This document shows, one piece after another, positions 1 to 64,000 of a stretch of DNA of 64,000 nt. Numbering within the stretch: position 1 is the first letter of the stretch; the number at the start of each line of letters is the position of its first letter. The stretch comes from Thermoplasmatota archaeon (GTDB lineage: Archaea > Thermoplasmatota > Thermoplasmata > UBA10834). Both the position numbers and the translations under genes were made by a program. The notes beneath the pieces were generated by a model. That model searched no databases. It was not told where the DNA came from and saw nothing but the letters and a program-made list of their open reading frames with translations. The stretch is taken from the NCBI GenBank assembly GCA_018814355.1, contig JAHIZT010000033.1, positions 943-64,942 of the forward strand, given 5' to 3'.

Positions 1-186
1 TTCACGGGGAACATGGACTTTGCCATCGCCATCAGGTCGATTGTCGTCTCAGGCAGCAAGGCGAGCATCCAGGCAGGCGCGGGCATAGTTGCGGATTCCG
101 TGCCAGAGAAGGAGTTCATGGAGACAGAGCACAAGATGGGGGCGATGCTCCGCGCGTTGTCTGGCGGCAGAGGAGGCAGCCGATGA
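1..186 (+). CDS. trpE: Anthranilate synthase component I, 3' end only (gene begins before the window)
   Basis: Frame 1 reads FTGNMDFAIAIRSIVV...QAGAGIVADSVPEKEFMETEHKMGAML, the chorismate-binding C-terminus. Its TGA overlaps the trpG ATG (ATGA). Confidence 0.93.
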   Translation, partial: FTGNMDFAIAIRSIVVSGSKASIQAGAGIVADSVPEKEFMETEHKMGAMLRALSGGRGGSR

Positions 187-758
187 CCAAGATACTCGTC
201 ATAGACAACTACGACTCATTCGTGTACAATATCGCCCAGTACCTCGGCGAGCTCGGTTCCGAGGTCCACGTCGTGAGGAACGATTCGCCCGCGCTGGACC
301 AGCACATCGGCAAGGTGGATGGCTATGTCGTATCGCCTGGTCCAGGGCACCCAAAGGACTCGAAGCGGAGCCTCGAGATTCTGTCGAACAACGGCTTCGG
401 CAGGCCCGTGCTCGGGGTCTGCCTGGGACACCAGGCGATCGCCCTGGTCAATGGCGGCTCGGTGATCAGATCCGGCCAGGTCGTCCACGGCAAGGTCAGC
501 AAGATATCGCACAACGGTGACCCTTTGTTCGAGGGAATCCCTTCGCCGTTCACGGCGACTCGCTATCATTCTCTCTTGGTGAGCCGAGAACGTCTTCCAG
601 GTTCTATCGAAATCCTTGCCACGACCGAAGGTGGCGAGATCATGGCGCTCAAGGTGAGGGGCATGGAAGTGTACGGCGTCCAGTTCCATCCTGAGTCCGT
701 CATGACGTCCCACGGCAAGGTCCTCCTGTCTAACTTCCTCAGGATGTGTGGGCGATGA
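183..758 (+). CDS. trpG: Anthranilate synthase component II (glutamine amidotransferase)
   Basis: IDNYDSF, SPGPG, GVCLGHQ, RYHSL and QFHPES motifs. Confidence 0.96.
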   Translation: MTKILVIDNYDSFVYNIAQYLGELGSEVHVVRNDSPALDQHIGKVDGYVVSPGPGHPKDSKRSLEILSNNGFGRPVLGVCLGHQAIALVNGGSVIRSGQVVHGKVSKISHNGDPLFEGIPSPFTATRYHSLLVSRERLPGSIEILATTEGGEIMALKVRGMEVYGVQFHPESVMTSHGKVLLSNFLRMCGR

Positions 759-2725
759 TCCAGGACGCCATAAGGAAGGCGGTTGACGGCGGCGACCTGA
801 CCGTCGAAGAATCAAGGTCCGTGATGACGGACTTGATATCCGGCGTTGCGACGCAGGCTCAGATAGCATCGTTTGCCACGGCTATGCGGATGAAGGGTGA
901 GACAGAGCAGGAACTCTTGGGGTTCGCGCTCGCAATGCGTGAGAGGGCAGAGAGGATAGAGGCTCCTGAAGGAGCGGTGGACCTCTGCGGGACCGGAGGA
1001 GATGGCTTCAATACTTTCAATATCAGCACTGTCTCATCGTTCGTGGTGGCCGCGGCGGGGGTTCCCGTCGCAAAGCACGGGAACAGGGCTGTCTCAAGCA
1101 GATCGGGTTCGGCGGACGTCCTCTCGGCTCTCGGAGTGGTCGTGGACATGGAACCCGTGCATGTTCGGAGATGCCTCGACGAAGTGGGTCTGTGTTTCAT
1201 GTTCGCTCCGATCTTCCACCCTTCTATGAAGCAAGTCTCCGCTGCAAGGAGGGAGATGGGCCTGAGGACTTTCTTCAACATTCTGGGTCCGATGACCAAT
1301 CCCGCGGGTGTGCGGAACCAGTTGATTGGAGTGTACGATCCGGAGTTGGCTCCGACGATGGCGAAGGTCCTCCTCGACTTGGGGACATCTCACGCGATGC
1401 TCGTCAACGGATCGGGAATGGACGAGATCACCACTCTCGGAACTACGCGGGTGGTCGAAGCGACGGGCGGAGACAACCATACCATTGTGGAATACGAGCT
1501 TTCTCCGGAGATGTTCGGCTTGGATGTCGCATGTCCCGAGGACATCAAGGGTGGGGATCCTCAGGAGAATGCCAGGATGATGTTGTCAGTCCTCAAGGGA
1601 AAGCCGTCACCAAGGTCGGACATAGTCGCCCTCAACGCTGGTGCCGCGCTATACGTCTCGGGGAGAGCCCACACAATCCACGCAGGCCTGGACATCGCTC
1701 GCGATATCCTTCGGAACGGCAGGGCGATGACCAAGCTAGAGGACTTCGCCCGAACGATGCGCAACCTCGAGCTCGAAAGACAGATGAGCCAGAACGCTGA
1801 CGGACTATGCGAGAGAAGGCTTCTCCCAGAGACCGTCGCTGGCAGGGCGGGCGAGATTGCTTCTGCTCTCACGAGGCGCATAATCAGCCAAGACGGCGGA
1901 GCGGGAGCGCTCGCCGTTCTCGACAAGGATGTCATCGAACGACCGAACATGCTCTCGGTGATACTGCTCAGGAGGACGCTGGCCCTCCTCACGAGCGGAG
2001 TGTCCGAGGTCCAGATAGTTCCCCACGAACCCAAGTCGTTGTCCCAGGCGATAACGTCATCTGAGGGCCTAGCATTGATTGCGGAATACAAACCATCTTC
2101 CCCGTCAGCTCCGCCATTGCTCATTCCACCGGACCCCGAGCGCATGTTGCACGTCTACGATGCGTCAGGAGTCCGCGGGCTATCAGTCCTGGTCGAGCCG
2201 GACTACTTCTCAGGCAGTCCGGAACTGTTCTCCTTCTTCAGAGCTAGGTCTTCCCTTCCGATGCTCTTCAAGGACTTCGTGGTGCGCCCTGAGCAGATCG
2301 AGTTGGCATCTCGGATAGGTGCGGACGCCGTGCTTCTGATCGCCAAAGCCTTGACGCCCGAAGCGCTCGGGGAGTTCGCAGATGCCTGCATATCCAGCAG
2401 CATTGAACCGTTGGTGGAGCTCCATGACGAGCAAGACCTCGCGAAGCTGGTCTCATCGGGATGCATGGATTCAGTCAAGATGGTGGGAGTCAACAGCAGA
2501 GACCTGAGATCTCTCAAGACTAATCTTGGTGCCTTGGAGGCTCTGAGGAGGGCAATACCCGACGACAAGGTGACGATAGCCGAGAGCGGGCTGCGGTCGC
2601 ATGAAGACATTTCCCTGGTCCGTGGATTCGACGCCGTCCTTGTGGGTTCCGCGTTCATGCAGACGGAAGATCTGGAGCGCAAGGTCTCGGAGATCGCAGG
2701 AGCGTGCAGAGGGGTGACCAGGTGA
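755..2725 (+). CDS. trpD: Anthranilate phosphoribosyltransferase fused to indole-3-glycerol-phosphate synthase (TrpD-TrpC)
   Basis: N-half has DLCGTGGDG, NISTVS, KHGNRAVSSRSGSADVL and GMDE. C-half has AEYKPSSPS, SVLVEP, FKDF, ADAVLLI, VELH, GVNSRDL and AESG. Start placed at ATG 755 (ATGA overlap with trpG). Confidence 0.93.
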   Translation: MIQDAIRKAVDGGDLTVEESRSVMTDLISGVATQAQIASFATAMRMKGETEQELLGFALAMRERAERIEAPEGAVDLCGTGGDGFNTFNISTVSSFVVAAAGVPVAKHGNRAVSSRSGSADVLSALGVVVDMEPVHVRRCLDEVGLCFMFAPIFHPSMKQVSAARREMGLRTFFNILGPMTNPAGVRNQLIGVYDPELAPTMAKVLLDLGTSHAMLVNGSGMDEITTLGTTRVVEATGGDNHTIVEYELSPEMFGLDVACPEDIKGGDPQENARMMLSVLKGKPSPRSDIVALNAGAALYVSGRAHTIHAGLDIARDILRNGRAMTKLEDFARTMRNLELERQMSQNADGLCERRLLPETVAGRAGEIASALTRRIISQDGGAGALAVLDKDVIERPNMLSVILLRRTLALLTSGVSEVQIVPHEPKSLSQAITSSEGLALIAEYKPSSPSAPPLLIPPDPERMLHVYDASGVRGLSVLVEPDYFSGSPELFSFFRARSSLPMLFKDFVVRPEQIELASRIGADAVLLIAKALTPEALGEFADACISSSIEPLVELHDEQDLAKLVSSGCMDSVKMVGVNSRDLRSLKTNLGALEALRRAIPDDKVTIAESGLRSHEDISLVRGFDAVLVGSAFMQTEDLERKVSEIAGACRGVTR

Positions 2726-3309
2726 AGGTCAAGATATGCGGCGTGACGAACCTCTCTGATGCGGTCATGTGCGAAGACATGGGAGCAGATGCGGTTGGGT
2801 TCGTTCACTTCCCAGGAAGGCTCCGGAGCATCCCTCTTGGGTTGATCTCTGAGATATGCTCGACCATGGGTCCTCTGACCACAAAGGTCCTGGTCTGTGC
2901 TCCTTCCGGGCAGGATCATGCCGTTGAGTTGGCAAGCAGTTGCGGGGTCGACGCCATCCAGCTTTACACCATGAGCCCCGAGCAGCTGAACGATATCCGG
3001 GAGACCGGTGTGAAGGTATTGCGCGTGATCAGGCCCGATAGATCTCTAGCACTTGAGTTCGTTGATTCCGTGGATGCGCTTGTGTTCGAGGGTGGAGAGC
3101 CTGGCATGGGGACACCCTACGACTACTCCAGTATTCCAGTGGACTGTTGTCCTAGGGCAATCATTGCGGGCGGCCTCAATCCAACGAACCTCAGTTTGGC
3201 AAAGGCCCTGCGCCCCTATGCCCTGGATGTGTCGAGCGGCGTCGAGCGCTCTCCTGGCAAGAAAGATCCCAATATGGTCTCCGAATTCGTGAGGAGGTGC
3301 AAGGAATGA
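2722..3309 (+). CDS. trpF: Phosphoribosylanthranilate isomerase
   Basis: [15 protein letters not shown] and DVSSGVE motifs; GTGA overlap with the upstream stop. Confidence 0.93.
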
Positions 3310-4484
3310 GACGCAAAGGTTACTTCGGCCTCTACGGTGGATTCTACGTCCCTGAGATACTCGTGACCGCCTTGGACCAGCTGGCGAACGAATACACGCG
3401 TCTTCGAAGAGACGGGGCATTCAATGATGAACTCAGCCATCTTCTGAGGACATATGCCGGCCGCCCGACCCCTCTCTACGAGTGCAAGAGGTTGAGTGAG
3501 AGAGCGGGTGGAGCAAGGCTGTTCCTCAAGAGGGAGGATCTTGCGCACACGGGTTCCCACAAGATCAACAATGCGCTCGGCCAGGTCCTGCTGGCCAGGT
3601 CGATGGGCAAGAAAAGGGTGATCGCTGAGACCGGTGCGGGACAGCATGGCGTCGCGACTGCCACTGCATGCGCCCTTCTCGGAATCGAGTGCGAGATATT
3701 CATGGGAGAGGTCGACGTCGCCAGGCAGAAACTGAACTGCTATCGAATGGAACTCCTGGGCGCAAAGGTCAACCCTGTGAAGACCGGGTCGAGGACCCTG
3801 AAGGATGCGATAAACGAAGCGCTGAGAGACTACGCGGCGACCAGCGATCATACGCACTACGTCATTGGGAGCGTCGTGGGCCCTCACCCGTATCCAACGA
3901 TCGTTAGGGACTTCCAGTCAATCATCGGGCGCGAGGCGAAATCACAGATACGCCGAGCAATCGGCAAGCTTCCGGACGCGTTGGTGGCCTGCGTCGGGGG
4001 AGGGAGCAACTCGATCGGCTTGTTCCATCCGTTCGTTAGGGACAAGCGGGTCGCGATGTACGGGGTCGAAGCTGGTGGGGAAGGCATCGATAGCGGCAAG
4101 CACTCGGCCAGCTTGGTTGCCGGCTCTGATGGTGTGCTGCACGGCTTCAGGACACTTGTTCTTCAGGATCCGGAGGGGCAGATCTCAGAGACTCATTCCA
4201 TCGCTGCAGGGCTCGACTACCCGGCTGTGGGTCCAGAACACGCCTTCTTCAAGGACAAAGGCCGCATCAAGTACGCGGCAGTCAACGATCAGGCCGCTCT
4301 TTCGGCGTTCCATTTGCTCTCCGAAACAGAAGGAATCATACCAGCGCTAGAGAGCGCTCATGCAGTCGCCTACACCGTCCGCCTTGCCAAGACCATGGAC
4401 AAGGACCAGACAATCATCGTCAATTTGTCGGGCAGGGGAGACAAGGACGTGAACCAGGTAGCCGAGCTGGAGGGGCGATTATGA
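3306..4484 (+). CDS. trpB: Tryptophan synthase beta chain
   Basis: [36 protein letters not shown] and NLSGRGDKD motifs. Confidence 0.97.
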
Positions 4485-5305
4485 GCAGGGTATCGGAGAG
4501 GTTCGAACGCCTTCGGCGGGAAGGTTCCGGAGCGTTCATACCGTATGTTTGCGCTGGAGATCCAGATTTCGATTTCACCCTTCGACAGATTGAGAGGCTC
4601 GCCAAGTCGGGTGCTGACATCTTCGAGATAGGGCTGCCGTTCTCGGATCCTATTGCCGACGGCCCAGTCATCCAAGGGGCGATGAACAGGTCTCTTTCAT
4701 CGGGTTTCAGGACGAAGGATGTGTTCGACTTGATATCGTTCTCTAGGATGCGGGGGGTCGATCAGCCCATGATTGTTATGACTTACTACAATCCGTTGCT
4801 GCGATTCGGAGTCGCGTCATTCTGCGAGAAACTGGCGGAAGCCGGTGGCGACGGTCTGCTCGTCGTGGACCTGCCACCGGAGGAATCGAAGGAGCTGGAT
4901 GGCGCTGCACGGACCAACGCCCTCGACGTTGTCAGACTGGTTGCGCCTTCGACTGCAGATTCCAGGCTCGACTTCATTCTGTCAAGAACCTCAGGGTTCG
5001 TTTACGCGGTGTCGGTCGCCGGGACCACGGGCGCAAGGATTCAGTTACCCGCATCGGCAGAAAGGCTCTTGGATAGGGTCACGGCCAGAAGCGGGATTCC
5101 CGTGGTTCTCGGATTCGGGGTATCGAGTCCAAGCCATGTCAGAGCTGCTCTATCCATGGGCGCTTCCGGGATCGTGGAGGGATCGAGATTGATATCGATC
5201 TATTCGGACAGTCTCAATGACAAGGACAAAGCCCTCGACCTGATCGAGAGCCATGCCAAGGAGATGAAGACCGCCACTCTGCTCACCGAACGGCACAACG
5301 GTTAA
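4481..5305 (+). CDS. trpA: Tryptophan synthase alpha chain
   Basis: [28 protein letters not shown] and GFGV motifs. Confidence 0.96.
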
Positions 5306-5347
5306 GTTTTCAGAGCGTGTGGAAGGTGCCAGGGTTGGAGAGGACTC

Positions 5348-6532
5348 ATGCCAATCGAGCGCTTGCCCGCTGAGGTCGAGAAGGATGTGCACGCGTGCCT
5401 TCAGTGCGGGTACTGTAACTTCGTGTGCCCTATCCAGCTGAACCCAGACAGAGGCTGGGAGTCTTGGCGCGTGCGCGGGAAGATGTATCATCTGAAGAGA
5501 TACGCTCACCCGGGCACGTTCGGCAGGCTCACGGGCGATCGTCCGAGGATGACTCCGGAGTTCGTCGAGAGGATCTACAACTGCACTGCCTGCGGCTATT
5601 GCCAGCACGTCTGTCATGCGGGCATCAAGTTCAACGACCGCTGGGAGCAGGTCAAGGAGTGGTTCGTCAAGACGGGCGTTGGTCCTATGGACAGGCACAA
5701 GGCCTTGAGGACGAGGGTGATCGCGAAGCACAACCCGTACGACGAACCGCACGAGAACAGGGAGAGCTGGATCCCGAAGACGGCGAAGCGGTCGAAGAAC
5801 CCCGAGGTGCTGTATTTCACGGGCTGCACGGCGAGCTACAGGCAGCAGAAGATCGCTCAGGACGCCACGAGGGTACTAGACGCCGCCGGGATCGAGTACG
5901 ATATGCTGGGCAAGGACGAATGGTGTTGCGGGTCCCCTTTGATTAGGACGGGACAGACGGACATAGTCACAGACGAGAAGGACGGCCTCGTGAAGCACAA
6001 CCTGAGGGAGTTCGAGAAGAGGAACATCAGCACGGTCGTCACCGCGTGCGCCGGCTGCTTCATGACGCTCAAGCACAACTACCCCATCTATGCTGGCAAA
6101 CTCGATTTCAAGCTGTTCCATCTTACGCAGTTCATAGACCAGCTCATCTCCGACAAGAAGCTCGCGCTCAAGAAACCACTGCCGAAGAAGGTGGCGTATC
6201 ACGATCCTTGCCATATAGGCCGCCACCATGGAATATTCGAGGAGCCCAGGCGGATACTCAAGGCGTTCCCGAAGTCCAAGTACATGGAACTCCCGCACAA
6301 CAGGAACGACTCGCAATGCTGCGGCGCGGGCGGAGGTTTCAAGATTCAGTTCAACGACCGCGCGGAGTACATCGCGTCCCTTAGGGTCAAGGAGGCCCAC
6401 GATGTCGGTGCCGAGATGCTCGTCTCTGCGTGTCCGTTCTGCGTGACCAACCTTACGGGAGGGGCGAAGGTGTCCGGGCTCAAGATGGAGATCGCGGAGC
6501 TCGTCTCTCTCGTGGCAGATTCGGTGAGCTGA
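5348..6532 (+). CDS. Fe-S oxidoreductase, HdrD/GlpC/GlcF-like (two 4Fe-4S motifs and two CCG domains)
   Basis: CLQCGYCNFVCP, CTACGYCQHVC, YFTGC..WCCG..TACAGC and YHDPC..CCGAGGG..SACPFC. Confidence 0.88.
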   Translation: MPIERLPAEVEKDVHACLQCGYCNFVCPIQLNPDRGWESWRVRGKMYHLKRYAHPGTFGRLTGDRPRMTPEFVERIYNCTACGYCQHVCHAGIKFNDRWEQVKEWFVKTGVGPMDRHKALRTRVIAKHNPYDEPHENRESWIPKTAKRSKNPEVLYFTGCTASYRQQKIAQDATRVLDAAGIEYDMLGKDEWCCGSPLIRTGQTDIVTDEKDGLVKHNLREFEKRNISTVVTACAGCFMTLKHNYPIYAGKLDFKLFHLTQFIDQLISDKKLALKKPLPKKVAYHDPCHIGRHHGIFEEPRRILKAFPKSKYMELPHNRNDSQCCGAGGGFKIQFNDRAEYIASLRVKEAHDVGAEMLVSACPFCVTNLTGGAKVSGLKMEIAELVSLVADSVS

Positions 6533-6589
6533 GGACCCCCCGCTGGGAACCTATATATCGTGCACCTGCCCTTTTTCCGACCGTTCCAA

Positions 6590-7639
6590 ATGCGTTCTCT
6601 GCCGTTGTTCAAGTTCGGGTCCAGGGCGAGGTCCACTAGCTGGGGCATCGCCGTGTGCACCATGTTCATAGTCGCCAGCTTCTCTGTAGCGGGCGGTCTC
6701 AGAACCTCGATGGACACGCTGAAGGACAACTTCACTGAGGGCACCTTCCTGGCGACGAAGCCCGGAGCCTCGGGGCCTGAGTTCTTCAGCGAGATGTCGG
6801 TCTACGAGGTAGCACGGAATTCAGCAGTGGGCATACTCGCCGATGTCGTCGTCGCTCCATACGGGACGCAAGTCATGGCGTTCGCCGTATCCGGCAATCC
6901 GAACGCGCTGCCAGAGCAGTTCTACGTCACGGGGACAGACGCCATGAGGGGAGACGGGTTCCCGTTCGTGGGCAACATAACTTTGCAGGACCAGACCAGC
7001 ATCGATGTCAGCATAGTCGGCGGATATTCTTCCACCGTGTTCCCGTCCAACTGGCTCCTTTGCAGTGTCGGGACGCTCCAGACGCTCACCGGCCACGCGG
7101 ACATGTTCAACTTCATGGTGGTCAAGGAGCCATCTCCAGCCGACCGGGCCTATCTCGAGGACCGCGGTTTCTCGCTCCAGCCACTGACCAGCATCGTGGA
7201 ATTCCTGGACTCAGGCGTCCGCGAGATCGAGTCCGATGCGTTCTGGGTCCTCATCCCTTCCTCGTTCGTGATAGCCGTCCTTGCGTACGCGTTCATCGGG
7301 ATTGAGACCTCCGACAGAAGGCACGATATCGGGATCATCAAGACCGTTGGAGCCGGCAGGCGGCGAGTGCTGTCATACCTGCTTCTGAACGCTTTGGTGA
7401 TCAGCGCCTGGGGAGGCCTTGTCGGGATCGCGCTCGGCGTCGTGCTGTCTTACGGCATCTCTACCGTCGCGTCGTCTCTCTTCACATCGGTCTTCGTGGT
7501 CAAGGCGAGCGGGTCCGTCATCCTGATCTCATTTGTTGCAACCGCGGGGGCAGGCCTCGTCGGCGCCCTCGGCCCTGCAGTCAAGATGACTCTGACATCG
7601 CCTGTAGACGACCTCAAGGAGGTGACACGATCATCCTGA
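6590..7639 (+). CDS. FtsX/MacB-like ABC permease (small)
   Basis: N-terminal TM, soluble domain, then RRHDIGIIKTVGAGRRRV and three TMs. TATA-like CTATATAT near 6551 favours ATG 6590. Confidence 0.8.
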   Translation: MRSLPLFKFGSRARSTSWGIAVCTMFIVASFSVAGGLRTSMDTLKDNFTEGTFLATKPGASGPEFFSEMSVYEVARNSAVGILADVVVAPYGTQVMAFAVSGNPNALPEQFYVTGTDAMRGDGFPFVGNITLQDQTSIDVSIVGGYSSTVFPSNWLLCSVGTLQTLTGHADMFNFMVVKEPSPADRAYLEDRGFSLQPLTSIVEFLDSGVREIESDAFWVLIPSSFVIAVLAYAFIGIETSDRRHDIGIIKTVGAGRRRVLSYLLLNALVISAWGGLVGIALGVVLSYGISTVASSLFTSVFVVKASGSVILISFVATAGAGLVGALGPAVKMTLTSPVDDLKEVTRSS

Positions 7640-7653
7640 TACGACCGAGGGCG

Positions 7654-9651
7654 ATGATCGTCGTTGCCCTTTCCATGCTGATCTTCACCTCGACGGCTTC
7701 CATCTTGGCGGGGCTGCAGTCTGCTCCGTCGTCCTTCGCCGCTGGTGATAGTGTGGTCATATCTGAGTCGTCGGCCCCGACCATCTTCTCAAGCCAAGTC
7801 GACATGGACATAATCTCGGCGCTCGATTCATGGTCCCATCCGGTCAATCTCAGCCCGGAGGTCTTTGCGTTCTCCTCATGGGACGGCAAATCGTTCGTCC
7901 TTAGGGGCGTCGATTTGGACCGGTTCAACTCGACGGGCCCGGCCTTCACACGATTCGAGGTCCTCGGAGACCAATCTCCGAAGGACGAATCCAACGCCAT
8001 TATCGGGGCGCGTCTGCTCGAACGGCTTCGGATCACGCTGCCGTTCACGCTGTCCCTCGTGGGGAGTTACTCGGACAGGCTGGATTTCGTGCGTATAGTC
8101 GGCTCGTTCGAGACCCACACCTCGTTGGATGACGAGCTGCTCGTCTCCTTAGAAGTCGCAAGGCATTTGTCCGGCATGCCTGCGGACAAGGCGTCCATCA
8201 TCAGAGCCAGCACAATCTATCAGAAGGAGCTCAGGGAGCTGCTGTCCCCGGGCCGTGCCAGGTTCGTCCTCTACGACCTCTGGCAGTCAAAGAGCATTGT
8301 CGCCTTGAACGATTCTATCCAGGTGACGGTTGGACTTCGCAACTGGGGCAGAGCCACAGGCAATGTCACAGTCACATTCAGTGACATCGACGGCGTCCGG
8401 GACCGGGCTGATGTATTTCTGGAAGGGCTCGCGTCGACCACTCTTCGCAGGGACTTCTCTTTCGATCAGCCCTCAGACGATCAACGCATCCAGGTTTCCC
8501 TGAGCGGCGACTTCTCCTTGGACTTGTATGCATTCTTCCGCGTCGTCGAGCCGTTCCTCGTCGTGTCAGCGCGGTCCGTCGCGGTCCTCGGCTCGGAGAT
8601 CGAAGTCAAGGTGACCGATTTCAGGGGGGAACCCGTCCCGAACGCGACCGTCCGGTTCCAGGCGGAGAGTTCGTTCACGGACTCGAGCGGCCGCACGGCC
8701 GTCAACGCGACTCAGGCGGGGTCCTCAGAGCTCACAGCTTCGTACGCGGGGTACGCTCAGGGGTCGGTCGTCGTCCAGGTGCTTGACCCGGCCTCTGTGG
8801 TCCAGGCCTTCCTGCCAAGGGTGAGCTCGCTCAGGGTCAGCCCGTCAAGCATCCTTCAATCGGAGGATGCCAAGGGGACTGTTGTGGTCGTGAACGAAGG
8901 CAATCTGTCAGGGATCTTCGAGACGAACGTGTACGTGGACGGCAGGCCCTACAAGACCCTCAACGTCTCTCTCGGACCCCTTGAGAGCGTGATCGAGACG
9001 GTCTACTTGACGGGTCAACCGGTGGGCGGGCATGTGGTCCAGGTGGGCTCGTATGCCGAGTCCTTCTACGTGACCCCGTGGTACGCCGACAACAGCGGCC
9101 TGGTAAGGCTAATCCTGAGATATGGAGGATCGACCTCCGTGTCATCTGCAGGCTCGATCCCGATATATCAGGCCGCGAAGATTTCCGAGGGCAATGTCGC
9201 CGTGACCCTGTTCTCCGTCGGGGCGATATCGGCGTTGCTCGCGGGCCTCGCGATCACCGCCGTCTTCTCGAAGGAGGTGAGGGAGAGTAGGCGCAGGTTG
9301 GGGGTGCTGAAGACGATAGGGGCTCCGAGGGAAGCCATCAGGCGCATTGTCTTCCACCAGGCGCTCGAGGCGGGCCTCGGAGGTGCGGCCGTCGGTGTGG
9401 CGCTTGGGATCATCCTCGTCGACAGGCTCTCCTCATCAGGCACATTCATGCTGTTCGGACACGGGCTCAGGGTCGACATCGACACGACGCTCATGCTTCT
9501 GATCATGCTGAGCGCAGTCCTGATCAGCGTGTTCAGCGCCATGGCCTCGACGATGCAGGCCGTTCGCGAGACCACGATCAGCTCGATAAGGTCGCTAGCG
9601 GAGGAGCCGTCAGGACAGGTCGAGGTGGACGATCTGTTACGTGACGACTGA
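7654..9651 (+). CDS. FtsX/MacB-like ABC permease with inserted Ig/CARDB-like extracellular domains
   Basis: C-terminal ESRRRLGVLKTIGAP and TMs; beta-rich inserts (VTVGLRNWG..GNVTVTF, VKVTDFRGEPVPNATV, VVVVNEG). Confidence 0.78.
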   Translation: MIVVALSMLIFTSTASILAGLQSAPSSFAAGDSVVISESSAPTIFSSQVDMDIISALDSWSHPVNLSPEVFAFSSWDGKSFVLRGVDLDRFNSTGPAFTRFEVLGDQSPKDESNAIIGARLLERLRITLPFTLSLVGSYSDRLDFVRIVGSFETHTSLDDELLVSLEVARHLSGMPADKASIIRASTIYQKELRELLSPGRARFVLYDLWQSKSIVALNDSIQVTVGLRNWGRATGNVTVTFSDIDGVRDRADVFLEGLASTTLRRDFSFDQPSDDQRIQVSLSGDFSLDLYAFFRVVEPFLVVSARSVAVLGSEIEVKVTDFRGEPVPNATVRFQAESSFTDSSGRTAVNATQAGSSELTASYAGYAQGSVVVQVLDPASVVQAFLPRVSSLRVSPSSILQSEDAKGTVVVVNEGNLSGIFETNVYVDGRPYKTLNVSLGPLESVIETVYLTGQPVGGHVVQVGSYAESFYVTPWYADNSGLVRLILRYGGSTSVSSAGSIPIYQAAKISEGNVAVTLFSVGAISALLAGLAITAVFSKEVRESRRRLGVLKTIGAPREAIRRIVFHQALEAGLGGAAVGVALGIILVDRLSSSGTFMLFGHGLRVDIDTTLMLLIMLSAVLISVFSAMASTMQAVRETTISSIRSLAEEPSGQVEVDDLLRDD

Positions 9652-10527
9652 TTCGGGCGGCCATACCTCGATCCACAAGTGCAGGTTGCCGTACAGGGTG
9701 GGCGGCTGAGCGTCCTCCTGGATGTATAGGTCAAAATCGAGCCTGAAATAGCCACTCTCTGTGAAATGCATCTCAACTGTCTGGTTCCAGGTTTCTCCCT
9801 TATTCATTATCTTCATGAACGTCTGAGTTCCAAAGGCCGGGGTGCCCATGCCGTAGGCGACGAGCGTGAAGTTCCTGTGGCCGTCCTCCCCGTTCTTCAT
9901 GTGGAGGACAAAACTGACATTGGTCCCTTGGGTGAAGCTCGTGTTCTCGATTATCATGCCCTCGACGTCCGTTATCGCGAAGTACGTCCGGGAGGGGTAT
10001 TCGGCCGTTATTATGAGGCCTAGCGAGATCGCCGAGACGGCTAGGGCCGTTACGAGCATCGCAGCCACAACGATATCCGGCTTCGCCTTCTCCGGCTCGC
10101 GCTTCGGGAGCTGCTGGGGTTTCTATACCCTGCCCCCTGTCAAAACGAAAGTCTCTAGGGTGACGGCGGCGAGGGTGAACAGTATCAACGAGGCCCGCGT
10201 GGAGTTGGATGTGAGACCGATTGGTGTGAGCACGAGCATCAAGCCAAGGAATATCACGACCAGTATGCTCAGACCCAGGCTCAGGACGAATTTCGCCTCT
10301 GGCGAAGTACCCTTCCAGAAGAACATCCTGACGACTGTGAACCCAGGCACGAAGAACATGAACGGGATGCCGAAAGCATAGGCGGCGATGGTGTTCGGGA
10401 AGGCGAGCAATGCGACGGTCGCGATCAGCGAGAAGACGATTATCGTCATCCTCTGGCCGTTGTCAGTCCTGACGAACTCGAGGGCTCTTTCATAGTAGCC
10501 AGAGGAGGCCTCGTCAGCCGGACTCAT
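9637..10527 (-). CDS. DUF1616-like membrane protein, apparently one 296-codon gene interrupted by a single in-frame TAG at 10123-10125
   Basis: ORFs 10123-10527 and 9637-10068 share a frame. The 54 nt between them are open (KPQQLPKREPEKAKPDIV). N-half has FFVPGF..KFVLSLGLSI; C-half has a TM plus an Ig-like domain. Confidence 0.72.
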
Positions 10528-10755
10528 CCCTCGGTAGAAACGACTCCGGGCTATTAGCGTTTGCGTCGGTGCACTCCCACCGAGCCAGTACCAGGCAAGA
10601 GACTCCAGAAACGCAATTCAGATATAGCCTTTTCACTATGCGCCTTTCTCAAGTCAGTACTCATCGTAGGAATGTTTTTAAACGGTCAATCCAATGTTGA
10701 ACTCTAATCCAGCTTAGCATGAGTACTCCCATAGTTGAAAGGGGTGTGCACTGAG

Positions 10756-11607
10756 ATGCCCAAGAAGAAGGATGTTGTCAAGGAAGAGCCGGTAGAGCCG
10801 GAGGTCGCCTGCCCAGTCTGCGGTAAGCCCGTTAGCATGGATGTGAACTCCTGTCCTCACTGTGGTGCAGAGTTCGAGGAGGAGGTCGAAGAGGTCGAGG
10901 CAGCTCCTGCCGAGGCGGCCGCAGTGGAAGATGAGGAGACCGCAGAGTGCCCGGTCTGTGGCAAGTCTGTGAGCCTCAACGTGTCCTCGTGCCCGTATTG
11001 CGGTGCGGAATTCGAGGAGGACGAGGTCGAAGAGGTCATCGAGGTCGAGGAGAGAGAGGTCCCCGTCAAGGCTACCCCGATGGCATCTCAGAGGCCAAAG
11101 AGGGCCCCCGAGAAGATCCCAATTGCGGAAGAGGAATACGTCGAGGACGAGGCAGCGGTCGGGGAGACCCACGCAGGAGAGCCAGTCCCCGCAAGCATAA
11201 CGGACTTCAGGGTCATCGGGGTCGCGCTCGTAATCCTGGGCATAATCGGATCTCAGATCGCGTTCATGATAGATTGGTACTGGTCGTGGGTCCCGCCAAT
11301 CAAGTCGCACCTGGGAACGTTCGTGGCAATACCCGCAATCATCATCGTCGTCGGTCTCCTTGTATTCATGCTGATCAAGAAGATGAGCACGGAGGGCAAG
11401 AGCTTCCCCAAGATGATGCCGGGAATGTCCCTTTCCTTGTTCATGTTCGGCATCATGGCCCTCATACTCGTGATGCTCTGGAGCCCGATCAACAACGCGC
11501 TCCAGGACTCCACGGTCGGGGTCGGAGGCGCCTTCGTTGCCATACTGGTCGTCGGTGTGCTCGTGATGTTCATGGGTCAGAAGATGGCTGCGAAGAACGC
11601 CGCCTGA
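10756..11607 (+). CDS. Double zinc-ribbon, highly acidic N-terminus plus about 4 TM membrane protein
   Basis: Two CPVCG-x8-CPxCGAEFEE units, Glu-rich linkers and hydrophobic C-terminal helices. ATG 10756 chosen as start. Confidence 0.8.
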   Translation: MPKKKDVVKEEPVEPEVACPVCGKPVSMDVNSCPHCGAEFEEEVEEVEAAPAEAAAVEDEETAECPVCGKSVSLNVSSCPYCGAEFEEDEVEEVIEVEEREVPVKATPMASQRPKRAPEKIPIAEEEYVEDEAAVGETHAGEPVPASITDFRVIGVALVILGIIGSQIAFMIDWYWSWVPPIKSHLGTFVAIPAIIIVVGLLVFMLIKKMSTEGKSFPKMMPGMSLSLFMFGIMALILVMLWSPINNALQDSTVGVGGAFVAILVVGVLVMFMGQKMAAKNAA

Positions 11608-11620
11608 TGTCGCCCGCAAA

Positions 11621-11769
11621 CCGTTCCATGAAACTTACCCACCTATCCCATGAGGGATGGCGGCGTTCACTTCCTGCTTCATCGATCCGGCTCGCGGCGC
11701 TCTCGCGGGCGCCGTGGAGGTCAGGTCTCCACAGGCGTTTAGAGTCTCCGTGGAACTCACGGCGACTAG
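11621..11769 (-). ncRNA. Putative stand-alone TnpB omega-RNA (reRNA) scaffold
   Basis: Ungapped 149-nt match to 26611-26759 with 17 mismatches by hand count (about 89%); stems and a GNRA loop are conserved. Confidence 0.72.
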
Positions 11770-11906
11770 GATTAGCGATGTGGCCTCCAGAGCGGAAACG
11801 CCAATAGGCCGTCTTGTAGTCTATCCACGTCTCCCGGGCCCAATGCGCCAATCCCACAGCCACTCACGACCCTTCATGGTATTGAAATCGTCTACTGCAT
11901 GTAGCC
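11621..11906 (-). mobile_element. 286-bp non-autonomous IS607-derived miniature element (left end, tnpA stub and right end; tnpB deleted)
   Basis: The reverse complement begins GGCTACATGCAGTAGACGATTTCAATACCATG (compare GGTTACATGCAGTTGACGGTTTCAATACCATG at 25395) and ends GGGTAAGTTTCATGGAACGG (compare 26740-26759). Confidence 0.88.
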
Positions 11907-12182
11907 TTTGTGAAACCCATTCCTCCATTCTATCTCGTTGTGCATTCGATACTTTCTTTGACATTTTCAATTACTGTCGTGATTGGCTCCAAGTCTTACG
12001 GACTTGGAGACTAATGCTCTCGTTTTCTGGCCAGCGCGCGCGCGAGGTCCGGACCAAATAATTATATACTATTATCCCGATATATTGAAAGCGAAAGCCG
12101 AAGGGATGGGGCAGCTCAAGCAGTGCGTTCCACGCACAGCGCAATCCACCTCTTCTGCAAAGCAAAAAAGGAGTGAAGCAGG

Positions 12183-12716
12183 ATGGAAAGGAAGATCATC
12201 GCGATAATGGCCACGCTTGTGGTCGTAGCAGTGCTAGTCGTTGCGTTCGTGATGGTGGCCGCAGGCGGCGGGATAAACCGCTCGGGCGGATTCACCGCGC
12301 TATTCGACAAGCTTGAGTACAATGGCAACGAGACATATGAGCAGGACCTACAGGCGCCGGAGAGCTGGCATGTGAACGACAAGAAGGTCGTCAGCGACAC
12401 TATCGTGGACATGACCTACAGGAAGCAGACTATTGGCCAGACCAACGTGTACACAACTACACTTTGGTTCGTGTACCTCGGGACGAAGTGGTCCAACCCA
12501 TACCAAGGGCACGGCGACACCTTCAATGTCCCTGACAAAAGCCAAGACGGGTGGCTTCAAGTCAATCACGGCATGTTCTCGATAGAGGTGTCCTCTGCAA
12601 CCAACCTATCGGTGCATTACTCAATAGGCGACGTGATAACTCTGGAGAACGCGCTCGAGCGGAACAGGAACAACCAGATAGGGTTCGGTGATTGGTCAGT
12701 CAAGAACGTCATTTAG
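12183..12716 (+). CDS. N-terminally anchored or secreted hypothetical protein
   Basis: MERK followed by a 22-residue hydrophobic stretch; GGAGTGA RBS; beta-rich soluble domain. Confidence 0.75.
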   Translation: MERKIIAIMATLVVVAVLVVAFVMVAAGGGINRSGGFTALFDKLEYNGNETYEQDLQAPESWHVNDKKVVSDTIVDMTYRKQTIGQTNVYTTTLWFVYLGTKWSNPYQGHGDTFNVPDKSQDGWLQVNHGMFSIEVSSATNLSVHYSIGDVITLENALERNRNNQIGFGDWSVKNVI

Positions 12717-12864
12717 AGTGAGACGGCCTCGGCCCTTAATCAGAAACATCCAAACTCTTTCAATCCAAGTTTTTCAGTTTCCAATGCTCCCATTTCGATG
12801 TGCTGGCTAACCCAGGAGGACTATTCGAGCCCGCATTCGGACTATAAGTACCTTGCTCTCACTC

Positions 12865-12880
12865 TCATTTCGCGAAATGA
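12865..12880. promoter_or_regulatory. Perfect 16-bp palindrome TCATTTCGCGAAATGA, candidate operator
   Basis: Self-complementary; lies just upstream of TATA-like tracts at about 12898-12942. Confidence 0.45.
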
Positions 12881-13033
12881 CAACGCAGGGAAAAGGGTAT
12901 TATAAGCCAGGGCTAAATGTTTAACTTATATAATCCTGAGAGCATTCGCGGTTAGGGCTACCGGGCTTTTGTGGGCGGTCGTTGAGTCCAATGCCGTTGT
13001 GGCGCGAGGGGGGAAAACCTCCCTGAAAGAGCG

Positions 13034-15724
13034 GTGCCGAAGCGATGCTCTACCAGAGGAAGGATCGTGCCCAGAAGTAGCCATGACCAGCGAGACAGAG
13101 AGGACTCTGTACTCAGACCCAGAGGCTTCACTAGAGGCCTTCGCTTCTGGTCACATGATTCTCGGAGCGGCAAGGTCAATGGACTTGGAGGGCAGCAGAT
13201 CTGCTCTGAAAAGGGCGCCACAAACGGTCGCACAAATGGCCGCACCAACGGCCGTACGAATGGGCGTACCAACGGACGTACAAACGGCCGGACAAACGGG
13301 CGCACCAATGGCCGTACAAATGGCCGGACGAACGGCCGTACGAATGGACGTACCAATGGACGTACAAACGGCCGGACGAACGGCCGCACGAATGGACGTA
13401 CCAATGGACGTACAAACGGGAGGACGAACGGACGAACCAATGGGCGCACCAACGGTCGGACCAACGGAAGGACAAATGGCATGCTCTACGGTGCCATCAA
13501 CGGCATCACTCGGGGCCTCACCAACGGCGACTCGAACGGCTCAACTGGCATCACAAACGGGTTCGTGAACGGTTCGGGAGCCGTCAACGGTTTCCGCCTG
13601 TCCTATGAGCAGAGACGGGTCGGGGCCGTCAGGGTGGATTTCCGAAAGCGGCTTCTGATCATCGCGGTCCTGGTGACAATCATAGTTGCGATTCCTTATG
13701 CCTTGGTTTACGCATTCCCTAAGCAGACAGTCGAGATCGACGGCTACTTCATGGACTGGGTGAAGGCCCAGATCTTCAGAGACACTCCAGATTCCACCAA
13801 TCCGGACATATCTCTCACTGGCTACGGTGCGAAGTCGGACGTCCGCGGGAGTTACTTCTACATAAGGACTGAGGGTACGATCTTCAACGGCAGAGACAAC
13901 GGAGTCGATGCGTTCTACATATTCATCGACAGGGACAACAAGCCATCGAGTGGGTACTCCGTCCGAGGGCTCGGAGCCGACATTCTCGTGATGGTAATGG
14001 GTTGGAACAGGACCATGACGATGGCCGATACATACGTGTTCGACCCGGACGCGAGCAGGCTGGACTTCTCAGGGTTCCAGATCGTATCCGGGGCCCAGGC
14101 TGCCAGCTCGAGAGGCGAGCTGGAAATCGCCAGCTCGATGCAGATAAGCGAGAAGTCAAGAATGGCCATCTGTGCCTCGCATACCAACCTGACGTCGGAC
14201 TGGTCCGACGTGAACTTCCGCACGAGGGGCTCCGCTCTTCAGGTGACGGAGCTCCACAACGCCCCAGCCGTGCTCGCCACCTCTTCTGATCAGCACATCC
14301 TCACCTTGAAGATGTCGAGCAAGGGACCGGTCTCCTACATCGATGAGCTTCGCTTCGACATGCTGGGGAACGTCACCCCTCTGGAGATCGTCGCGAGCGA
14401 AGGACCCCAGATACTCGGCACAAGCCAGAGCGGAGTCTTGCCGTTCCAGCCATCGCTCAGGGTCGAGGGACAGGAGCGCAGCATTGACATAACCGCCATT
14501 CTGCCCGCAGGGCATCTGAGTGGCTCGTTCGGTCTTCAGCTCAACAGGACAATCGGGCTTGGTGTTGACAGCAACGTCACCTGGGTCCTCGACTCCGTTC
14601 AGGATGGGGCGAAGGTTGCATATGTTGGCGTTGCCCCAGCCAGGATTGTCATCGACGGCGCGTTCGGCGACTGGGCGCTTCGAGCATCTATACAGGACCT
14701 GATCGGGGACGCGTATTCAGAGAAGATGAAAGACAATCGGTCTGGTGACGTGGATATAACAACGGTGAAGCTCGCGTCCACGGATGATGTGGCATCCTTC
14801 TACATGGCCGTAAATGGAACAATGCTGGGAGGCTCCAGCGTTCCCTCCAGCCTCGTAAGATGGGTGCACCCTGGGGCGCCCGCAGAGAACGTCACGAACA
14901 TATCGGAGTCGATGTATGGCGCTGACTTTGCATTCGTGTTCATCGACACCGACGGGAACCAGGATACGGGTTATGACATCGGCGGATCCGAGATCTCACT
15001 GGCGGTCGTCGGCAAGGGCAACAGCATCCTCTCGAGCAGGGTCTTCACGTATGTCTCCGGCGGTTGGAACGACTCTGGCCCCATCGATGCTGCCATAGAC
15101 GAGTTCCAGTTGGAGATCAGCGGCCAGTACTCTTCGCTAGGCCTGATCTCCGGTAGGACTTACACTGTGACCTTCGTCGCTCAGGACTGGAGCGGTCGGA
15201 AAGACGACATCGGCGTCGCGCTCCCTGCCAGGACTTCGGCAGGGACAAGGGCGTATCCGGGCATAGTGATCAATGAGGTGTATAACAAGCCCCCGCCGAA
15301 CACCCCCAACGATTGGATCGAGCTGTACAACACGGGCACCACGCCGGTCGACATAGGGGGGTGGCGGCTGTATGTCGACGGCGTGCTCGTGTTCACTTTC
15401 CCCTCTGTCACGATCCAGCCAGGGGCGTTCTACCTCTCCCCGGGCATCGATTTCGGCAAGGCGATCAACTTCATACTGACCGACGCTTCGAGTTCCACCG
15501 TGGACCAGGTCTCCATCCCTTTCTGGCAGGAGAAATCCCACGGCAGGATTGGCAGTCCACCGTATTCGACCTGGGCTGATATGACTCCCACTCCTGGCGC
15601 GATCAACCAGGGTCAGACGCCTATACCCGAGTTCAGCAGCGTCCTGATTCCGGCGGCGATAGTACCAATTATCCTTATGGTCATTCGCCGTTCAGGAAGA
15701 GCGAAGGGAGCGACAGAGGAGTAG
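13034..15724 (+). CDS. Large cell-surface protein: TNGR repeat tract, TM helix, two IDGxFxDW beta domains, lamin-tail-like domain, PEF-CTERM tail (N-terminus uncertain)
   Basis: RKRLLIIAVLVTIIVAIPYALV TM; IDGYFMDW and IDGAFGDW; IVINEV..DWIELYN..VDIGGWRL; PIPEFSSVLIPAAIVPIILMVIRRSGR. Confidence 0.82.
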   Translation: MPKRCSTRGRIVPRSSHDQRDREDSVLRPRGFTRGLRFWSHDSRSGKVNGLGGQQICSEKGATNGRTNGRTNGRTNGRTNGRTNGRTNGRTNGRTNGRTNGRTNGRTNGRTNGRTNGRTNGRTNGRTNGRTNGRTNGRTNGRTNGRTNGMLYGAINGITRGLTNGDSNGSTGITNGFVNGSGAVNGFRLSYEQRRVGAVRVDFRKRLLIIAVLVTIIVAIPYALVYAFPKQTVEIDGYFMDWVKAQIFRDTPDSTNPDISLTGYGAKSDVRGSYFYIRTEGTIFNGRDNGVDAFYIFIDRDNKPSSGYSVRGLGADILVMVMGWNRTMTMADTYVFDPDASRLDFSGFQIVSGAQAASSRGELEIASSMQISEKSRMAICASHTNLTSDWSDVNFRTRGSALQVTELHNAPAVLATSSDQHILTLKMSSKGPVSYIDELRFDMLGNVTPLEIVASEGPQILGTSQSGVLPFQPSLRVEGQERSIDITAILPAGHLSGSFGLQLNRTIGLGVDSNVTWVLDSVQDGAKVAYVGVAPARIVIDGAFGDWALRASIQDLIGDAYSEKMKDNRSGDVDITTVKLASTDDVASFYMAVNGTMLGGSSVPSSLVRWVHPGAPAENVTNISESMYGADFAFVFIDTDGNQDTGYDIGGSEISLAVVGKGNSILSSRVFTYVSGGWNDSGPIDAAIDEFQLEISGQYSSLGLISGRTYTVTFVAQDWSGRKDDIGVALPARTSAGTRAYPGIVINEVYNKPPPNTPNDWIELYNTGTTPVDIGGWRLYVDGVLVFTFPSVTIQPGAFYLSPGIDFGKAINFILTDASSSTVDQVSIPFWQEKSHGRIGSPPYSTWADMTPTPGAINQGQTPIPEFSSVLIPAAIVPIILMVIRRSGRAKGATEE
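13220..13480 (+). repeat. Coding 12-bp tandem repeat encoding (TNGR)21-TNG
   Basis: 87 codons; amino acids invariant while synonymous positions vary. Confidence 0.95.
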
Positions 15725-15737
15725 AGAGGGAAGCTGC

Positions 15738-17984
15738 ATGCCTGGTGAAGACAATTCGAAATCAGACTCCTCGCGTGGGAACGGATACTCTATCGCCACC
15801 ATGCTCAGGACGTTCTCAGAACCTTCGGAGGCAGACAGCCCCTTCGTGCCGAAAGTGGGCGGGCAGAGGTTTTTCATCCTTCTATTGTACGCCTCTGTGC
15901 TCGTGGTGGTGTCGATCGAGTTCTTCGCTAGCCAGAGGATATGGTATGGGAGCTGGGATGTCTACAACAGCTACGTGTTCACCGTTACTGGTGTGTTCGT
16001 GTTCCTCGGAATGGTCATGCTCATATCCTCCAAGCGGAATGCGGTTGACGCGTACACTCTCCCCATACCGAGAGTCGTTCTTGTATCCCTCGGGTTGGTG
16101 ATGTTCTCCCTGAGCGGTCTCGCGCTCATCTACTGGAACAAGTCCCTCGAGGGCTGGGCGGTCCCGCTCAGCATCGCCCTGATATACGGGTTCCTGGTGA
16201 TGTTGATCGGCGGAAGGGGCTTCGATACCAAGGACACGCTCAGGCTAACGACTTACGCGACTGGCCTCATCATCATGATCCTCGTGCCGGTCCATGAGGC
16301 TTTCGGAGTGGCGAAGAGTCCATCGGGCGAGTACCCATTCACCCTCCTCAACCTCATACTCCTGACCGCGGGGATGTCCCTGGCCCTCATATCCGTCCAG
16401 TCGTTCCAGACAAGGGACGGTTTCGTCGGGGCATGGCTCCTAGGCGCCATGGCCATATTCCTGATCGCCTTCCACGAGCAGATAGGCATCGTGGAGTCTG
16501 GCAATTACTCACCTTACGATCGCGCGCTCGCGCTAATCGGCGTGACATTCTCGTTTCTTCCTCTGGTGATGTACGCCTGGCGCGAGCGCGTGTACTTCTT
16601 TCTATGGAAGAAGCTGAAAACCGCGAACACGCTCATCGAATCTGGTGATTACAGGGAGGCTCTGAAGCAGACCAACGATGCGATCAGACAATGTTCCAGA
16701 GTCGGCATAGAGGACAGGTTCGCCCTCCCGTGGAGCCTCAAGGCCGACGCGTTGTACCGCATGAAGGCGTATGAGAAGGCCAGGGTCCATTACGACACCG
16801 CGCTCACGATCGACCCAAAGGACAGCACTTCATGGTGCCACATGGGCAACATGTATGCCTTCGAGGGCAAGCAGGAGGCAGCCCTGAAAGCGTTCGACCA
16901 GGCGTTGAAGGTGGAGCCGGCGAACGGCTATGCATGGAACAACAAGGGCACGGTCTACCAATCCATCGGCATGTTCGAGGACGCGCTCATCTGCTTCGAC
17001 AAGGCTGCGGGTTACATGCCCGATAGCTTCGATGCACATATCAACATGGCAAGGCTGTTCTCGAAGCTGGGGCACAGCAACGACGCCCTCTACAATTACC
17101 GCGAGGCGCTCGATGTCAGGCCCAATAGTGACGCGGCCCGTGACGGCATCAAGCGGGAGTTCTTCAGGAGCATGTGCCTGGACCAGATAAACGGCTGGGA
17201 GCAGCTCGGGATGGACACATCGTACCTCAGGAAGATGCTGGACGAGGACCCTGCACACTTCGTCAGCCGTTCCAAGGAGTTCTTGAAGAACATCGTGGAG
17301 CAGAGGACTCAGCTTGCCGTCCTCCCGTCCTCAGAGCACGTCGATGTCAACACGGCCATCCAGACTATCCTGAGGGTGACCGAAGAGCCCGGAGCTAATC
17401 TGGATAGGATAGAGGAGGCGACGAGCCTAAAGAGGCACGACTTGGTCCTGCCGCTCGCTCTCCTGATGGAGACGGATCACGTTCATTTCAAAACCGTGGG
17501 TAGGCAGCAGGTGTACGTGTCGAAAGGCAAAGCCCCGGAGAAGCCACCGGAGCCTGTGGCGAAGAAGTCTGCGTCGCCGCACGAGCATGAGAAGAAATCT
17601 GCCCATGCCAAACCTGTCAAAGCCCCGATTAAATGCCCGGGATGCGGCCAAGTATTGACAGGCGATGAGATCAAATGCCCCAGCTGCGACCTGCCGTTCG
17701 AGACCGCCAGTTTCGATTGCCCCATATGCCGCGAGGAAGTGCCGTTCTCAGCGAGCACCTGCCCGAAATGCGGCGCAGTTTTCAGGGGAGAGGTCGAGGG
17801 TGCGGTTGCCGGTTCAGTCGCCGAACCTCCTTCTGGAAAGGCGCCCAAGGACAAGAAGAAGCGCAGGGGGTGGCCCAGGAGAAAGAAGGCGAAAGCGCCC
17901 CCTGCGAAGAAGGAGCATAGGAGGCGTGAGGTCGTCACCATCGAGCCAACCGCGTCCGTACTCATCTTCAAGCGCAGGAAGTGA
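15738..17984 (+). CDS. Multi-pass membrane protein with TPR repeats and C-terminal double zinc ribbons
   Basis: About 8-9 hydrophobic helices; TPR-type segments (W..KADALY, W..MGN, WNNKG); CPGCG/CPSC/CPIC/CPKCG; Lys-rich tail. Confidence 0.82.
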   Translation: MPGEDNSKSDSSRGNGYSIATMLRTFSEPSEADSPFVPKVGGQRFFILLLYASVLVVVSIEFFASQRIWYGSWDVYNSYVFTVTGVFVFLGMVMLISSKRNAVDAYTLPIPRVVLVSLGLVMFSLSGLALIYWNKSLEGWAVPLSIALIYGFLVMLIGGRGFDTKDTLRLTTYATGLIIMILVPVHEAFGVAKSPSGEYPFTLLNLILLTAGMSLALISVQSFQTRDGFVGAWLLGAMAIFLIAFHEQIGIVESGNYSPYDRALALIGVTFSFLPLVMYAWRERVYFFLWKKLKTANTLIESGDYREALKQTNDAIRQCSRVGIEDRFALPWSLKADALYRMKAYEKARVHYDTALTIDPKDSTSWCHMGNMYAFEGKQEAALKAFDQALKVEPANGYAWNNKGTVYQSIGMFEDALICFDKAAGYMPDSFDAHINMARLFSKLGHSNDALYNYREALDVRPNSDAARDGIKREFFRSMCLDQINGWEQLGMDTSYLRKMLDEDPAHFVSRSKEFLKNIVEQRTQLAVLPSSEHVDVNTAIQTILRVTEEPGANLDRIEEATSLKRHDLVLPLALLMETDHVHFKTVGRQQVYVSKGKAPEKPPEPVAKKSASPHEHEKKSAHAKPVKAPIKCPGCGQVLTGDEIKCPSCDLPFETASFDCPICREEVPFSASTCPKCGAVFRGEVEGAVAGSVAEPPSGKAPKDKKKRRGWPRRKKAKAPPAKKEHRRREVVTIEPTASVLIFKRRK

Positions 17985-18069
17985 CGCCAGTACTCGTCGC
18001 TGGCATCAGTCTCCCTCTCAAAAGGTATCTATAGCGACTCTCCCATCCGTGGCTGGGGGAAGGGGCCAG

Positions 18070-20970
18070 ATGAGAGTGCTTTCATTTGTTCGCTATTCCT
18101 TCGAATCTGTTATTAGGAACAGGCGCAGGTCCCTCTTCGCCATCATAGGCATTGTGCTAGCTCTCTCCCTGATGGCCGGTTCGTGGATCGCGGTCGACTC
18201 CTCGGGATATGGACTGCTCAGAGCTGCAATCGACGAAGTGAAGATCGACTTCGTCGCGACTTCTACTGATCAAGAATTCGCCCTGACCCCATCATATCTG
18301 ACGTCTCGGATTGAAGCGATCGAGTCCGTGGAAGATGTCGAGCAGGCCGTGCCTGTCGCTAGGTCCACCGGCTGGGTGGTTTCCAACGGGACGGCCGACT
18401 ACTATGGTCCTTACTCGTCCGGCACCATCCTGTTCTTGACGTCCGAGGGCTCGAGGATACTATCTCTGTACTCCATCAATGACTCTCTGCCATCTCCCGG
18501 AACGGTTGCTATCCCCAAGTCCGTTTCTGATGACCTCAAGATCGGGATCGGGGGAAACATAACTGTCTCGATGTCCAAGAGCGATTACTTCTGGGACAGC
18601 GTGAACAACACATACGTTTACAACAATACCTATCTCAACGTGACATTCCCGGTCTCCAAGATATGGTATCAGCCAGGAGGCGGCGACGAGTACGGCGGGA
18701 GGTACGGTGGTGGCTACAACTACATCTACAAACAGGACAAGGATGACGTCGTCATCAGGGGAGACTACAACCCGATAGTCCTAAACATGAACGACTCTGA
18801 TTTGGTGGTCCCGGCACAGCGAGCTTTTGGAGGTTATTGGCCGCCTCAGCTGGATTTCTACATCTGGGTGGACCGAGGCAATGTCATCTCGATCGCGGAT
18901 ATACCCGGGACTCTGGATCGGCTGGAATTCATCCAGCACAGGCTGGACGCTCAGGGACGGGTGTACGGGTTCACGACTGGGAGCAGTGAACTTGCCCCAG
19001 CGCTAGAGCAAATGGCTCCGCAGCTGGAGGGGATGAAGCTGCTGTTCATCGGGCTATCCCTGCCTGTGGTCGCGCTCGGCACATACCTTTCGCTGGTCGG
19101 CGTAGACCTTGGTGTGACGGCAAGAAGGCGAGAGGTCGGCATTCTGAAATCCCGAGGGGCCAGCAACAGGCAGGTCTTTGGCTCTCTCATTCTGGAGTCC
19201 GCGCTGTTGGGGACGCTAGCTGGGATCATGGGGCTGTTGCTGGGCATAGGCATCAGCAGGTTCCTGCTAGACTCAGCTGTCGGCCTGACGTCCGGTGCGG
19301 GCTCGGAATCCGCGATCGGCGATCTCAGGATTGGTTCGTCCACTGTCTTCCTGGCAATCCTATTCGGGATCTTCTTGATGCTGGTGTCCTCGTACAGACC
19401 GTTCAAGAAGATATCGAAGATAGAGGTCGCTGAAGCGCTTCATCACTACTCTGCCGTTCTGACGCATTTGGAGTACAAGCCTACCAAGGACATTGTGATG
19501 CTTACATTGTCAATATGGAGCATCATCTGCGTTTCCGTTGGATTGAACTGGACGCTGGAGGGTGGTTCATGGATAGTCCAGCTGATCTTGATAGTGCTAC
19601 TGTTTCTTGGCGTTCTGTTATTTCCGATCATGCCGTTCTTCCTTTCCCTCAGCATTGTCCGTTTGACGACCAGGAGCTCGCACCGACTGTACGCGAAACT
19701 GACGCTCCTTGTGAAACCGTGGACCAAGGAGCTGCACTATCTAGTGGACAGGAACATCGTCAGAAACCCCAAGCGTGCATCCAACCTTGCGGTCATCATC
19801 TCCCTCGCGCTCACCTTCGGCCTATTCATATCCGTCACCATGGAATCCACTCTGTCCTATCAGAGGGACCTGGTGAAGTACACAGTCGGCGCAGACGTCA
19901 AAGTGACCGGGTTCTGGTGGGATCCGGTTGATTCAAAGAACATGAGCCTGAGCAATCTGTCCTCCATCGGGTCCTTGCCGGGAGTCGATGAGTACGTGAT
20001 GTACCAGACCATGTTTCTCACGATGGACACGTCGGGCTACTACGGTCAGTCTATTCAGGCCGTGTTCATGGACACGGCCAACTACACTGAGGTCGTCCAT
20101 CCGTCTGATTTCTACTTCCCAGGCTCGGGCAACGAGGTGCTGGAGAAGCTGAATACGAACGGCACGGCGCTCTTGTCCAAAGAATACGCGGACCAGCAGG
20201 ACATCTTGGTTGGGGATGTGATGAGAGTGAGCATCTCATTGCCGGACGACACGGACGGCACAGGTAACTACACTCTCCGCTCCTTCATCATCACCATCAT
20301 CGGGTTCTTCAAGGGACTGCCAGGTCTTTCCCTGAACATGATAATGGACCAGCGATCCATCGGTTTCATCCCCGAATTGAACATCACTAGGGCGGGGCAT
20401 GAGATAGGTTTCCTGGTCAACACCGAGCACGGCGCGGACCCCCATGATGTTGCGGACGATGTCGAGCGGAGTCTGGTCTCCAGTGGCGGCGTCTGGTACG
20501 GGTCAACGGTGATGGTCGACGAGCTCGAGCGCTTGAACAGTGACCTCTCCTTCGGCGCGCTCTCGGATTTCCTATACATGGAGTACGCTTTGTCAATGGT
20601 CATAATGAGCGTAGGCGTCGGACTGATCATATTCGTCGCCGTGTCCGATCGGGAACAAGAGCTGGCATGCATCATGGCCAGGGGATCCTCAGGGTCTCAG
20701 ATGAGGAAGATACTAATGGGAGAATCCGTTTCACTTATGTCGCTCGGACTCATCGTCGGAACCGCTGTCGGACTGGTCACAGCCTACCTGTTCAACACGC
20801 TCATGGATGGAGGTTCGTCCGGCGTCGTGGAGAGGACGATGGTGTTCACGTTCGTAAGCTGGGCGGTAATCGGAATTGCAGTTGCTTCTCTTCTAATCGC
20901 ATCGCTGATGGCGACTTCCCGCGCTGGGAAGCTCAAGCTCGCTGAGGTGCTCAGGATAAGAGGTGGTTGA
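18070..20970 (+). CDS. Large two-module FtsX/MacB-like ABC permease
   Basis: RNRRRSLFAIIGIVLAL, RRREVGILKSRGAS, RNPKR and REQELACIMARGSS. ATG 18070 is in frame with track ORF 17665. Confidence 0.88.
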   Translation: MRVLSFVRYSFESVIRNRRRSLFAIIGIVLALSLMAGSWIAVDSSGYGLLRAAIDEVKIDFVATSTDQEFALTPSYLTSRIEAIESVEDVEQAVPVARSTGWVVSNGTADYYGPYSSGTILFLTSEGSRILSLYSINDSLPSPGTVAIPKSVSDDLKIGIGGNITVSMSKSDYFWDSVNNTYVYNNTYLNVTFPVSKIWYQPGGGDEYGGRYGGGYNYIYKQDKDDVVIRGDYNPIVLNMNDSDLVVPAQRAFGGYWPPQLDFYIWVDRGNVISIADIPGTLDRLEFIQHRLDAQGRVYGFTTGSSELAPALEQMAPQLEGMKLLFIGLSLPVVALGTYLSLVGVDLGVTARRREVGILKSRGASNRQVFGSLILESALLGTLAGIMGLLLGIGISRFLLDSAVGLTSGAGSESAIGDLRIGSSTVFLAILFGIFLMLVSSYRPFKKISKIEVAEALHHYSAVLTHLEYKPTKDIVMLTLSIWSIICVSVGLNWTLEGGSWIVQLILIVLLFLGVLLFPIMPFFLSLSIVRLTTRSSHRLYAKLTLLVKPWTKELHYLVDRNIVRNPKRASNLAVIISLALTFGLFISVTMESTLSYQRDLVKYTVGADVKVTGFWWDPVDSKNMSLSNLSSIGSLPGVDEYVMYQTMFLTMDTSGYYGQSIQAVFMDTANYTEVVHPSDFYFPGSGNEVLEKLNTNGTALLSKEYADQQDILVGDVMRVSISLPDDTDGTGNYTLRSFIITIIGFFKGLPGLSLNMIMDQRSIGFIPELNITRAGHEIGFLVNTEHGADPHDVADDVERSLVSSGGVWYGSTVMVDELERLNSDLSFGALSDFLYMEYALSMVIMSVGVGLIIFVAVSDREQELACIMARGSSGSQMRKILMGESVSLMSLGLIVGTAVGLVTAYLFNTLMDGGSSGVVERTMVFTFVSWAVIGIAVASLLIASLMATSRAGKLKLAEVLRIRGG

Positions 20971-21703
20971 CATGGGAGACATCATCGTGAAGGATCTGAT
21001 AAAGGTCTACAAGACAGGCAAATCGGAAGTGATCGCCCTAAGGGGTCTGGACTGCACGATAAAAGGCAGCGAGGTCCTCGCGATAATGGGGCCATCAGGC
21101 TGCGGCAAGACCACACTCCTCAACATCGTCGGCGGACTTGACCGGCCGACTGCAGGGTCTATCATGGTTGACGGGACAAACCTGGTCAACATGTCGGATG
21201 CGGAGCTGGTGAGGCACAGGCGTGAGAGGGTCGGCATAGTCTTCCAGTTCTTTAACCTGGTCCCGACCCTGACGGCGAGGGAGAACATCGAACTACCCAT
21301 GAGGCTGGCGGGCAAGAGCTCAGACTTGATGGCTAAGCGTTCCGGAGAACTTCTGAAGATCGTCGACATGGAGCCGCGGGCGGATCACAAGCCGGACGAG
21401 CTGTCAGGCGGGGAGCAGCAGCGGATAGGTCTCGCAACGGCCCTCGCGAACGACCCTCCGATCATCCTCGCAGACGAACCAACGGGCGAACTGGACACTG
21501 TGACGGGCCATCAGATACTCTTGCTCTTGAAGAGGCTCAGGGACGAATACAAGAAGACGATCGTGATAGTCACACATGATCAGAGGATAGGTCAGATAGC
21601 TGATACTGTGATGACGATTGTGGATGGCAAGATAACAGGCTCGGTGACGGGGCAGGAGTTCTTGGCCAGTCTTTCTACTGGATCTTCACTTTCCCCTTCT
21701 TGA
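20963..21703 (+). CDS. ABC transporter ATP-binding protein, LolD/MacB-like
   Basis: [25 protein letters not shown] and VTHD motifs. Confidence 0.94.
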
Positions 21704-22538
21704 GCAGCATCTGGAGCGCTTCATCGGCGGCTTTGTCCTTCTTCGACTGGTCGTCGAGCGCTCTCCTTACTGCGGTGTTCACATCGCGGAGGGCGTTCTT
21801 CTCTTCTATCCATTCCATCCGCTTCTCTTTTCTGAACTCCATGATCTTGTCGCGCATCTCGGAGGCTTTCTGGTGGGCAGCATCAGCCTCCTCCCTGAGC
21901 TTGATGAAATCCGTATGTTTCTTGTTCGCGGTCGCTGCGAGCGAGGCGACTTCCTTGTAGAGGCTCGACGCCTCCTCGTGCGCTTTGTGCTGCTCGTCTG
22001 AGAGTCTCACGACTTCATCGTGCTCCTTGTCCGCCTGTTTGAAGAGCACGTCTATGCTCCGGTCCATGTCGTGGATCTCCTTCGCTATCGTGTTCTGCTC
22101 CGCGAGGACTTTCTTCATGCGCTCGATCTCGGCCATCTTCTTCTTCAATTCGTCCAGCAGCTCTCTCTCTTTCGTGATGGACAGCGGAACGGTCTGCTGC
22201 CGTAGCTCCATCATCTTTGTGTCGAACTCCCTCGCGCGTATCTCGTCCTTGAGGCTGCCCATGGGCGGACCCTTCGTCTTCTTCTTGAACTCGATCAGCT
22301 CCTTGGCCTTCGCCTGCAGTTCGTCCCTCTTCTTCTTGTGGATGCGCATCTCAGCGACGAACGCGTCCCTCTTGTCCCTCGCAGCGTTCATCTGCCCCTG
22401 GAGCACCTGCTTCTGCTCGTGCAGGCTGTCCCTCTCGGATCTCAAAACAGCAGCCTGCTCGTTTATCTCATCGCGCTTGTTCAGCAGTGCTCTGAACTTC
22501 AGTTCGGCGCTCTGGATCTCGCTGATCTTCTTAGGCAT
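21675..22538 (-). CDS. Archaeal coiled-coil protein (COG1340-like)
   Basis: Continuous heptad-like K/E/R-rich helix of 287 aa. Confidence 0.75.
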   Translation of the reverse strand: MPKKISEIQSAELKFRALLNKRDEINEQAAVLRSERDSLHEQKQVLQGQMNAARDKRDAFVAEMRIHKKKRDELQAKAKELIEFKKKTKGPPMGSLKDEIRAREFDTKMMELRQQTVPLSITKERELLDELKKKMAEIERMKKVLAEQNTIAKEIHDMDRSIDVLFKQADKEHDEVVRLSDEQHKAHEEASSLYKEVASLAATANKKHTDFIKLREEADAAHQKASEMRDKIMEFRKEKRMEWIEEKNALRDVNTAVRRALDDQSKKDKAADEALQMLLKKGKVKIQ

Positions 22539-22669
22539 TATTGACCGCTGGCACGGGATAATGGGCCTGCCCTATAAGTTTATTGTTCTGAGGACGTAGT
22601 GCGATCCACAGTAGCATACAGGAAGGCTTATCTCCAACTCGGGGAATCTGCAGCAGGGGGTAGTGAGCG

Positions 22670-23422
22670 GTGAGCTCTAGGGGAGACGGGCAGGGCCCCG
22701 TCTGGTTCACGAAGGAGCAGGAGCTAATTCCCACAGACTTCCAAGCTGCGGATCTCAGGGCGGAGAATGCCGTTATCGCCTTAACAAGACACTTTTACCC
22801 GCGGATTGTGAGGACCGCTGGGTTCCGAGACAAGGGCAAGGCCCCGCCAATGAATGGTGCGATAGATGGAAGGCTGGGGCGCAAAATGGTCGTCTACGAA
22901 TCGTCTGTCGGAGCTCCGGCGGCCGCGATGCTCATGGAGACTCTCGTAGCATCTGGCATCAAGCGCGTGCTCCTTGTGGGTGTTGCTGGTTCAATATCCT
23001 CCGAGTGCAAGATCGGCGATGTGGTGGTGCCGACCTGGGGCGTGCGGGAGGAAGGCACATCATATCACTACGTCCCTGGCAATGTGAAGGTCAAGGCTTC
23101 GGAATCGCTGGTGACTGCGATCGGAGGCCACCTTGGGCGGGGGCGGTTCAAAGAGGGTGGAGTCTGGACAGTGGATGCGCCATACCGTGAGACGAAGGGC
23201 AAGATCAAGAAGTATTCGAAGCAAGGAGTGGTCGCCGTCGACATGGAGTCAACGGCCCTAATGGCCGTTGCGATGTGCAGGAAGATCGAGTTCGCGCCTG
23301 TGCTGGTAATCTCTGACGAGGCCTTCGGGGAGAAATGGGTCCCTGAGTTCCACGGGCCGAAAGTGAGAAGGGCCAGCGAGGCCGTGTGCAGATCCGTTGT
23401 CGAGTTGATGTCGCGGTCCTAA
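22670..23422 (+). CDS. Nucleoside phosphorylase (PNP/UDP family)
   Basis: VGAPAAA, GVAGSI, REEGTSYHY, WTVDAPYRET and VDMES motifs. Confidence 0.88.
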   Translation: MSSRGDGQGPVWFTKEQELIPTDFQAADLRAENAVIALTRHFYPRIVRTAGFRDKGKAPPMNGAIDGRLGRKMVVYESSVGAPAAAMLMETLVASGIKRVLLVGVAGSISSECKIGDVVVPTWGVREEGTSYHYVPGNVKVKASESLVTAIGGHLGRGRFKEGGVWTVDAPYRETKGKIKKYSKQGVVAVDMESTALMAVAMCRKIEFAPVLVISDEAFGEKWVPEFHGPKVRRASEAVCRSVVELMSRS

Positions 23423-24477
23423 TCGTCGAGAGGAGTCTTGACTCCAAGCCCATAGCCTTTGGGCGCGATAAGACAACCATCCTCGAACTCGATCCCGGAT
23501 GAAGGATCATCGATGATGTTGAAATGAGAGTCCAGGTCCGCATACTTCACGTTTTCAGAGCTCAAGGCGAAGTGCAATCCCGCAACGATGGATACCTGGA
23601 TCTCCCCCATGCATCCGACCATTGTGGACATGTTCGCTGCGTTCGCCATCCGGTTAATCATTACGGCGTCGTTTATTCCAGCGCTCTTCATCAGTTTGAT
23701 ATTGATCATATCTGCTGCGCACGCCCTAGCCACTTTCCGAGCGTCCATGACTGACTTCACGCACTCATCGGCCATGATCCGCACATCGCTCGCTTCCGTG
23801 ACCCTCTTCAAGCCGTCCAGGTCCTCCGCCTTGACGGGTTGTTCTACCACGACGACCTCGAGCGATCCCATAGCCTCACAGAACATGATCGCCTGCTCGA
23901 CTGTGTATCCTTGGTTTGCGTCCACACGGATCTCGATCGACGGGCCAATTGCGTCCCTCACTGCGGCAACTCTCTTGATGTCTTCATAGAGCTCCAGGCC
24001 AACCTTGATCTTGAGCGCCTTGAAGCCGGATTCTGTGTGCTTCAGCGCCTCTTGCACGGTCGTCTCCTTGGATTCTATGCCAATCGTCATGTCCGTGATC
24101 ATCCGGTCCCTCGAGCCTCCGAGGAACTCGTAAAGTGGTTTCTTCTCTCGTTTGCTCAGCAGGTCGAACAATGCGATGTCGACTGCTGCCTTCGCTGCAG
24201 TGTTGCCAGGAGCTATCGAGTCCAGACGTTGGTGGATCTTGTCGAGATCATTCTCGTCCGTCCCAACGCTCTTCTTCTGGACCTTCGAGAGGAACGACTC
24301 GATCGACTGAAGCGTCTCATGGGTGACATTTGTCGGGTTCGCGCTCCCTACCCCATAGTCGTCGCCAGAGACGACCTTGACAATGACGTTCTCCTCGACG
24401 TCGGATGAGCCGGTAGCGATCTTGAAAGTGCTCGTCCTTCTGTTGGTGAAGCTCCTGAACTCGATTGAGTCAATCAT
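23419..24477 (-). CDS. Dipeptide (L-Ala-D/L-Glu) epimerase family, enolase superfamily
   Basis: KxK (LKIKVG), DANQG, EQP, DE, NIKLMK, GCMGE and DLD motifs; ATGA overlap with the upstream gene. Confidence 0.9.
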   Translation of the reverse strand: MIDSIEFRSFTNRRTSTFKIATGSSDVEENVIVKVVSGDDYGVGSANPTNVTHETLQSIESFLSKVQKKSVGTDENDLDKIHQRLDSIAPGNTAAKAAVDIALFDLLSKREKKPLYEFLGGSRDRMITDMTIGIESKETTVQEALKHTESGFKALKIKVGLELYEDIKRVAAVRDAIGPSIEIRVDANQGYTVEQAIMFCEAMGSLEVVVVEQPVKAEDLDGLKRVTEASDVRIMADECVKSVMDARKVARACAADMINIKLMKSAGINDAVMINRMANAANMSTMVGCMGEIQVSIVAGLHFALSSENVKYADLDSHFNIIDDPSSGIEFEDGCLIAPKGYGLGVKTPLDD

Positions 24478-25355
24478 CTCCTCTGACCTCCTTGGAACAG
24501 CTTGACCGCGTTGATGTCCTTTCTTAGCCCCATTGCGTTCGCGACAGGAGAGCACTTCGTCCTGAGCATGTACGCTATCGGGCTCAGGTCCGTCTCAGAA
24601 AGCGATTCGAAGTTCGCCATCCCTTTAGCGATGATGAGATCGGCGTTGCGCAACATTTTTCCGAACGGACCGCTGAGCGAATCGAGATTCAATCCGACAG
24701 CAAAGCCAGGAGCCTCTACAATCCGATCGACTAGTTTCTCCATCCCAAGCCCCGAAATGTCCTTTTTCGTTGCATCGGTGAGAATCGGTTCCCCCTTGAC
24801 GACGAGGGTCAAGTCGATATCGAACTTCTTCAGCTCCTTGAGCGCGAGCCTGTCAAGAACGATCTCTCCGCAGTTGTCCCCGAGATAGATGATGCGCTCG
24901 GCTTTCTTCAGGATGGATCGGATTTTCGGAGTGTCATCATGTCCGAGACCCTCCGATAGCAGGTTCCTGAATTCCTTCTTCAACTTGGACGGATCATCAT
25001 ATCCAGTCCCTATCCCGAAATCGAGCACGTTCCCCACGATAGAGCAAAGGAACGCGTCTCTGAGAGGATTCTTAGAAGCCTTGACGAATCTCTCGGCGGC
25101 AGGATACAGTTCCAGACCGACCTTGTTGCTCCTTCTCTTGAGGGCATGATACGGGTCCCTTGTGCCCAATATCCTGTATGTCTCCTTATGGACCTGCGTA
25201 GCGACCGTCGCGGAGCAGACTCTCTCTGCGAACAGCTCACCAAGCATCTCAGATGCGTTCCTGACGGCCTCGACAGCATCCGAACCGTCGACCTCTTCGG
25301 CCTCGAACAGGACTCTTCTGATAAGGCACGGTATGCACTCGGGTGTCATCCGCAT
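24474..25355 (-). CDS. ARMT1/DUF89 family damage-control phosphatase
   Basis: ECIPC, GNVLDFG, DNCGEI, NDAT-like TDAT, KGMANFE and KC motifs. Confidence 0.88.
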   Translation of the reverse strand: MRMTPECIPCLIRRVLFEAEEVDGSDAVEAVRNASEMLGELFAERVCSATVATQVHKETYRILGTRDPYHALKRRSNKVGLELYPAAERFVKASKNPLRDAFLCSIVGNVLDFGIGTGYDDPSKLKKEFRNLLSEGLGHDDTPKIRSILKKAERIIYLGDNCGEIVLDRLALKELKKFDIDLTLVVKGEPILTDATKKDISGLGMEKLVDRIVEAPGFAVGLNLDSLSGPFGKMLRNADLIIAKGMANFESLSETDLSPIAYMLRTKCSPVANAMGLRKDINAVKLFQGGQRR

Positions 25356-25457
25356 GGCAGCGCAGGAATCCTAGTACCTGGATATAATCTGTAGGGTTAC
25401 ATGCAGTTGACGGTTTCAATACCATGTGGGGCCATGAACAGACGTGAGTCTAGTAGA

Positions 25458-25514
25458 TGGTGTTCGGAGACAGGAGTAGACTGCAGGACTACATAATGGT
25501 GGTTCCGCTCTGGA
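25458..25514 (+). pseudogene. tnpA: Remnant of the IS607 serine-recombinase TnpA N-terminal HTH
   Basis: Reads WCSETGVDCRTT*WWFRSG. The copy at 11786-11842 (-) reads WARETWIDYKTAYWRFRSG, which resembles the IS607 TnpA start as I recall it (W..x.GI.Y.TAWRWF..G). Confidence 0.6.
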
Positions 25515-25524
25515 GGAACGACTC

Positions 25525-26745
25525 ATGAGAATCAGTCGTGCGCATCGATTCGAGTTGAAGCCCAACGATGTCCAGCGGACTCACTTCGCCAAGTGCGCGG
25601 GCGTTGCACGGTTCGCGTGGAACTGGGCGCTAGACGAGCGCCAGCGGCTCTTTCGTGAAAGGAAAGGTGACGAGCGGTTCACCAATGCCATCGAGCAGCA
25701 CCGCCGGCTCAATGTTCTCAAGAAGACGGACTTCCCGTGGATGTACGAAGTTTCGAAGTGCATCCCTCAGGAAGCCCTCCGCAACCTCGACAACGCCTAC
25801 GGGCTCTGCCGGATGGCAAAGAAAGCTGGCCGGAAGGCTCGGCTTCCGAAGTTCAAGAAGAAGGGCAGGGCGCGTGATGCCTTTGCCTTCACAACAGGCG
25901 CCATACGTGCAGAAGGCACCCACGTTGTCCTTCCCCGCATGGGACGCGTTCGGATCAAGGAGCCCACAGTCCTTGACGGACGAATCCTACGGGCGACTGT
26001 CACACGCGATGCCGACCGGTGGTTCGTCTCATTCACGGTCGAGCAGGAGGTTCCAGACCCCCAGCCGCCAGCGGGTTCTGCGGTGGGTGTGGACCTCGGC
26101 GTGTCCCGCTTGGCCACGCTCTCCGACGGATGCGTTTTCGAGAACCCCAAGCCTCTGCAGTCCCGCCTGCGGAAGCTCCGCGGGCTCGCGAAGGAACTTC
26201 ACAGGAGGAACAAAGGAAGCAACAATCGAAAGAAATCAGCAGACAGACTGGCGAAGGCATACTGGCGCATCGGGAACATCCGCAGGGACGCCCTGCACAA
26301 GGCGACGACTCATCTCGCCAAGAACCACGGCGAGATCATCATCGAAGGCCTCAACGTGCAGGGCATGGCAGGGAGCCGCTACCTGGCGCGCGCCATCTCG
26401 GATGTTGGCTTTGGAGAGTTCCGCCGGCAGCTCGAGTACAAGTGTCGCTGGTACGGGAGCCGTTTGACTGTGGCACCAAGGTTCTACCCGTCAACAAAGC
26501 GATGCTCCTTGTGTGGCCACATCAAGAAAGAGATGCCCTTGTCTGAGAGGACTTACAAGTGCGAGAGCTGCGGGCTGGTCCTCGATAGAGACCTGAACGC
26601 AGCGCTCAATCTGGTCGCCGTGAGTTCCACGGAGACCTTAAACGCCTGTGGAGACCTGGCCTCCACGGTGCCCGCAAGGGTGCTGCGAGCCGGGCCGTTG
26701 AAGCAGGAAATGAACGCCGCTATCCTGCATGGGATAGGTGGGTAA
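25525..26745 (+). CDS. tnpB: RNA-guided endonuclease TnpB, RuvC triad intact
   Basis: HTH start; GVDLG (D), IIIEGL (E), CSLCG..CESCG zinc finger, DRDLNAALN (D). Confidence 0.95.
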   Translation: MRISRAHRFELKPNDVQRTHFAKCAGVARFAWNWALDERQRLFRERKGDERFTNAIEQHRRLNVLKKTDFPWMYEVSKCIPQEALRNLDNAYGLCRMAKKAGRKARLPKFKKKGRARDAFAFTTGAIRAEGTHVVLPRMGRVRIKEPTVLDGRILRATVTRDADRWFVSFTVEQEVPDPQPPAGSAVGVDLGVSRLATLSDGCVFENPKPLQSRLRKLRGLAKELHRRNKGSNNRKKSADRLAKAYWRIGNIRRDALHKATTHLAKNHGEIIIEGLNVQGMAGSRYLARAISDVGFGEFRRQLEYKCRWYGSRLTVAPRFYPSTKRCSLCGHIKKEMPLSERTYKCESCGLVLDRDLNAALNLVAVSSTETLNACGDLASTVPARVLRAGPLKQEMNAAILHGIGG

Positions 26746-26759
26746 GTTTCGTGGAACGG
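26611..26759 (+). ncRNA. Cis omega-RNA scaffold overlapping the tnpB 3' end; guide would start at 26760 (AUGUACAAUGACGACUCC...)
   Basis: GTTCCACGGA pairs with TTCGTGGAAC; GCAA-capped and GCAT-capped hairpins; the same block is conserved in the second copy. Confidence 0.78.
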
Positions 26760-26840
26760 ATGTACAATGACGACTCCTAGATTGATATGCTACCAACCCT
26801 TATTCGTCTTCCAGAGCGCGCAGCTCAGTGGTGGAACTGA

Positions 26841-27800
26841 ATGGGCGTGGTCATCAGGAAGATGAGGGTCGAAGACCTGGTCGACGCGAAGGGAATCGAC
26901 CTCCTATGCTGGAACGACCTCATGGAGAAGTCGTACGGCATCAAGTGTAAGCTCTCCGCTAGGACCGATGAGAGCATCCTTTCCTTCCTCCATTCGGACC
27001 CTGAAGGGGCTTTCGTCGCATCCGACGAGTTCGCCGGTGTGATCGGCTCCTGCTTCTCCCATGTCTGGGGTACGACCGGCTGGGTCGGACCCTTGTCCGT
27101 CTTACCATCTTGCCAGGCGCGGGGGCTTGGCAAGGAACTGCTCAGGTCGTCCCTCAGATATCTCGAGGACGAGCGATGCGTGGACATCGGCCTCGAGACA
27201 ATGCCCGAGAGCTCCACGAACCTGGGCATGTACCTGAAGGTCGGCCTCCGACCGGAGGGAATGGTGTTCGTGCTGGGCAAGAAGATCGAACCTCACGAGC
27301 TGCAGGACGAAACCTTCGAGAGGGTGTCCATAGAGCGTTACTCTGAGTCCCAAGCCCAGGAGGATCTCAAGGCGCGATTCAAGAACATCTCGAATGCGCT
27401 CAGGATGGGTCTGGACTACTCCAAGGAGGTCGACCTGACGATGAAATACTCCCTGGGTGACACCCTGGTTGCGACTCTGAAAGAGAAAGTCGCTGGGTTC
27501 GCCGTCGTGCACACCGTCCCCAAGAGGATGAACATAAGCGCAACGTCCGTTCGCATGCTAGCAGTCGATCCAGGAGCCAAGCTCGATGTGTTCGAAACCC
27601 TCATCGCATCCGCGGAGCTGATGGCTGCGGATGCAGGAACGAAGGAGATATCGATTGCCGTCCCGGCTTCGTGCAGGCGTGCCCTCGATTCTGTGTTCTC
27701 CCGGGGCTATTCGATCGTCCAATCGTTCGAGCGCTTCATGTGGATGGGCAGCTCGGGCATGAGCGATAATAGCTTCAACCTGTGCACCTGGTCAGGGTGA
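26841..27800 (+). CDS. GNAT-family acetyltransferase (tandem GNAT-like)
   Basis: GWVGPLSVLPSCQARGLGKELL acetyl-CoA motif; LYLKVG-like MYLKVG. Confidence 0.82.
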   Translation: MGVVIRKMRVEDLVDAKGIDLLCWNDLMEKSYGIKCKLSARTDESILSFLHSDPEGAFVASDEFAGVIGSCFSHVWGTTGWVGPLSVLPSCQARGLGKELLRSSLRYLEDERCVDIGLETMPESSTNLGMYLKVGLRPEGMVFVLGKKIEPHELQDETFERVSIERYSESQAQEDLKARFKNISNALRMGLDYSKEVDLTMKYSLGDTLVATLKEKVAGFAVVHTVPKRMNISATSVRMLAVDPGAKLDVFETLIASAELMAADAGTKEISIAVPASCRRALDSVFSRGYSIVQSFERFMWMGSSGMSDNSFNLCTWSG

Positions 27801-27802
27801 GG

Positions 27803-28903
27803 TCACTTGATTATGCCAATCTCCGACAGCTTCTCAGGAAGGTAGGTGTCCGTCACATAGTCAAGACCGTACTTCGCCAGGGCCTGCTGCTCAGCCTTCT
27901 CCCCTATCTCGAGCATCAGGTCGATCTCGTGCTTCCAGAACTGGTCTTTGAACCTAGGGTCCGTCTTCTCGGCGTTGAGTGCTTGGATGTCCTTGTCGTT
28001 CAGCTTGTCCGTTGGCAGTTCGTAGTTGAGTATGTCTGAGGCCGTGATCCCGATGAACTCGGCCGTCGGAGTGGCAAGATACTCGGATAGGTGGGCGGTC
28101 TTGATCGCACCGTATGCCAGCGACGCGTGTATCCTGAAGCTCCAAGGATCGCCGTCCACGAATGTGCAGACGGGCAGCTTCATCTCCTCGTTAAGTCTCT
28201 TGATGAACCTCCTCGTGCTCCTGGCTGGCTGGCCCTTCAGGTGCACAAGGACAGCGTTCGCGTCCTCGTCGAACTTGTTCTCGACGAGCCTGTCGAACAT
28301 ACCGCCGGTCTCGATGGCGATGATGAAGTCAGCGTCGCAGTCTATGAACTCTATCTTGTCCTTCTCGACATTGTACGGTATGCCATATCCAGAATCGCCG
28401 ACATCGTCCCTGCAGTTGATCTTCTTCTTCTTGCCCTTCCTGTCCAGCTCCTGCAGGGTGATGTTTCCGATGACCCTCGCGCCGTCCTCCTCGGGCCTGA
28501 GCTTGAAGTCCTCTCTCATGCAGGACGTGATGATCTCCAGGTCCTCGGCCAGCATGTTCGACTCATCCTGGGCGGAGAATTTGGCCTTGTCCCAGCCCTC
28601 CGATATGTAGTACATCTCTCTGAGCGTCGAGCTCTTCTCCTGCTTTATCATGTCCTCGATGAACTCGAGCATGTACATCGTCCGCAGGAGCATCTGGGCG
28701 CCCGTGAGTTTCTTGGCGGACCTCGCGCCCATCGCCTTGCCGTACTTCCAGACTGCGGATTTCGGGTCGAACCTGATGTTGGTCTTGGTCCTGAGAGGGA
28801 TGACCATCTTCGGTATCTTCCCTCCGTCGATCTGGTCGTAGACGCTCCCTGCGAGCTCTGTGAGCTTGTCGACTGCCCTTTGATGGCGCTCTTCATTCTT
28901 CAT
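27803..28903 (-). CDS. top6A: DNA topoisomerase VI subunit A
   Basis: [30 protein letters not shown] and KAEQQAL motifs. Confidence 0.96.
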
Positions 28904-30881
28904 TGTTGATCACCTCGGCGCCCTCATCGTAGTCCACCTCGCCCTCTTCCCCCTCCTCCGGCTCCTCCAATCCTCCCTCCTCGGTGATCTTCAGGTGTTC
29001 AAGGTCCCAATCGCCTGGCAGGACCTCCGCTCCTATGACAGATGCCGCATCAATGCCGCTCACATACAGCTCGTTCTCGTCGTACTGCTCCTGCGGCAAC
29101 CCGTGCAGGTCAAAGGTCAGTTCGTAGATTCCGGTGGATGCGATCCTCTTGATGTCCCAGGTCAGCTTGTTGTTCTCTCGGATCTCGATCGGCTTCTCCT
29201 TGAGCGTCTTCTGATCGATCTTGTCGTACGGCGCGAGTATGTGTAGATGGAAGCTCTGGGACTTGGGCGTGTAGTTGTAGATCTTGACCGATATGTGGTG
29301 CCTCCCCTTCTCGAACTTGACCCCATCCTCTATCCAGACGACATTCATTATCTTCGTGATAGTGCCCGCTAGATCGGGCATCGGCTTCCCGACGATCTTC
29401 GCGCTCTTCTGCGCTATCATCGGTATGATCTCCTGGACGATCTCGAACTTCACCTTGGTCTTGCCCTTCTTCGCGGCTTTGTTCAGGTGTGTCTTGAGCC
29501 TTCGGGCGCAGGCCTTGAGGGCCAGCTCGATCTCTTCCTTGATCTCCGGGATGTTCGCGACGGCCTCTTTCGATTCGGAAGTGAACGGTATCTTGGTCGA
29601 TGCGACGTGGACGAGGACTATAGCGGGGCCATATGGGATCCCTTGCCCGCCGCGCTGTTCCAGCCCGTACCTCCTCCAGTCCACTGCCTCGACTGCTTGT
29701 GTGATCGCACATGCTCCCTGCTGGTACATGAGCGGGACGCGGTTGGCGAATCTCAGTATCTGGACGGAATCCTCCCGGTTGAGTCCGCCGCCGTAAACGA
29801 TGCCCACCTCGACAATGAACGGGTTTCCTCCGAAGACCTTGGGCTCTCTCGTGACCGGGGGCGCGTAGAAGTCTGCCTTCAGACCTCCCAAGACGTTCTT
29901 GAGTCCTTTCCTTATGAGCGTCTCGCCGATGGGGGACAGGCAGTCCGTCTCCGGGGACATGATCTTGACCTTCTTGATTGCCTCCAGGATGGCCCCAGCC
30001 CCCTCTAGGGTCAAGCGGCCGGGTCTCAGGTCCGGAGGGACTCCTGCCAATTCGCAGATCTCCCTCGCGACCCTGTAGGATATCCTCGAGAACTCGGTGT
30101 TGAGGAAGCTGGTCATCTTGAGGGATTCGGTGTACTTGGCCATGCTGAGTAGCTCCCCCAGCTCGACGCCCTCTGGATGCGGCTTGACTTCTTTGGTGGG
30201 CTTGGGCACGAGTTCTGAGGCCCTCTCGAACACGATCGTGTTCCCTTCTGGCGGAATGAATGTGATCTTTGCATGCGGGTTGACGATCGCAACACCTTTG
30301 AGGTATTCGAAGATGGACTGCCTCCCGCCGATGTACTTCCCCTTAACATGCACCTGGAAGCTGGTGCCGTGCGACCTGTCCCAGATGACGAAGTCCTCCT
30401 TGATGACGTCAGGCCTGTTCTTCTTCGTGTCCAGGATGAGATCGCACTCATATGCGACATCCTCATCGGATATCTTTGATCGGACCTTCGTCGCCTTGCC
30501 CGTTGTGAGCTGGCTGTACATCACGACAGCGGAGACTCCGATTCCCTGCTGCCCTCTTCTCTGGGCCCTCGTGTGGAACCTTGAGCCGTACAGCAGTCGT
30601 GCGAACACATTGGGAACTTGTTTCTTCACGATGCCAGGACCGTTGTCCTCGACCGTCACCCTGTACTCGGTGTTGTCTATTTTCTCGATGCGCACAAGTA
30701 TCTCAGGCAGCACGCCGGCGTCCTCACACGCATCGAGGCTGTTGTCAACTGGTTCCTTGACGGACGTGATGAGCGCCCTCGTGAGCGAATCGAACCCGAG
30801 GATCTGCTTGTTCTTCTCGAAGAACTCGGAGACGGAGATCTCCTTCTGTTTCTTCGCGAGTTCATGAGCTATGGAAGACAA
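28893..30881 (-). CDS. top6B: DNA topoisomerase VI subunit B (TTG start behind GGAGG)
   Basis: [39 protein letters not shown] and VPFT-like IPFTSESKE motifs. Confidence 0.96.
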
Positions 30882-31024
30882 TCGAGTGCGCCTCCACTAA
30901 GACGATAGAAGCTCTGCTTTATCGGGTGCATCCCAGTTGGTCGAAATGACTTACCTAGATAAATACGTGTTGTGGCAGTTGTGACATGCTGGCTCACGGC
31001 ATGATTGGGCCTAGGCAATTCTAA

Positions 31025-32026
31025 TCAATCAAATCTCTCGCCGCACTTCGGGCAGCGCTTGGCTTCTGCAGGCACGTCCGCTCCGCATTCAGAGCAGACG
31101 AACCCCTCTCCCGAGGTCTCCTTCCCCATCGCCTCGGCGAGGCTGGGGACCTTGGCCCTCCCCTGGGGGATGCCCTCCTTCTCCTTCGCGCGCTCCTCAA
31201 CGGCCTTCTCGTAGGCATCCACTCTCATCTTCCGCGCTCGCCTGGTCCACCAGATCATGAGCAGCATGAGCGCGTACATTGGGTATACTCCTATGAACGA
31301 CTGAACGAACGATATCGGGACCAACGGTGCCATGACAGCGGGTGTGCTCGTGTATATCGGTCCGTTGATTGCGAGCTCTGTCCCGTCCGCCAACCTCTCA
31401 TCTGCGATGAGCCATGTGCCGTTCACCTTCGCCCAGAAAATGAATTGGTTGATCGGCCTGGTCACAGTCGTGTTGTAGTAGTAGTGCCAAACCGTGGCAT
31501 TGCTCCTAGCACCATCCTTCAACATCGTGTAATTGGTCGCCTTGGCGCTCGGGAACGCCACGCTGGCAGTGTCGATACTTACCTCCTCCACAGTCGTGTT
31601 CGCGCTTGGTAGGTGGACAGTGAGAGTGTAGTTGAACATCGTGGACGAGTCACCGAACAGAGGGGTGACCATGCCGTCTGCGAGAGTGGCATTTTCGCTC
31701 GTTGCGATCTGGGGCTCAACGTGCTGGTAGAAATCAGTGAAATACACGACCCACACGCCTGCAAATGCGATGCACGCCACGAGGCCGACTATCAGTAGCT
31801 TCTTGACCCCCTTGACTCCAAGCTGCCACATGATGCCCAGCATGAACAGCGGGGTGATGAGACCGCTCAGGCAGAACGTCCCTGCGTAGAGCAACACTAG
31901 CGCATACACGCCAGCCGAAAGCGCGATTCCGACAGGAATCGGCAGGGGCGTCTTCCTGAACTCCTGGAACGAACTCTTCAGATACATTTCCAGTCTCTTG
32001 GCCGGGGTATCCATCTCGTGAGGCAA
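31025..32026 (-). CDS. Membrane protein with extracellular beta domain and C-terminal zinc ribbon
   Basis: Three N-terminal TMs, sequon-rich domain, one TM, then CSECGADV..CPKCGERFD. Confidence 0.75.
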   Translation of the reverse strand: MPHEMDTPAKRLEMYLKSSFQEFRKTPLPIPVGIALSAGVYALVLLYAGTFCLSGLITPLFMLGIMWQLGVKGVKKLLIVGLVACIAFAGVWVVYFTDFYQHVEPQIATSENATLADGMVTPLFGDSSTMFNYTLTVHLPSANTTVEEVSIDTASVAFPSAKATNYTMLKDGARSNATVWHYYYNTTVTRPINQFIFWAKVNGTWLIADERLADGTELAINGPIYTSTPAVMAPLVPISFVQSFIGVYPMYALMLLMIWWTRRARKMRVDAYEKAVEERAKEKEGIPQGRAKVPSLAEAMGKETSGEGFVCSECGADVPAEAKRCPKCGERFD

Positions 32027-32129
32027 CTTGCTCTTCGCATAAATAGATTGGTTCTCGCGGGCTGGTGTCGTAATAGCAGTTAAATATGTGGTTTCGCAAT
32101 CGAAGGCATTCCTCTAGGAGGTCCCAGCG

Positions 32130-33095
32130 TTGAAGACCGCGGTCATAGCCATCGGAGGGAACGCCATACTGCGCTCCGGGGAGAAACCCACACAGGAGAA
32201 CCAGATGCGCAACGTGGCGGTCACGGCCAAGGGCATGGCGGACCTGATAGAGAAGGGCTACGACATCGTAATAACGCACGGGAACGGGCCGCAGGTCGGG
32301 GACATACTTCTCAGGAACGAGATCGCCAAGAACGAGCTGCCACCGATGGGCATGGACGTGTGCGACGCCGAGAGCCAGGGGCAGATAGGGTACATGCTCC
32401 AACAGGCGCTCTCATCGGAGTTCGTAGAGAGAGGGATGAACAAGGTGGCCGTGTCGCTTATCACGCAGGTCATCGTCTCTGAGGATGACCCAGCGTTCAA
32501 GAACCCGACCAAGCCGATAGGCAAGTATTACAGCGCTCATGAGGCAAAGGAACTCCACAAGGAGAAGGGTTGGGTCATGGTCCTGGACAAGAAGAGGGGT
32601 GGTTGGAGGCGCGTCGTCCCCTCGCCTGCTCCACTCGGTATCGTCGAGAGCAAGCCAGTCCAGAGGCTCGTGTTCGGCGGAGAGCATCAGGCAGAGGTGG
32701 TCATCGCCTGCGGCGGAGGCGGGATTCCAGTCGTCCGCAGAGGGCACCGGTATGTCGGCGTCGAGGCCGTCGTGGACAAGGATCTCGCAGCGGCGATGCT
32801 TGCGAGAGATATCAAGGAAAGGTTGTTCGTCATCGCTACCGATGTCGAGCATGTCTTCCTCGATTTCGGGAAGGTGACTCAGAGGCCCTTCATGAAATCC
32901 AACCTCAAGGAGATCAAGAGACTATACGAGGAGGGGCAGTTCCCGCCGGGCACCATGGGGCCGAAGATACTCGCAGCCATCAGGTTCCTGGAAGGTGGAG
33001 GGGATGAGGTCGTGATCTGCTCCACCGAGAAGCTCGTTGCCGCCCTGGGAGAGGGCGCTGGAACGCATATCTACAGGGACGACATTAAGGCTTGA
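32130..33095 (+). CDS. arcC: Carbamate kinase
   Basis: IGGNA, THGNGPQVG, QGQIGY, NPTKPIG, GGGGIPV, VDKD and GTMGPK motifs. Confidence 0.93.
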   Translation: MKTAVIAIGGNAILRSGEKPTQENQMRNVAVTAKGMADLIEKGYDIVITHGNGPQVGDILLRNEIAKNELPPMGMDVCDAESQGQIGYMLQQALSSEFVERGMNKVAVSLITQVIVSEDDPAFKNPTKPIGKYYSAHEAKELHKEKGWVMVLDKKRGGWRRVVPSPAPLGIVESKPVQRLVFGGEHQAEVVIACGGGGIPVVRRGHRYVGVEAVVDKDLAAAMLARDIKERLFVIATDVEHVFLDFGKVTQRPFMKSNLKEIKRLYEEGQFPPGTMGPKILAAIRFLEGGGDEVVICSTEKLVAALGEGAGTHIYRDDIKA

Positions 33096-33099
33096 GCCC

Positions 33100-34200
33100 A
33101 TGCCTTCTGCAGAGGAGCGGATCAAAGAGATAGATGAAGAGCTGGCAAAGACCCATTACAACAAGAACACCCAGCACCACATCGGCAGGCTCAAGGCACA
33201 GCTCGCGAGGCTTAGGGACGCCGTCGAGCTCAGACGTTCAAAGGGGCCTAAGACCGCCGGCTATGCCGTCCGCAAGTCCGGCCATGCAACTGTGGCTCTG
33301 GTCGGTTTTCCGAGCGTCGGCAAGTCGACTCTTCTCAACAAGATCACGAACGCGCAGAGCGCAGTGGCGGAATACAAGTTCACGACTCTCACGGTCGTAC
33401 CCGGTGTGATGGAGTACCGGGGCGCGAAGATCCAAATCCTCGATCTGCCAGGGCTGATCAAAGACGCCTCCAAGGGCAAGGGCCGAGGCCGAGAGGTGCT
33501 GTCGGTCGTTCGTTCTGCGGACATGATCCTCCTCATGATCGACGTCTTCGAGACGAACATTCAAGTGCTGGTAGAGGAGCTGAAGACTGCGAATCTCAGG
33601 CTCAACCAGCGGCCGCCGGACATTGTGGTTGCGAAGAAGAACAGGGGCGGCATCATTGTCAACTTCACCACCAAGCAATCGGTCATGGACGAGGACCTCG
33701 TCAAGGACATGATGAACGAGTACGGACACACCAACGCGGATGTCGTGATCAGGGACGACATCGATGAGGACCAGCTCATCGACTCTATCTCCGGCAACAG
33801 GCTCTACGTACCGGCGATAGCGGTCATCAACAAGACCGACCTCGTGAACGAGACGTATCTGAAGCTGATTCAGAAGCGGCTCAAGGAGTGGAAGATCGTC
33901 CCGATTGCAGCGGAGAAGGACATCGGACTGGAGAAGCTCAGAGAAGATATCTACAACGCCCTCAAGTTCATACGCATCTACATGAAGCCGCAGGGGAAGG
34001 ATGCTGACATGGTCGAGCCCCTCGTGATCAAGGACGGCTCGGACATAGGCATGATCTGCGACTCGATACACAGGGAGTTCAGGAAGAACTTCAGGTACGC
34101 GCAGATCTGGGGAAAGAGCGCGAGGTTCCCTGGCCAGATAGTCGGCCTAGACCACAGGGTGGTCGATCAGGACATTGTCACCATAATCGTGAAGCGCTGA
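33100..34200 (+). CDS. DRG/OBG-family GTPase with TGS domain
   Basis: NKNTQHHIGRLKA, GFPSVGKST, FTT, DLPG, NKTD; ATG 33100. Confidence 0.93.
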   Translation: MPSAEERIKEIDEELAKTHYNKNTQHHIGRLKAQLARLRDAVELRRSKGPKTAGYAVRKSGHATVALVGFPSVGKSTLLNKITNAQSAVAEYKFTTLTVVPGVMEYRGAKIQILDLPGLIKDASKGKGRGREVLSVVRSADMILLMIDVFETNIQVLVEELKTANLRLNQRPPDIVVAKKNRGGIIVNFTTKQSVMDEDLVKDMMNEYGHTNADVVIRDDIDEDQLIDSISGNRLYVPAIAVINKTDLVNETYLKLIQKRLKEWKIVPIAAEKDIGLEKLREDIYNALKFIRIYMKPQGKDADMVEPLVIKDGSDIGMICDSIHREFRKNFRYAQIWGKSARFPGQIVGLDHRVVDQDIVTIIVKR

Positions 34201-34251
34201 AAAACTAAAGATTAAAGGGTTTTGAGCGGTGAAGAAGAGAACTGAGTTCGC

Positions 34252-34479
34252 TCAGACCTTCTTCATCAGCTTCATGAATCCGCCGCCTTCATGAATCTCC
34301 AGATTCTTTGAGGCGACGATCTGCTCGAACTCGGGCCAGTCGATTATATCGACCCTCGGGCTTCCGCCCCGAGTGAATTCGACCTCGGTTGTCCCTCTTA
34401 CCTTGCCGGGTTTGAGGCTCTTCTCAGCTGCGATCTCCTTTGCCCTGTCGAGAGATATTGGCTTCATTGGCATGTGCAT
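34252..34479 (-). CDS. Small hypothetical protein
   Basis: 75-aa ORF with GGAGGG RBS and normal codon pattern. Confidence 0.7.
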   Translation of the reverse strand: MHMPMKPISLDRAKEIAAEKSLKPGKVRGTTEVEFTRGGSPRVDIIDWPEFEQIVASKNLEIHEGGGFMKLMKKV

Positions 34480-34600
34480 CCCTCCGTGTTGCCGGATTCA
34501 CTTCCGACACTGACTGAATACTCGTCGGACATATAAAGCCCTTTCGCCAGTATGGCTATTTTGTATGCTGGACAGCTGTCAGACATCAGCAAAAACGTGC

Positions 34601-35926
34601 TCAGAACAACAGCAAGAGCATCAGGGTAGATATGAACAATGTCGCCATCGCGATTGGGAAACCGACCAGGGTGAACTTCCAGAAATTGATCTCGACGCCT
34701 TTCGCCTCGGCCTTCTCCGCGACTATCACGTTCGCTGCAGCTCCGAGTATGGTCGCGTTCCCTGCGAGGGTGGAGCTGGATGCGAGGGCTATCCAAAGCT
34801 GATGGTCCGTGATGGGTATCAGCTCGCCCAGCAGGAGCACCGCAGGCACGTTGCTCACGAGGTTGGACAAAAGGGCGGACAATGCTGTAAGCCATTCCAT
34901 GGTCGGCACTCCAGAATCCCTGAAGCCAGGGAAGAAGTTCTTTATCTCGTTCAGCAGCTGGGAGTCCTTGACCCCTTGGAGCACGACGAACAGGCCTACG
35001 AAGAAGAGGATGATCGACCAGTCGACTCCCGCGAGCATCTCTCTTGCCTTGACGTCTGTCACGAGCGGCACGACGAAGAGTGAGACAACGCCAGCCACGA
35101 ACGCGATCACGGCGATCGGGGTTCCAAGGAACTGGTTCAGGACGAAAGCCACGAAGGTCAGGGCGGTTATTACCAGCAGGCTGTAGAGCCCGAGCCTCCT
35201 CTCCTTCATCTTCCTGATGCCAGAGGTCGTGGACTCGTCGCCCTTCACCAGCTCCTCCTCGAAGGCCTTCCATCCATCCTTGAGGATCTTCCTCCTGAAA
35301 GCCTGCGCGCTCCCCTGTTCAATGTCCTTCCTGTAGACAAGGTAGAGGATGGCGATCGCCACGAGCATGCAGACGACGGAGACTGGAAACAGTCTCGCTG
35401 AGAAGTCTATGAAGGACATGCCCGTCTTCGTCGCGATGTACGCGTTCTGGGGATTGCCAACGGCCGTCGCCACGCTCCCGATGTTTGCTGCGATGGCCTC
35501 CGCCACGAGGAACGGCACGGGGTTTGACTTCAGCAGTCTGCAGGTCCTGATTATGATGGGCGTGAAGAGCAGCACGACAGTATCGTTGAGCACGAGCGCC
35601 GACAACGCGCCCGTGACCACCATCGTGAGCACCAGGAACGTGAACTGGTCCTTCGAGTACTTGATCATCCTGAGCGAGACCCACTCGAAGAAGCCGCAGA
35701 GCTCAAGCCCAGCTACGAGGATCATCATCCCGACGAGCAGTATCAGTATGTCCATGTTGATGGCGCCGATGGCCACATCGGGTTTGACCACGCCGAAAAC
35801 GATCATCAGGGCAGCGCCGATCAGCGCCGCGGCCGGCCTGTCCACCTTGACCTTTGGGAACCGGCGGATCGAGATAAGCGCATATGTGACCAAGAAGATC
35901 GCGAGCGCAATCCAAAGGGCTCCCAT
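34601..35926 (-). CDS. ArsB/NhaD/CitT (ion transporter superfamily) anion permease
   Basis: LNDT, ANIGSVAT.VGNPQN, DWSIILFF, SNVPA and GAAAN motifs. Confidence 0.88.
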   Translation of the reverse strand: MGALWIALAIFLVTYALISIRRFPKVKVDRPAAALIGAALMIVFGVVKPDVAIGAINMDILILLVGMMILVAGLELCGFFEWVSLRMIKYSKDQFTFLVLTMVVTGALSALVLNDTVVLLFTPIIIRTCRLLKSNPVPFLVAEAIAANIGSVATAVGNPQNAYIATKTGMSFIDFSARLFPVSVVCMLVAIAILYLVYRKDIEQGSAQAFRRKILKDGWKAFEEELVKGDESTTSGIRKMKERRLGLYSLLVITALTFVAFVLNQFLGTPIAVIAFVAGVVSLFVVPLVTDVKAREMLAGVDWSIILFFVGLFVVLQGVKDSQLLNEIKNFFPGFRDSGVPTMEWLTALSALLSNLVSNVPAVLLLGELIPITDHQLWIALASSSTLAGNATILGAAANVIVAEKAEAKGVEINFWKFTLVGFPIAMATLFISTLMLLLLF

Positions 35927-36017
35927 CTGAGGTTAGGAAAACGTAACGCCGGATATGAATGTGAGCATTCGTCCCCATCCAAAAGGATTAAGAAATGGGT
36001 GGCCGTTCAAGCGAACG

Positions 36018-37274
36018 ATGATTCAGAGGCCAAGAGGGACTAGGGACTTCGGCCCGACAGAGATGGCCAAGCGCAGGAAGGCGGAAATGTCCATGCGCGA
36101 GTCGTGCGCTCGGTTCGGATTCGGCGAGGTCGTTACTCCCACATTCGAGCACTCGGAACTGTTCACGCTCAGGTCTGGCCAGGGCATCATAGACGAGATG
36201 TACGTCTTCAAGGACAAGGGCGACAGGGAGATGGCCCTCAGGCCGGAGATCACCGCGTCAGTCATTCGGTTCTATGTCAACGAGCTGTCCACACTCCCCA
36301 AACCGTTGAAGCTCTACTATGTCGGCAACTGTTTCAGGTACGAGAACCCCCAGAGCGGCAGGTTCAGGGAGTTCTTCCAGCTCGGTGCAGAGCTCATAGG
36401 CACCAAGAGCCCTGAGACGGATGCCGAGGTGATCGCGCTCGCAATCAACTGCATCAGGGCCACGGGCTTGGAGGAGTTCATCGTCCGCATAGGTCACATC
36501 GGCATCCTGAAGTCGATGGTCCACAGCGAGATCAAGGACCCGAAGGTCGCGTCCGATGTCCTGAGGATGATAGACAAGGAGGACTTCGACGCCATGGGCG
36601 ACATGTTCGATGCAAAGGCGCTGCCCAGGCAGCTGTTCGATAAGATCACATCTCTCGCGGAGGTCGAGGGCGAGGTGGAGCTGCTGAACAACCTCGAACC
36701 GTCCGAGGCGACGGAGTACTTGAAGGAGATATTCTCGGTGCTGAAGCTGTACGGGATCGAGGACTGCCAGGTGGACCTGGGAATCGTCCGCGGCCTCGAC
36801 TACTACACGGGCATGGTGTTCGAGATAGATGCGCCCAGGCTGGGCGCTGAGAAGCAGATTCTCGGTGGCGGATCATATACGCTGTCCGAGCTGTTCGGTG
36901 GCGAGCCGGTGTTCAGCACGGGCTTTGCGATCGGGATCGACAGGGTCCTGCTCGCCCTGGAAGCTGAGAGACCTATCGAGCTCGCGCTCCCGCTAGATGC
37001 GTTCGTGATTCCAACCAAGGACGACATGAGAAAGTACGCGTTCGGGATCGTCTCGAGGCTGAGATCGCAGGGCCTGAAGGCGGATGTCGATCTCATGCGC
37101 AGGACCATGAGTAAGAACCTGAAGTACGCCGCGGCGGTAGGCTCGAGATATGCGGTCATCGTGGGCAAGGAAGAGATGGCGAAGCGGTCAGTGATGCTCA
37201 GGGACATGAAGTCCGGGGAGCAGAAAGTGGTTCTTGCTGACGAGGTCGGTTCTGAGATCGCGAAGTCGCTCTGA
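36018..37274 (+). CDS. hisS: Histidyl-tRNA synthetase
   Basis: RPRGTRDF, LRPEITA, FRYENPQSGRFREF.Q, RGLDYYTG and GGG.Y motifs. Confidence 0.97.
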   Translation: MIQRPRGTRDFGPTEMAKRRKAEMSMRESCARFGFGEVVTPTFEHSELFTLRSGQGIIDEMYVFKDKGDREMALRPEITASVIRFYVNELSTLPKPLKLYYVGNCFRYENPQSGRFREFFQLGAELIGTKSPETDAEVIALAINCIRATGLEEFIVRIGHIGILKSMVHSEIKDPKVASDVLRMIDKEDFDAMGDMFDAKALPRQLFDKITSLAEVEGEVELLNNLEPSEATEYLKEIFSVLKLYGIEDCQVDLGIVRGLDYYTGMVFEIDAPRLGAEKQILGGGSYTLSELFGGEPVFSTGFAIGIDRVLLALEAERPIELALPLDAFVIPTKDDMRKYAFGIVSRLRSQGLKADVDLMRRTMSKNLKYAAAVGSRYAVIVGKEEMAKRSVMLRDMKSGEQKVVLADEVGSEIAKSL

Positions 37275-37313
37275 AGTTTCTCGGTTCGGTAGTTCGCTAA
37301 AGTGGCAGATGAT

Positions 37314-37655
37314 TCAGATCTCGGGTTTTCTTGGCTCCGTGGTCACCCAGTCGTCCGCCTCTCGGAGCACAACCGACTTGTTGCTTCCAGGCAAGATGAA
37401 GTGCATCAGCTCCGCAGTCAGTCGCTCATCTACCGGGTCCTTGAACTCCCTCATCTTGTCAAGGTCAGCGAACTTCTCATACTCGTAGATCATAGCCAGG
37501 TCATGATCCCCTAGGCCCATGGCCGCGCCATACAACCCTACGAACTTCCAGCCCTCAGGGACATGCTTCTCAAGAAGTGGCTTGTTCTTCTTGTACCAAT
37601 TCTTCAGCTCCGTATCCCTGCCCTCCTTCACATTCCCATACCATATTTGCAGCAT
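37314..37655 (-). CDS. Small hypothetical protein, possibly NIPSNAP/dimeric alpha-beta barrel-like
   Basis: AGGAGG RBS 5-6 nt before ATG 37655; alternating beta/alpha pattern. The fold is an inference. Confidence 0.7.
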   Translation of the reverse strand: MLQIWYGNVKEGRDTELKNWYKKNKPLLEKHVPEGWKFVGLYGAAMGLGDHDLAMIYEYEKFADLDKMREFKDPVDERLTAELMHFILPGSNKSVVLREADDWVTTEPRKPEI

Positions 37656-37659
37656 GCTT

Positions 37660-37727
37660 TTCCTCCTTTTGCCGGCGCACGAGGAGGTCACGTGAGCCGT
37701 GGATGAACCACGCCACTTCCTCCTCGT
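37660..37727 (-). promoter_or_regulatory. Structured 5' leader with an anti-SD that can pair with either an upstream SD mimic or the true RBS
   Basis: On the mRNA: ACGAGGAGG...CCUCCUCGU...AGGAGG-AUG. Confidence 0.4.
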
Positions 37728-37857
37728 CACGTACCATGCCCTACGGCTCCTATTTGAAATCTTCGCGTCGCTCCGGCCAAAAGAATCGTCACTCACCATA
37801 GGCACGGGCGAATCCGGATTGCTCTAGTTCGGGAACCTGTGAAAAATGGTGAGTTGT

Positions 37858-37882
37858 CCATCCGGAGCATCGCCCCGGATGG
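37858..37882 (-). terminator. Hairpin downstream of gdh
   Basis: CCATCCGG-N9-CCGGATGG, followed on the minus strand by a T-run. Confidence 0.45.
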
Positions 37883-37900
37883 GTTGGAGTTTGAGTTCGT

Positions 37901-39154
37901 CTACGGGAAGAAGCCTCTCAGCTTCGTTGCGTCCGCGACTCTCTTCACTGCGACGAGGTAGGCTGCGTCTCTCATGTTGCACTTGTGCTTCTCGTGCATG
38001 TCCCACACCTCGTGGAACGCCGCGGTGATCTTCTTGTCGAGGCGTTGATTGACCTCTTCCTCGGTCCAGTAGAAGTTGTAGTTGTTCTGGACCCATTCGA
38101 AGTAGCTCACCGTGACACCGCCTGCGTTCGCAAGGATGTCGGGCAGGACGAGTACGCCGTTCTTCCACATGACGTCGTCTGCCTCGAAGGTGGTCGGGCC
38201 GTTCGCGCCCTCACCGGATATCTTGGCTTTGATCTTCGCAGCGTTGTCCTTCGTGATGACGTTCTCGAGAGCGCAGGGCAGGAGCACATCGACCTTGAGC
38301 TCGAGGATCTCCTCGTTGCTGATCGGCTTCGAACCGGGGAATCCGATGACGCTGCTGGTCTTGACCTTGTGCGCCCAGACTTCCTCGTACTTCAGGCCCA
38401 TCTCATTGATGATGCCGCCCTTCGAATCGGTCACGGCGATGACTTTCGCACCGAAGTCGCGCTCGATGAGCTTGTGGGCGAACGCGCCGACATTGCCGTA
38501 TCCCTGGATGGCTACGCTTGCGCCCTTCAGGTTCATGCCGATCTTCTTCGCCGCTTCTCTCACGCAGAACACGAGACCCCTCGCTGTCGCCTCAGGCCTG
38601 CCGAGTGAACCGCCGAGCTCTCTTGGCTTGCCGGTGATGACGCCTGGGACAGAGTAGCCCTTCTGCATGCTGAAGGTGTCCATGATCCAGGCCATCTCTC
38701 TGCCGCCTGTGTTCACGTCTGGAGCAGGAATGTCCTTCTCCGGGCCGATGATGATCGAGATTTCAGACGCGTACCTCCGCGTCAACCTCTCGATTTCGTT
38801 CACGGACATCTTCTTCGGGTCGCAGATGACGCCTCCCTTCGCACCACCGTAGGGTATGTCGACTGTGGCGGTCTTCCATGTCATCCAGGACGAAAGGGCT
38901 CTTACCTCATCAATGTCCACCTGTGGGTGGTATCTGATGCCTCCCTTGTACGGACCGCGGGCTTCGTTGTGCTGGACTCTGTATCCAGTGAAGACCTTGA
39001 CCGCTCCGTTGTCCATCTTGACAGGAAAATTCACTGAGAGCTCCCTCTTCGGACTCTTCAGGACTTCGATCATGCCCTGGTCGAGACCCAGAGTCTTCCC
39101 CGCCTTGTCGACCATCTTCTTCATTTCTTCAAACGGATTCGCTTTGCCTGCCAT
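37901..39154 (-). CDS. gdhA: Glutamate dehydrogenase (Glu/Leu/Phe/Val family)
   Basis: RGPYKGGIRYHP, GGAKGG, PAPDVNT, GYGNVG, GANGP and NAGGVTVSYFEW motifs. Confidence 0.96.
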   Translation of the reverse strand: MAGKANPFEEMKKMVDKAGKTLGLDQGMIEVLKSPKRELSVNFPVKMDNGAVKVFTGYRVQHNEARGPYKGGIRYHPQVDIDEVRALSSWMTWKTATVDIPYGGAKGGVICDPKKMSVNEIERLTRRYASEISIIIGPEKDIPAPDVNTGGREMAWIMDTFSMQKGYSVPGVITGKPRELGGSLGRPEATARGLVFCVREAAKKIGMNLKGASVAIQGYGNVGAFAHKLIERDFGAKVIAVTDSKGGIINEMGLKYEEVWAHKVKTSSVIGFPGSKPISNEEILELKVDVLLPCALENVITKDNAAKIKAKISGEGANGPTTFEADDVMWKNGVLVLPDILANAGGVTVSYFEWVQNNYNFYWTEEEVNQRLDKKITAAFHEVWDMHEKHKCNMRDAAYLVAVKRVADATKLRGFFP

Positions 39155-39232
39155 TCTAACACCATTGGCCTAATCCACCACCGCGCAAATACTCTGCGCG
39201 AGATGATTGTGGTAGCGCATGCCAAGACTGAA

Positions 39233-39304
39233 TTTAAAGGTTCCCTCTCAACCCCGTTTCCTCCCGGAAGAACTGCATTTTCAACCGGATGTTTTTAAAG
39301 GTTC
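39233..39304 (-). promoter_or_regulatory. Two tandem BRE/TATA-like boxes upstream of gdh
   Basis: TTTAAAGGTTC occurs at 39233-39243 and 39294-39304 (GAACCTTTAAA on the minus strand). Confidence 0.5.
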
Positions 39305-39433
39305 TTCGAATGCGTGGCCCATCTGTCGTAATTGATGGCCAATTCATGACGGAAGTTCGAACGGCTGTCTTCTTGAAAAATCCCCTTTCGACACGTCTTT
39401 CCGAAAAGCATCCGCCTTTCAAGATTAACGCCG

Positions 39434-40057
39434 CTATGGCCCGCAGAGGTCGAATCCGATCAGTATCGACGCCAGCTTCGGGTCGTCATCGAGCCCGGCT
39501 TTCTTCCGGAGGAACAAGTCTCCGGTGGTGGACGGGCTGGAGGAGACTACGCAAGCCGTCCCTCGGACATCTTCGACCTCTTTGAACTCCACGGGCGGGA
39601 GCACGAACCTGGAGCCTTTGCCGCTTTCCTTGCCCACGAACAGCACAAAATCCTTCCCGAGGAACAGAGTCTTGCTGCCCTCCCCTGGCCCCACCTTCTC
39701 TCCCAACAAGAGTTCGCGGCCGATGACAGCTCCGTTCTCGTTCATGAGAACGACAGTCGGATGGGGCGGTCCTCTGAATGTGTTGTCCTTGACGATGCAT
39801 GCTACATGTCGTCTCTTGAGGCATTCGAGCACACCGTCGTTCTGGACTGTAAGCGGTCCGATTGGCGGGTACCGTATCTCCAGTTCCTCAAGACCATTTC
39901 TCATCTCACCCGTCAGGTAGAATGTGTGCTTTACGCCTCTAAGGCTGGCTAGCACCTTTTCGATCTCGTCGAGCTTCTTGTTCGTCTCAGCGTTGGGATT
40001 CATGGTGCCCCTCATTCGACCATGCAAAGACCTATCTTGGCTGCAGAGGCTCCACAT
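39434..40057 (-). CDS. Hypothetical protein (true start probably slightly downstream)
   Basis: Long ORF with coding-like codon pattern; no family recognised. Confidence 0.65.
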   Translation of the reverse strand: MWSLCSQDRSLHGRMRGTMNPNAETNKKLDEIEKVLASLRGVKHTFYLTGEMRNGLEELEIRYPPIGPLTVQNDGVLECLKRRHVACIVKDNTFRGPPHPTVVLMNENGAVIGRELLLGEKVGPGEGSKTLFLGKDFVLFVGKESGKGSRFVLPPVEFKEVEDVRGTACVVSSSPSTTGDLFLRKKAGLDDDPKLASILIGFDLCGP

Positions 40058-40700
40058 GCGACAGCGAGTGCATCACGTGCTGCACGAACAGATCCTCTGG
40101 CAGGGAACCCGCGATTTCGAACTTCTCGTTGATGATGGTCTTGGGGACGCCTGTGACCGAGTACTTCTGCGCGAGCGGGACGAACTCCGTCGACTCGACC
40201 ATGTCCGCCCATATCATGTCGCTCTCGATTGCGAACCTGTGCGCCAGCCTCACGGTCGCTGGACAGAACGGGCAGGTGGGCGTCACGAACACCTGGATGT
40301 GGACCGAGCTGTCCACCAGCTTCAATATGTCCTTCGTCTTCTGCGACAGGCCGCTCTCGCCTCGAGAGATGTCCAGAATCGCCCCAACGAGAGACGTGAA
40401 CTCGTAGCCTGACGGTATCCCGTAGAATCTGATGCCATAGTCTTTGGCTCCTATCACTGCGATAGCTGGTATCTTGTCGATTCTGAACTCATTCGCCTTC
40501 ATCTGGTCCTTGACGAAGTCGTACTTTTCCACCTTGATCTTCGGAGAGATCTCCGCAAGCTCATTGGCTACAAGCTCGGTCTCCTTGCAGAACATGCAGG
40601 GCATCTCCTGCGTGAACACGACGAGCCTGACGTCGTTGACCAACTTCTCACCGAACTCCTTGGCTAGGATGTCTCTATCCTTCTGCGGTATCAAACCCAT
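40032..40700 (-). CDS. Protein disulfide oxidoreductase (two thioredoxin folds, AhpF-NTD/PDO type)
   Basis: CMFC and CPFC motifs, GIPSGYEF, GVPK; GAGGTGA RBS before ATG 40700. Confidence 0.92.
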   Translation of the reverse strand: MGLIPQKDRDILAKEFGEKLVNDVRLVVFTQEMPCMFCKETELVANELAEISPKIKVEKYDFVKDQMKANEFRIDKIPAIAVIGAKDYGIRFYGIPSGYEFTSLVGAILDISRGESGLSQKTKDILKLVDSSVHIQVFVTPTCPFCPATVRLAHRFAIESDMIWADMVESTEFVPLAQKYSVTGVPKTIINEKFEIAGSLPEDLFVQHVMHSLSHVEPLQPR

Positions 40701-40721
40701 TTCAATCACCTCGGGAATCAT

Positions 40722-41150
40722 TCACTTCTCGGACAAGTCGACACTGATCTCGATGCCCTCGCGCACGCTCGCGCTGACAATGCAGAAGTCCTCGAATATA
40801 CCCTTGCATCGTTCGAGCTTATCTTTGTCAACATCGTCCACATCTATCCTCATGGTGACCTTAATTCCAGAAACACGCCATCGGCCCTTCTCGTTCCGGG
40901 CGAGCGTGGTCTCCACGTCGGTCTCGAGGCCATTCGGCTTGGCCCTTGACTTCTCCAGGCTGAACAGGAGGCTTGAGCTCAGGCAGTGCCCAACGGCCGA
41001 CGAGAGCATCATCCCGGCGCTCGGTCCCTTGGACTTCCCGATGGGTATGGGTTCATCCGTGTAGAGCTTGGCGCCGGGCAGTTCGTCGAAGGTGATGCTG
41101 AACTTGTAACCATCTTCACGCTTCATGTGCGTGTGTATCTTCTCGTTCAT
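40722..41150 (-). CDS. OsmC-family protein
   Basis: DEP..G..KGP, GHCL and FCIVSASV motifs. Confidence 0.88.
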   Translation of the reverse strand: MNEKIHTHMKREDGYKFSITFDELPGAKLYTDEPIPIGKSKGPSAGMMLSSAVGHCLSSSLLFSLEKSRAKPNGLETDVETTLARNEKGRWRVSGIKVTMRIDVDDVDKDKLERCKGIFEDFCIVSASVREGIEISVDLSEK

Positions 41151-41208
41151 CCGTTCCTGCCTCTGGCTTTCAGAATACAGGTGCTGGGTTAAGACTTTTC
41201 GGCGTCAT

Positions 41209-41510
41209 TCATGGAATCCGTCCTGCGGAGACACCCAATTCATTGGGGGAGGAAGCAGGTCGCCCGACCCTCCGCAACTTCTGATCCCTGATATACCTCG
41301 CTATCGCTTCCGCAGACACATGCCCCACCGTCCCAATGTAACAGCTCGGGCTCCATAGATGCCGCTGCCGGATCATTGTCTGCAGGATCGGATGCTCGTC
41401 GAACAACACCCTCGCGCTGATCCCTTTCAGAGCCTTCACGATTCCGACGGGAGATTCCGTCCGGTGCGCTCCGATGAAGAGATGCACATGGTCGGCCGCC
41501 CACTTCCAGG
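41209..41510 (-). pseudogene. tnpA: 5'-truncated IS200/IS605 HUH transposase fragment with right-end hairpin
   Basis: DHVHLF, IVKALKG.SAR, HLWSPS, GTVG and RYIRDQ motifs; apparent frameshift just before DHVH; hairpin CCCAAT-TC-ATTGGG at 41234-41247. Confidence 0.82.
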
Positions 41511-41585
41511 CAACCTATAAATATCGAACCCCCTCTTCCAACCGACACACGATCAGAATTGGTTCCAACTTGGAGGTCTGAATGA

Positions 41586-42377
41586 ATGGATTGGGGTCTG
41601 AAGAACAGGATATCTCGAATCATAAAGCCCGACACCGGGCGCTCTGTAATGCTTGCCGTCGACCACGGATACTTCCTCGGCCCGACCAGCAGACTCGAGG
41701 TCCCAAGGAAGACGATTATGCCCTTGGCGCCCTACGCGGACGCGATCATGCTCACAAGGGGCGTGTTGCGGTCCTCCATCGATGCGACTATACTCAACTC
41801 CGTCGTGCTGAGAGTCTCTGGTGGGACTAGCATCGTCGGCGAGGATCTCTCCAACGAAGGCATCATCACTTCGGTAGAGGACGCATTGAGATTGAACGCG
41901 TCCGGTATCGCCCTGTCTATCTTCGTCGGGAGCAAGCACGAGCGGCAGACGCTCCTCGCGCTCTCCGAACTGGTGAACGAGGGACAGAAACATGGCATGC
42001 CAGTGCTCGCAGTGACAGCCGTCGGTAAGGAGCTGGGCAAAAGGGACTCAAGATACCTGGCTCTCGCAAGCAGAATCGCCGCCGAGATTGGCGCGCACAT
42101 CGTCAAAACCTACTACTGCGACGATTTCGAGAAGGTGGTCGAGAGCTGTCCGGTTCCGATTGTCGTCGCGGGCGGACCGAAGCTTTCTGAGAAGGATGCG
42201 CTCGAACTGACATTCAAATCGATCAAGGCTGGGGCTGCGGGCGTCGACATGGGGAGGAACATCTGGCAATCGGACAACCCGATACCCATGATCAAGGCCG
42301 TGAGGAAGATAGTCCACGAGGACGCGACCGTCAAGGAAGCTTACGATATCTACAGGAAGCTCTCGAAACAGACGTGA
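41586..42377 (+). CDS. lsrF: LsrF-like thiolase / class I aldolase (DeoC/FbaB family)
   Basis: MDWGLKNR, MLAVDHGYFLGPT, LRVSGG, VKTYYC, AGGPK and DMGRNIWQ motifs. Confidence 0.85.
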   Translation: MDWGLKNRISRIIKPDTGRSVMLAVDHGYFLGPTSRLEVPRKTIMPLAPYADAIMLTRGVLRSSIDATILNSVVLRVSGGTSIVGEDLSNEGIITSVEDALRLNASGIALSIFVGSKHERQTLLALSELVNEGQKHGMPVLAVTAVGKELGKRDSRYLALASRIAAEIGAHIVKTYYCDDFEKVVESCPVPIVVAGGPKLSEKDALELTFKSIKAGAAGVDMGRNIWQSDNPIPMIKAVRKIVHEDATVKEAYDIYRKLSKQT

Positions 42378-42384
42378 GCCTGTC

Positions 42385-43434
42385 ATGGTGAACAGGAGCC
42401 ACGAACAGATGCGCGTTGCGATGTACTACAGGAACAGCGATGTCCGTCTCCAGGAGATGCCCAAGCCGGAGATCGACCGTTCGGAGATGCTCGTGAAGGT
42501 CATCGCCAGCGGGATATGCGGCAGCGATGTGATGGAGTGGTACAGGATCAAGCGCGCGCCCCTTGTGCTCGGGCACGAGATAGCAGGCGACATCGTCGAG
42601 GTCGGCAGGGACGTGGATCAATACAAGGTCGGCCAGCGCGTCTTTGTCTCTCATCATGTGCCCTGCATGAAGTGTAGGTACTGCCTCGCGGGCCACACAT
42701 CCACATGCGACACCCTGAGGACGACCAACTTCTATCCTGGAGGGTTCGCCGAGTTCGTGCGCGTCCCTGAGATCAACCTGGAGCATGGAGTGTATGTCTT
42801 GCCAAAGGAACTCACATACGACGACGGCTCATTCATAGAACCGCTTGCATGCTGCGTGCGCGGGTTCAGGCAGAGCAGGTACGTCGCTGGCATGACTGTG
42901 CTAGTGCTGGGGAGCGGTATCGCGGGCCTGCTGAACGTCAAGCTGGCCAAAGCCTACGGAGCGGGCAGGGTGCTCGCGACGGACATATCCAAGTTCAGAC
43001 TTGACACTGCGAAACGGTCCGGCGCAGATGCAGCGTTCGATGCGCGCGGTGATGTTCCGAAGTTGGTACGAGATGCGAACGCTGGGCGGCCCGCCGACTT
43101 CGTCATAGTCTGTGTAGGCTCCGTATCTGCTATCGACCAAGCGTTCAAGTCCGTAGACAGGGGTGGTACTGTCCTCATCTTCGCCCCTCCGATGCCGGGT
43201 ACGCAGGTTCTTGTGCCATTCGGAGACCTGTGGAAGGACGAGATCACAATCACATTTACGTACGCCGGAGGTCCGAGGGACTTAGAGGAGGCGATCGAGC
43301 TCCTACGCACGAAGAAGGTCGTCGTGAGCGATATGATTACTCACCGGTTCGGACTTGCGGACGCCCAGAAGGGCTTCGAGCTGGTTGCCCGAGCGGGTGA
43401 TTCGATGAAGGTCATCATCGATCCGCAGAAGTAG
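42385..43434 (+). CDS. Zn-dependent medium-chain dehydrogenase (sorbitol/threonine DH-like; start may be 42409)
   Basis: GICGSD, GHE, CMKCRYC..C, EPLAC and GSGIAG motifs. Confidence 0.9.
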   Translation: MVNRSHEQMRVAMYYRNSDVRLQEMPKPEIDRSEMLVKVIASGICGSDVMEWYRIKRAPLVLGHEIAGDIVEVGRDVDQYKVGQRVFVSHHVPCMKCRYCLAGHTSTCDTLRTTNFYPGGFAEFVRVPEINLEHGVYVLPKELTYDDGSFIEPLACCVRGFRQSRYVAGMTVLVLGSGIAGLLNVKLAKAYGAGRVLATDISKFRLDTAKRSGADAAFDARGDVPKLVRDANAGRPADFVIVCVGSVSAIDQAFKSVDRGGTVLIFAPPMPGTQVLVPFGDLWKDEITITFTYAGGPRDLEEAIELLRTKKVVVSDMITHRFGLADAQKGFELVARAGDSMKVIIDPQK

Positions 43435-43460
43435 AAGGACGCAACCCGGGTCCAATGGAC

Positions 43461-44102
43461 TCACACAACGAGTCCGATTCCGAAGACGGTCAATATGCCC
43501 AGCGTGTTCAGAACGAAGCATATCACAGCGAATGTCCTCTCCCTCATGGTCGTCAGACCCGCCAGCATCGCGACGCCGAACTCGTCGGGGAGCGGGGATG
43601 CGATCACTATTCCGGCGATGCCTGCAGAGATGTAGAACGACGCTTTCGGCGGTATCCTTCTCACGCGCAACACATGGAAATGGCCGAACATCTTTGAGTT
43701 CTTGAACCGCTCGATCTCGTCGTTGAATGTCATCCTGATGAATTTGAACAGGAGGTAGTCCGACGCGAGAGCACCCAGCCCTCCTATGACGGCCGCGATG
43801 AAGATGTTCACATCGTCGGCAATCGTGGCTAGAATCGCCACTCCGAAGGGAGCCCCAAACCCGAATGCGAACAACATCCCACCGAAGAGGGCGGACAGGT
43901 ATCCAAGGTCTCCGAGCGAGTGGAAGAACGACTGCACGTCATCGTTGGTGAAGAGTCCACCTGCGAGGAACGAGGTGGAGGCCAGCAGAACCAGCTTCGG
44001 GTACTTGAGGAATACGAATAGATCCCAGAGGCCGTCGACTATCCTCTTCGACATCTTGTACTTCGGCATGCCCTTCCGGTCCATCTCAGTGACTGATAGC
44101 AT
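43461..44102 (-). CDS. Hypothetical membrane protein
   Basis: About 5 hydrophobic helices; SPLPDE motif. Confidence 0.7.
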   Translation of the reverse strand: MLSVTEMDRKGMPKYKMSKRIVDGLWDLFVFLKYPKLVLLASTSFLAGGLFTNDDVQSFFHSLGDLGYLSALFGGMLFAFGFGAPFGVAILATIADDVNIFIAAVIGGLGALASDYLLFKFIRMTFNDEIERFKNSKMFGHFHVLRVRRIPPKASFYISAGIAGIVIASPLPDEFGVAMLAGLTTMRERTFAVICFVLNTLGILTVFGIGLVV

Positions 44103-44357
44103 TGCTTGTAGAATTCTTTTTTGCAGCCGCCCTTGTCATGCGAATCTCGTGACCGTCCAACTCTTCGTTGCAGAAGAGCGTCATGCCAGCCGTCGAAGGT
44201 TCGGAAGCCTTTTCTACCGGGCCTGAGATTCCGGTCCAGCGGAAAGGACTGCCCGAGGCTATGGCATTGTCTGTGTGGGTCAGTTTTCTCTGATACTGCC
44301 GAAAGTGGTGCTGGGCTTTTCCAAGTGGTCCTTCGAGAACACGCGAGGTAGTGCGAT

Positions 44358-45707
44358 ATGGTACCACACGCTAGTTACGAGAAGGAATATGTGTCTAAGA
44401 CGAAGAAATCGCGAGCGCATTGGGAGAAGGTACGAAAGCTCATACCCTCAGGCGTTGAAAGCAACGTGCGGTTCTTCGAGCCATACCCATTCTACGTGAA
44501 GAGTGCCAAGGGCCCCTACATCTTCGACATCGACGGCAACAAGATCATCGACTTCGCGCTCGGCTACGGCCCTATGATACTCGGCCACAATAATCCTGCA
44601 GTCATCAAGGCCGTCAAGGCCCAGGCGGACAAGGGGACCATGTTCGGTGCTTCCGCCGAGATGGCCTACGATTACGTCAACATGGTCAAGAAGGCCATGC
44701 CATCGATAGAGATGTTCAGGTTCGCGAACTCCGGGACCGAGGCGACGATGCATCCGCTCAGGGTCGCGAGGGCCTATACTGGCAAGGAGAAGGTCGCCAA
44801 GGCCGAGGGCTCCTATCATGGGGGACACGACTATGTCCTGCAGTCCCTGGACATCCCTCCTGACAAGTTGAAGGACAAGAGATGCCAGCCAGCGGTTCCA
44901 TTCGGCAAAGGCATCCCAAAGTGCATTTCAGACTTGCTCGTGATCTACCCGTTCAACGACTGGCCCGCCACCGAGGAAGTACTCACGAAGAACGCAGACG
45001 AACTCGCTGCGGTGATCATCGAGCCCGTCCAGGCCGGTGGCGGATGCTTCGCGCCGAGAGACAACTACCTGAAGAAGCTGAGGAAGCTCACCAAAGACCT
45101 CGGCATCGTGCTCATCTTCGACGAGGTGCTCACGGGATTCAGGGTGGCCTTTGGGGGCGCCCAGGAAAGGTATGATGTAAAGCCGGACATCACCTCGATC
45201 GCGAAGATCGCAGGCGGTGGATACCAGCTCGCAGGCTTCGGAGGGAAGAAGGAGATCATGGAGGAGATAATCCCAAAGGAGGGCGGAAACGTCTATCACG
45301 GCGGAACATACAATGCCCATCCAGTCTCCGTGACTGCAGGACTCACGACCCTGAAGATCCTCTCGAAGCCTGGGACATATGCGAGGATCGACAGGATCGG
45401 CGATTCGCTGTTCCACGGGCTCAGGGACTCGGCGGAGGACCGAGGAGTGGATGTCTGGGTAGAATCAGTCGGATCCCTCGGACAGATGTACTTCACGGAC
45501 AAGGAGATACGCACATGGCGAGATGCCTTCGATGTCGACGGAGAGAAGTGGAGGCATTGGTTCATGCATTCCCTGGGCAAGGGCGTGTTCTTCGGAGTTC
45601 CCCACTCAGACGAGCACTTCTTCACCTCTCTGGTCCATTCGAAGGAGGACATCCAGACGTCCATCGAGATATCGGACCAGGCTTTCAAGGGAATTGCTGA
45701 AAGCTGA
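44358..45707 (+). CDS. Class III PLP aminotransferase, glutamate-1-semialdehyde aminomutase-like
   Basis: GYGP.ILGH, NSGTEATM, GSYHG, FDEVLTGFR, AK (Schiff-base Lys) and GTYNA motifs. Confidence 0.88.
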   Translation: MVPHASYEKEYVSKTKKSRAHWEKVRKLIPSGVESNVRFFEPYPFYVKSAKGPYIFDIDGNKIIDFALGYGPMILGHNNPAVIKAVKAQADKGTMFGASAEMAYDYVNMVKKAMPSIEMFRFANSGTEATMHPLRVARAYTGKEKVAKAEGSYHGGHDYVLQSLDIPPDKLKDKRCQPAVPFGKGIPKCISDLLVIYPFNDWPATEEVLTKNADELAAVIIEPVQAGGGCFAPRDNYLKKLRKLTKDLGIVLIFDEVLTGFRVAFGGAQERYDVKPDITSIAKIAGGGYQLAGFGGKKEIMEEIIPKEGGNVYHGGTYNAHPVSVTAGLTTLKILSKPGTYARIDRIGDSLFHGLRDSAEDRGVDVWVESVGSLGQMYFTDKEIRTWRDAFDVDGEKWRHWFMHSLGKGVFFGVPHSDEHFFTSLVHSKEDIQTSIEISDQAFKGIAES

Positions 45708-45805
45708 TTGTCTCGTGAAACCCTTTCGCCAATTCATTTCTCGAGGGTTGACTGAGTTCCAGGAACAACCCTCAAAGCCAGGAAACGGCATAACCTTCGG
45801 CGAGC

Positions 45806-46288
45806 ATGAGCGAGTCATCCGAGCCGAGAATCCACACGGAGGATATGATCGACGGCGCAAGCCTCCTTTCTGATGAAGACAGAGCAAAGATGCTCGCTAG
45901 GATCCATTCCCTGGTATACTGGGTCGGCATGTTGGTCCCTGAGCACATACTTGCAGGCGACTCCGAGATCGACCTTCGCGAAGTTGCGTACAACTTGACG
46001 ACCAAGGAGAAGCTGACTCCTGAGGACATCGCGAAGGTCAATGAGCTCATCCACATGCTGAAGGCGAAGGAGCATTACCTCGAGAAGAAGCTGGCTCACG
46101 ACCCCATGTCGCTGGAGACTGCGAAGGCGTTGCTCGAGGAGACGTGCGGCCTGCTCAGGGCGATTGACGAGCTCCGGTCCGTCGAATCCCTCGAGAAAGC
46201 GGAGTTCAGGAAGAGAGAGATCATGAGCAGGATCGAGGACGCCAAGCGATGGCAGAGGTTCCTAGAGGCGATCAAACCGCCGAAGTGA
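45806..46288 (+). CDS. Helical hypothetical protein, DUF5788-like
   Basis: LVYWVGMLVPE..IDLRE, helical K/E-rich. The family name is from memory. Confidence 0.65.
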   Translation: MSESSEPRIHTEDMIDGASLLSDEDRAKMLARIHSLVYWVGMLVPEHILAGDSEIDLREVAYNLTTKEKLTPEDIAKVNELIHMLKAKEHYLEKKLAHDPMSLETAKALLEETCGLLRAIDELRSVESLEKAEFRKREIMSRIEDAKRWQRFLEAIKPPK

Positions 46289-46306
46289 GTGCCCGAGACG
46301 GATTGT

Positions 46307-47743
46307 TCAGCCCTGGTACTTCTTCACGACCTCGTCTATCCTCATCTTCGTGTCCTTGTCGACTTGTTCAGGCACATGAGTTGCGAGTATCTGCTTGGCC
46401 TTCTTCCTCGCAGCGCGAACCATCTCTCTCTGGTCCTTGTCCAGCCCGTATGTCCGATACAACCGCGCTTTTTCCTGAGTCGGCATGAACAGCTCCTTTC
46501 TCATGTTCCTGGCAGTATGCGCCTCCTTCAGGAAATTGCCACCAGGCCCGACCGATCTGATGAGGTCCAATGCGAATCCCGAGTCGTCCAGCAAGACCTC
46601 CTTTCTCATCTCCCTGATCTGCTCCCAGATGTCGCAGTCGATCACTATCTGCTCGAGCGACGCGCCCTTGGCTTGGTCAAGGCCTCCGATTCCGGAGCCG
46701 AAGTCAGTCTGGGCCATCGTGGTCATGCTGGTGAACATAAGCTCTGCAGGGTCGAGGCATATGCCTGGTGCCTCCCCTCCAATGCCCACACCGAAACCGC
46801 CGACCATCGTCGATGCTCCGTAACGCTTTGCCATCTGAGCGACAGCAGCGGCGATGAGTATCTCCTCAAGGGAACCGTAGTGTATCTCCCCAGTCATCAT
46901 GTTCGGTGAAGTCGATTCAGAGCTGTACACGACAGGCGCGCCCTTCTTCGTCATCTGGGAGATGGCGAAGCTGGCAAGGTTCTCCGCGTTGACTATCGCT
47001 ATCGTCGATGCGAGTGTGACCGGCGATGTGAGTCCAGTAAGAGCCATAGACATCGAGACTACGGGTACGCCGGCTTTGGCGAACTCCACCACTGCCTCGA
47101 CCGAACCCTTCTCGAATTCGAGCGGGCATATGGGGCACTGGATGACTGAGAACAGCGGTCGTTTGGCGAGAGCGTCCACGCCTCCAGCAATGGCTGCTGC
47201 AACCTCTATCTCCCCCTTCGCCTCCTCAGCGGACATCGCCTCTCCTTGCACGTGCTTGGTTGTATTCAAGAGCGAGATCGTCAGCTCGCTGAGCGCGTGA
47301 GTTTCACTAGGGGCGTCGTGGGCGGTCACGATCGGCCACACATAGTCAAGCGGGTCCATTGCATCGCATAGGACCATGAAATCTTTGAGGTCCTTGCCCA
47401 GTGTCGTGCGTTTCGCCCCCGAATCCAGCTCGGTCATGTATACTGCAGTACCGTTCGTCGCCATGTACGGAGGACCGTCTCTCGGGGCGACCATGTCCTG
47501 TCTCGGGTTCCTGGCGCAGAGCCTGATCTCCTTCGGCAATCTCCTGATTGTCTCCTTCACGAGGCTCTCGGGCAGGCTGGCCACCTGTCTCTTTCTGTCG
47601 ATTCTCGCCCCGCCATCTTCGAGAATGTCCAGGGTTCTATCGCTCCTGACCATTATGCCAGGGTTTTCCAGGATCATCAGAGTCTTTTCGTGTACCAACT
47701 CGATTTCGTCTTTGGACAGAATGCTTATCTGGGCCACTGCCAT
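46307..47743 (-). CDS. Trimethylamine methyltransferase (MttB) superfamily, non-pyrrolysine member
   Basis: HEKTLMILENPG, PLEF, GLTSPVTLA, QMTKKGAPVVY and EQIVIDCD motifs; no in-frame TAG. Confidence 0.88.
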   Translation of the reverse strand: MAVAQISILSKDEIELVHEKTLMILENPGIMVRSDRTLDILEDGGARIDRKRQVASLPESLVKETIRRLPKEIRLCARNPRQDMVAPRDGPPYMATNGTAVYMTELDSGAKRTTLGKDLKDFMVLCDAMDPLDYVWPIVTAHDAPSETHALSELTISLLNTTKHVQGEAMSAEEAKGEIEVAAAIAGGVDALAKRPLFSVIQCPICPLEFEKGSVEAVVEFAKAGVPVVSMSMALTGLTSPVTLASTIAIVNAENLASFAISQMTKKGAPVVYSSESTSPNMMTGEIHYGSLEEILIAAAVAQMAKRYGASTMVGGFGVGIGGEAPGICLDPAELMFTSMTTMAQTDFGSGIGGLDQAKGASLEQIVIDCDIWEQIREMRKEVLLDDSGFALDLIRSVGPGGNFLKEAHTARNMRKELFMPTQEKARLYRTYGLDKDQREMVRAARKKAKQILATHVPEQVDKDTKMRIDEVVKKYQG

Positions 47744-47862
47744 TATTCCGCTCCGAGACCCGAGATTGAGAGTGAGGTAATTAATCCATTGGCCTCAGCC
47801 CGGATCGTACACACGGCTATGTCCGGAATGATATGGTTGGGCTCCTCAGACAAGGTGGACAG

Positions 47863-49113
47863 ATGGCTTTCGAGTCACTCAAAGCTTCCCCAAGAGCGTT
47901 CAAGGTTCTGATAGCGAGCGCTCTCATAGAGAATGTGGCCTTCGGGCTCATTATACCCTACCTAGTCTTGTACATGGTCGACGACCTGGGAATCTCGAAA
48001 CCGCTTGCAGGACTCGCGTTGGCCGGATACACATTGTCCGGAATACCAGGGACCATCCTGGGTGGCATGCTTGCGGACAAAATCGGGAGGCGATTCGTCC
48101 TTCTGGCGAGCCTGGGGTTGATGTCCATAACCATGCTCATGTACTTCTTCGCGGTCAACTTCGTGACGCTGTTCATCATAGTACTTGCGGATTCGTTCGT
48201 CGGCTCTCTCTACATGCCGGCCGCGAACGCGATGATAGCCGATGTCATTCAGCCAAGCGGTCGGCCAAAAGCGTACAGCACGATCAGGATCTCGTGGAAC
48301 GTAGGTATGTTCATCGGACCTGCTATCGGCGTCTTCATTGTGGCTGCGTTCTCGATCAGAGAACTGTTCATATTCGGCGCGGCCATCCTCGCTGGCGCGT
48401 TCGTGATGAACTTGGTCTATGTTCCAGAAACCAAGCCGGAATCGGCGGTCGATCAGGAGGTCACGTTGATGAAGGTTTTCAGGGTCGGGAACAACCGCCC
48501 CTTCCTGATGCTCTGTTCGATGACCGCCTTGATGTGGTTCTCGTTCTCACAATGGATGTCCGTGCTGCAGATCTATGCGACCTCCGACCTGAACCTCAGC
48601 TATACCGTACCCGGACTGCTGTTTGCCGTGAATGCCGTCATGGTCGTCACGCTCCAGCTCTGGGTCACATCAAAAATGGTGATGTTCAGGAGCTCGCTAG
48701 TGCTCATGGTCGGTCAGCTCATCGTTGCCGGAGGGTTCTCGCTCATATTCTTCGCCAACGACCTGCCGTCCCTGGTCGCGTGCATCGTTATCATAACGAT
48801 CGGCGAACTCGTCTACATGTCGATCGTCTCTGCGATAATCGCGGACATGTCTCCTGAGGCGGAACGAGGGCAATACATGGGTTTCTCGGGTTTCATTCAG
48901 AGTCTGGGCATGGGCCTAGGGTTCTTCGTCGGCATGTGGCTCCTGGACATCCTTCCTGAGACCAGGGTACTCTGGTTGATCTTTGGAGTCTTCGGCGCAG
49001 TCGCGAGTCTCGGATACCTAGTCCTCTCGAAGATGCTCGGACCCGAAAGGGACCGCCCGTCAAAGCAGCCGGAGATAATCCCAATGAAACCGCTGTCGCT
49101 CGAGAAATCGTAA
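47863..49113 (+). CDS. MFS transporter
   Basis: GGMLADKIGRR motif A; about 12 TMs. Confidence 0.9.
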   Translation: MAFESLKASPRAFKVLIASALIENVAFGLIIPYLVLYMVDDLGISKPLAGLALAGYTLSGIPGTILGGMLADKIGRRFVLLASLGLMSITMLMYFFAVNFVTLFIIVLADSFVGSLYMPAANAMIADVIQPSGRPKAYSTIRISWNVGMFIGPAIGVFIVAAFSIRELFIFGAAILAGAFVMNLVYVPETKPESAVDQEVTLMKVFRVGNNRPFLMLCSMTALMWFSFSQWMSVLQIYATSDLNLSYTVPGLLFAVNAVMVVTLQLWVTSKMVMFRSSLVLMVGQLIVAGGFSLIFFANDLPSLVACIVIITIGELVYMSIVSAIIADMSPEAERGQYMGFSGFIQSLGMGLGFFVGMWLLDILPETRVLWLIFGVFGAVASLGYLVLSKMLGPERDRPSKQPEIIPMKPLSLEKS

Positions 49114-49188
49114 CGAGGAAAAGTGGTAAATGAAAATGGTTTGTCGGCCCATCCGTATCGGACGGGCAGGATGAACTGATCCGCCGGC

Positions 49189-49758
49189 TTAGAATCGCCT
49201 GCGGCCCTTGTTCATGTAGCTGGGTCTGTCCCCGCCGCTGCTATCCCGGTCTCCGCCTCTGTCGCCGTAGCCGCCGCGGCTTCCGCCTCTGCTGCCGCCA
49301 CCGCCGTATCCGCCACGGCTTCCGCCTCTGCTGCCGCCACCGCCGCCGAAGCTCCTGCGCTCCTGTTCGTACTCCTTGTCGCTCATGTTCAAGGCCGTGC
49401 TCGCACCGTCAAGTGGCTTCTCGCTCTTCGCGAGCTGGCCGTACTTGCCGACGTTCAGGCGCATGTGGCCCCTGACCAGTGAGACATATCCGTTCTTGAT
49501 CCCGAGCACGTCATCCTTGATGATGCTGCCGATCTGGTTGTCCCACAGTGACAGGATGATTGCTCCTGTCTCATCTGCGACTGTCGCCTCAGCGACCTTG
49601 CGCGAGTTCCCGAACTTGCCGGGGATGTCTTTCGCTTCGCTGACATCCAGGCACTTGGCCAGTACGTCAACCCTCTTCGACTGTGGCGTGAGGTCCTTTA
49701 TCTTCGTCTCTACGCTTGCTTGCTGCTCTTCCGAGCTTTGTCCAACGCTCTCTTCCAT
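49189..49758 (-). CDS. ssb: Single-OB-fold ssDNA-binding protein with RGG/Gly-rich tail
   Basis: KIKDL, VAEATVADETG.I.LSLWD, NGYV and LNVGKYG motifs. Confidence 0.85.
   Translation of the reverse strand: MEESVGQSSEEQQASVETKIKDLTPQSKRVDVLAKCLDVSEAKDIPGKFGNSRKVAEATVADETGAIILSLWDNQIGSIIKDDVLGIKNGYVSLVRGHMRLNVGKYGQLAKSEKPLDGASTALNMSDKEYEQERRSFGGGGGSRGGSRGGYGGGGSRGGSRGGYGDRGGDRDSSGGDRPSYMNKGRRRF
49277..49345. repeat. Exact 30-bp direct repeat (period 39) encoding the GGGGSRGGSR units
   Basis: 49277-49306 is identical to 49316-49345. Confidence 0.85.
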
Positions 49759-50001
49759 GTCTATTCTTCCTTTTGTGTTGCGCACAATTGCATCCGGCTA
49801 TCACGCGAGTCAAACTATCGGCTTCAAAACATCAGCGATGTTCGGCTTGTCGTATCACTCGGCACAACTAGTGCTGGGATAACCACTATCCTCGACACTA
49901 TTAATAATCTTGCCCGCAACATCCGCCAGCTCGCCGGCCCTCTGCTGATTGGTATCTATCCAGCGCCCATCATTCCGCCCAAATTGCCGGGCCTGGAGCT
50001 A

Positions 50002-50026
50002 GCAAAGGATATATATGCACCTTTGC
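50002..50026 (+). promoter_or_regulatory. TATA box enclosed by the inverted repeat GCAAAGG-N11-CCTTTGC
   Basis: ATATATAT at 50009-50016 lies between the two arms. Confidence 0.55.
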
Positions 50027-50046
50027 GTACGCCGTTACCTGTTTGA

Positions 50047-50169
50047 GGAGCACAGATCCGTTGAAATCCGCAAGGATTCTCCGCATGGAGGTCTGCTCCC
50101 CGCCGGGGCAGTGGGTTCATGGTGCTCGCGCTCGATATCCGGAAGGAACTGTGAGGGACCCGAGTTCCT
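50047..50169 (+). ncRNA. Structured 5' leader (three-way junction plus RBS-proximal hairpin), riboswitch candidate
   Basis: P1 GGAGC/AGATC with GGTCT/GCTCC; P2 closed by GCAA; P3 closed by GCAT; AGGAACT/AGTTCCT hairpin. Confidence 0.45.
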
Positions 50170-50177
50170 GAAGGGGG

Positions 50178-52178
50178 ATGCACATGGTTGACGCAGGTTT
50201 AGGCCAGCCTATTAATGCGAACTCGGCCACTCCTCCGCCACCGCCAACCGAATTCCACGCAAAGGAGGAACCTCTGCAGGGAGGGCTCGCGGGCGATATC
50301 ACTAAGCTGGGGATCAAGGACCTTCGAGTAGTGTCCTCTCATGGCGAAAGGCTGCTCTATTCTCGGGATCAATCGGAGATTCCGCGTTTTCTCAAGGAAA
50401 TCATGTTCGCCACGTCGCCCGAGGTCGTGGTCCAGCCAGAGACCCGCGAGGGCGTGGCATCGATCCTGAAGTTCGCCTCTTCGCGGGGTATCACGGTCAT
50501 ACCGCGCGGCTCGGGCTCATCCCCGTTCGGGGGCTCAGTGCCCGTTCGGGGAGGCATCGTCGTCGACGTATCCAGCATGGATGGGATACTCGGACTTGAT
50601 TCGGAAATGAAGATCGCCAAGGTCCAGGCGGGTGTGAGATGGGCTGACCTCGACAACGAGCTCGAGAAGATCGGCCTCAGCCTGAACACCACACCCTCCA
50701 GCAAGTTCTCAACTGTCGCTGGCTGGGTCGCCACTGGTGGCATGGGCCTGAACAGCTTCTCGAAAGGACATCTGAGCAGCAGCGTGTTGTCCGTCGAGCT
50801 CGTCACTCCGGACGGAAGCATCAGGAACATCGCGAGCAGCGACCCGTTTTTCAAGAGCATCTTCGGGAGCGAGGGCCAGCTGGGCGTGATCACCGCCGTC
50901 ACGCTGTCCGTCCGAATCAGGCCCATTATGTCGAAGCCGCACTTGTTGGTGTTCGATGACTCGAGGAGCGCGTTCGGTTTCGCGCGGACCCTCGCGGAGA
51001 GCTCGGCCCACCCGACCCACATCGTATACGAGAGTCCAGCGAAGTTCTCACTCACAAACCGTATGTTGGGCGAGAACCGCTTCAAGGTCGGCGACGCCAT
51101 CATCGTGAACATCGAGGGGGACGAGGCGGAGAGGGAGTTCCAGTCCCTGTTGAAGAGCACGGGCCTCAAGGATGAGAAGGAATACCTGGCGCGGTACATG
51201 TGGAACGAGCGCTACTTCCCGATGAAGATTCGAAAATTCGGACCTGGGCTCCTGGGCTCCGAGGTCGTTGTTCCGCTCGACAAGCTCCCTGACGCGATAT
51301 CCAAAGCCACTGAGGTGTGCTCCGAGCTCGGCCTCGAACCTCTCTTCGAGACACATTTTCTGAACGACGGCCGCGGGCTCCTGCTCTGCTACTATGTCAC
51401 GGACCAGGGCAATACCATCGGCTACACACTGGACGCCATGAAATCGATGATACTCACGGGCGCACTTGTCGACCTAGGAGCGAAGCCATATTCGATCGGT
51501 GTGTGGAACCACGCGTTCTCAAACGCTGAGGACAAGGCTCGGGTCGAGCAACTGCGGAAGGCCAAAGCGGCCTTGGATCCGGACGGCGTGATGAATGCAG
51601 GGAAGTACTTCTCATTATCCGGAAGGTTCGGCGGCGCAGCTGGCTTAGCGTTCAGCCCGAGGCTCATGAGGCCCGCCTTGAAGGCCCTGCTCGTATTCTC
51701 TCCATTGACCTCACGTCTCATGCGGACGGCTTACAGGTTCGCTGACAAACGTCTCGTGCCAAAGGCGCGGTCGGAGCTGCAGCGGATAGCGGATGAGTGC
51801 GCGATGTGCGGGGCTTGCGTTACCGTGTGCCCCGCGTATCTGGTCGTTGGAGACGAGCGAGTTACCGCGAGGGGAAAGCTCCTCACAGTAAAAGCCATGG
51901 CCCGGGGTGCCAAGGTCTCCAAGGAGCACTCGGACAGGATATTCCTGTGCATGAGATGCAAGGCGTGCGAGCAGGTATGCCAATCCAAGCTCGAGCTGAT
52001 CTCCGCATACGAAGCCCTGGAGAAGGAACTGGAAAAGCTGCACGGGAAGGATGCGAAGGAGATCGAGACATTCACGAGATACGCGGAGAGCACGCCCGAG
52101 TATGACGCGCTCGTCCAGCGTGGTCTCGTGCTCGGCGCTCCAAAGCACGGTATGGGAGGTGGACAGAGAGATGTTTGA
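50178..52178 (+). CDS. FAD-binding oxidoreductase (GlcD/LdhD-like) fused to a 4Fe-4S dicluster
   Basis: PRGSGS..GG, STVAGW, GSEGQLGVIT; CAMCGACVTVCP and CMRCKACEQVC. Confidence 0.88.
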   Translation: MHMVDAGLGQPINANSATPPPPPTEFHAKEEPLQGGLAGDITKLGIKDLRVVSSHGERLLYSRDQSEIPRFLKEIMFATSPEVVVQPETREGVASILKFASSRGITVIPRGSGSSPFGGSVPVRGGIVVDVSSMDGILGLDSEMKIAKVQAGVRWADLDNELEKIGLSLNTTPSSKFSTVAGWVATGGMGLNSFSKGHLSSSVLSVELVTPDGSIRNIASSDPFFKSIFGSEGQLGVITAVTLSVRIRPIMSKPHLLVFDDSRSAFGFARTLAESSAHPTHIVYESPAKFSLTNRMLGENRFKVGDAIIVNIEGDEAEREFQSLLKSTGLKDEKEYLARYMWNERYFPMKIRKFGPGLLGSEVVVPLDKLPDAISKATEVCSELGLEPLFETHFLNDGRGLLLCYYVTDQGNTIGYTLDAMKSMILTGALVDLGAKPYSIGVWNHAFSNAEDKARVEQLRKAKAALDPDGVMNAGKYFSLSGRFGGAAGLAFSPRLMRPALKALLVFSPLTSRLMRTAYRFADKRLVPKARSELQRIADECAMCGACVTVCPAYLVVGDERVTARGKLLTVKAMARGAKVSKEHSDRIFLCMRCKACEQVCQSKLELISAYEALEKELEKLHGKDAKEIETFTRYAESTPEYDALVQRGLVLGAPKHGMGGGQRDV

Positions 52179-53559
52179 GCGGTACCACATCCCCCTCAAG
52201 ACGGTTCAGAGCAGAGCGGCTCCGGTCCCGAAGTTCGTGATAGTCCGGGCGGACAACTGCATGAACTGCGGAAAGTGCGAGAAGGCCTGCATATACGGCG
52301 TGCACAAGAGGAGCGAACAGGACCCGCGGAAGATGGCGGACCCGATCAACCAGCTATGCAAGAACTGTTTCAGATGCATCCAGGACTGCCCGCAGAGGTC
52401 GCTAGTCATGATGCCAGGACCCGAATTCAGGTCGCTCGGCCGCGGCACTTGGACTCCTCTGAGGATAACGACGATCTGGGGCGAGGCTGAGACCGGCAAG
52501 ATCCCGGTGTTCGGTGCTGGATACCGCGGGATGTTCACGGGGCCTGGCTATGACGGCATGTGGACAGACATGTCCGAGATCGTGAGGCCTACGAGGGACG
52601 GCATCCATGGAAGAGAATTCATTTCCACCAGCGTAGACATCGGCAGGAAGCCCGCTTATCTCGATTTCGGAAAGGATGGGAGCGTCGAGACCAAGTTCCC
52701 ACCCATCATCGAGTTGCCCATTCCTGTCGTTATGGATGTCACAAGGCTACGGACATCCAGTGAAGGGATGCTCACCGGCTTCGCGCAAGCGGCAGGGCAC
52801 CTCGACACGCTGCTAATTGCGCCTCCAGGCTTGCTCCCATCCGGTGCTTCGGCTGAGCTCAACAGCCACTACGTCCCCGCCTATCCGGAAGGAACGGATG
52901 TCGACTCCATCGAGCTGCAGGATGGCGTTCGGATGGTCGAACTCCAGCTGGGACCTTCATGGAAGGATGATCTGAAGCAGTTCAGATATAGGTTCCCTGG
53001 GACAGTCCTCTCCTTCAGGCTCAACGCAGCCAAGGACTCCGAGAGCACGGTCCTCGACCTCGTCAAGTCGAAGGTGGAAGTTGTCCATGTCCTGTATGAC
53101 GAAGAGAGCGTTGAGCTGGACTCGTTGGACGGACGCCACGCGAAAGAGAGCTTGAGGGCGATCCACAAAGCGATGGTTTCCAAGGCGGTGCGGGACCAGA
53201 TCACCCTGATTGCAGGTGGCGGCATTGCGGCAGCGGAGCACGTGCCGAAGAGCATAATCTGCGGTGCGGACGTCGTGGCTCTCGAGAAGGCACTGGTCAT
53301 CGCACTCGAGTGCAGAGACTGCTTCACATGCTCTAAGGGTTCTTGCCCGATCAATCTCCATAACGCTCCTGCGGATTGGGTCGGGGGACGCGTGACCAAC
53401 ATCGTCGGGGCGTGGAGGGACCAGCTCCTCGAAGTCTTGGGAGCGATGGGACTCAGAGAGGTTCGCAGGCTGAGAGGCGAACTCGGCAGGGCGATATTCT
53501 ACGAGGATGTTGAGAGAGAGGCGTTCTCCGATGTCTTGGGAGGTTCGGGAGATGGCTGA
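52171..53559 (+). CDS. Ferredoxin plus degenerate FMN-binding glutamate synthase-like subunit
   Basis: Two CxxCxxCxxxC motifs; DMSEIVRPTRDGIHGRE; AGGG..GAD; CRDC..CP; no KxAQGAKPG loop. Confidence 0.8.
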   Translation: MFERYHIPLKTVQSRAAPVPKFVIVRADNCMNCGKCEKACIYGVHKRSEQDPRKMADPINQLCKNCFRCIQDCPQRSLVMMPGPEFRSLGRGTWTPLRITTIWGEAETGKIPVFGAGYRGMFTGPGYDGMWTDMSEIVRPTRDGIHGREFISTSVDIGRKPAYLDFGKDGSVETKFPPIIELPIPVVMDVTRLRTSSEGMLTGFAQAAGHLDTLLIAPPGLLPSGASAELNSHYVPAYPEGTDVDSIELQDGVRMVELQLGPSWKDDLKQFRYRFPGTVLSFRLNAAKDSESTVLDLVKSKVEVVHVLYDEESVELDSLDGRHAKESLRAIHKAMVSKAVRDQITLIAGGGIAAAEHVPKSIICGADVVALEKALVIALECRDCFTCSKGSCPINLHNAPADWVGGRVTNIVGAWRDQLLEVLGAMGLREVRRLRGELGRAIFYEDVEREAFSDVLGGSGDG

Positions 53560-55063
53560 AAAAGACAAGGCCTGTGACAAGGACCTTCCAGAGGCGGCCC
53601 TGGTCCCATCGGAGCAACTCAAGTTCATCAATAGATTCACGGTCACGAGAGCTGACGCGTGCATCTCGTGCGGCATGTGCGCCAGCCTGTGCCCTTACGG
53701 AGTGCACAAGCGCATCGAGGGACACGCGAGAATACTGCCTCCGGACGACAGGAGGTGCATCGGCCCATCCTGCGAAGTGAACTACTTCTTCTGCGTGGCC
53801 AACTGCCCCACGAATTCCCTATCAGTGGGGACCAGCGAGACCTTCATCAGTATGGGGGACCCGCGCTGGACTTCGGAGATGATCCTTGCCACCTGGGCTC
53901 AGTCCGAGACCGGCAGGCCCCTCCCGCTCGATCACCCGGGCAACATCGGGGCATCAGGAGGAGGATTCGACAGGCTCCACTTCAGATTGCCAGAGCCCAA
54001 GGCCAAGTTCGACCCCGACGAGATATGCACGGCCATAGACCTCAACAGGCGCGGTTCGGGCCCGATGATCAGGATCCCCATACCTATCTACGGCGGCGGC
54101 ATGTCCTTCGGCTCCGTGAGCTTGTACACGATGCTCGCTCGCGCAAAGGCAGCGAAGAAGTGGAAGACGTTCACATGCACCGGCGAGGGTGGTTACCCCG
54201 AGGCCCTGGTGCCATACAAGGACAATGTCATAACTCAGGTAGCGACTGGCTTGTTCGGCGTCCGCGAAGAGACCATCCAAAGAACGAAGATAGTCGAGTT
54301 CAAGTACGCTCAGGGTGCCAAGCCGGGCCTGGGAGGCCACCTCCTCCACGACAAGAACACACCCGAGGTCGCGAGGATGAGGGAGGCGGTGCCATATACC
54401 AGTCTCTTCTCACCGTTCCCGTTCCACAGCGTCTACTCGGTGGAGGACCACAAGAAGCACCTCGACTGGGCGAGCGCAATCAACCCAACAGCGCTCATGT
54501 CTGTGAAGGTGTCCACGCCGAACGATGTCGAGATGGTTTCGGTCGGGAGCTACTATGCGGGAGCGCACATCGTGCATCTTGATGGCGGTTATGGTGGTAC
54601 AGGAGCTGCTCCCGAGATCGCGAAGAAGAACATCGCGATGCCTATCGAGTACGCCATACCGAAGGTTCACAAGTTCCTATTGAACGAGGGCATCAGGGAT
54701 CAAGTCACTCTTCTAGCCAGTGGCGGACTCAGGACCGCGATGGATGTCGCCAAGACCATTGCTCTAGGAGCTGACGGCGCGGTAACAGGAACGGCCGACC
54801 TCGTCGCCCTCGGCTGTGTGAGGTGTGGGAACTGCGAGAGCGGACGCGGCTGTCCAAGAGGCATCGCTACCACGGACCCGATCCTAGACAAACTCATCGA
54901 TGCGGACTGGGGAGCCGAGAGGATCTCCAACCTGTACAATTCGTGGAGGCTCCAATGGTGCGACTTGCTCTCGAGGTTCGGCATGACCGACATCGCCGAG
55001 CTCCGGGGAAGAACCGACCTTCTGAGACATGCGGACAAGCCCGCAAAGGGAGGGGGCAAATGA
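53552..55063 (+). CDS. Ferredoxin plus FMN-binding glutamate synthase subunit (GltB2-type)
   Basis: MSFGS, TGEGG, QVATG, KYAQGAKPGLGGHL, VKV, DGGYGGTGAAP, SGGLRT and CxxCxxC..CPRGIAT motifs. Confidence 0.9.
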   Translation: MAEKDKACDKDLPEAALVPSEQLKFINRFTVTRADACISCGMCASLCPYGVHKRIEGHARILPPDDRRCIGPSCEVNYFFCVANCPTNSLSVGTSETFISMGDPRWTSEMILATWAQSETGRPLPLDHPGNIGASGGGFDRLHFRLPEPKAKFDPDEICTAIDLNRRGSGPMIRIPIPIYGGGMSFGSVSLYTMLARAKAAKKWKTFTCTGEGGYPEALVPYKDNVITQVATGLFGVREETIQRTKIVEFKYAQGAKPGLGGHLLHDKNTPEVARMREAVPYTSLFSPFPFHSVYSVEDHKKHLDWASAINPTALMSVKVSTPNDVEMVSVGSYYAGAHIVHLDGGYGGTGAAPEIAKKNIAMPIEYAIPKVHKFLLNEGIRDQVTLLASGGLRTAMDVAKTIALGADGAVTGTADLVALGCVRCGNCESGRGCPRGIATTDPILDKLIDADWGAERISNLYNSWRLQWCDLLSRFGMTDIAELRGRTDLLRHADKPAKGGGK

Positions 55064-57693
55064 GCGAGGATGCAAGATCGTTGCTCAGATCCAGGGAGTG
55101 GATGACCGCCTTCCGGCACGACGAGCCCGCCCGTGCTCAGGAGGCCGAAGGAGGCTGCGGAGTCGTGGGGATCGCGAGCTCGGTCCCTCTTGCGGGCAAG
55201 CACATACTCGGTCCGCTCATCCAGATGCACAACAGGGGGAACGGCAAGGGTGGGGGGATCGCAGCCGTGGGCCTCTCTCCCGATCAGATGAGCGTCTCGA
55301 AGCGGGTGCTGGAGGCGGACTACCTCATCCAGGTGGCCTATCTGAAACCGAAGGTTCGGGATATGCTCGAGGACGAGTTCATCAAGCCGAACTACAAGGT
55401 CGAGAAGAAGTACAAGGTCGAGCCGAGCACGGACAAGCGCGTCATCGCATCGTTGGAGATCACCCCGCCTGAGGTCTGGAGATATTTCTGCCGGGCCAAG
55501 AATGAGGCTCTGGACGAGTTCGTGAGGAAGAACAAGCTCGACAAGCTCGACCCGCGAAAGGCTGAAGATGAGTTCGTCTACCAGACCAGCTTCAAGATCA
55601 ACCGGAAGTACTACGCGACATCGGACATGTCCGCATTCGTCATGTCCCACGGCAGGAACATGATCGTCATGAAGGTCGTAGGCTACGCTGAGGACGTGAT
55701 CAGGTACTACAAGCTCGAGGACCTCAAGGCGTACGTCTGGATCGGCCATCAGAGGTACCCAACCAAGGGAAGGGTGTGGCACCCAGGTGGGGCGCACCCG
55801 TTCGTGGGTCTCGATGAGGCGCTCGTACACAACGGCGACTTCGCGAACTACCACTCAGTCTCCGAGTACCTCGCCCAGCGGAACGTGGTCCCGCTCTTTC
55901 TAACGGACACGGAAGTATCCGTGCTGCTCTTCGATGTGCTCAACAGAACCTACGGCTACCCGCTCGAGTACATTATCGAGGCGCTCGCGCCCACGACGGA
56001 GCGCGACTTCACGCTGCTCCCGGAGGAGAAACAGAAGATCTACAGAGCCATCCAGGCGACGCACATCCACGGCTCCCCGGACGGCCCATGGTTCTTCATC
56101 ATAGGCAGGAACTGCTTCTACGACAACAAGTTCCAGCTGATGGGCATAACGGACACGTCCATGCTCAGACCTCAGGTGTTCGCGCTCGTGGACGGCGATG
56201 TCCAGCTCGGGCTGATCGCCTCGGAGAAGCAAGCCGTAGATTCAGCTCTGAAGAGCATCTCGGCCGAACTTCCGTCGGTGCCGGGATACGCGGACATGTA
56301 TTGGAACGCGAGAGGCGGCAGCTACACGGACGGGGGCGCGTTCATATTCAGTCTGTTCCCTGAGAAGGGCGCCCCAGACGGGATGAGACTCATCTGCACG
56401 AACAAGTTCGGAACACCCGTCACGACACCTTCATCGGACTGGGACAAGAAAGAGGATATCTCGCTCTCAGAACCGTTGCCCAGCAGGCCAAAGACGAGCG
56501 CCATCGTCGAGGAGCTGTTCGAGAAGAAGAACCCGAGAGCCGGATTCAGGTTGCTGGTCGATAGCTTGGGGAGGCTCTCTGGGATGGAGCTGAACCAGAT
56601 CCTCTCCTACCTCGCGCAGCAGGCCTCGAAGAACGACGCCAGGATGGATGAGTGCGTCGAGCTTCTCACCCTGATGGTCGACAGCAGATATTCGGCAGGC
56701 AAGTTCAGACGGAGCAGGATCAACAAGAAAGCGAACGAGGTTATCGTGAATATACTGAGGACGGCCAAGAGGGTCGAGAAGGGCGAGCATTCACTGTTCT
56801 CCCTTGTGGACCTGAAGAACAAGGACAAGCTGAGACCGCCTGATTCTCCATACGACAAGCTCGTGATCGACTGCGAGGATTTCCCGATGGAGGGCGAGAA
56901 AGGTGTCTCGTTCTTGATCAAGGCGGCCAAGGAGCTCGGCTGGAACAGGGTCATCATCATCGGCACTCATGGCCAGAGGTTCATAGGCGCAGGCCTCGGC
57001 TCGAGGTCGAGAGGTCTCAGGATAGATGTCTACGGGAGCCCAGGCGACTACCTTGGCTCGGGTCTTGACGGGGCAGAGGCGGTCGTGCACGCGAATGGCC
57101 AAGACCAGCTGGGGCAGATACTCAGCGATGGTAAACTCGTCGTGTACGGCGATGTCGGGCAGACGTTCCTGTACGGCGCGAAGGGTGGCGACGCCTATGT
57201 GCTCGGTAACGCTGCTGGCAGGCCTCTGATAAACGCTGTCGGAAGACCCAAAGTCGTAATCAACGGCACGTGTTTGGACTACCTCGCGGAATCGTTCATG
57301 GCGGGGAATCCGCTGTTCGGCGGCGGATTCGTAGTGCTCAACGGAATGTCCTTTGACGGGAAGGGCTGCCCGGTCAACCTGCCAGCGCCATATCCTGGAG
57401 GCAACCTGTTCTCGCTGGCTTCTGGAGGCGCGATCTACATCCGCGATCCTCATAAGCAGGTCGGTGAGGAACAGCTGAACGGAGGCAGGATATCGCGCGT
57501 GACTGAAGCGGACTGGAAACTCATCCTGCCGCACCTAAAGGAGAACGAACGCTTGTTCGGCATCCCTGTCGAGGACTTCCTCCTCAAGGTCGATGGTGTG
57601 TCGAAGCCCCCTGAAGAGGTCTACCGGAAGATCGAAGCTGTCCCGTTGGTCACCCTATCGGGCACAACCCAAATGCAGGACACGGGTTCGTGA
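55060..57693 (+). CDS. Glutamate synthase amidotransferase domain (GltB1) fused to GXGXG domain (GltB3)
   Basis: EGGCGVVG (Ntn Cys behind a propeptide), RGNGKGGG, HQRYPT, HPF, HNGD; GQRFIGAG, GDYLGSG, YGAKGG. Confidence 0.9.
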   Translation: MSEDARSLLRSREWMTAFRHDEPARAQEAEGGCGVVGIASSVPLAGKHILGPLIQMHNRGNGKGGGIAAVGLSPDQMSVSKRVLEADYLIQVAYLKPKVRDMLEDEFIKPNYKVEKKYKVEPSTDKRVIASLEITPPEVWRYFCRAKNEALDEFVRKNKLDKLDPRKAEDEFVYQTSFKINRKYYATSDMSAFVMSHGRNMIVMKVVGYAEDVIRYYKLEDLKAYVWIGHQRYPTKGRVWHPGGAHPFVGLDEALVHNGDFANYHSVSEYLAQRNVVPLFLTDTEVSVLLFDVLNRTYGYPLEYIIEALAPTTERDFTLLPEEKQKIYRAIQATHIHGSPDGPWFFIIGRNCFYDNKFQLMGITDTSMLRPQVFALVDGDVQLGLIASEKQAVDSALKSISAELPSVPGYADMYWNARGGSYTDGGAFIFSLFPEKGAPDGMRLICTNKFGTPVTTPSSDWDKKEDISLSEPLPSRPKTSAIVEELFEKKNPRAGFRLLVDSLGRLSGMELNQILSYLAQQASKNDARMDECVELLTLMVDSRYSAGKFRRSRINKKANEVIVNILRTAKRVEKGEHSLFSLVDLKNKDKLRPPDSPYDKLVIDCEDFPMEGEKGVSFLIKAAKELGWNRVIIIGTHGQRFIGAGLGSRSRGLRIDVYGSPGDYLGSGLDGAEAVVHANGQDQLGQILSDGKLVVYGDVGQTFLYGAKGGDAYVLGNAAGRPLINAVGRPKVVINGTCLDYLAESFMAGNPLFGGGFVVLNGMSFDGKGCPVNLPAPYPGGNLFSLASGGAIYIRDPHKQVGEEQLNGGRISRVTEADWKLILPHLKENERLFGIPVEDFLLKVDGVSKPPEEVYRKIEAVPLVTLSGTTQMQDTGS

Positions 57694-57929
57694 GAAGGGC
57701 GTTCGGAAGACGAAGAATCGACTCGCTTTCAATCATCGACCGAGTTCTTCTGAAAACCTTCTAGGAATGACACTTCTTCGTACCCATCTATCGGAAAAAA
57801 CCGCCCCAGATAACCGTGCTCCCGCCAAGCTTAAATATAAACGTTGGAATGCAGCGCCGACAGGCGTCACCGCCTCGTCCCAAGCCAATCGGCCGTTCTT
57901 TCTGGACCGACGGCGGGGAGTGTTTGAAC

Positions 57930-58757
57930 ATGTACGAGATAGTGAAGTCGGAGAAGCTCACACCGGATGTCATTAAACTGGAGATCCGAGCCCCGAACAT
58001 CGCAAGGAAGGCCAAGGCCGGACAGTTCATTATGGTGACACCGACTGAGCACGGCGAGAGGATCCCCCTCACGATGGCGGATTTCTCTCCCGAGAATGGA
58101 ACGGTCACAATCGCGGCCCTGGAGGTCGGGAAGACCACTAAGGAGCTCGGCAAGATGAAGGCCGGGGACAAGGTCTTCAGCCTCGTCGGCCCGCTTGGCC
58201 TGCCGACGCATCTGAATCAGTACGGCAACGTCGTCAGCATCGGCGGCGGCATCGGCCTGGCTCTCATGTACCCAGTCGTGCGCGCCTTCAAGCAGTCTGG
58301 AAACCACACGATCAACATCATCGGCGCTCGGAACGAGAAGTTGCTGATGTACGAGAAGGAGATCAACACCGTTAGCGACGAGTTCTTCGTGTGCACGGAT
58401 GACGGGTCCAAGGGACACCACGGGTTCGTCAGCGACATCCTGAAGAAGTTGATCGCTGAGAACAAGAAGATCGATTTGGTCTATGCTGTCGGTCCGATCA
58501 TTATGATGAAGGTCATCGCGAACATCACGAAGCCGTTCAACATCCCAACCGTCGTCAGCCTCAACCCGATCATGGTCGACGGCACAGGCATGTGCGGGTC
58601 TTGCAGAGTGATAATCGGAGGCGAGACAAAGTTCGGCTGTGTGGACGGACCTGAGTTCGACGGCCACAAGGTCGACTTCGATAACCTCACGGCAAGGAAC
58701 AAGCGGTACATTCCGGAGGAGCAGATCTCCCTGAAGAGATTCCAGGAGGCGAAGTAG
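57930..58757 (+). CDS. NfnA/SudB-like FAD/NAD-binding 2Fe-2S subunit
   Basis: ERIPLT, GPLG, GGGIG, DGTGMCGSC and CVDGPEF motifs; own TATA TTAAATATAA at 57831-57840. Confidence 0.9.
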   Translation: MYEIVKSEKLTPDVIKLEIRAPNIARKAKAGQFIMVTPTEHGERIPLTMADFSPENGTVTIAALEVGKTTKELGKMKAGDKVFSLVGPLGLPTHLNQYGNVVSIGGGIGLALMYPVVRAFKQSGNHTINIIGARNEKLLMYEKEINTVSDEFFVCTDDGSKGHHGFVSDILKKLIAENKKIDLVYAVGPIIMMKVIANITKPFNIPTVVSLNPIMVDGTGMCGSCRVIIGGETKFGCVDGPEFDGHKVDFDNLTARNKRYIPEEQISLKRFQEAK

Positions 58758-60230
58758 ATGGCGGAGGAGGAGAAGAAGGCCCCGAAGAAGATCGTGCCCA
58801 AGAAGTACCCGATGCCAGAGCAGAAGCCCGAGGAGCGGGTCCACAACTTCAACGAGGTCCCGGTCGGTCAGGACGCGCAGACAGCGATTCTCGAAGCACA
58901 GAGGTGCCTCCAGTGCAAGCGCGGCCCCAACAGGAAGCTGTGCATGGACGGATGCCCGGTCGAGATCGACATCCCAGCCTTCATCAAGAAGACCCAGGAG
59001 GGGAACTTCGAGGAAGCGATCAAGATCATAAGAGAGAAGCAGAACCTGCCAGCCGTCTGCGGCAGGGTCTGCCCATACGAGAACCAGTGCGAGGGACTCT
59101 GCATTGTCGGGAAGAAGAACGAGCCTGTGGGCATTGGCAGGCTCGAGAGGTTCCTCGCGGACTGGGAGAGAAACGAGCAGAAGCACGGCAAGATAGAGTT
59201 GCCTGCTCCTACGGGGAAGAAGATCGCGGTCGTCGGTGGCGGTCCTGCCGGCCTGACGGTCGCGGGTGACCTCGCGAGAATCGGCCACAAGGTCACGATC
59301 TTCGAGGCGTTGCAGTACTGCGGCGGAGTGTTGATCTACGGCATCCCGGAGTTCAGGCTGCCCAAGGAGATCGTTCGCTCGGAGGTCGACTACATCCGAA
59401 GGAGCGGCGTGGAGATCCACAATGACTACGTGATCGGGAAGCTCGACACGGTCGATGATCTCCTCAAGGAGTACGATGTTGTGTTCGTCGGCACTGGTGC
59501 CGGCCTGCCCGACTGGACCAACCTGCCTGGAGAGAATCTCAACGGCATCCTGTCAGCGAACGAGTATCTCACAAGAGTCAACCTGATGAAGGGTTACAGG
59601 TTCCCCGAGTACGACACGCCGATACGCGTGGGCGAACGCGTGGTGACGATCGGTGGCGGAAACGTCGCGATGGACTGCGCAAGGACTTCCCTGAGGCTGG
59701 GCTGCAAGGAGTCGGTGATCCTCTACAGGAGGTCCGATGCCGAGCTGCCGGCCAGGCGCGAGGAGGTTCACCACGCGAAGGATGAAGGCGTAAGGTTCGA
59801 GCTGCTTGCAGCCCCGCTCGAGTTCATAGGCGATGACTGCGGGAACGTGAGACAGGTGAAGGCTATCAGGATGCAGCTGGGAGAGCCGGACGCGTCCGGA
59901 AGGAGACGGCCGATCAAGATCCCGGGCTCTGAGTTCCTGATCGATGCGCAGACCGTTCTGATCGCCATCGGCCAGAGCCCGAACCCGCTGGTGCCCATGA
60001 CCACCCCCGACCTGAAGACCACGAAGGAGGGAACGATTGCAGTCGACTCCGAGGGCAGGACATCGAAGAAGGGAGTGTTCGCTGGCGGTGACATAGCGTC
60101 CGGAGCTGCGACCGTCATCCTCGCCATGGGCGACGGGAAGCGGGCTGCGAAGGCGATGCACAAGTATCTCACGGAGGACCCGTCTTGGCCCTCACCTGAG
60201 GTCTTCGAGAAGCTTTCCTGCGAGATGTAG
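58758..60230 (+). CDS. NfnB/SudA-like (GltD-homologous) NADPH-dependent flavoprotein
   Basis: EAQRCLQC, CPVEIDIP, GRVCP.E.QCE, GGGPAG, GGGNVAMD and FAGGD motifs. Confidence 0.92.
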   Translation: MAEEEKKAPKKIVPKKYPMPEQKPEERVHNFNEVPVGQDAQTAILEAQRCLQCKRGPNRKLCMDGCPVEIDIPAFIKKTQEGNFEEAIKIIREKQNLPAVCGRVCPYENQCEGLCIVGKKNEPVGIGRLERFLADWERNEQKHGKIELPAPTGKKIAVVGGGPAGLTVAGDLARIGHKVTIFEALQYCGGVLIYGIPEFRLPKEIVRSEVDYIRRSGVEIHNDYVIGKLDTVDDLLKEYDVVFVGTGAGLPDWTNLPGENLNGILSANEYLTRVNLMKGYRFPEYDTPIRVGERVVTIGGGNVAMDCARTSLRLGCKESVILYRRSDAELPARREEVHHAKDEGVRFELLAAPLEFIGDDCGNVRQVKAIRMQLGEPDASGRRRPIKIPGSEFLIDAQTVLIAIGQSPNPLVPMTTPDLKTTKEGTIAVDSEGRTSKKGVFAGGDIASGAATVILAMGDGKRAAKAMHKYLTEDPSWPSPEVFEKLSCEM

Positions 60231-60353
60231 GAGGTCTCGAGGAACCGCCGAAACCCCTTCCATTTCCTTGCTCAGGTCATTTCTTTTAAAAAGTGCTAAA
60301 TCCATCTCAGCAAATTGATGCTTGAATGAATTCTGAGCAACAAGCCCAGCATC

Positions 60354-62174
60354 TCATGATTGCACTTTGAGAGGAAGCGTGACATGGAAAGTGCTCCCGG
60401 AACCCTTCCTGCTCTCGAACCACATCTCTCCGCCGTGCCTCCTTACTATCTCCCTGCTCGTGTACAGGCCTATCCCGATCCTGCCGTCCTCTCGTATCAG
60501 GCCGGCATCTGCCAGGAAGAACCTGTTGAACAGCTTGTCATGGTCCTCGTCGGCAATGCCTATGCCGTTGTCCCTGACCCAAAGGTGGACCTTGCCTCCC
60601 AGTATGTCCGCCCCGATCGTGATCTTCCCGCCTGGGTTCGTGTACTTGACCGCGTTGCCTACGAGGTTACTGATGACATCATGGATCCTCATCCTGTCGG
60701 CGTTCACTATGGGGAGGTCGTTCCCGAAGAGGATCGTCACCGTGTGGTTCTTTGACTTGATCTCACGGTCAAGGTCCTCGACGACCTCCCTGGTCACCAT
60801 GGCGACATTCGCCGGCTCGAACTCCAATGCCAGGGTCTTCTTCTGGAGCCTCGACATCTCAAGCATCGTAGACACCAGCATGTTGATCCTGTTGACCTGT
60901 TCGAGGATGTTGCCGAACTTGTCCTTCATCTTCGGCGTGATATCGCCGTACATCCCGGCGGAGGCCATCTCGACGTATCCCAGTATCGTCGTGAGCGGCG
61001 TCCTCAGCTCGTGCGATATCGTGTCCACGAGGCTGTCCTTCATCTTGTCCAAGTCCTTCATGTCCTCATATGCCTTCTGGGTGGCCTCCAAATTCTGCGT
61101 CTGTTCCTCCCTCAGCCTCGCATTCTCAATAGCTATCGCTGCGTGCGCCGCGAAAGGTTCTGCGACCGCCCACTCGACGCTGGTGAACTTCTTGCTCTTG
61201 TCCCTGTAGAGCTCGAGCACGCCCTCCACTCCGTGCCTGCCCTTCAACGGTATGGCCATTATTGTCTGGCGTATCTCCAGGTCTTCGATGCCCGGGATGT
61301 TCTCTACCCGCTGGTCGTCTATTGAGTCCTCGACGATGTCCACCTTGCCCAACCTCGCTACCTCGCCGGCAAGGCCCGATATCGGCCCGATGTCGGCCAT
61401 CACGTCCCCCGCGTAGGGGCCTGTGGCGTAGATCGGGATCAGGAGCCCTTTGTTCCAGTCGACCAGATATACGCTCACCTCATCGAACGGGACGAGATCG
61501 TTGAGTGTGTCTGCGATTTTCCTAAGAGTATCCTTCAAATCCGCCGTCTGCTGCAAGGACACCGCGGTGTCCAGTAGCGCCCTGAAAAGCTTCACCGTTC
61601 TATTCAGCTGTGCAACCAACTTGGCGTTGGCGACGGCTATCGAGACCAAGCTTGAGAACAACTCCAGGTTCTGCACCAGGTCCGGCGACGGCAGCTTGTG
61701 GTCTCTGGGGCCATCTGGTTCGAGGAGTCCGATCGCCTTTCCGTTCGCGTCCTCGAAGAGGACATAGAGCACGTCCAGCTCATGCCAATCGCCGTCGTGT
61801 GCACGTGGCAGTGCTGCCCGGTCAGCGTGCAGGACGCTGTAGTAACTTGCGCCGGTCTCGCCCGGTTTGGACTTGTAGAGGTAGGTGAACCTCCCGAGCT
61901 TCTGAGAAGCGGCAAGATTCTCGTTCAAGAAATCCTTGGAGATTGTGAATCCAGCAACCTTGTTCTCGATGTCGCTCGGGAACCCCTTGCTGACCTTCAA
62001 GACGAAGTTGTCTCTAGTCTCGTCGAGAAGGAACGCATCGCAGGCTTCGAATCCGAAATCGTCTGTGACGCTGTCTACTATCATCTTCAGAATCGCGTCG
62101 ACGTCCTGGGAGCCTAGAATGTGAGTGGTTATTTCGAGGGTCTTGTCGCGTCTCCTTTCTTGCACGAACTGCAT
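60354..62174 (-). CDS. GAF-GAF sensor histidine kinase
   Basis: SHELRTPLT, NLVGNAVKY, DNGIGI, IGLY and GSTF motifs. Confidence 0.93.
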   Translation of the reverse strand: MQFVQERRRDKTLEITTHILGSQDVDAILKMIVDSVTDDFGFEACDAFLLDETRDNFVLKVSKGFPSDIENKVAGFTISKDFLNENLAASQKLGRFTYLYKSKPGETGASYYSVLHADRAALPRAHDGDWHELDVLYVLFEDANGKAIGLLEPDGPRDHKLPSPDLVQNLELFSSLVSIAVANAKLVAQLNRTVKLFRALLDTAVSLQQTADLKDTLRKIADTLNDLVPFDEVSVYLVDWNKGLLIPIYATGPYAGDVMADIGPISGLAGEVARLGKVDIVEDSIDDQRVENIPGIEDLEIRQTIMAIPLKGRHGVEGVLELYRDKSKKFTSVEWAVAEPFAAHAAIAIENARLREEQTQNLEATQKAYEDMKDLDKMKDSLVDTISHELRTPLTTILGYVEMASAGMYGDITPKMKDKFGNILEQVNRINMLVSTMLEMSRLQKKTLALEFEPANVAMVTREVVEDLDREIKSKNHTVTILFGNDLPIVNADRMRIHDVISNLVGNAVKYTNPGGKITIGADILGGKVHLWVRDNGIGIADEDHDKLFNRFFLADAGLIREDGRIGIGLYTSREIVRRHGGEMWFESRKGSGSTFHVTLPLKVQS

Positions 62175-62270
62175 TCATGCGTCGGGGTGTATTTCTCACT
62201 TTTGCATGGACCGTCTCGGGAGAGTTGGGTCCTCCTGCGAACCCTTTTATTCCCCCCGCCCTCGGTCACC

Positions 62271-62301
62271 AATGGTTGTGCAAGAATATTGCACAACCAT
62301 T
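62271..62301. promoter_or_regulatory. Perfect 13-bp inverted repeat AATGGTTGTGCAA-N5-TTGCACAACCATT
   Basis: Exact reverse complements; 35 nt upstream of the ferredoxin ATG. Confidence 0.65.
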
Positions 62302-62335
62302 ATCAACCACATCCTGCATGCTAGCGGCAGATAGT

Positions 62336-62521
62336 ATGCCTGTCAAATTCAATCAAGAGCTCTGCGACCTGAACCCCTACTGCCCCGTCGTGAGGGCCTG
62401 TCCCAAGGGCGCGCTGTTCGTTGACAAGAAGACCTTCAGACCGACCTTCAATGAAGACGAGTGCAGTGGGTGCGGAGTATGCGTATCGAGCTGTCCCAGA
62501 GGCGCTGTGTTCGAGGAGTAG
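62336..62521 (+). CDS. Small ferredoxin, 61 aa
   Basis: CDLNPYCPVVRACP and CSGCGVCVSSCP. Confidence 0.88.
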   Translation: MPVKFNQELCDLNPYCPVVRACPKGALFVDKKTFRPTFNEDECSGCGVCVSSCPRGAVFEE

Positions 62522-62525
62522 CTAA

Positions 62526-62936
62526 TCAGGTCTTTTTCCAGAAGAAGCCGCAGTAGCACTTGCCGTTCTTGTCGACATCGCCCGCCCTTGTGGGCTGGCA
62601 GGGGCACTGGTATTCGGGCACATGCAGCATGCGGCACGGGCAGTAGAAATCTCCGAACCTCTTGTTCTTGCCAATGAGCCCTTCAATGATGTCTTCTTTC
62701 ATGTCGTTGAAGAAATACCCGCGCAGTCTGGCGTACTCCTCCGCTCTCTCCCGGATCTCCTTCTCCGAACCCTTCTCGGGCCTCTCGCTGGTCCAGCCCT
62801 CACGTGACTTGACAAGCCTGAGTTTCTGCCCGCATACAGGGCATATGACAATGCTCCCCGTCTTCCAGCCGTCGACGAACTTGAACTTCGCCTGGCAGAC
62901 GGGGCAGTATATCCTTTCTGGCTTCTGGTCGCTCAT
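62526..62936 (-). CDS. Ferredoxin:thioredoxin reductase catalytic-subunit family with N-terminal zinc ribbon
   Basis: CPVC..CPVCG N-domain; CPCR, CPC and CYCG motifs. Confidence 0.87.
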   Translation of the reverse strand: MSDQKPERIYCPVCQAKFKFVDGWKTGSIVICPVCGQKLRLVKSREGWTSERPEKGSEKEIRERAEEYARLRGYFFNDMKEDIIEGLIGKNKRFGDFYCPCRMLHVPEYQCPCQPTRAGDVDKNGKCYCGFFWKKT

Positions 62937-63184
62937 AGCTTCAGGACCTTCTTCAGCTTCGACTCATCGTGTCCCACGATGATCTCCTTGCCGACTACCA
63001 CGACGGGAAACGACCTCCTGCCTGTGAGCTTCTCGATCTCTTCGAGTACCTCGTCCTGCTTTGCGTCATCCAGGAGATCGACCTCGATGCATTCGTACGC
63101 GATCTTGTGATCGTCCAGGAACCGTCTCGTGCGTTTGCAGTACGGGCACGTGCTCAATGCATAGACCTTCGGTTTCTCAGCCAT
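62933..63184 (-). CDS. Glutaredoxin (NrdH-like)
   Basis: STCPYC, SFPV and IVGHD motifs; ATG 63184. Confidence 0.9.
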   Translation of the reverse strand: MAEKPKVYALSTCPYCKRTRRFLDDHKIAYECIEVDLLDDAKQDEVLEEIEKLTGRRSFPVVVVGKEIIVGHDESKLKKVLKL

Positions 63185-63284
63185 TGTAATCACTCTCTTC
63201 AACAGGACAGCTTCTCGTCTTCTGCCTGAAGATGAAATCAGTAGGATAATAGGTTTTTCCAGAACAATAGCAGACCAGGGAGCC

Positions 63285-64000
63285 TCAGCCAGTCGCCTTT
63301 TCGAGGATCTTCCTGCAAATGGCCAGCTGCTTCGACACCAGGGCATGCATATCGTCGTCCCTGAAACGGACCTTCACGTTCTCGTGCAGGTAGTCAGAGC
63401 TGCCCTTGCCGCCCCATTCGCCGAAGATGAGGGTCTCCTCGTTGTCGAGGGAGACCAGGCCGAGCGTGAGCGCGAGGTCGTACAACAGGTTGGACAGGTT
63501 CCATGGATCTATCCGCGCGTGTTCAGGGACCGCGAACGGCAGCTCTAGCTGCAAGGTCATCAGCTCGCTGGTCCGAGCATGGTTGATCATGTCCTCATCC
63601 GCCGTGAGCAGAAAGACGTCGTAGTCCCCTTGGCGAGCCCATTGCTTGTACGACTGGGCGATGGCGATGTCGTTCTCCTCCCTGCCCCTGACCTGTGTGC
63701 CCTTGATCCTCAGAGCCCTTAGCTCGCTCAGCAGATAGGTCATCTCGTTGAAGGCGAGCTTGGCGATCCTCTCTCGCCTCCCGCTGCCGTTGGAGAACTC
63801 TCTCAGGAGCTCGGCGTGTCCCATCACCGCCGCCAGGCCCTGGATCTCCTCCCTTGAGTACTTGTGGGTTATCCTAGAATCGATCTCCATCTGTACGATC
63901 TCGCTGACCACATATCTGAAGTCGTGAGCATCGACGGTCTCCCCTGTCGATTGATTGGTCATCGGGAGATGCCTTGACAGGAACCTATCGTAGAGTATGT
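63285..64000 (-). CDS. PIN-domain-like protein, 5' end beyond the window
   Basis: Frame stays open to the window edge (ILYDRFLSRHLPM); V..EI, NDIAI and LLTADEDM acidic motifs. Confidence 0.7.
   Translation of the reverse strand, partial: ILYDRFLSRHLPMTNQSTGETVDAHDFRYVVSEIVQMEIDSRITHKYSREEIQGLAAVMGHAELLREFSNGSGRRERIAKLAFNEMTYLLSELRALRIKGTQVRGREENDIAIAQSYKQWARQGDYDVFLLTADEDMINHARTSELMTLQLELPFAVPEHARIDPWNLSNLLYDLALTLGLVSLDNEETLIFGEWGGKGSSDYLHENVKVRFRDDDMHALVSKQLAICRKILEKATG

Follow-up and report, generated by a model that had tools for sequence, protein, structure and literature searches.

We found that a 286-bp segment of the window (the whole stretch of 64,000 nt of Thermoplasmatota DNA analyzed here) is a protein-less, non-autonomous deletion derivative of a Thermoplasmata IS607-family element. 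This segment, which we call the mini element, is a true mobile insertion, and the 3' block that it retains coincides with the structured omega-RNA scaffold of the family. We regard its homology, derivation, boundaries, mobility and insertion polymorphism as established, along with the conservation of the RNA structure and the presence of an intact-looking TnpB. Judging from the sequences compared, we lean with modest confidence toward the view that the mini element is a mobile IS607 derivative whose guide RNA serves the TnpB of a sister element in trans.

A miniature derivative of a TnpB element

Compared with the window by BLAST, the mini region had only two matches, both to a larger element at 25395-26759 (the full element; Table 1). 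One match (11621-11780 to 26600-26759) covers 160 nt at 86.9% identity with no gaps. The other (11784-11906 to 25395-25516) covers 123 nt at 70.7% identity with one gap. Approximately 1,080 nt of the full element, essentially the whole of tnpB, are missing from the mini element. The initial annotation had described the 286 bp as the TnpB element of 25395-26759 without its protein gene, with the last 149 nt ~89% identical and ungapped. Our comparisons agree on both points: left and right ends are matched and tnpB is gone, and 132/149 positions (88.6%) are identical. A covariance model of the scaffold likewise detected only two scaffolds in the 64 kb, one in each element.

The boundaries are sharp. 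Homology with 30 other loci ends exactly at 11621 and at 11904-11906, and for the full element at 25394/5 and 26759. The mini element has the same break points in syntenic contigs with an empty site (see below).

Table 1. Coordinates and main characteristics of the mini element and of the full element in the window.
Feature	Position	Strand	Remarks
Whole miniature element	11621..11906	-	286 bp; flanks ...CACAAA and TTTGCGG...
Left end of mini element	11864..11906	-	conserved TACATGCAG at 11895-11903; AT-rich box TTTCAATA at 11880-11887
tnpA stub of mini element, 27 codons, (M)AVGLAHWARETWIDYKTAYWRFRSGG	11783..11863	-	ends at deletion junction CTGGAGG/CC/ACATCGCT
Omega-RNA (reRNA) scaffold of mini element, 163 nt	11621..11783	-	ends ...GGAACGG, the element boundary
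RAGATH-18-like core in mini scaffold, CCUGUGGAG...CGAUGAAGCAGGAA	11671..11735	-	Rfam RF03064, sub-threshold
Predicted 20-nt guide of mini element, UUUGCGGGCGACAUCAGGCG	11601..11620	-	flank DNA; predicted from sequence
TnpB-only IS607 derivative (full element)	25395..26759	+	left end and decayed tnpA stub at 25395-25524; tnpB; scaffold; guide
tnpB, 406 aa	25525-26745	+	Pfam HTH_OrfB_IS605, OrfB_IS605, Cas12f1-like_TNB
Scaffold of full element	26597-26759	+	covariance model
Own guide of full element	26760-26779	+	follows scaffold

The left part of the mini element is the remnant of a transposase gene. Nineteen of the codons in the tnpA stub are identical to the N-terminus of TnpA of the complete element at locus L002 (MGVKLADWARETGIDYKTAYRWFRAGI). 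The stub length given initially, 19 codons, is too short; the stub has 27 codons. The stub is non-coding, because a stop codon interrupts it at loci L005 and L028. Upstream of it, the box TTTCAATA is TTTYAATA-like in ~15 left ends and lies ~20 nt upstream of the former tnpA start. From its sequence, this box is promoter-like and may be an archaeal TATA box for a nearly leaderless tnpA; it may equally be a transposase site. Scans for sigma-70 promoters and terminators around the mini element gave no matches; sigma-70 models are unsuited to archaea.

A 12-nt imperfect inverted motif centered on CATG is found near both ends, as ATACCATGAAGG in the left end (11871-11882) and as ATCCCATGAGGG, inverted, in the right end (11645-11656). 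In the right end, this motif forms the terminal hairpin of the scaffold. We consider this subterminal motif a candidate TnpA-binding motif.

The parent family and its TnpB

Family loci were retrieved by an exact pattern within the scaffold, with 2 loci recovered from species-representative genomes and 27 from metagenomes; mini elements that lack a scaffold could therefore not be found. A scan of viral contigs with a right-end pattern gave 0 matches.

The TnpB encoded in the window has the RuvC residues D190, E274 and D356 and two CxxC pairs of zinc-finger cysteines. This is in keeping with the initial report of a TnpB near the mini element, as the gene is apparently intact and 13.5 kb away. 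Among natural proteins of solved structure, a PDB sequence search placed ISDra2 TnpB closest (E 2e-59). The top NCBIfam match is IS607_TnpB, at 315.7 bits with a cutoff of 350, and the generic guided_TnpB model scores 295.5 with a cutoff of 100. Close homologues are 72-98% identical and come from Thermoplasmata or Thermoplasmatota MAGs and from sediment metagenomes.

L002 is a complete element. A 191-aa serine recombinase (Pfam Resolvase) is encoded directly upstream of tnpB, overlapping it, and scores 205.8 bits against the NCBIfam IS607 family transposase model (cutoff 110). The autonomous copy of the family thus has the serine-recombinase TnpA with an N-terminal HTH that is characteristic of IS607, and the mini stub aligns to its first 27 residues. 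Only L002, 1 of ~17 family copies, has retained tnpA, and there is no tnpA in the 64-kb window. Therefore, movement of TnpB-only elements in trans is the norm in this family, and the nuclease-only form has spread far more than the autonomous form.

At least eleven TnpB-only copies at different sites, including the full element in the window, have one ancestral internal tnpA deletion in common. At its junction, ...TTCCGCYCTGGAGG is followed by the last few bases of tnpA (loci listed with the junction CTGGAGG: L001, L003, L010, L012, L014, L016-L018, L021, L026 and L030). This shared deletion is accounted for by GCTGGA repeats, which L002 has at codon 26 of tnpA and again at the 3' end of the gene. 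The mini element has the same tnpA stub followed by GGAGGCC, and is best explained as the product of a second deletion in a TnpB-only element.

Three family members (L004, L019 and L022), whose TnpBs are 77-79% identical to that of the window, have a common right flank, TAAGGCTTTATA[A/G]CAGTGCC. This indicates an old insertion that was vertically inherited across diverged genomes, unlike the recent polymorphic insertions.

The mini element is a mobile insertion

We compared the occupied site with empty sites in related genomes. Homologues of the zinc-ribbon gene that adjoins the mini element led to six contigs without the element, in which the order of the window is preserved over kilobases to either side (82-95% identity). 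Homology to these contigs stops at ~11621-11625 and restarts at 11905. In the orientation of the element, the empty site is CACAAA-GGG-TTTGCGGGCG and the occupied site is CACAAA-GG...GG-TTTGCGGGCG. The net gain is 283 bp, with no target duplication, so the left boundary of the element may be 11905. A GG had been expected at the empty site from its initial reconstruction; the real site, in all six syntenic contigs, has GGG. Both the mobility of the mini element and its natural target allele go beyond what had been claimed for this DNA.

All right ends in the family finish in GG, and left ends start with GG, rarely with AG or GA. The GG core and the scarless empty site without duplication are as in IS607 elements. 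The insertion fits integration by a serine recombinase at the GG beside TTTG, with the register ambiguous by 1 nt in the G run. Integration at this GG would make the left junction GC instead of GG, and an IS607 donor that had a non-GG dinucleotide is reported to behave in this way (PMC10690162).

The same mini element is present elsewhere. Loci L006, L008 and L020 contain it (99.3% identity over 286 nt) between the flanks ...GGATGGAG and AACACAAATG..., and L005 and L028 contain it (90.5% identity) with a third pair of flanks. The internal junction, CTGGAGGCCACATCGCT, is identical at the three sites and the flanks are unrelated, so the deletion preceded transposition. The mini type is rare, with these three sites and one homologue of a spurious 97-aa ORF among 5.8 billion proteins. 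The MAG that holds L005 contained no pattern-matching tnpB element. Locus L025 is an independently derived mini element, in which 72 nt of left end are joined to ~187 nt of right end via CGGGCT microhomology. Across the close family there are ~24 different right-end flanks.

Two further loci deserve mention. At L024 (484-628, minus strand), a diverged scaffold (108.8 bits) lies between two unrelated genes, without tnpB. It belongs to a sister family (L027-like, TnpB ~59% identical) and has an 18-nt deletion of one helix. A left-end-like sequence, GTAACATCTTGCAG, lies in the ~200 nt upstream. L024 is possibly a member of a second family of guide-only mini elements, and the third independent one. 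At L006 (~6300-6320), 7 nt separate the end of the mini element from the ATG of a downstream ORF (AACACAA ATG ACC TAC...), and read-through from the mini element would enter this ORF in sense.

The retained right end is a structured RNA scaffold

We aligned 28 distinct right ends of the family, almost without gaps, and found six helices (RNAalifold). Standard pairs accounted for 97.0% of cells, compared to 34-51% in a control in which the partners were slid. Ten pairs changed on both sides, compared to 3.8 +/- 1.4 in shuffles (0/500 shuffles reached 10); as the structure itself came from this set of related sequences, the controls are only partly independent. The invariance of columns 31-55 reflects their use as the search pattern.

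The scaffold contains a core that resembles RAGATH-18, which biochemistry and cryo-EM have identified as the guide-RNA core of IS607 TnpBs (PMC11061315). In permissive Rfam searches, RF03064 matched the mini element over the full length of the model (25.2 bits, E 0.014) and matched the full element at the equivalent position (23.8 bits, E 0.027); the gathering score is 44.9 and the E-values are from small searches. Rfam at gathering thresholds gave no matches in the whole window. The core in the mini element is best described as RAGATH-18-like, not as a curated member of RF03064.

The scaffold is also visible as a change in how the sequence varies. In 20 full-length elements, the three-periodic variation of tnpB ends ~150 nt from the right end, at the 5' edge of the scaffold. 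The invariant run that replaces it starts 14 nt upstream of the search pattern, and within the scaffold block the variability of third positions is similar to that of first and second positions. The block starts just after the RuvC-III motif (~codon 358-363), so the deletion in the mini element removed every catalytic part of TnpB. In ~24 differently flanked copies of the close family, the scaffold ends ...GGAACGG at the element boundary; the omega-RNA of CboIStron ends ...UCGG (PMC10690162), and the end here is ...ACGG. The initial proposal that the retained block is the omega-RNA scaffold is thus borne out by covariation, by the RAGATH-18-like core and by codon periodicity that ends at the 5' edge.

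In the mini element, constraint at the RNA level starts at ~11767. The deletion stops 13-16 nt before the constrained RNA, and that in L025 ~40 nt before it. The IS607 TnpA studied so far needs only ~60 bp of the right end (PMC10690162). Compared to that need, the 160-190 nt of right end kept in independent mini elements point to the RNA, in a set that is biased toward scaffold-bearing mini elements.

Two tertiary or alternative pairings were considered. A short pseudoknot is possible, as GUUC at columns 28-31 is complementary to GAAC at 161-164 in 28/28 sequences; both segments are invariant. A 10-bp duplex, GTTCCACGGA/TTC(G/A)TGGAAC, had initially been described as kept. Covariation contradicts this and favors another helix. 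The A or G at column 158 forms a pair with U/C118 in 28/28 sequences and co-varies with it, and mismatches C34 in 16/28, including the mini element. We rejected the duplex GTTCCACGGA/TTCRTGGAAC, which has this C.A mismatch and no covariation, in preference for the helix 117-125/148-159.

The predicted guide has a natural target

The mini scaffold abuts a new flank that would serve as its guide, in line with the second guide proposed in the initial annotation; the guide is predicted to be UUUGCGGGCGACAUCAGGCG. The predicted guide (11620-11601) is unique in the window. It is antisense to the end of the zinc-ribbon gene (10735-11607), where it covers the stop codon and the final 4 coding nucleotides. 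One of the empty-site contigs, L035, contains a perfect target, with a 20/20 match to the guide directly after AAAGGG. Because this target has AGGG, a natural homing substrate exists in sister populations. A poor TAM (AAGG) at the target of the mini element had been a possibility and is ruled out by the AGGG of the real empty site.

Left-end flanks throughout the family have a purine-rich, RGGG-like motif. It resembles TGGG, reported for CboTnpB (PMC10690162), and GAGGG, reported for some RAGATH-18 TnpBs (PMC11061315). The scaffold's own ACGG differs from the target motif at position -3, and the same difference in Cbo prevents self-cleavage (PMC10690162).

A model for a guide-only mobile element

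The reading that we favor can be laid out as a series of steps. A complete tnpA-tnpB element would have lost most of tnpA by deletion between GCTGGA microrepeats, giving a TnpB-only form. A second deletion would have taken tnpB up to ~codon 358, leaving the left end, the 27-codon stub and the 163-nt right end. The mini element would then have been moved in trans by a serine-recombinase TnpA encoded elsewhere, and would have integrated at GG just 3' of the zinc-ribbon gene. There it may be transcribed, and the promoter could be the one in the left end that once served tnpA. The scaffold and the adjacent flank would together form a guide RNA, bound in trans by the TnpB of a sister element. Cleavage by the TnpB complex would fall on the allele that lacks the insertion (AAAGGG and then TTTGCGGGCGACATCAGGCG), and recombinational repair would restore or spread the mini element, with the same homing and retention logic as shown for IS605 and IS607 TnpB. 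Transcription of the mini element, processing of its RNA, loading into TnpB, cleavage and any effect on fitness are inferred.

If TnpB does use the mini RNA in trans, then this would be a natural archaeal IS607 case of one nuclease with several dispersed guides, and of a transposon reduced to its ends and a guide. It would correspond to the modular intermediate that has been imagined on the path from transposon-borne TnpB to multi-guide CRISPR-Cas12, and would extend the homing model to elements that do not encode their own nuclease. If the RNA is not used, the mini element is simply a small non-autonomous IS derivative of an ordinary kind that escapes annotation pipelines. The locus is unusually testable, since an occupied allele, an empty allele with a perfect target and a TAM-like motif, a candidate nuclease and the sequence of a family transposase are all known.

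More tentatively, we suggest a three-tier parasitic chain in the IS607 elements of Thermoplasmata. Rare tnpA-tnpB elements would provide the transposase, abundant TnpB-only elements the nuclease, and mini elements only an omega-RNA. Selection might trim mini elements exactly to the 5' edge of the scaffold because TnpB homing in trans retains them, and the empty allele of the sister population would be a natural drive target.

Alternative explanations

The best-surviving alternative is that the mini element is an inert, MITE-like hitch-hiker. Its scaffold would have been kept because of a chance deletion end, or because TnpA needs a long right end, and would be slowly decaying without being expressed or used. 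We find this somewhat doubtful, and the state of the mini scaffold bears on it in both directions. In the structured block, the mini and full copies have 17 differences. Two of these together convert pair 17/41 from G-C to A-U, a compensated change seen only in this mini lineage. Six are one-sided and wobble-compatible, three created A.C mismatches in the mini element (columns 63, 86 and 101) and six are at unpaired positions. Six kept and three broken is about what random transitions would give, so the pairing argument adds little for the mini copy, and family-wide covariation carries the case. The statement in the initial annotation that many differences preserve pairing thus holds in part: the GCAA/GCGA loop and the U-G/C-G changes are real, but the overall ratio is no better than chance and there are the three A.C mismatches.

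Decay of an unused RNA would account for these mismatches and for the G-to-A bias. Most private changes of the mini element are G-to-A and resemble mutational drift, its 3 non-standard pairs of 45 are the most in the close family (others have 0-2), and its minimum-energy fold departs from the consensus and does not adopt the consensus core. Yet the single private double change restores pair 17/41, and the mini lineages at L005, L028 and L025 have only 0-1 mismatches. The covariance-model score of the mini scaffold (182.4 bits, E 2e-46) and its energy threaded on the consensus (-43.5 kcal/mol) are also within the range of scaffolds that lie beside an intact tnpB (L001, L019 and L022; 178-182 bits and -42.7 to -44.4 kcal/mol).

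The pattern of deletion and divergence is similarly divided. A requirement of TnpA for a long right end is at odds with the ~60 bp that suffice for the IS607 TnpA studied (PMC10690162), and the end points of two or three independent deletions lie close to the constrained block but outside it, in a search biased to scaffold-bearing mini elements. The low copy number of the mini element suits a hitch-hiker, as does the fact that mini lineages differ in the scaffold (at 11 positions of the 150-nt structured block) only modestly less than in the left end and stub (87.6% identity over 121 nt).

We consider it improbable that the locus has been domesticated or is coding, either as an antisense or TnpB-guided regulator of the zinc-ribbon gene or as the 97-aa ORF at 11570-11863. 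The antisense position of the predicted guide, across the stop and last codons of gene 10735-11607, would suit a regulator, but the element is missing from six close relatives with the same gene pair and is therefore not a conserved host feature. The TnpB of the window also keeps its catalytic residues, unlike nuclease-dead TldR regulators. The ORF runs from the tnpA start through the mini element; we rejected it as a gene, as it has no Pfam match and a single homologue, and a stop codon breaks its frame in L005 and L028.

That the mini element is a remnant formed in place, by local erosion of an inserted full element, and was never mobile, is extremely improbable: its deletion junctions do have the microhomology typical of replication slippage, but three genomic sites whose flanks are unrelated have exactly the same junction, CTGGAGGCCACATCGCT, in copies 99.3% and 90.5% identical to this one.

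One property of the mini scaffold and its flank stands apart from these explanations. Flank positions 11595-11604, just past the predicted guide, and scaffold positions 11659-11668 have a perfect 10-nt complementarity (GAACGCCGCC / GGCGGCGTTC). When scaffold and flank are folded together as a single sequence, this pairing is dominant. About 0.06 such matches are expected by chance in 350 nt, and the complementarity may be a coincidence.

Comparison with known systems

The closest concept is that of the PATE-like elements. Minimal IS200/IS605 PATE-like elements "often encode omega-RNAs" that need the TnpB of other IS copies in trans (Meers et al. 2023, PMC10055086), and there is an example from C. 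difficile (PMC10690162, fig. S3). Like the mini element, PATEs are protein-less, consist only of transposon ends and have the same functional logic. PATEs are bacterial IS200/IS605 elements with Y1 HUH "peel and paste" transposition, hairpin ends and a TTGAT-type TAM, whereas the mini element is an archaeal IS607 derivative with a serine recombinase, a GG core and no hairpin ends. The mini element is not a PATE, because it is without Y1 hairpin ends and its parent uses a serine recombinase, although it works like one. It is the same idea in a serine-recombinase family and in archaea; the guide-only concept was already proposed for IS605.

Within IS607, CboIStron has TnpB-only non-autonomous copies, and a synthetic mini-IS without both genes is excised by TnpA in trans (Zedaveinyte et al., PMC10690162). 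CboIStron and the family described here both have a serine TnpA, a GG core dinucleotide, scarless donor joints, a TAM ending in GGG and a scaffold ending ...CGG. CboIStron differs in having a group I intron and in that its mini-IS was engineered; the mini element is without an intron. Natural guide-only mini elements are not described for CboIStron in that report (PMC10690162), and in a literature search of incomplete coverage we found no paper on natural IS607 guide-only mini elements.

In the study of ISFba1-type IS607 TnpBs, 36% of RAGATH-18 RNAs were reported not to be adjacent to a TnpB gene (PMC11061315). There, as in the family of the mini element, the scaffold consists of a 5' flank, a RAGATH-18 core and a 3' flank, and the ISFba1-type TAMs are G-rich (AGGAG or GAGGG). 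The ISFba1-type scaffold is wholly outside the ORF, and these TnpBs are mostly from gut Firmicutes; here, in contrast, the scaffold overlaps the 3' end of tnpB, and its core scores only 25 bits (gathering score 44.9). Overlap of the omega-RNA with the 3' end of tnpB is also found in ISDra2 TnpB (PDB 8BF8, 8EXA, 8H1J), with a common tail motif, (S/T)(D/E)TLNA(C/H)G, in the overlap. Unlike the family described here, ISDra2 is an IS200/IS605 element with a Y1 transposase, a TTGAT TAM and no mini derivative.

Small archaeal elements mobilized in trans have a precedent. Sulfolobus SMN1 is a 320-bp non-autonomous element that depends on the transposase of ISC1733 (PMC3718332). SMN1 resembles the mini element in being archaeal, ~300 bp, without an ORF and mobilized in trans by an IS of the orfB-carrying group, and we take it as a lead only. 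Classical MITEs and the mini element have in common only small size, the absence of coding capacity and trans-mobilization. The mini element has no terminal inverted repeats, only the 12-nt subterminal imperfect motif, and no target-site duplication, and so does not have the defining features of a classical MITE.

Other features of the window

A tRNA scan of the window gave no matches. Between the mini element and the next gene, positions 11985-12011 form a perfect 9-bp intergenic hairpin, CTCCAAGTC-TTACG-GACTTGGAG, which is partly conserved in relatives and has no Rfam match and no T run after it. Further along, at 13220-13480, a 12-nt tandem repeat (AACGGCCGTACC-like) is present in ~20 copies and gives a (TNGR)n stretch close to the N-terminus of an 896-aa protein (13034-15724). 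In relatives, the orthologue of this protein has a lamin-tail domain. This repeat aligns with relatives in several registers and is probably length-variable.

Follow-up and report, generated by a model that had tools for sequence, protein, structure and literature searches.

A conserved, structured 5′ leader as a candidate regulatory RNA of a split glutamate synthase operon in one Thermoplasmata family

What occupies the long interval between the promoter and the first start codon of a glutamate synthase operon in an uncultured Thermoplasmatota archaeon, and does it act as RNA, as DNA or as coding sequence? We addressed this question for a locus in a 64,000-nt stretch of contig JAHIZT010000033.1 (hereafter, the window), which belongs to a MAG of 2.06 Mb and 97% completeness. 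Coordinates below are window positions and refer to the plus strand unless stated otherwise. The first gene of the operon (50178–52178) encodes FAD_binding_4, FAD-oxidase_C and 4Fe-4S domains and is followed by three overlapping ORFs, the second ORF of the operon carrying Fer4 and a weak Glu_synthase domain, the third Fer4 and a Glu_synthase FMN domain and the fourth GATase and GXGXG. As judged from these domains, the operon is a flavoprotein-first, split glutamate synthase (GOGAT) with the leader at its head. An initial sequence-only reading of the window had placed the leader in front of a glutamate synthase operon. The operon assignment stands, with the amendment that gene 1 is a GlcD/GlcF-like FAD/Fe-S flavoprotein and that the GltB-like subunits are genes 2–4.

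Upstream, the leader is bordered by a divergent SSB-like gene (49189–49785, minus strand). Its OB-fold product has an RGG/YG tail, and the gene adjoins the leader divergently in 27 of 30 orthologous loci (65–86% identity); an MFS gene beyond it is syntenic too. A special link between the SSB-like gene and the leader was considered on the basis of this adjacency and rejected, as the entire neighborhood is equally kept in the orthologous loci.

The region between promoter and start codon is laid out identically wherever the operon's first gene was compared. Orthologues of this gene in 30 related genomes (52–83% amino-acid identity) are all preceded by BRE/TATA (GAAAGGGCTAWATA) and then the leader, with 174–182 nt from BRE to ATG that contain conserved blocks; sequences 5′ of the BRE are unrelated between genomes. 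In the window, BRE (AAAGG) and TATA box (ATATATAT) span 50004–50017, fit the archaeal consensus and would constitute the promoter. In a larger leader set introduced below, GAAAGnnnTAWATA recurs at the identical distance in 72 of the 72 leaders with upstream sequence. As in archaeal promoters, BRE/TATA lies ~27 nt upstream of a predicted purine start, which we place at a near-invariant G (50041), ~27 nt from the TATA centre and within a conserved G7/T8 (alignment column c corresponds to window position 50034 + c, up to column 129). Because BRE/TATA is strictly conserved at a fixed distance, we infer from the TATA-centre spacing (about −27) a leader of ~137 nt. This agrees with the long leader of ~135 nt first proposed, and there was no sign of a transcription start near 50178.

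Is this leader maintained by selection, and how widely? Synonymous third positions of the first gene are saturated, at 0.32–0.48 identity between genomes, and in the genome pairs with saturated synonymous sites the 5′ domain of the leader is 0.87–0.88 identical, the leader as a whole being nearly constant in length. Measured against this sequence divergence, the leader is shown to be under purifying selection. We built a covariance model (R1) on 13 members of the genus; it gave exactly one match per genome in 39 of the 46 species of the Thermoplasmata family and, in the window's own genome, matched this locus alone. A family-wide covariance model (R2), which includes one false positive from a methyltransferase CDS (L135), recovered the leader in 41 of the family's 46 genomes; across 355 further genomes of the class it gave no significant hit. 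Presence of the leader tracks the operon, four genomes (G023, G026, G028 and G033) being devoid of both. Scanning metagenomes with the 17-mer CCTGAGGGGGGATGCAC yielded 46 further full-length leaders, and the combined set from family genomes and metagenomes comprised 74 distinct leaders (about 29 effective). Every leader stands directly upstream of the FAD/Fe-S flavoprotein and split-GOGAT operon, behind the fixed BRE/TATA.

Second R2 matches (38–58 bits) in three genomes of one genus were discarded as false positives, since they fall inside a methyltransferase CDS that shares TTCCTGAGGGGGGATG with the leader. The methyltransferase-like CDS L147:995–1149, with the same gene in L148 and L149, contains this 16-mer (TTCCTGAGGGGGGATG) and scores 24 bits with R1; a common origin with the leader is possible. 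In Methanomassiliicoccales, the orthologous operons have upstream regions unrelated to the leader. Eight loci of this order (L075, L077, L082, L084, L085, L087, L096 and L097) carry conserved blocks of their own, for instance GGTCCGGGATGATCGGCGCAT...GAAATGGCGAATGCGG, about 150–320 nt upstream of the gene start. An Rfam scan of twelve Methanomassiliicoccales loci gave no match, and the blocks could represent either another, independent leader or the terminal part of a neighboring gene. Separately, five low-GC Methanomassiliicoccus-like loci (L066, L068, L069, L090 and L091) have an AT-rich conserved upstream stretch ending in ...ATAAAAACAACAAGCGTCTATGC..., about 40 nt before the ATG.

The first ~97 nt of the leader (50041–50137) form a predicted structured domain, obtained with RNAalifold on the genus and matched by most single-sequence MFEs of the 74 leaders. 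P1 is a long-range helix with alternative registers (50043–50051/50128–50135; columns 9–17/94–101), continued by P2 (50054–50061/50119–50126; columns 20–27/85–92) and P3 (50066–50069/50113–50116; columns 32–35/79–82). In the fold that the alignments indicate, this P1-P2-P3 rod closes a three-way junction bearing hairpins P4 (50075–50093; columns 41–59) and P5 (50094–50110; columns 60–76). With a structure-blind MAFFT alignment of the 74 leaders, 77.1% of cells pair and the covariation score is 0.251; sliding the partners lowers these figures to 37–46% and 0.084–0.124, and reduces the number of double-change cells from 203 to 92–132. Pairing figures were similar in 40-genome and model-fitted alignments. 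Among 10,296 column pairs, 23/89 ranks first (GU 41, GC 17, AU 15, unpaired 1) and 63/73 third (UA 43, CG 11, UG 10, GC 7), and substitutions that preserve pairing also occur at 17/94 (CG 54, AU 7) and 26/86 (AU 30, GU 11, GC 9). An unbiased scan of 9,180 candidate 5-bp helices returned P2 at ranks 1 and 5 and P5 at rank 4. Covariation on homologous leaders, proposed at the outset as a check, is thus present. G-U pairs are frequent, and therefore it is the sense RNA that folds, not DNA or the antisense strand. The folding z of the 5′ domain was negative in 40 of 40 genomes, with a mean of −2.04 relative to shuffles. Near-invariant columns concentrate in the P1 and P2 strands, the P5 stem and the 3′ domain. 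From these data we hold with good confidence that the leader is a real, functional RNA structure.

Could the conserved blocks instead be operator sites for transcription factors around and downstream of the start, acting as DNA? One segment invites this reading. The promoter-proximal block GCGTACGCCGTT (50025–50036; core TAC-R-S-CG at about −13 to −7) is near-invariant in the 30-genome alignment and GC-rich, which is unusual in a promoter-proximal region, normally A/T-rich. Its TACRSCG core is kept in 72 leaders, with the left half of the block variable, and in the window it reads as the palindrome GCGTACGC, which not all relatives keep. Since it lies between TATA and the predicted start, the block cannot be RNA, and its conservation suggests that it may be an operator for a regulator. 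A regulon was nevertheless not defined by this motif: its 10-mer GCGTACGSCG has 7 genome copies versus 7 for a control, the frequency expected by chance, and stands behind a TATA only at this locus in the genome. Over 90 nt, the compensatory changes and the many G-U pairs, which would read A-C on the opposite strand, also speak against DNA-level control, as does the uniformly negative folding z; we regard such control as very improbable for the region at large, and it probably explains only the promoter-proximal block. Around the TATA box itself, an inverted repeat GCAAAGG-N11-CCTTTGC (50002–50026) is shared by the closest relatives alone; the remaining members have another dyad there or none, and one clade has the palindrome CCTATATAGG.

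The helices of this fold differ in part from those first drawn for the window. Every complementarity then described exists: GGAGC (50047–51) and AGAUC (50054–58) with GGUCUGCUCC (50090–99) as P1, GAAAUCC-GCAA-GGAUUC (50063–79) as P2, UCC-GCAU-GGA (50080–89) as P3, and AGGAACU (50144–50) with AGUUCCU (50163–69) as a 3′ hairpin ahead of a G-run (50173–77) and the ATG (50178). As single sequences, the 53-nt core had a z of −2.17, with 7 of 200 shuffles folding as well, and the whole leader had a z of +0.78 relative to dinucleotide shuffles, that is, no extra stability. Across the family, the outer part of the original P1 (columns 13–17/61–65) is invariant and never covaries, and its strand forms P5. 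At 15/63, with AU in 26 and no pair in 14, this outer helix breaks where column 63 changes, and it is column 73 that compensates. The inner part pairs in about half of the sequences and the original P2 in 43% of cells, and neither is conserved. The original P3 persists and forms the upper part of P4; the 3′ hairpin of 7 bp is conserved as one of two alternatives, the box-1 form described below. A three-way junction does exist, composed of helices other than those of the original P1/P2 architecture. A two-hairpin conformer (GAGCA 13–17/UGCUC 61–65 plus GAGCA 72–76/UGCUC 89–93) was also considered and rejected; its complementarity is conserved, but changes are one-sided and one genus is without it.

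The window's own copy is among the weakest folders (z −0.74), with P2 mismatches at A50056 and U50057, and its MFE uses an alternative register that pairs GAGCAC (50048–53) with GUGCUC (50122–27). The P1 register varies between genera, and two registers compete within the window's genus. A U-A double change between the close pair L003 and L004 fits the alternative P1 register; the family-wide covariation at 23/89 fits the main one. RNAalifold returned no structure for all 30 genomes together, the genus core alone giving the fold, because helix registers differ between genera. An MI scan of column pairs was dominated by clade signal, also with APC correction, and only 4 of the top 80 pairs were in the structure. 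One genus has P4 and P5 replaced by a different sequence. Inspection by eye found no tandem G-A pairs of a K-turn.

Downstream of the structured domain, a 3′ domain (50144–50169) contains a single pyrimidine box, GUUCCU (50164–50169), for which two purine boxes compete. Box 1, AGGAAC (50144–50149), is paired in 88% of cells, with changes at 115/131 (CG 44, GC 9, UG 9), and box 2, AGGGAC (50154–50159), shows ~88% conserved pairing, with changes at 123/133 (GU 40, GC 14, AU 13, AC 2). Both pairings thus display compensatory changes. The 3′ domain gave no thermodynamic signal over 40 genomes (mean z −0.17).

It is followed by an in-frame stop (TGA, 50169–71), the SD GAAGGGGG (50170–77) and the start codon (ATG, 50178–80), together 50169–50180. 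CCTGAGG(G/T)GG is invariant or near-invariant here, and orthologues of the first gene share the MH.. N-terminus. No 16S rRNA gene was detectable in the whole MAG (G000); the 16S 3′ end with the anti-SD, taken from a genus-mate with a complete genome, is GGAUCACCUCCU. Between the two domains, a pyrimidine linker, UAUCC (50136–50140), is a candidate anti-SD for GGGGA (50174–50178), which comprises the SD G-run and the A of the ATG. The linker/SD helix (columns 102–106/141–145) ranks second in the 9,180-helix scan, and a genus with the SD GAGGUGGAG has CUCUG in place of the linker UUUCC. Since any pyrimidine run pairs with a G-run, these data point only weakly to the linker as an anti-SD. The predicted accessibility of SD and AUG was 0.38 with the native and 0.37 with a shuffled 5′ domain, so that the computation indicates no coupling, and no clear expression platform of mutually exclusive pairings emerged.

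The stop codon just before the ATG raises the question of whether the leader is translated. Frame 0, the frame of the main ATG, is open over 50043–50171 (35–42 codons) and ends at the invariant TGA/TAA at 50169–71. Ribosomes could read this frame, stop 6 nt before the ATG and re-initiate, the peptide sequence being irrelevant and the RNA fold modulating the process; such a translated uORF could coexist with a structured leader. Between column 9 and the terminal stop, frame 0 contains no stop codon in 58 of the 65 sequences or, counted by cluster, in 25 of 27, versus 13.1 clusters expected under a null model that ignores phylogeny. Outside fixed positions, frame 0 has no stops, frame 1 has 10 and frame 2 has 25, and in two variants TGA has become TAA, still a stop. 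Possible starts are an ATG at columns 12–14 in about 20 sequences and TTG or GTG at columns 9 or 27 elsewhere, with AGGAG 10 nt before column 27. The start codon is, however, not conserved, the candidate starts lie inside P1/P2, and two clades are frame-shifted. Codon periodicity is absent (entropy 1.10/1.10/1.17), and the synonymous fraction of 0.28 is neutral, with 0.28–0.37 across all frames. An unconstrained translated uORF would fit the openness of frame 0, and relatedness plus chance might account for it; altogether we consider a translated uORF improbable.

A second coding possibility is a short leader peptide, MVLALDIRKEL (50119–50154), with an attenuation-like role. An ORF with ATG or GTG and TGA recurs at this position in many genus members, and one clade has a 3-nt indel. 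However, one genus has no start codon (AGG GCG), the stop is variable in position or absent, and the synonymous fraction is 0.30. Moreover, the ATG is replaced by ACG precisely in those sequences in which the P2 partner is G instead of A (pair 26/86). We rejected the peptide, which we regard as highly implausible, because it is not conserved across the family and P2 pairing explains the pattern better.

These comparisons favor a structured 5′ leader RNA that acts in cis on the flavoprotein/split-GOGAT operon and is specific to the family, an explanation to which we give moderate preference. A conserved fold that occurs once per genome in one family and has no match in an RNA database makes the leader a credible new regulatory RNA. 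Searches of Rfam 15 gave no relevant match at E values up to 10 for the window and up to 5 for five other leaders, in keeping with the initial view that it matches no known riboswitch class, and literature searches found no description of the element. We classify it as a new motif of the kind 'structured cis-regulatory 5′ leader/riboswitch candidate', restricted to one uncultured Thermoplasmata family.

Within this explanation, a sub-case is a classical metabolite riboswitch, with a 5′ aptamer for glutamine, glutamate, 2-oxoglutarate or a flavin whose ligand would stabilize P1 and release the SD from its pairing with the linker. The leader is a possible riboswitch in that it has a conserved structured 5′ UTR domain with covariation-supported helices: a discrete, P1-closed domain that contains a three-way junction and occupies the extreme 5′ end. 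The candidate anti-SD follows directly on the 3′ strand of P1 and co-varies between genera, and the element heads a nitrogen-assimilation operon. The absence of Rfam matches, however, extends to the glutamine and Downstream-peptide families, and with a single locus per genome in a single family, there is neither another locus nor a regulon from which a ligand could be guessed. Junction and loop residues differ between genera, and we found no conserved junction or loop nucleotides that would form a pocket, the junction columns being high in entropy. Nor did the predicted SD accessibility depend on the domain, and we judge a classical metabolite riboswitch unlikely.

Comparison with known systems places the structured leader among several types of element and identifies it with none. 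The glnA RNA (RF01739) and Downstream-peptide (RF01704) motifs are three-stem leaders on nitrogen-assimilation genes with a purine-rich, GGAAG-type element near the 3′ side. Our leader resembles them in its structured three-stem form, its association with nitrogen-assimilation genes and its purine-rich element near the 3′ side, but differs in lacking an Rfam match, in its length (about 97 versus about 60 nt) and in being archaeal and not cyanobacterial or marine. Riboswitch classes reported in Archaea are TPP, in Thermoplasmata, and fluoride. Like these, the leader is a cis-acting 5′ element of a Thermoplasmata lineage and has no U-tract terminator, whereas its fold and sequence are different, it serves one family and one operon and it is not in Rfam. 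As no U-tract for termination occurs in the leader, its action would presumably be on translation. Similar to protein-binding autoregulatory leaders such as that of the ribosomal-protein L1 operon of Methanococcus, its conservation lies in an irregular, bulged helix, and it is an operon-specific element at a single locus. In contrast to the L1 case, the products of this operon are redox enzymes and none is a known RNA binder, and no candidate leader-binding protein was identified. Finally, the stop 6 nt before the next start, the SD between them and the open upstream frame recall archaeal termination–reinitiation coupling, from which the locus differs in that its upstream frame has neither coding constraint nor a fixed start codon.

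How might the structured leader work? In the scheme that best fits the comparative data, transcription would start near 50041, ~27 nt downstream of the TATA centre, and the first ~97 nt would fold into a compact domain in which P1 joins the 5′ end to 50128–50135 and stacks on P2 and P3, closing the three-way junction with P4 and P5. A specific effector would recognize this domain and set expression after transcription has started. The most plausible route would be translation initiation, through linker/SD pairing and the competing boxes, with mRNA stability as an alternative. Conservation in the helical rod and P5 stem, and not in the junction, gives a slight lean toward protein binding or alternative pairing over a ligand pocket. 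A protein effector is a tentative proposition. We are rather doubtful of a small metabolite, that is, of a true riboswitch for which glutamine, glutamate and 2-oxoglutarate are natural guesses, and a structure that acts without any effector seems quite improbable to us. The most far-reaching version, which we think distinctly unlikely, is a new riboswitch class and the first archaeal sensor of a nitrogen-status metabolite (glutamine, glutamate or 2-oxoglutarate), controlling translation of the flavoprotein-driven, non-canonical glutamate synthase through the P1-linked anti-SD, perhaps together with a translated, sequence-free uORF that stops 6 nt ahead of the start codon.

To our knowledge, cis-regulatory RNAs are barely known in Archaea, and we know of archaeal nitrogen control almost entirely through proteins and a few sRNAs. 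The 74-sequence alignment, covariance model and defined helices provide a resource for a leader under clear selection, and synthetic RNAs of these uncultured organisms allow direct probing for ligands or binding proteins. Should the effector be a metabolite, riboswitch-based nitrogen sensing would be extended to Archaea. The leader heads an uncharacterized type of glutamate synthase, and its effector would hint at the physiological role of the enzyme.

Follow-up and report, generated by a model that had tools for sequence, protein, structure and literature searches.

The described systems closest to the locus reported here are glutamate synthases (GltS). In GltB/GltD of Azospirillum brasilense (1EA0, 2VDC, 6S6S), the single-chain GltB joins an Ntn glutaminase through a rudimentary central barrel to an FMN/2-oxoglutarate (2-OG) barrel whose cluster is bound by Cys residues, and ends in a GXGXG beta-helix, and the adrenodoxin-reductase-like GltD is a reductase subunit whose cofactors are FAD and two [4Fe-4S] clusters (PMC8097209). 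The ferredoxin-dependent Fd-GltS of Synechocystis (1LLW, 1OFD) is a single chain without a dedicated flavoprotein, and the roles of the catalytic residues in the GltB barrel are known from the Synechocystis and Azospirillum structures. In the split GltS of archaea, including putative F420-dependent, FrhB-linked forms (MTH193 and ANME FrhB10; PMC3087415, PMC9012536), each GltB domain is a polypeptide of its own, an N-terminal ferredoxin domain is attached to the synthase subunit and the electron input is variable. Reviews note just ORFs for individual GltS domains in Archaea (PMC8097209) and, to our knowledge, split enzymes of this kind have no established electron donor, whether in archaea or in the many other anaerobes that carry them.

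Here we describe g1-g4, four co-directional genes on the + strand (50184-57693) of a 64,000-nt stretch of contig JAHIZT010000033.1 of a Thermoplasmatota archaeon, which is referred to as the window. Like the split archaeal enzymes, g1-g4 place the GltB domains on separate polypeptides and have a ferredoxin domain at the N-terminus of the synthase subunit, but the putative electron input is a VAO-type FAD/Fe-S protein (g1) rather than FrhB, an extra and putatively dead synthase paralogue (g2) is present, and the glutaminase is fused to the GXGXG domain. The glutaminase, the synthase barrel and the beta-helix of GltB have counterparts in g1-g4, as does a subunit with FAD and two [4Fe-4S] clusters, and g2 is a possible counterpart of the rudimentary barrel. 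Unlike in GltB, however, the modules occupy three genes (g2-g4), their order differs and glutaminase and beta-helix share one chain, the "second barrel" is the separate paralogous subunit g2, and g2 and g3 each possess an extra two-cluster ferredoxin domain. Single electrons are expected to arrive via Fe-S clusters in both Fd-GltS and g1-g4, whereas only the latter include an FAD subunit of their own, and their clusters number up to eight. We consider it rather more probable than not that the products of g1-g4 form a single heteromeric glutamine:2-oxoglutarate amidotransferase (GOGAT), a view for which there is neither an experiment nor a multimer model. The unit, which is sometimes fused and occurs in anaerobic archaea and bacteria of several phyla, is so far uncharacterised: no published description was found in the literature searched, neither PMC3087415 nor PMC9012536 describes it, and DVU1823-1821, possibly the MvhD-type variant, are mentioned only as members of the D. 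vulgaris nitrogen regulon.

The four genes overlap by 8, 8 and 4 nt (Table 1): the g1 stop codon TGA and the g2 ATG at 52171 overlap within ATGTTTGA, the g2 end at 53559 and the g3 ATG at 53552 within ATGGCTGA, and the g3 end and the g4 ATG at 55060 as ATGA. A GGAGG-like (SD-like) motif is found before each internal start of g2, g3 and g4, and together with the overlaps this points to translational coupling. The original prediction, which was made from sequence alone, had claimed these overlaps (52171/52178, 53552/53559 and 55060/55063) as well as the content of the four genes, namely a FAD protein with 2x[4Fe-4S], a degenerate barrel, a complete barrel and a GATase-GXGXG fusion, and both claims held. 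Its g1 start at 50178 is amended to the second ATG at 50184, giving 664 aa, because the database protein with 100% identity has that length and distant relatives keep only that ATG. An exact look-up of g4 returned no match. The window also encodes GDH, so that GOGAT is possibly not the sole route to glutamate.

Table 1. Coordinates of the four-gene unit, its promoter region and the neighbouring gene pair in the window.
Feature	Position	Strand	Description
g1	50184..52178 (alternative first ATG 50178)	+	PCMH/VAO-type FAD flavoprotein, 2x[4Fe-4S]
g2	52171..53559	+	2x[4Fe-4S] ferredoxin domain + degenerate GltB-type TIM barrel
g3	53552..55063	+	2-cluster ferredoxin domain + catalytic FMN/2-oxoglutarate synthase barrel
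g4	55060..57693	+	class-II (Ntn) glutaminase + C-terminal GXGXG beta-helix fusion
g5	57930..58757	+	NfnA/SudB-like FAD/NAD(P)-binding subunit, [2Fe-2S]; neighbour outside conserved core
g6	58758..60230	+	NfnB/SudA/GltD-like subunit, FAD + 2x[4Fe-4S]; neighbour outside conserved core
Operon promoter + conserved leader	50001..50183	+	from alignment of orthologous upstream regions
TATA-like element AGCTTAAATATAAAC	57829..57845	+	~95 nt upstream of g5; followed by conserved 5' UTR

The catalytic motifs of g3 and g4 are intact; catalysis of Gln + 2-OG + 2e- -> 2 Glu is itself an inference, backed solely by gene context (glnA, amtB, glnK, nrpR and glnE neighbors). In Pfam, g3 matches Fer4 and the full Glu_synthase profile (PF01645, 291 bits). 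Its alignments with PDB sequences cover residues 858-1174 of Azospirillum GltB (1EA0/2VDC, E 3e-46) and extend to Fd-GltS (E 6e-41), with which the same synthase chemistry is expected. QGAKPGxGG, Arg and GGTGAAP are kept in g3, and the Lys, Arg and Gln motif with which GltS binds 2-OG is intact. Cys1102, Cys1108 and Cys1113 of GltB all align in g3, which adds a fourth Cys (CxxCxxCx5C) to the three of GltB; the fourth Cys suggests a [4Fe-4S] cluster in the g3 barrel, as opposed to the [3Fe-4S] cluster that adjoins FMN in the Azospirillum enzyme. In g4, the GATase_6 domain scores 27.2 bits, barely over the Pfam cut-off of 27, while the GXGXG domain (PF01493, residues 635-808) scores 46.9 bits against a cut-off of 32.5. 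The predicted nucleophile, Cys33, aligns with Cys1 of PurF and is preceded by a 32-residue propeptide, and EGG|CGV, HNRG, HNGDF and TDTE do not vary among 13 archaeal and bacterial orthologues. The Cys, Arg, Asn-Gly and Asp residues of class-II amidotransferases are all present in g4. The glutaminase domain is nearer in sequence to PurF/GlmS than to GltB, has an insertion of ~130 residues and is joined to the beta-helix by a variable linker (residues ~430-630).

g2 and g3 are full-length paralogues with 25-28% identity. In Pfam, g2 matches Fer4, whereas its match to the Glu_synthase profile is limited to positions 259-327 (41 bits), and alignment with g3 and Azospirillum GltB shows that it has lost the ~44 residues that carry QGAKPGxGG...R...SPxPxH, the 2-OG loop. 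GMSxG, GEGG and GGTGAAP are also missing, so that most FMN motifs are gone; GGIxxAEHVPK is kept and, in this genome, so is CxxCxxCx4C. From these losses, g2 is inferred to be a catalytically dead paralogue of g3. The barrel that had been called degenerate is thus degenerate in its motifs, although the TIM barrel fold is predicted to persist (AF2 pLDDT 85.8; Foldseek matches to FMN barrels). Despite the loss of its active-site loop, g2 is strongly constrained, with 41-44% identity between archaea and bacteria and an invariant 20-residue motif specific to the family, WTDMSEIVRPTRDGIHGRE. The barrel cluster motif is missing in some lineages (L057 and L064), and the exact Fe-S wire is therefore not conserved. 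No protein of the window matched the GOGAT central domain (PF04898) above noise, and a fused homologue of g2 gave a weak match (E 7e-6); g2 itself is a degenerate barrel that stems from a g3-like gene.

g1 has the same cofactor set as GltD, FAD and two [4Fe-4S] clusters, as shown by sequence motifs and models, but the folds are unrelated: g1 does not have the adrenodoxin-reductase-like FAD/NAD(P)H fold of GltD, with its 2x[4Fe-4S] domain at the N-terminus, and is instead of the PCMH/VAO fold. Its Pfam matches are FAD_binding_4 (PF01565, 127 bits), a divergent FAD-oxidase_C cap (PF02913, 42 bits) and Fer4_8. The C-terminal helical 2x[4Fe-4S] domain contains two CxxCxxCxxxC(P) motifs, whose Cys are invariant. 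The two-domain FAD fold is shared with the D-2-hydroxyacid dehydrogenases GlcD/LDHD/D2HGDH/LctD and with GlcDEF and YdiJ, which have Fe-S partners, and the AF2 model (pLDDT 84) gives Foldseek TM-scores of 0.77-0.82 to LDHD (~0.8 for mouse LDHD) and matches to ADPS and LctD. Also in common with this group, electrons would pass from FAD to a helical 2x[4Fe-4S] domain, which resembles the N-terminal half of GlcF/HdrD. In contrast to the GlcD/LDHD group, g1 lacks the His/His/Glu-His metal and catalytic motifs: HxGDGNxH and GEHG are replaced by THFLNDG and KPYSIG, and THFLNDGRG and KPYSIGV are present in all orthologues. Its score against the NCBIfam glcD equivalog model (TIGR00387) is 119 bits, the cut-off being 568. 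The original claim of a VAO/GlcD-type flavoprotein thus held for the VAO fold and not for the GlcD equivalog, and the missing residues and low glcD score mean that a 2-hydroxyacid donor is not implied. g1 does keep the W-x-x-R stretch of the D-2-hydroxyacid dehydrogenase family, the role of which is carboxylate binding. The substrate pocket could not be read from the PDB alignments because the cap domain is too divergent. Unlike the full GlcF/HdrD/GlpC pattern, Pfam finds Fer4_8 and no CCG domain in g1; CCG does occur in P0414, a more distant relative. With Fe-S clusters and without a CCG, quinone or cytochrome exit module, g1 therefore needs a protein partner, for which we propose the glutamate synthase in place of the quinone or ETF of the GlcD/LDHD group.

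Comparison of loci supports this partnership. Co-conservation of the FAD gene with the other three had been set beforehand as a test of the original prediction, and the test was passed: g1 is followed by g2-g3-g4 in 52/52 GTDB species loci with enough downstream DNA, and each of the 38 g1-bearing metagenome loci has g1 immediately 5' of g2. The searches returned 304 protein-cluster representatives for g1 (E<=1e-30) and at least 572 metagenome relatives for g2. The four-gene unit is found in Thermoplasmatota (including Methanomassiliicoccales), ANME-1/Halobacteriota, Ca. Methylarchaceae, Chloroflexota (including Dehalococcoidia) and Planctomycetota, which bears out the original suggestion that other anaerobes may have similar clusters. 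The arrangement recurs in more than 130 independent loci and is therefore not due to chance, and the unit is bordered by unrelated genes in Ca. Methylarchaceae, ANME-1, Dehalococcoidia and Planctomycetota. Fusions of g1 with g2 are recurrent in Chloroflexota, where one cluster has 19 members on contigs of up to 258 kb, and a single ORF of 2526 aa contains g1-g2-g3-g4 fused in operon order. Co-inheritance and fusions are thus shown by comparison, and the claimed four-subunit GOGAT tied to a FAD/Fe-S protein is supported, while the complex and its electron path remain inference.

These data bear on a first alternative, in which g1 is a separate substrate dehydrogenase, for instance for a D-2-hydroxyacid, that is co-transcribed with a three-subunit Fd-dependent GOGAT (g2-g4) and linked to it only metabolically, through 2-OG supply or redox balance. 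In its favor are the LDHD/GlcD/LctD fold of g1, the retained W-x-x-R and the bacteria that carry g2-g4 without g1. Against it are the g1-g2 fusions and the four-gene ORF, the lack of an exit module, the absence of His/His/Glu-His and the glcD score far under the cut-off, and we regard this alternative as unlikely.

The reverse of the co-conservation fails. The g2-g3-g4 core is more widespread than g1, and many other bacteria have an MvhD-like protein, with or without MetVF, in place of g1; the electron-entry module is therefore exchangeable, with at least two input modules, and g1 is not intrinsic to catalysis. The MvhD-like protein also bears on a second alternative, a flavin-based bifurcating or confurcating complex that couples the strongly exergonic reduction of iminoglutarate to ferredoxin reduction or combines the oxidation of two donors, with g2 and g3 as two Fe-S branches and g1 (MvhD in bacteria) as the link to the bifurcating flavin. 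Two parallel ferredoxin-plus-barrel subunits, replacement of g1 in bacteria by an MvhD-like adaptor, which plugs partners into HdrA, the Nfn-type bifurcating pair that adjoins the unit in the Thermoplasmata clade, and hosts that are all energy-limited anaerobes (ANME-1, Methanomassiliicoccales, Dehalococcoidia and sulfate reducers among them) speak for it. However, the conserved unit includes no HdrA-like gene, no VAO-type flavin is known to us to bifurcate, g2 lacks most FMN motifs and the support comes from architecture alone. This alternative, too, seems improbable.

Nitrogen genes (glnA, amtB, glnK or nrpR) often adjoin the four-gene unit. For instance, amtB-glnK-glnA are immediately upstream and carAB downstream in ANME-1, P-II, GS and Amt are nearby in bacterial loci, and NrpR and GlnE are upstream in two further loci. 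In the window, a homologue of the MttB-family methyltransferases and an MFS gene are just upstream of the operon and are kept in close relatives. A third alternative is that g2-g4 are a GltB-like enzyme with another job, either similar to N-methylglutamate synthase and tied to MttB/MFS or aminating another 2-oxoacid. Split GltB-like proteins with other functions do exist (MgsABC), and this precedent and the MttB and MFS genes favor it. The MttB/MFS neighborhood, however, is not kept outside the Thermoplasmata clade, whereas glnA, amtB, glnK, nrpR and glnE are neighbors in unrelated phyla; g3 retains the 2-OG-binding motif of GltS; the Mgs models gave no NCBIfam match; and the Fe-S chain implies net redox chemistry. 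We therefore give this alternative very little weight.

Downstream, g5 (NfnA, PyrK-like) and g6 (NfnB) pass the NfnAB/SudAB family models of NCBIfam: g5 scores 400 bits on NF004862, for which the cut-off is 220, and g6 scores 595 bits on TIGR01316 (cut-off 472), and their activity is inferred from these models alone. The claim that an NfnAB-like pair follows under its own TATA box held, CTTA[AT]ATA of the element being invariant in 8 species, but the link to g1-g4 is weak. The pair comes after g4 in ~25 species of Thermoplasmata, even where a 2.4-kb insertion separates them, and this adjacency is confined to one clade, the non-Methanomassiliicoccales Thermoplasmata; g5-g6 are not within 10 kb of g1-g4 in Methanomassiliicoccales, Ca. 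Methylarchaceae, ANME-1 or bacterial loci. The fourth alternative holds that in this organism g2-g4 are actually served by g6 together with g5 as their reductase, in the way that GltD serves GltB, and that g1 is accessory. It is favored by g6 being a GltD homologue above the TIGR01316 cut-off, with the GltD-type fold feature, and by the persistent position of the pair after g4. It is countered by the pair's own conserved promoter element, by its absence near g1-g4 in the other lineages, where g6 is not co-conserved with the unit, and by its match to bona fide NfnAB/SudAB models, and is considered very unlikely.

A conserved leader of ~150-185 nt was also observed 5' of g1, and nhmmer found it at full length in 47 Thermoplasmata loci. 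The region contains a TATA-like element, CTATATAT (~50008-50016), a near-palindrome, GCGTACGC (~50025-50032), and an SD-like GGGGG immediately ahead of the g1 start codon. Rfam gave no match for the window or the leader, RNAalifold gave no consensus structure for a naive leader alignment, the MFE z-score of the whole leader averages only -1.26, and helix registers differ between subgroups. A putative hairpin, P2a, is unsupported (z about 0), and a leader peptide was discarded, since the 28-codon ORF in the leader has no conserved ATG. The NrpR operator GGAA-N6-TTCC was not matched anywhere in the window, and no short inverted repeats were found upstream.

Returning to a single heteromeric GOGAT as the preferred reading, we propose that g4 would remove its own propeptide, expose Cys33 and hydrolyze glutamine, and that the ammonia would move from g4 to g3, where it would add to 2-OG before the FMN and the resulting iminoglutarate would be reduced to glutamate. 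The g3 FMN would be re-reduced one electron at a time via the barrel cluster and the two clusters of the ferredoxin domain. g2 would pair with g3 as scaffold and wire, adding two or three clusters, and may take the part that the "central domain" plays in single-chain GltB. g2 would in turn connect to g1, whose FAD and two [4Fe-4S] clusters would be the entry at which a two-electron donor is oxidized; as the entry point, g1 is proposed to replace GltD functionally without being homologous to it. What is inferred and not shown includes the physical association of the subunits, the sequence in which the clusters are arranged, the direction in which electrons flow, the donor and the glutamate synthase catalysis itself.

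An acidic small molecule is our narrowly preferred candidate for the donor of g1, although we judge it more apt to be wrong than right. NAD(P)H or another reduced coenzyme is almost as probable, and MurB shows that the PCMH/VAO fold can use NADPH. It is also conceivable that the g1 flavin is a substrate-less relay or a bifurcation site. The FMN and clusters of known GOGATs lie at about -240 to -300 mV (PMC8097209), which is low for a typical VAO-type flavin and counts against the proposed role of g1. A bolder reading, which taken as a whole is no more than possible, is that g1-g4 represent a new GOGAT class that is not reduced by NAD(P)H through GltD, by free ferredoxin or by F420, and that in the Thermoplasmata clade is controlled by an undescribed structured leader RNA. 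In one version, an acidic metabolite would be oxidized on the VAO-type flavin, the neatest form being D-2-hydroxyglutarate + Gln -> 2 Glu; in the bifurcating or confurcating version, the large free energy of GOGAT would be conserved as reduced ferredoxin.

The g1-g4 unit makes the question of the electron donor testable, because it proposes a flavoprotein of unrelated fold in the place of GltD and a dead synthase paralogue as scaffold and wire. The natural g1-g2 and four-gene fusions are ready-made constructs for structural work. Electron input to these enzymes would be modular, with g1 and MvhD swapping as partners of a conserved catalytic core, and both the annotation and the nitrogen-assimilation models of ANME-1, Methanomassiliicoccales, Dehalococcoidia and sulfate reducers, all groups of environmental importance, would change.

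Four co-directional genes, g1 to g4, overlap by 8, 8 and 4 nt at junctions that read ATGTTTGA, ATGGCTGA and ATGA, respectively, and a GGAGG-like motif lies ahead of each junction. This layout is that of the original prediction, whose description of the four products, a FAD oxidoreductase with two [4Fe-4S] clusters (g1), a ferredoxin with a degenerate FMN barrel (g2), a ferredoxin with a complete synthase barrel (g3) and a glutaminase-GXGXG fusion (g4), is also borne out by the Pfam and NCBIfam domain content. The second of two in-frame ATGs is taken as the start of g1, because the database protein with 100% identity consists of 664 aa and this ATG alone is kept in distant relatives. The G+C content of the window is ~57%, and the closest relatives of its proteins are found in metagenome-assembled genomes (MAGs) named Thermoplasmata or Thermoplasmatota archaeon; neither tRNA genes nor Rfam matches at gathering scores were found in the window. 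A glutamate dehydrogenase gene (ELFV_dehydrog) is located 11 kb upstream of the unit, and the organism therefore has both this enzyme and a glutamate synthase (GOGAT)-like unit.

Positions of the features in the window
Feature	Positions	Strand	Remark
Glutamate dehydrogenase gene	37901-39154	-	
MttB-superfamily methyltransferase gene and adjoining MFS transporter gene	46307-49113	-	strand is that of the methyltransferase gene
Promoter and leader of g1	50001-50183	+	invariant TATA element, near-palindrome GCGTACGC, ~150-nt 5' leader
g1	50184-52178	+	in-frame ATG also at 50178
g2	52171-53559	+	
g3	53552-55063	+	
g4	55060-57693	+	
TATA-like element and 5' UTR of g5	57829-57929	+	
GAF-HisKA-HATPase sensor kinase gene	60354-62174	-	convergent with the end of the NfnB-like gene; also in a relative (L001)

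In the g3 protein, a complete GltB synthase barrel (291 bits, Pfam) comes after a ferredoxin domain with two clusters. The protein aligns with residues 858-1174 of Azospirillum GltB, including the three cluster cysteines, to which g3, unlike GltB, adds a fourth, and this alignment retains the 2-oxoglutarate- and FMN-binding motifs known from solved GltS structures. The roles of the aligned GltS residues are known from work on the Azospirillum and Synechocystis enzymes. The g4 protein is an Ntn glutaminase, in which Cys33 aligns with Cys1 of PurF and to which a GXGXG beta-helix is attached via a variable linker; the glutaminase residues are kept, and archaea and bacteria share EGG|CGV, HNRG, HNGDF and TDTE as invariant motifs. 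The ferredoxin domain of the g3 homologue in the Ca. Methylarchaceae locus (L057) has an in-frame TGA (13327-13329) exactly at the fourth Cys of its first CxxCxxCxxxCP motif; this codon may specify a selenocysteine that ligates the cluster, or it may result from a one-base assembly error. The immediate upstream neighbours of the unit are an MFS transporter gene and a gene for an uninterrupted, non-pyrrolysine MttB homologue. An N-methylglutamate-type system is not adopted, as this neighbourhood is kept in close relatives only and no NCBIfam model of that type has a match.

The g2 and g3 proteins are full-length paralogues (25-28% identity) with the same ferredoxin domain. A stretch of ~44 residues with QGAKPGxGG, an Arg and SPxPxH, that is, the 2-oxoglutarate site and loop 4, is lost in g2, together with the GMSxG, GEGG and GGTGAAP motifs. 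The AF2 model of g2 (pLDDT 85.8) retains a TIM barrel fold, with Foldseek matches to FMN-dependent barrels and IMPDH at TM 0.4-0.5. Although its active site is dead, g2 is strongly constrained: archaeal and bacterial versions are 41-44% identical, and the family has an invariant motif of its own, GAGYRG...WTDMSEIVRPTRDGIHGRE. In the monomer model this motif is in a loop predicted with low confidence, as would be expected of an interface. The position of g2 is always between the input module and g3. A CxxCxxCx4C motif in the barrel is kept in g2 of this genome and lost in Ca. Methylarchaceae and one ANME-1 relative; the invariant electron carriers of g2 are therefore the two clusters of its ferredoxin domain. 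According to Pfam, the central domain of single-chain GltB is a rudimentary FMN barrel, and by analogy g2 may take the structural part of that domain.

The domains of g1 are FAD_binding_4, a weak FAD-oxidase_C cap and Fer4_8 (Pfam), the last with two invariant CxxCxxCxxxC(P) motifs; a CCG domain is absent. The AF2 model (pLDDT 84) superposes on mouse LDHD at TM ~0.8 with further matches to alkyl-DHAP synthase, LctD and D2HGDH. However, HxGDGNxH and GEHGIG of LDHD, GlcD and D2HGDH are replaced in all g1 orthologues by THFLNDGRG and KPYSIGV, respectively, and the score of g1 against the glcD equivalog model (NCBIfam) is 119 bits versus a cut-off of 568. Because the metal and catalytic motifs are replaced and the glcD score is far under the cut-off, g1 represents a distinct VAO/PCMH subfamily, whose substrate cannot be named. 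GltD carries one FAD and two [4Fe-4S] clusters (PMC8097209), a cofactor set that g1 matches exactly, and g1 has no exit module of its own. In the simplest reading, g1 would be a non-homologous replacement of GltD that passes the electrons of a two-electron donor singly to the Fe-S chain.

A scan with the g1 alignment, with one genome per GTDB species, identified 59 loci, all from Thermoplasmatota (Thermoplasmata and Methanomassiliicoccales) except one from Ca. Methylarchaceae, whose flanking genes are completely different. Wherever the downstream sequence suffices (52/59; the remaining seven are cut off by a contig edge), g2-g3-g4 follow g1 with order and strand unchanged. Co-conservation of the FAD gene, the lack of which would have refuted the original prediction, thus held in 52 of 52 loci. 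In four long-read Methanomassiliicoccaceae MAGs (L053, L062, L048 and L059), the g1-g4 matches are fragmented, with partial coverage or split hits, which points to either assembly-error frameshifts or pseudogenisation. A search from g2 of Ca. Methylarchaceae also found the family in ANME-1/Methanophagales, Desulfobacterota and KSB1. The nitrogen-assimilation genes glnA, amtB and glnK are neighbours in unrelated phyla, and two ANME-1/Halobacteriota contigs have the order amtB-glnK-RHH-glnA-g1-g2-g3-g4-carB-carA. On a Dehalococcoidia contig (L137), an NrpR-family nitrogen repressor gene (2913-3914) is directly upstream of g1-g4; this contig also has another gene of the Glu_synthase family and a GXGXG gene that stands alone.

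When metagenomes were scanned by g2 motifs, at least 572 relatives were recovered, and the top 80 were classified. In 38 of them g1 is directly upstream of g2, and in 30 an MvhD-like (FlpD) gene is upstream of g2, either adjacent or with MetV-MetF between. In seven, neither g1 nor FlpD is matched in the upstream DNA available, at least five of these having MetF or a MetV/MetF-sized ORF pair there, and in five the upstream DNA is too short to tell; within these limits, no g2-g3-g4 core preceded by neither module was seen among the 80. Bacterial g1-type loci exist: in one, a gene next to the unit shares at least 90% identity with Dehalococcoidia proteins, and g2 of another clusters with a Planctomycetota protein. 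The MvhD-type sister variant, with the MvhD-like gene directly upstream of g2-g3-g4, is found in bacterial metagenome and MAG loci (L063, L066, L067 and L093-L147). The order MvhD-MetV-MetF-g2-g3-g4 occurs in 21 loci, while MetV-MetF are downstream of g4 in L063 and L066; this recurring link of a MetVF-type methylene-THF reductase and MvhD with the GOGAT core has no explanation. GlnE is upstream of the MvhD-type unit in one bacterial locus (L144, 862-4689). As the sister variant shows, the input position is modular.

An exhaustive g1 search (304 cluster representatives at E<=1e-30) identified g1-g2 fusions of 1098-1218 aa (P0385, P0405, P0415 and P0424), making g2 the fusion partner of g1. P0385 matches g1 over residues 19-679 (38% identity) and g2 over residues 730-1181 (43% identity). 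One cluster of such fusions comprises 19 Chloroflexota MAG proteins, encoded on contigs of up to 258 kb, and these fusions are not assembly artefacts. P0417 is a single ORF of 2526 aa with g1, g2, g3 and g4 colinear, in which the glutaminase nucleophile is internal (...SD|CGVAAIV), which is consistent with self-cleavage; as a singleton on a 12-kb contig, P0417 calls for a degree of caution. Taken together, a conserved gene order, stop codons that overlap the next start and gene fusions are the usual comparative hallmark of proteins that belong to a single complex.

The ~185 nt from the TATA element to the g1 start are conserved over their full length in 47 Thermoplasmata loci, although g1 itself is only 52-84% identical in these. 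A long-range helix (P1) and hairpins P2 and P3 can form in 46 of 46 leader sequences, with P3 abutting the SD. In a structure-naive alignment, 74% of cells pair versus 33-50% in slid controls, and the covariation score is 0.182 versus 0.075-0.141 in these controls, with none of 500 shuffles reaching 0.182. Because the structure was derived from the very sequences tested, the comparison with slid controls is biased in its favour. RNAalifold on the structure-naive alignment gave no support for the fold, whole-leader stability is unremarkable (mean z -1.26) and the leader has no Rfam match. The leader is no more than a candidate cis-regulatory RNA (riboswitch or leader) or operator of the GOGAT operon, which is not established.

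The pair downstream of g4, g5 and g6, scores above the cut-offs of the NfnA/SudB and NfnB/GltD models (NCBIfam). The 236-nt g4-g5 spacer contains CTTA[AT]ATA ~95 nt ahead of g5; this element does not vary among eight species, which also share a well-conserved ~90-nt 5' UTR after it. The TATA box predicted for this pair thus held, and a promoter of its own is plausible. In ~25 Thermoplasmata species the pair is located after g4, in some of them beyond a three-gene insertion, whereas no such pair occurs within 10 kb in loci of Methanomassiliicoccales, Ca. Methylarchaceae, ANME-1 and bacteria. The proposed supply of reduced ferredoxin to the synthase is thus weakly supported, the adjacency being confined to one Thermoplasmata clade: a functional link remains possible, and g5-g6 are not part of the conserved system.

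Known glutamate synthase variants include GltBD, Fd-GltS and putative F420-dependent forms with FrhB homologues (PMC3087415, PMC9012536). No description of the g1-g4 unit was found in the literature searched, and its public annotation is piecemeal ('FAD-binding protein', 'glutamate synthase-related protein', 'glycolate oxidase subunit GlcD'). Co-conservation, fusions and nitrogen-related neighbours support the predicted complex, and we propose that g1-g4 likely form a single glutamate synthase of four subunits, in which a FAD/Fe-S protein is dedicated to electron entry and for which the donor and the direction of electron flow are unknown. The suggestion that similar clusters may exist in other anaerobes also held: its distribution is far wider than the sequence alone could show, and a sister variant of the system uses MvhD.
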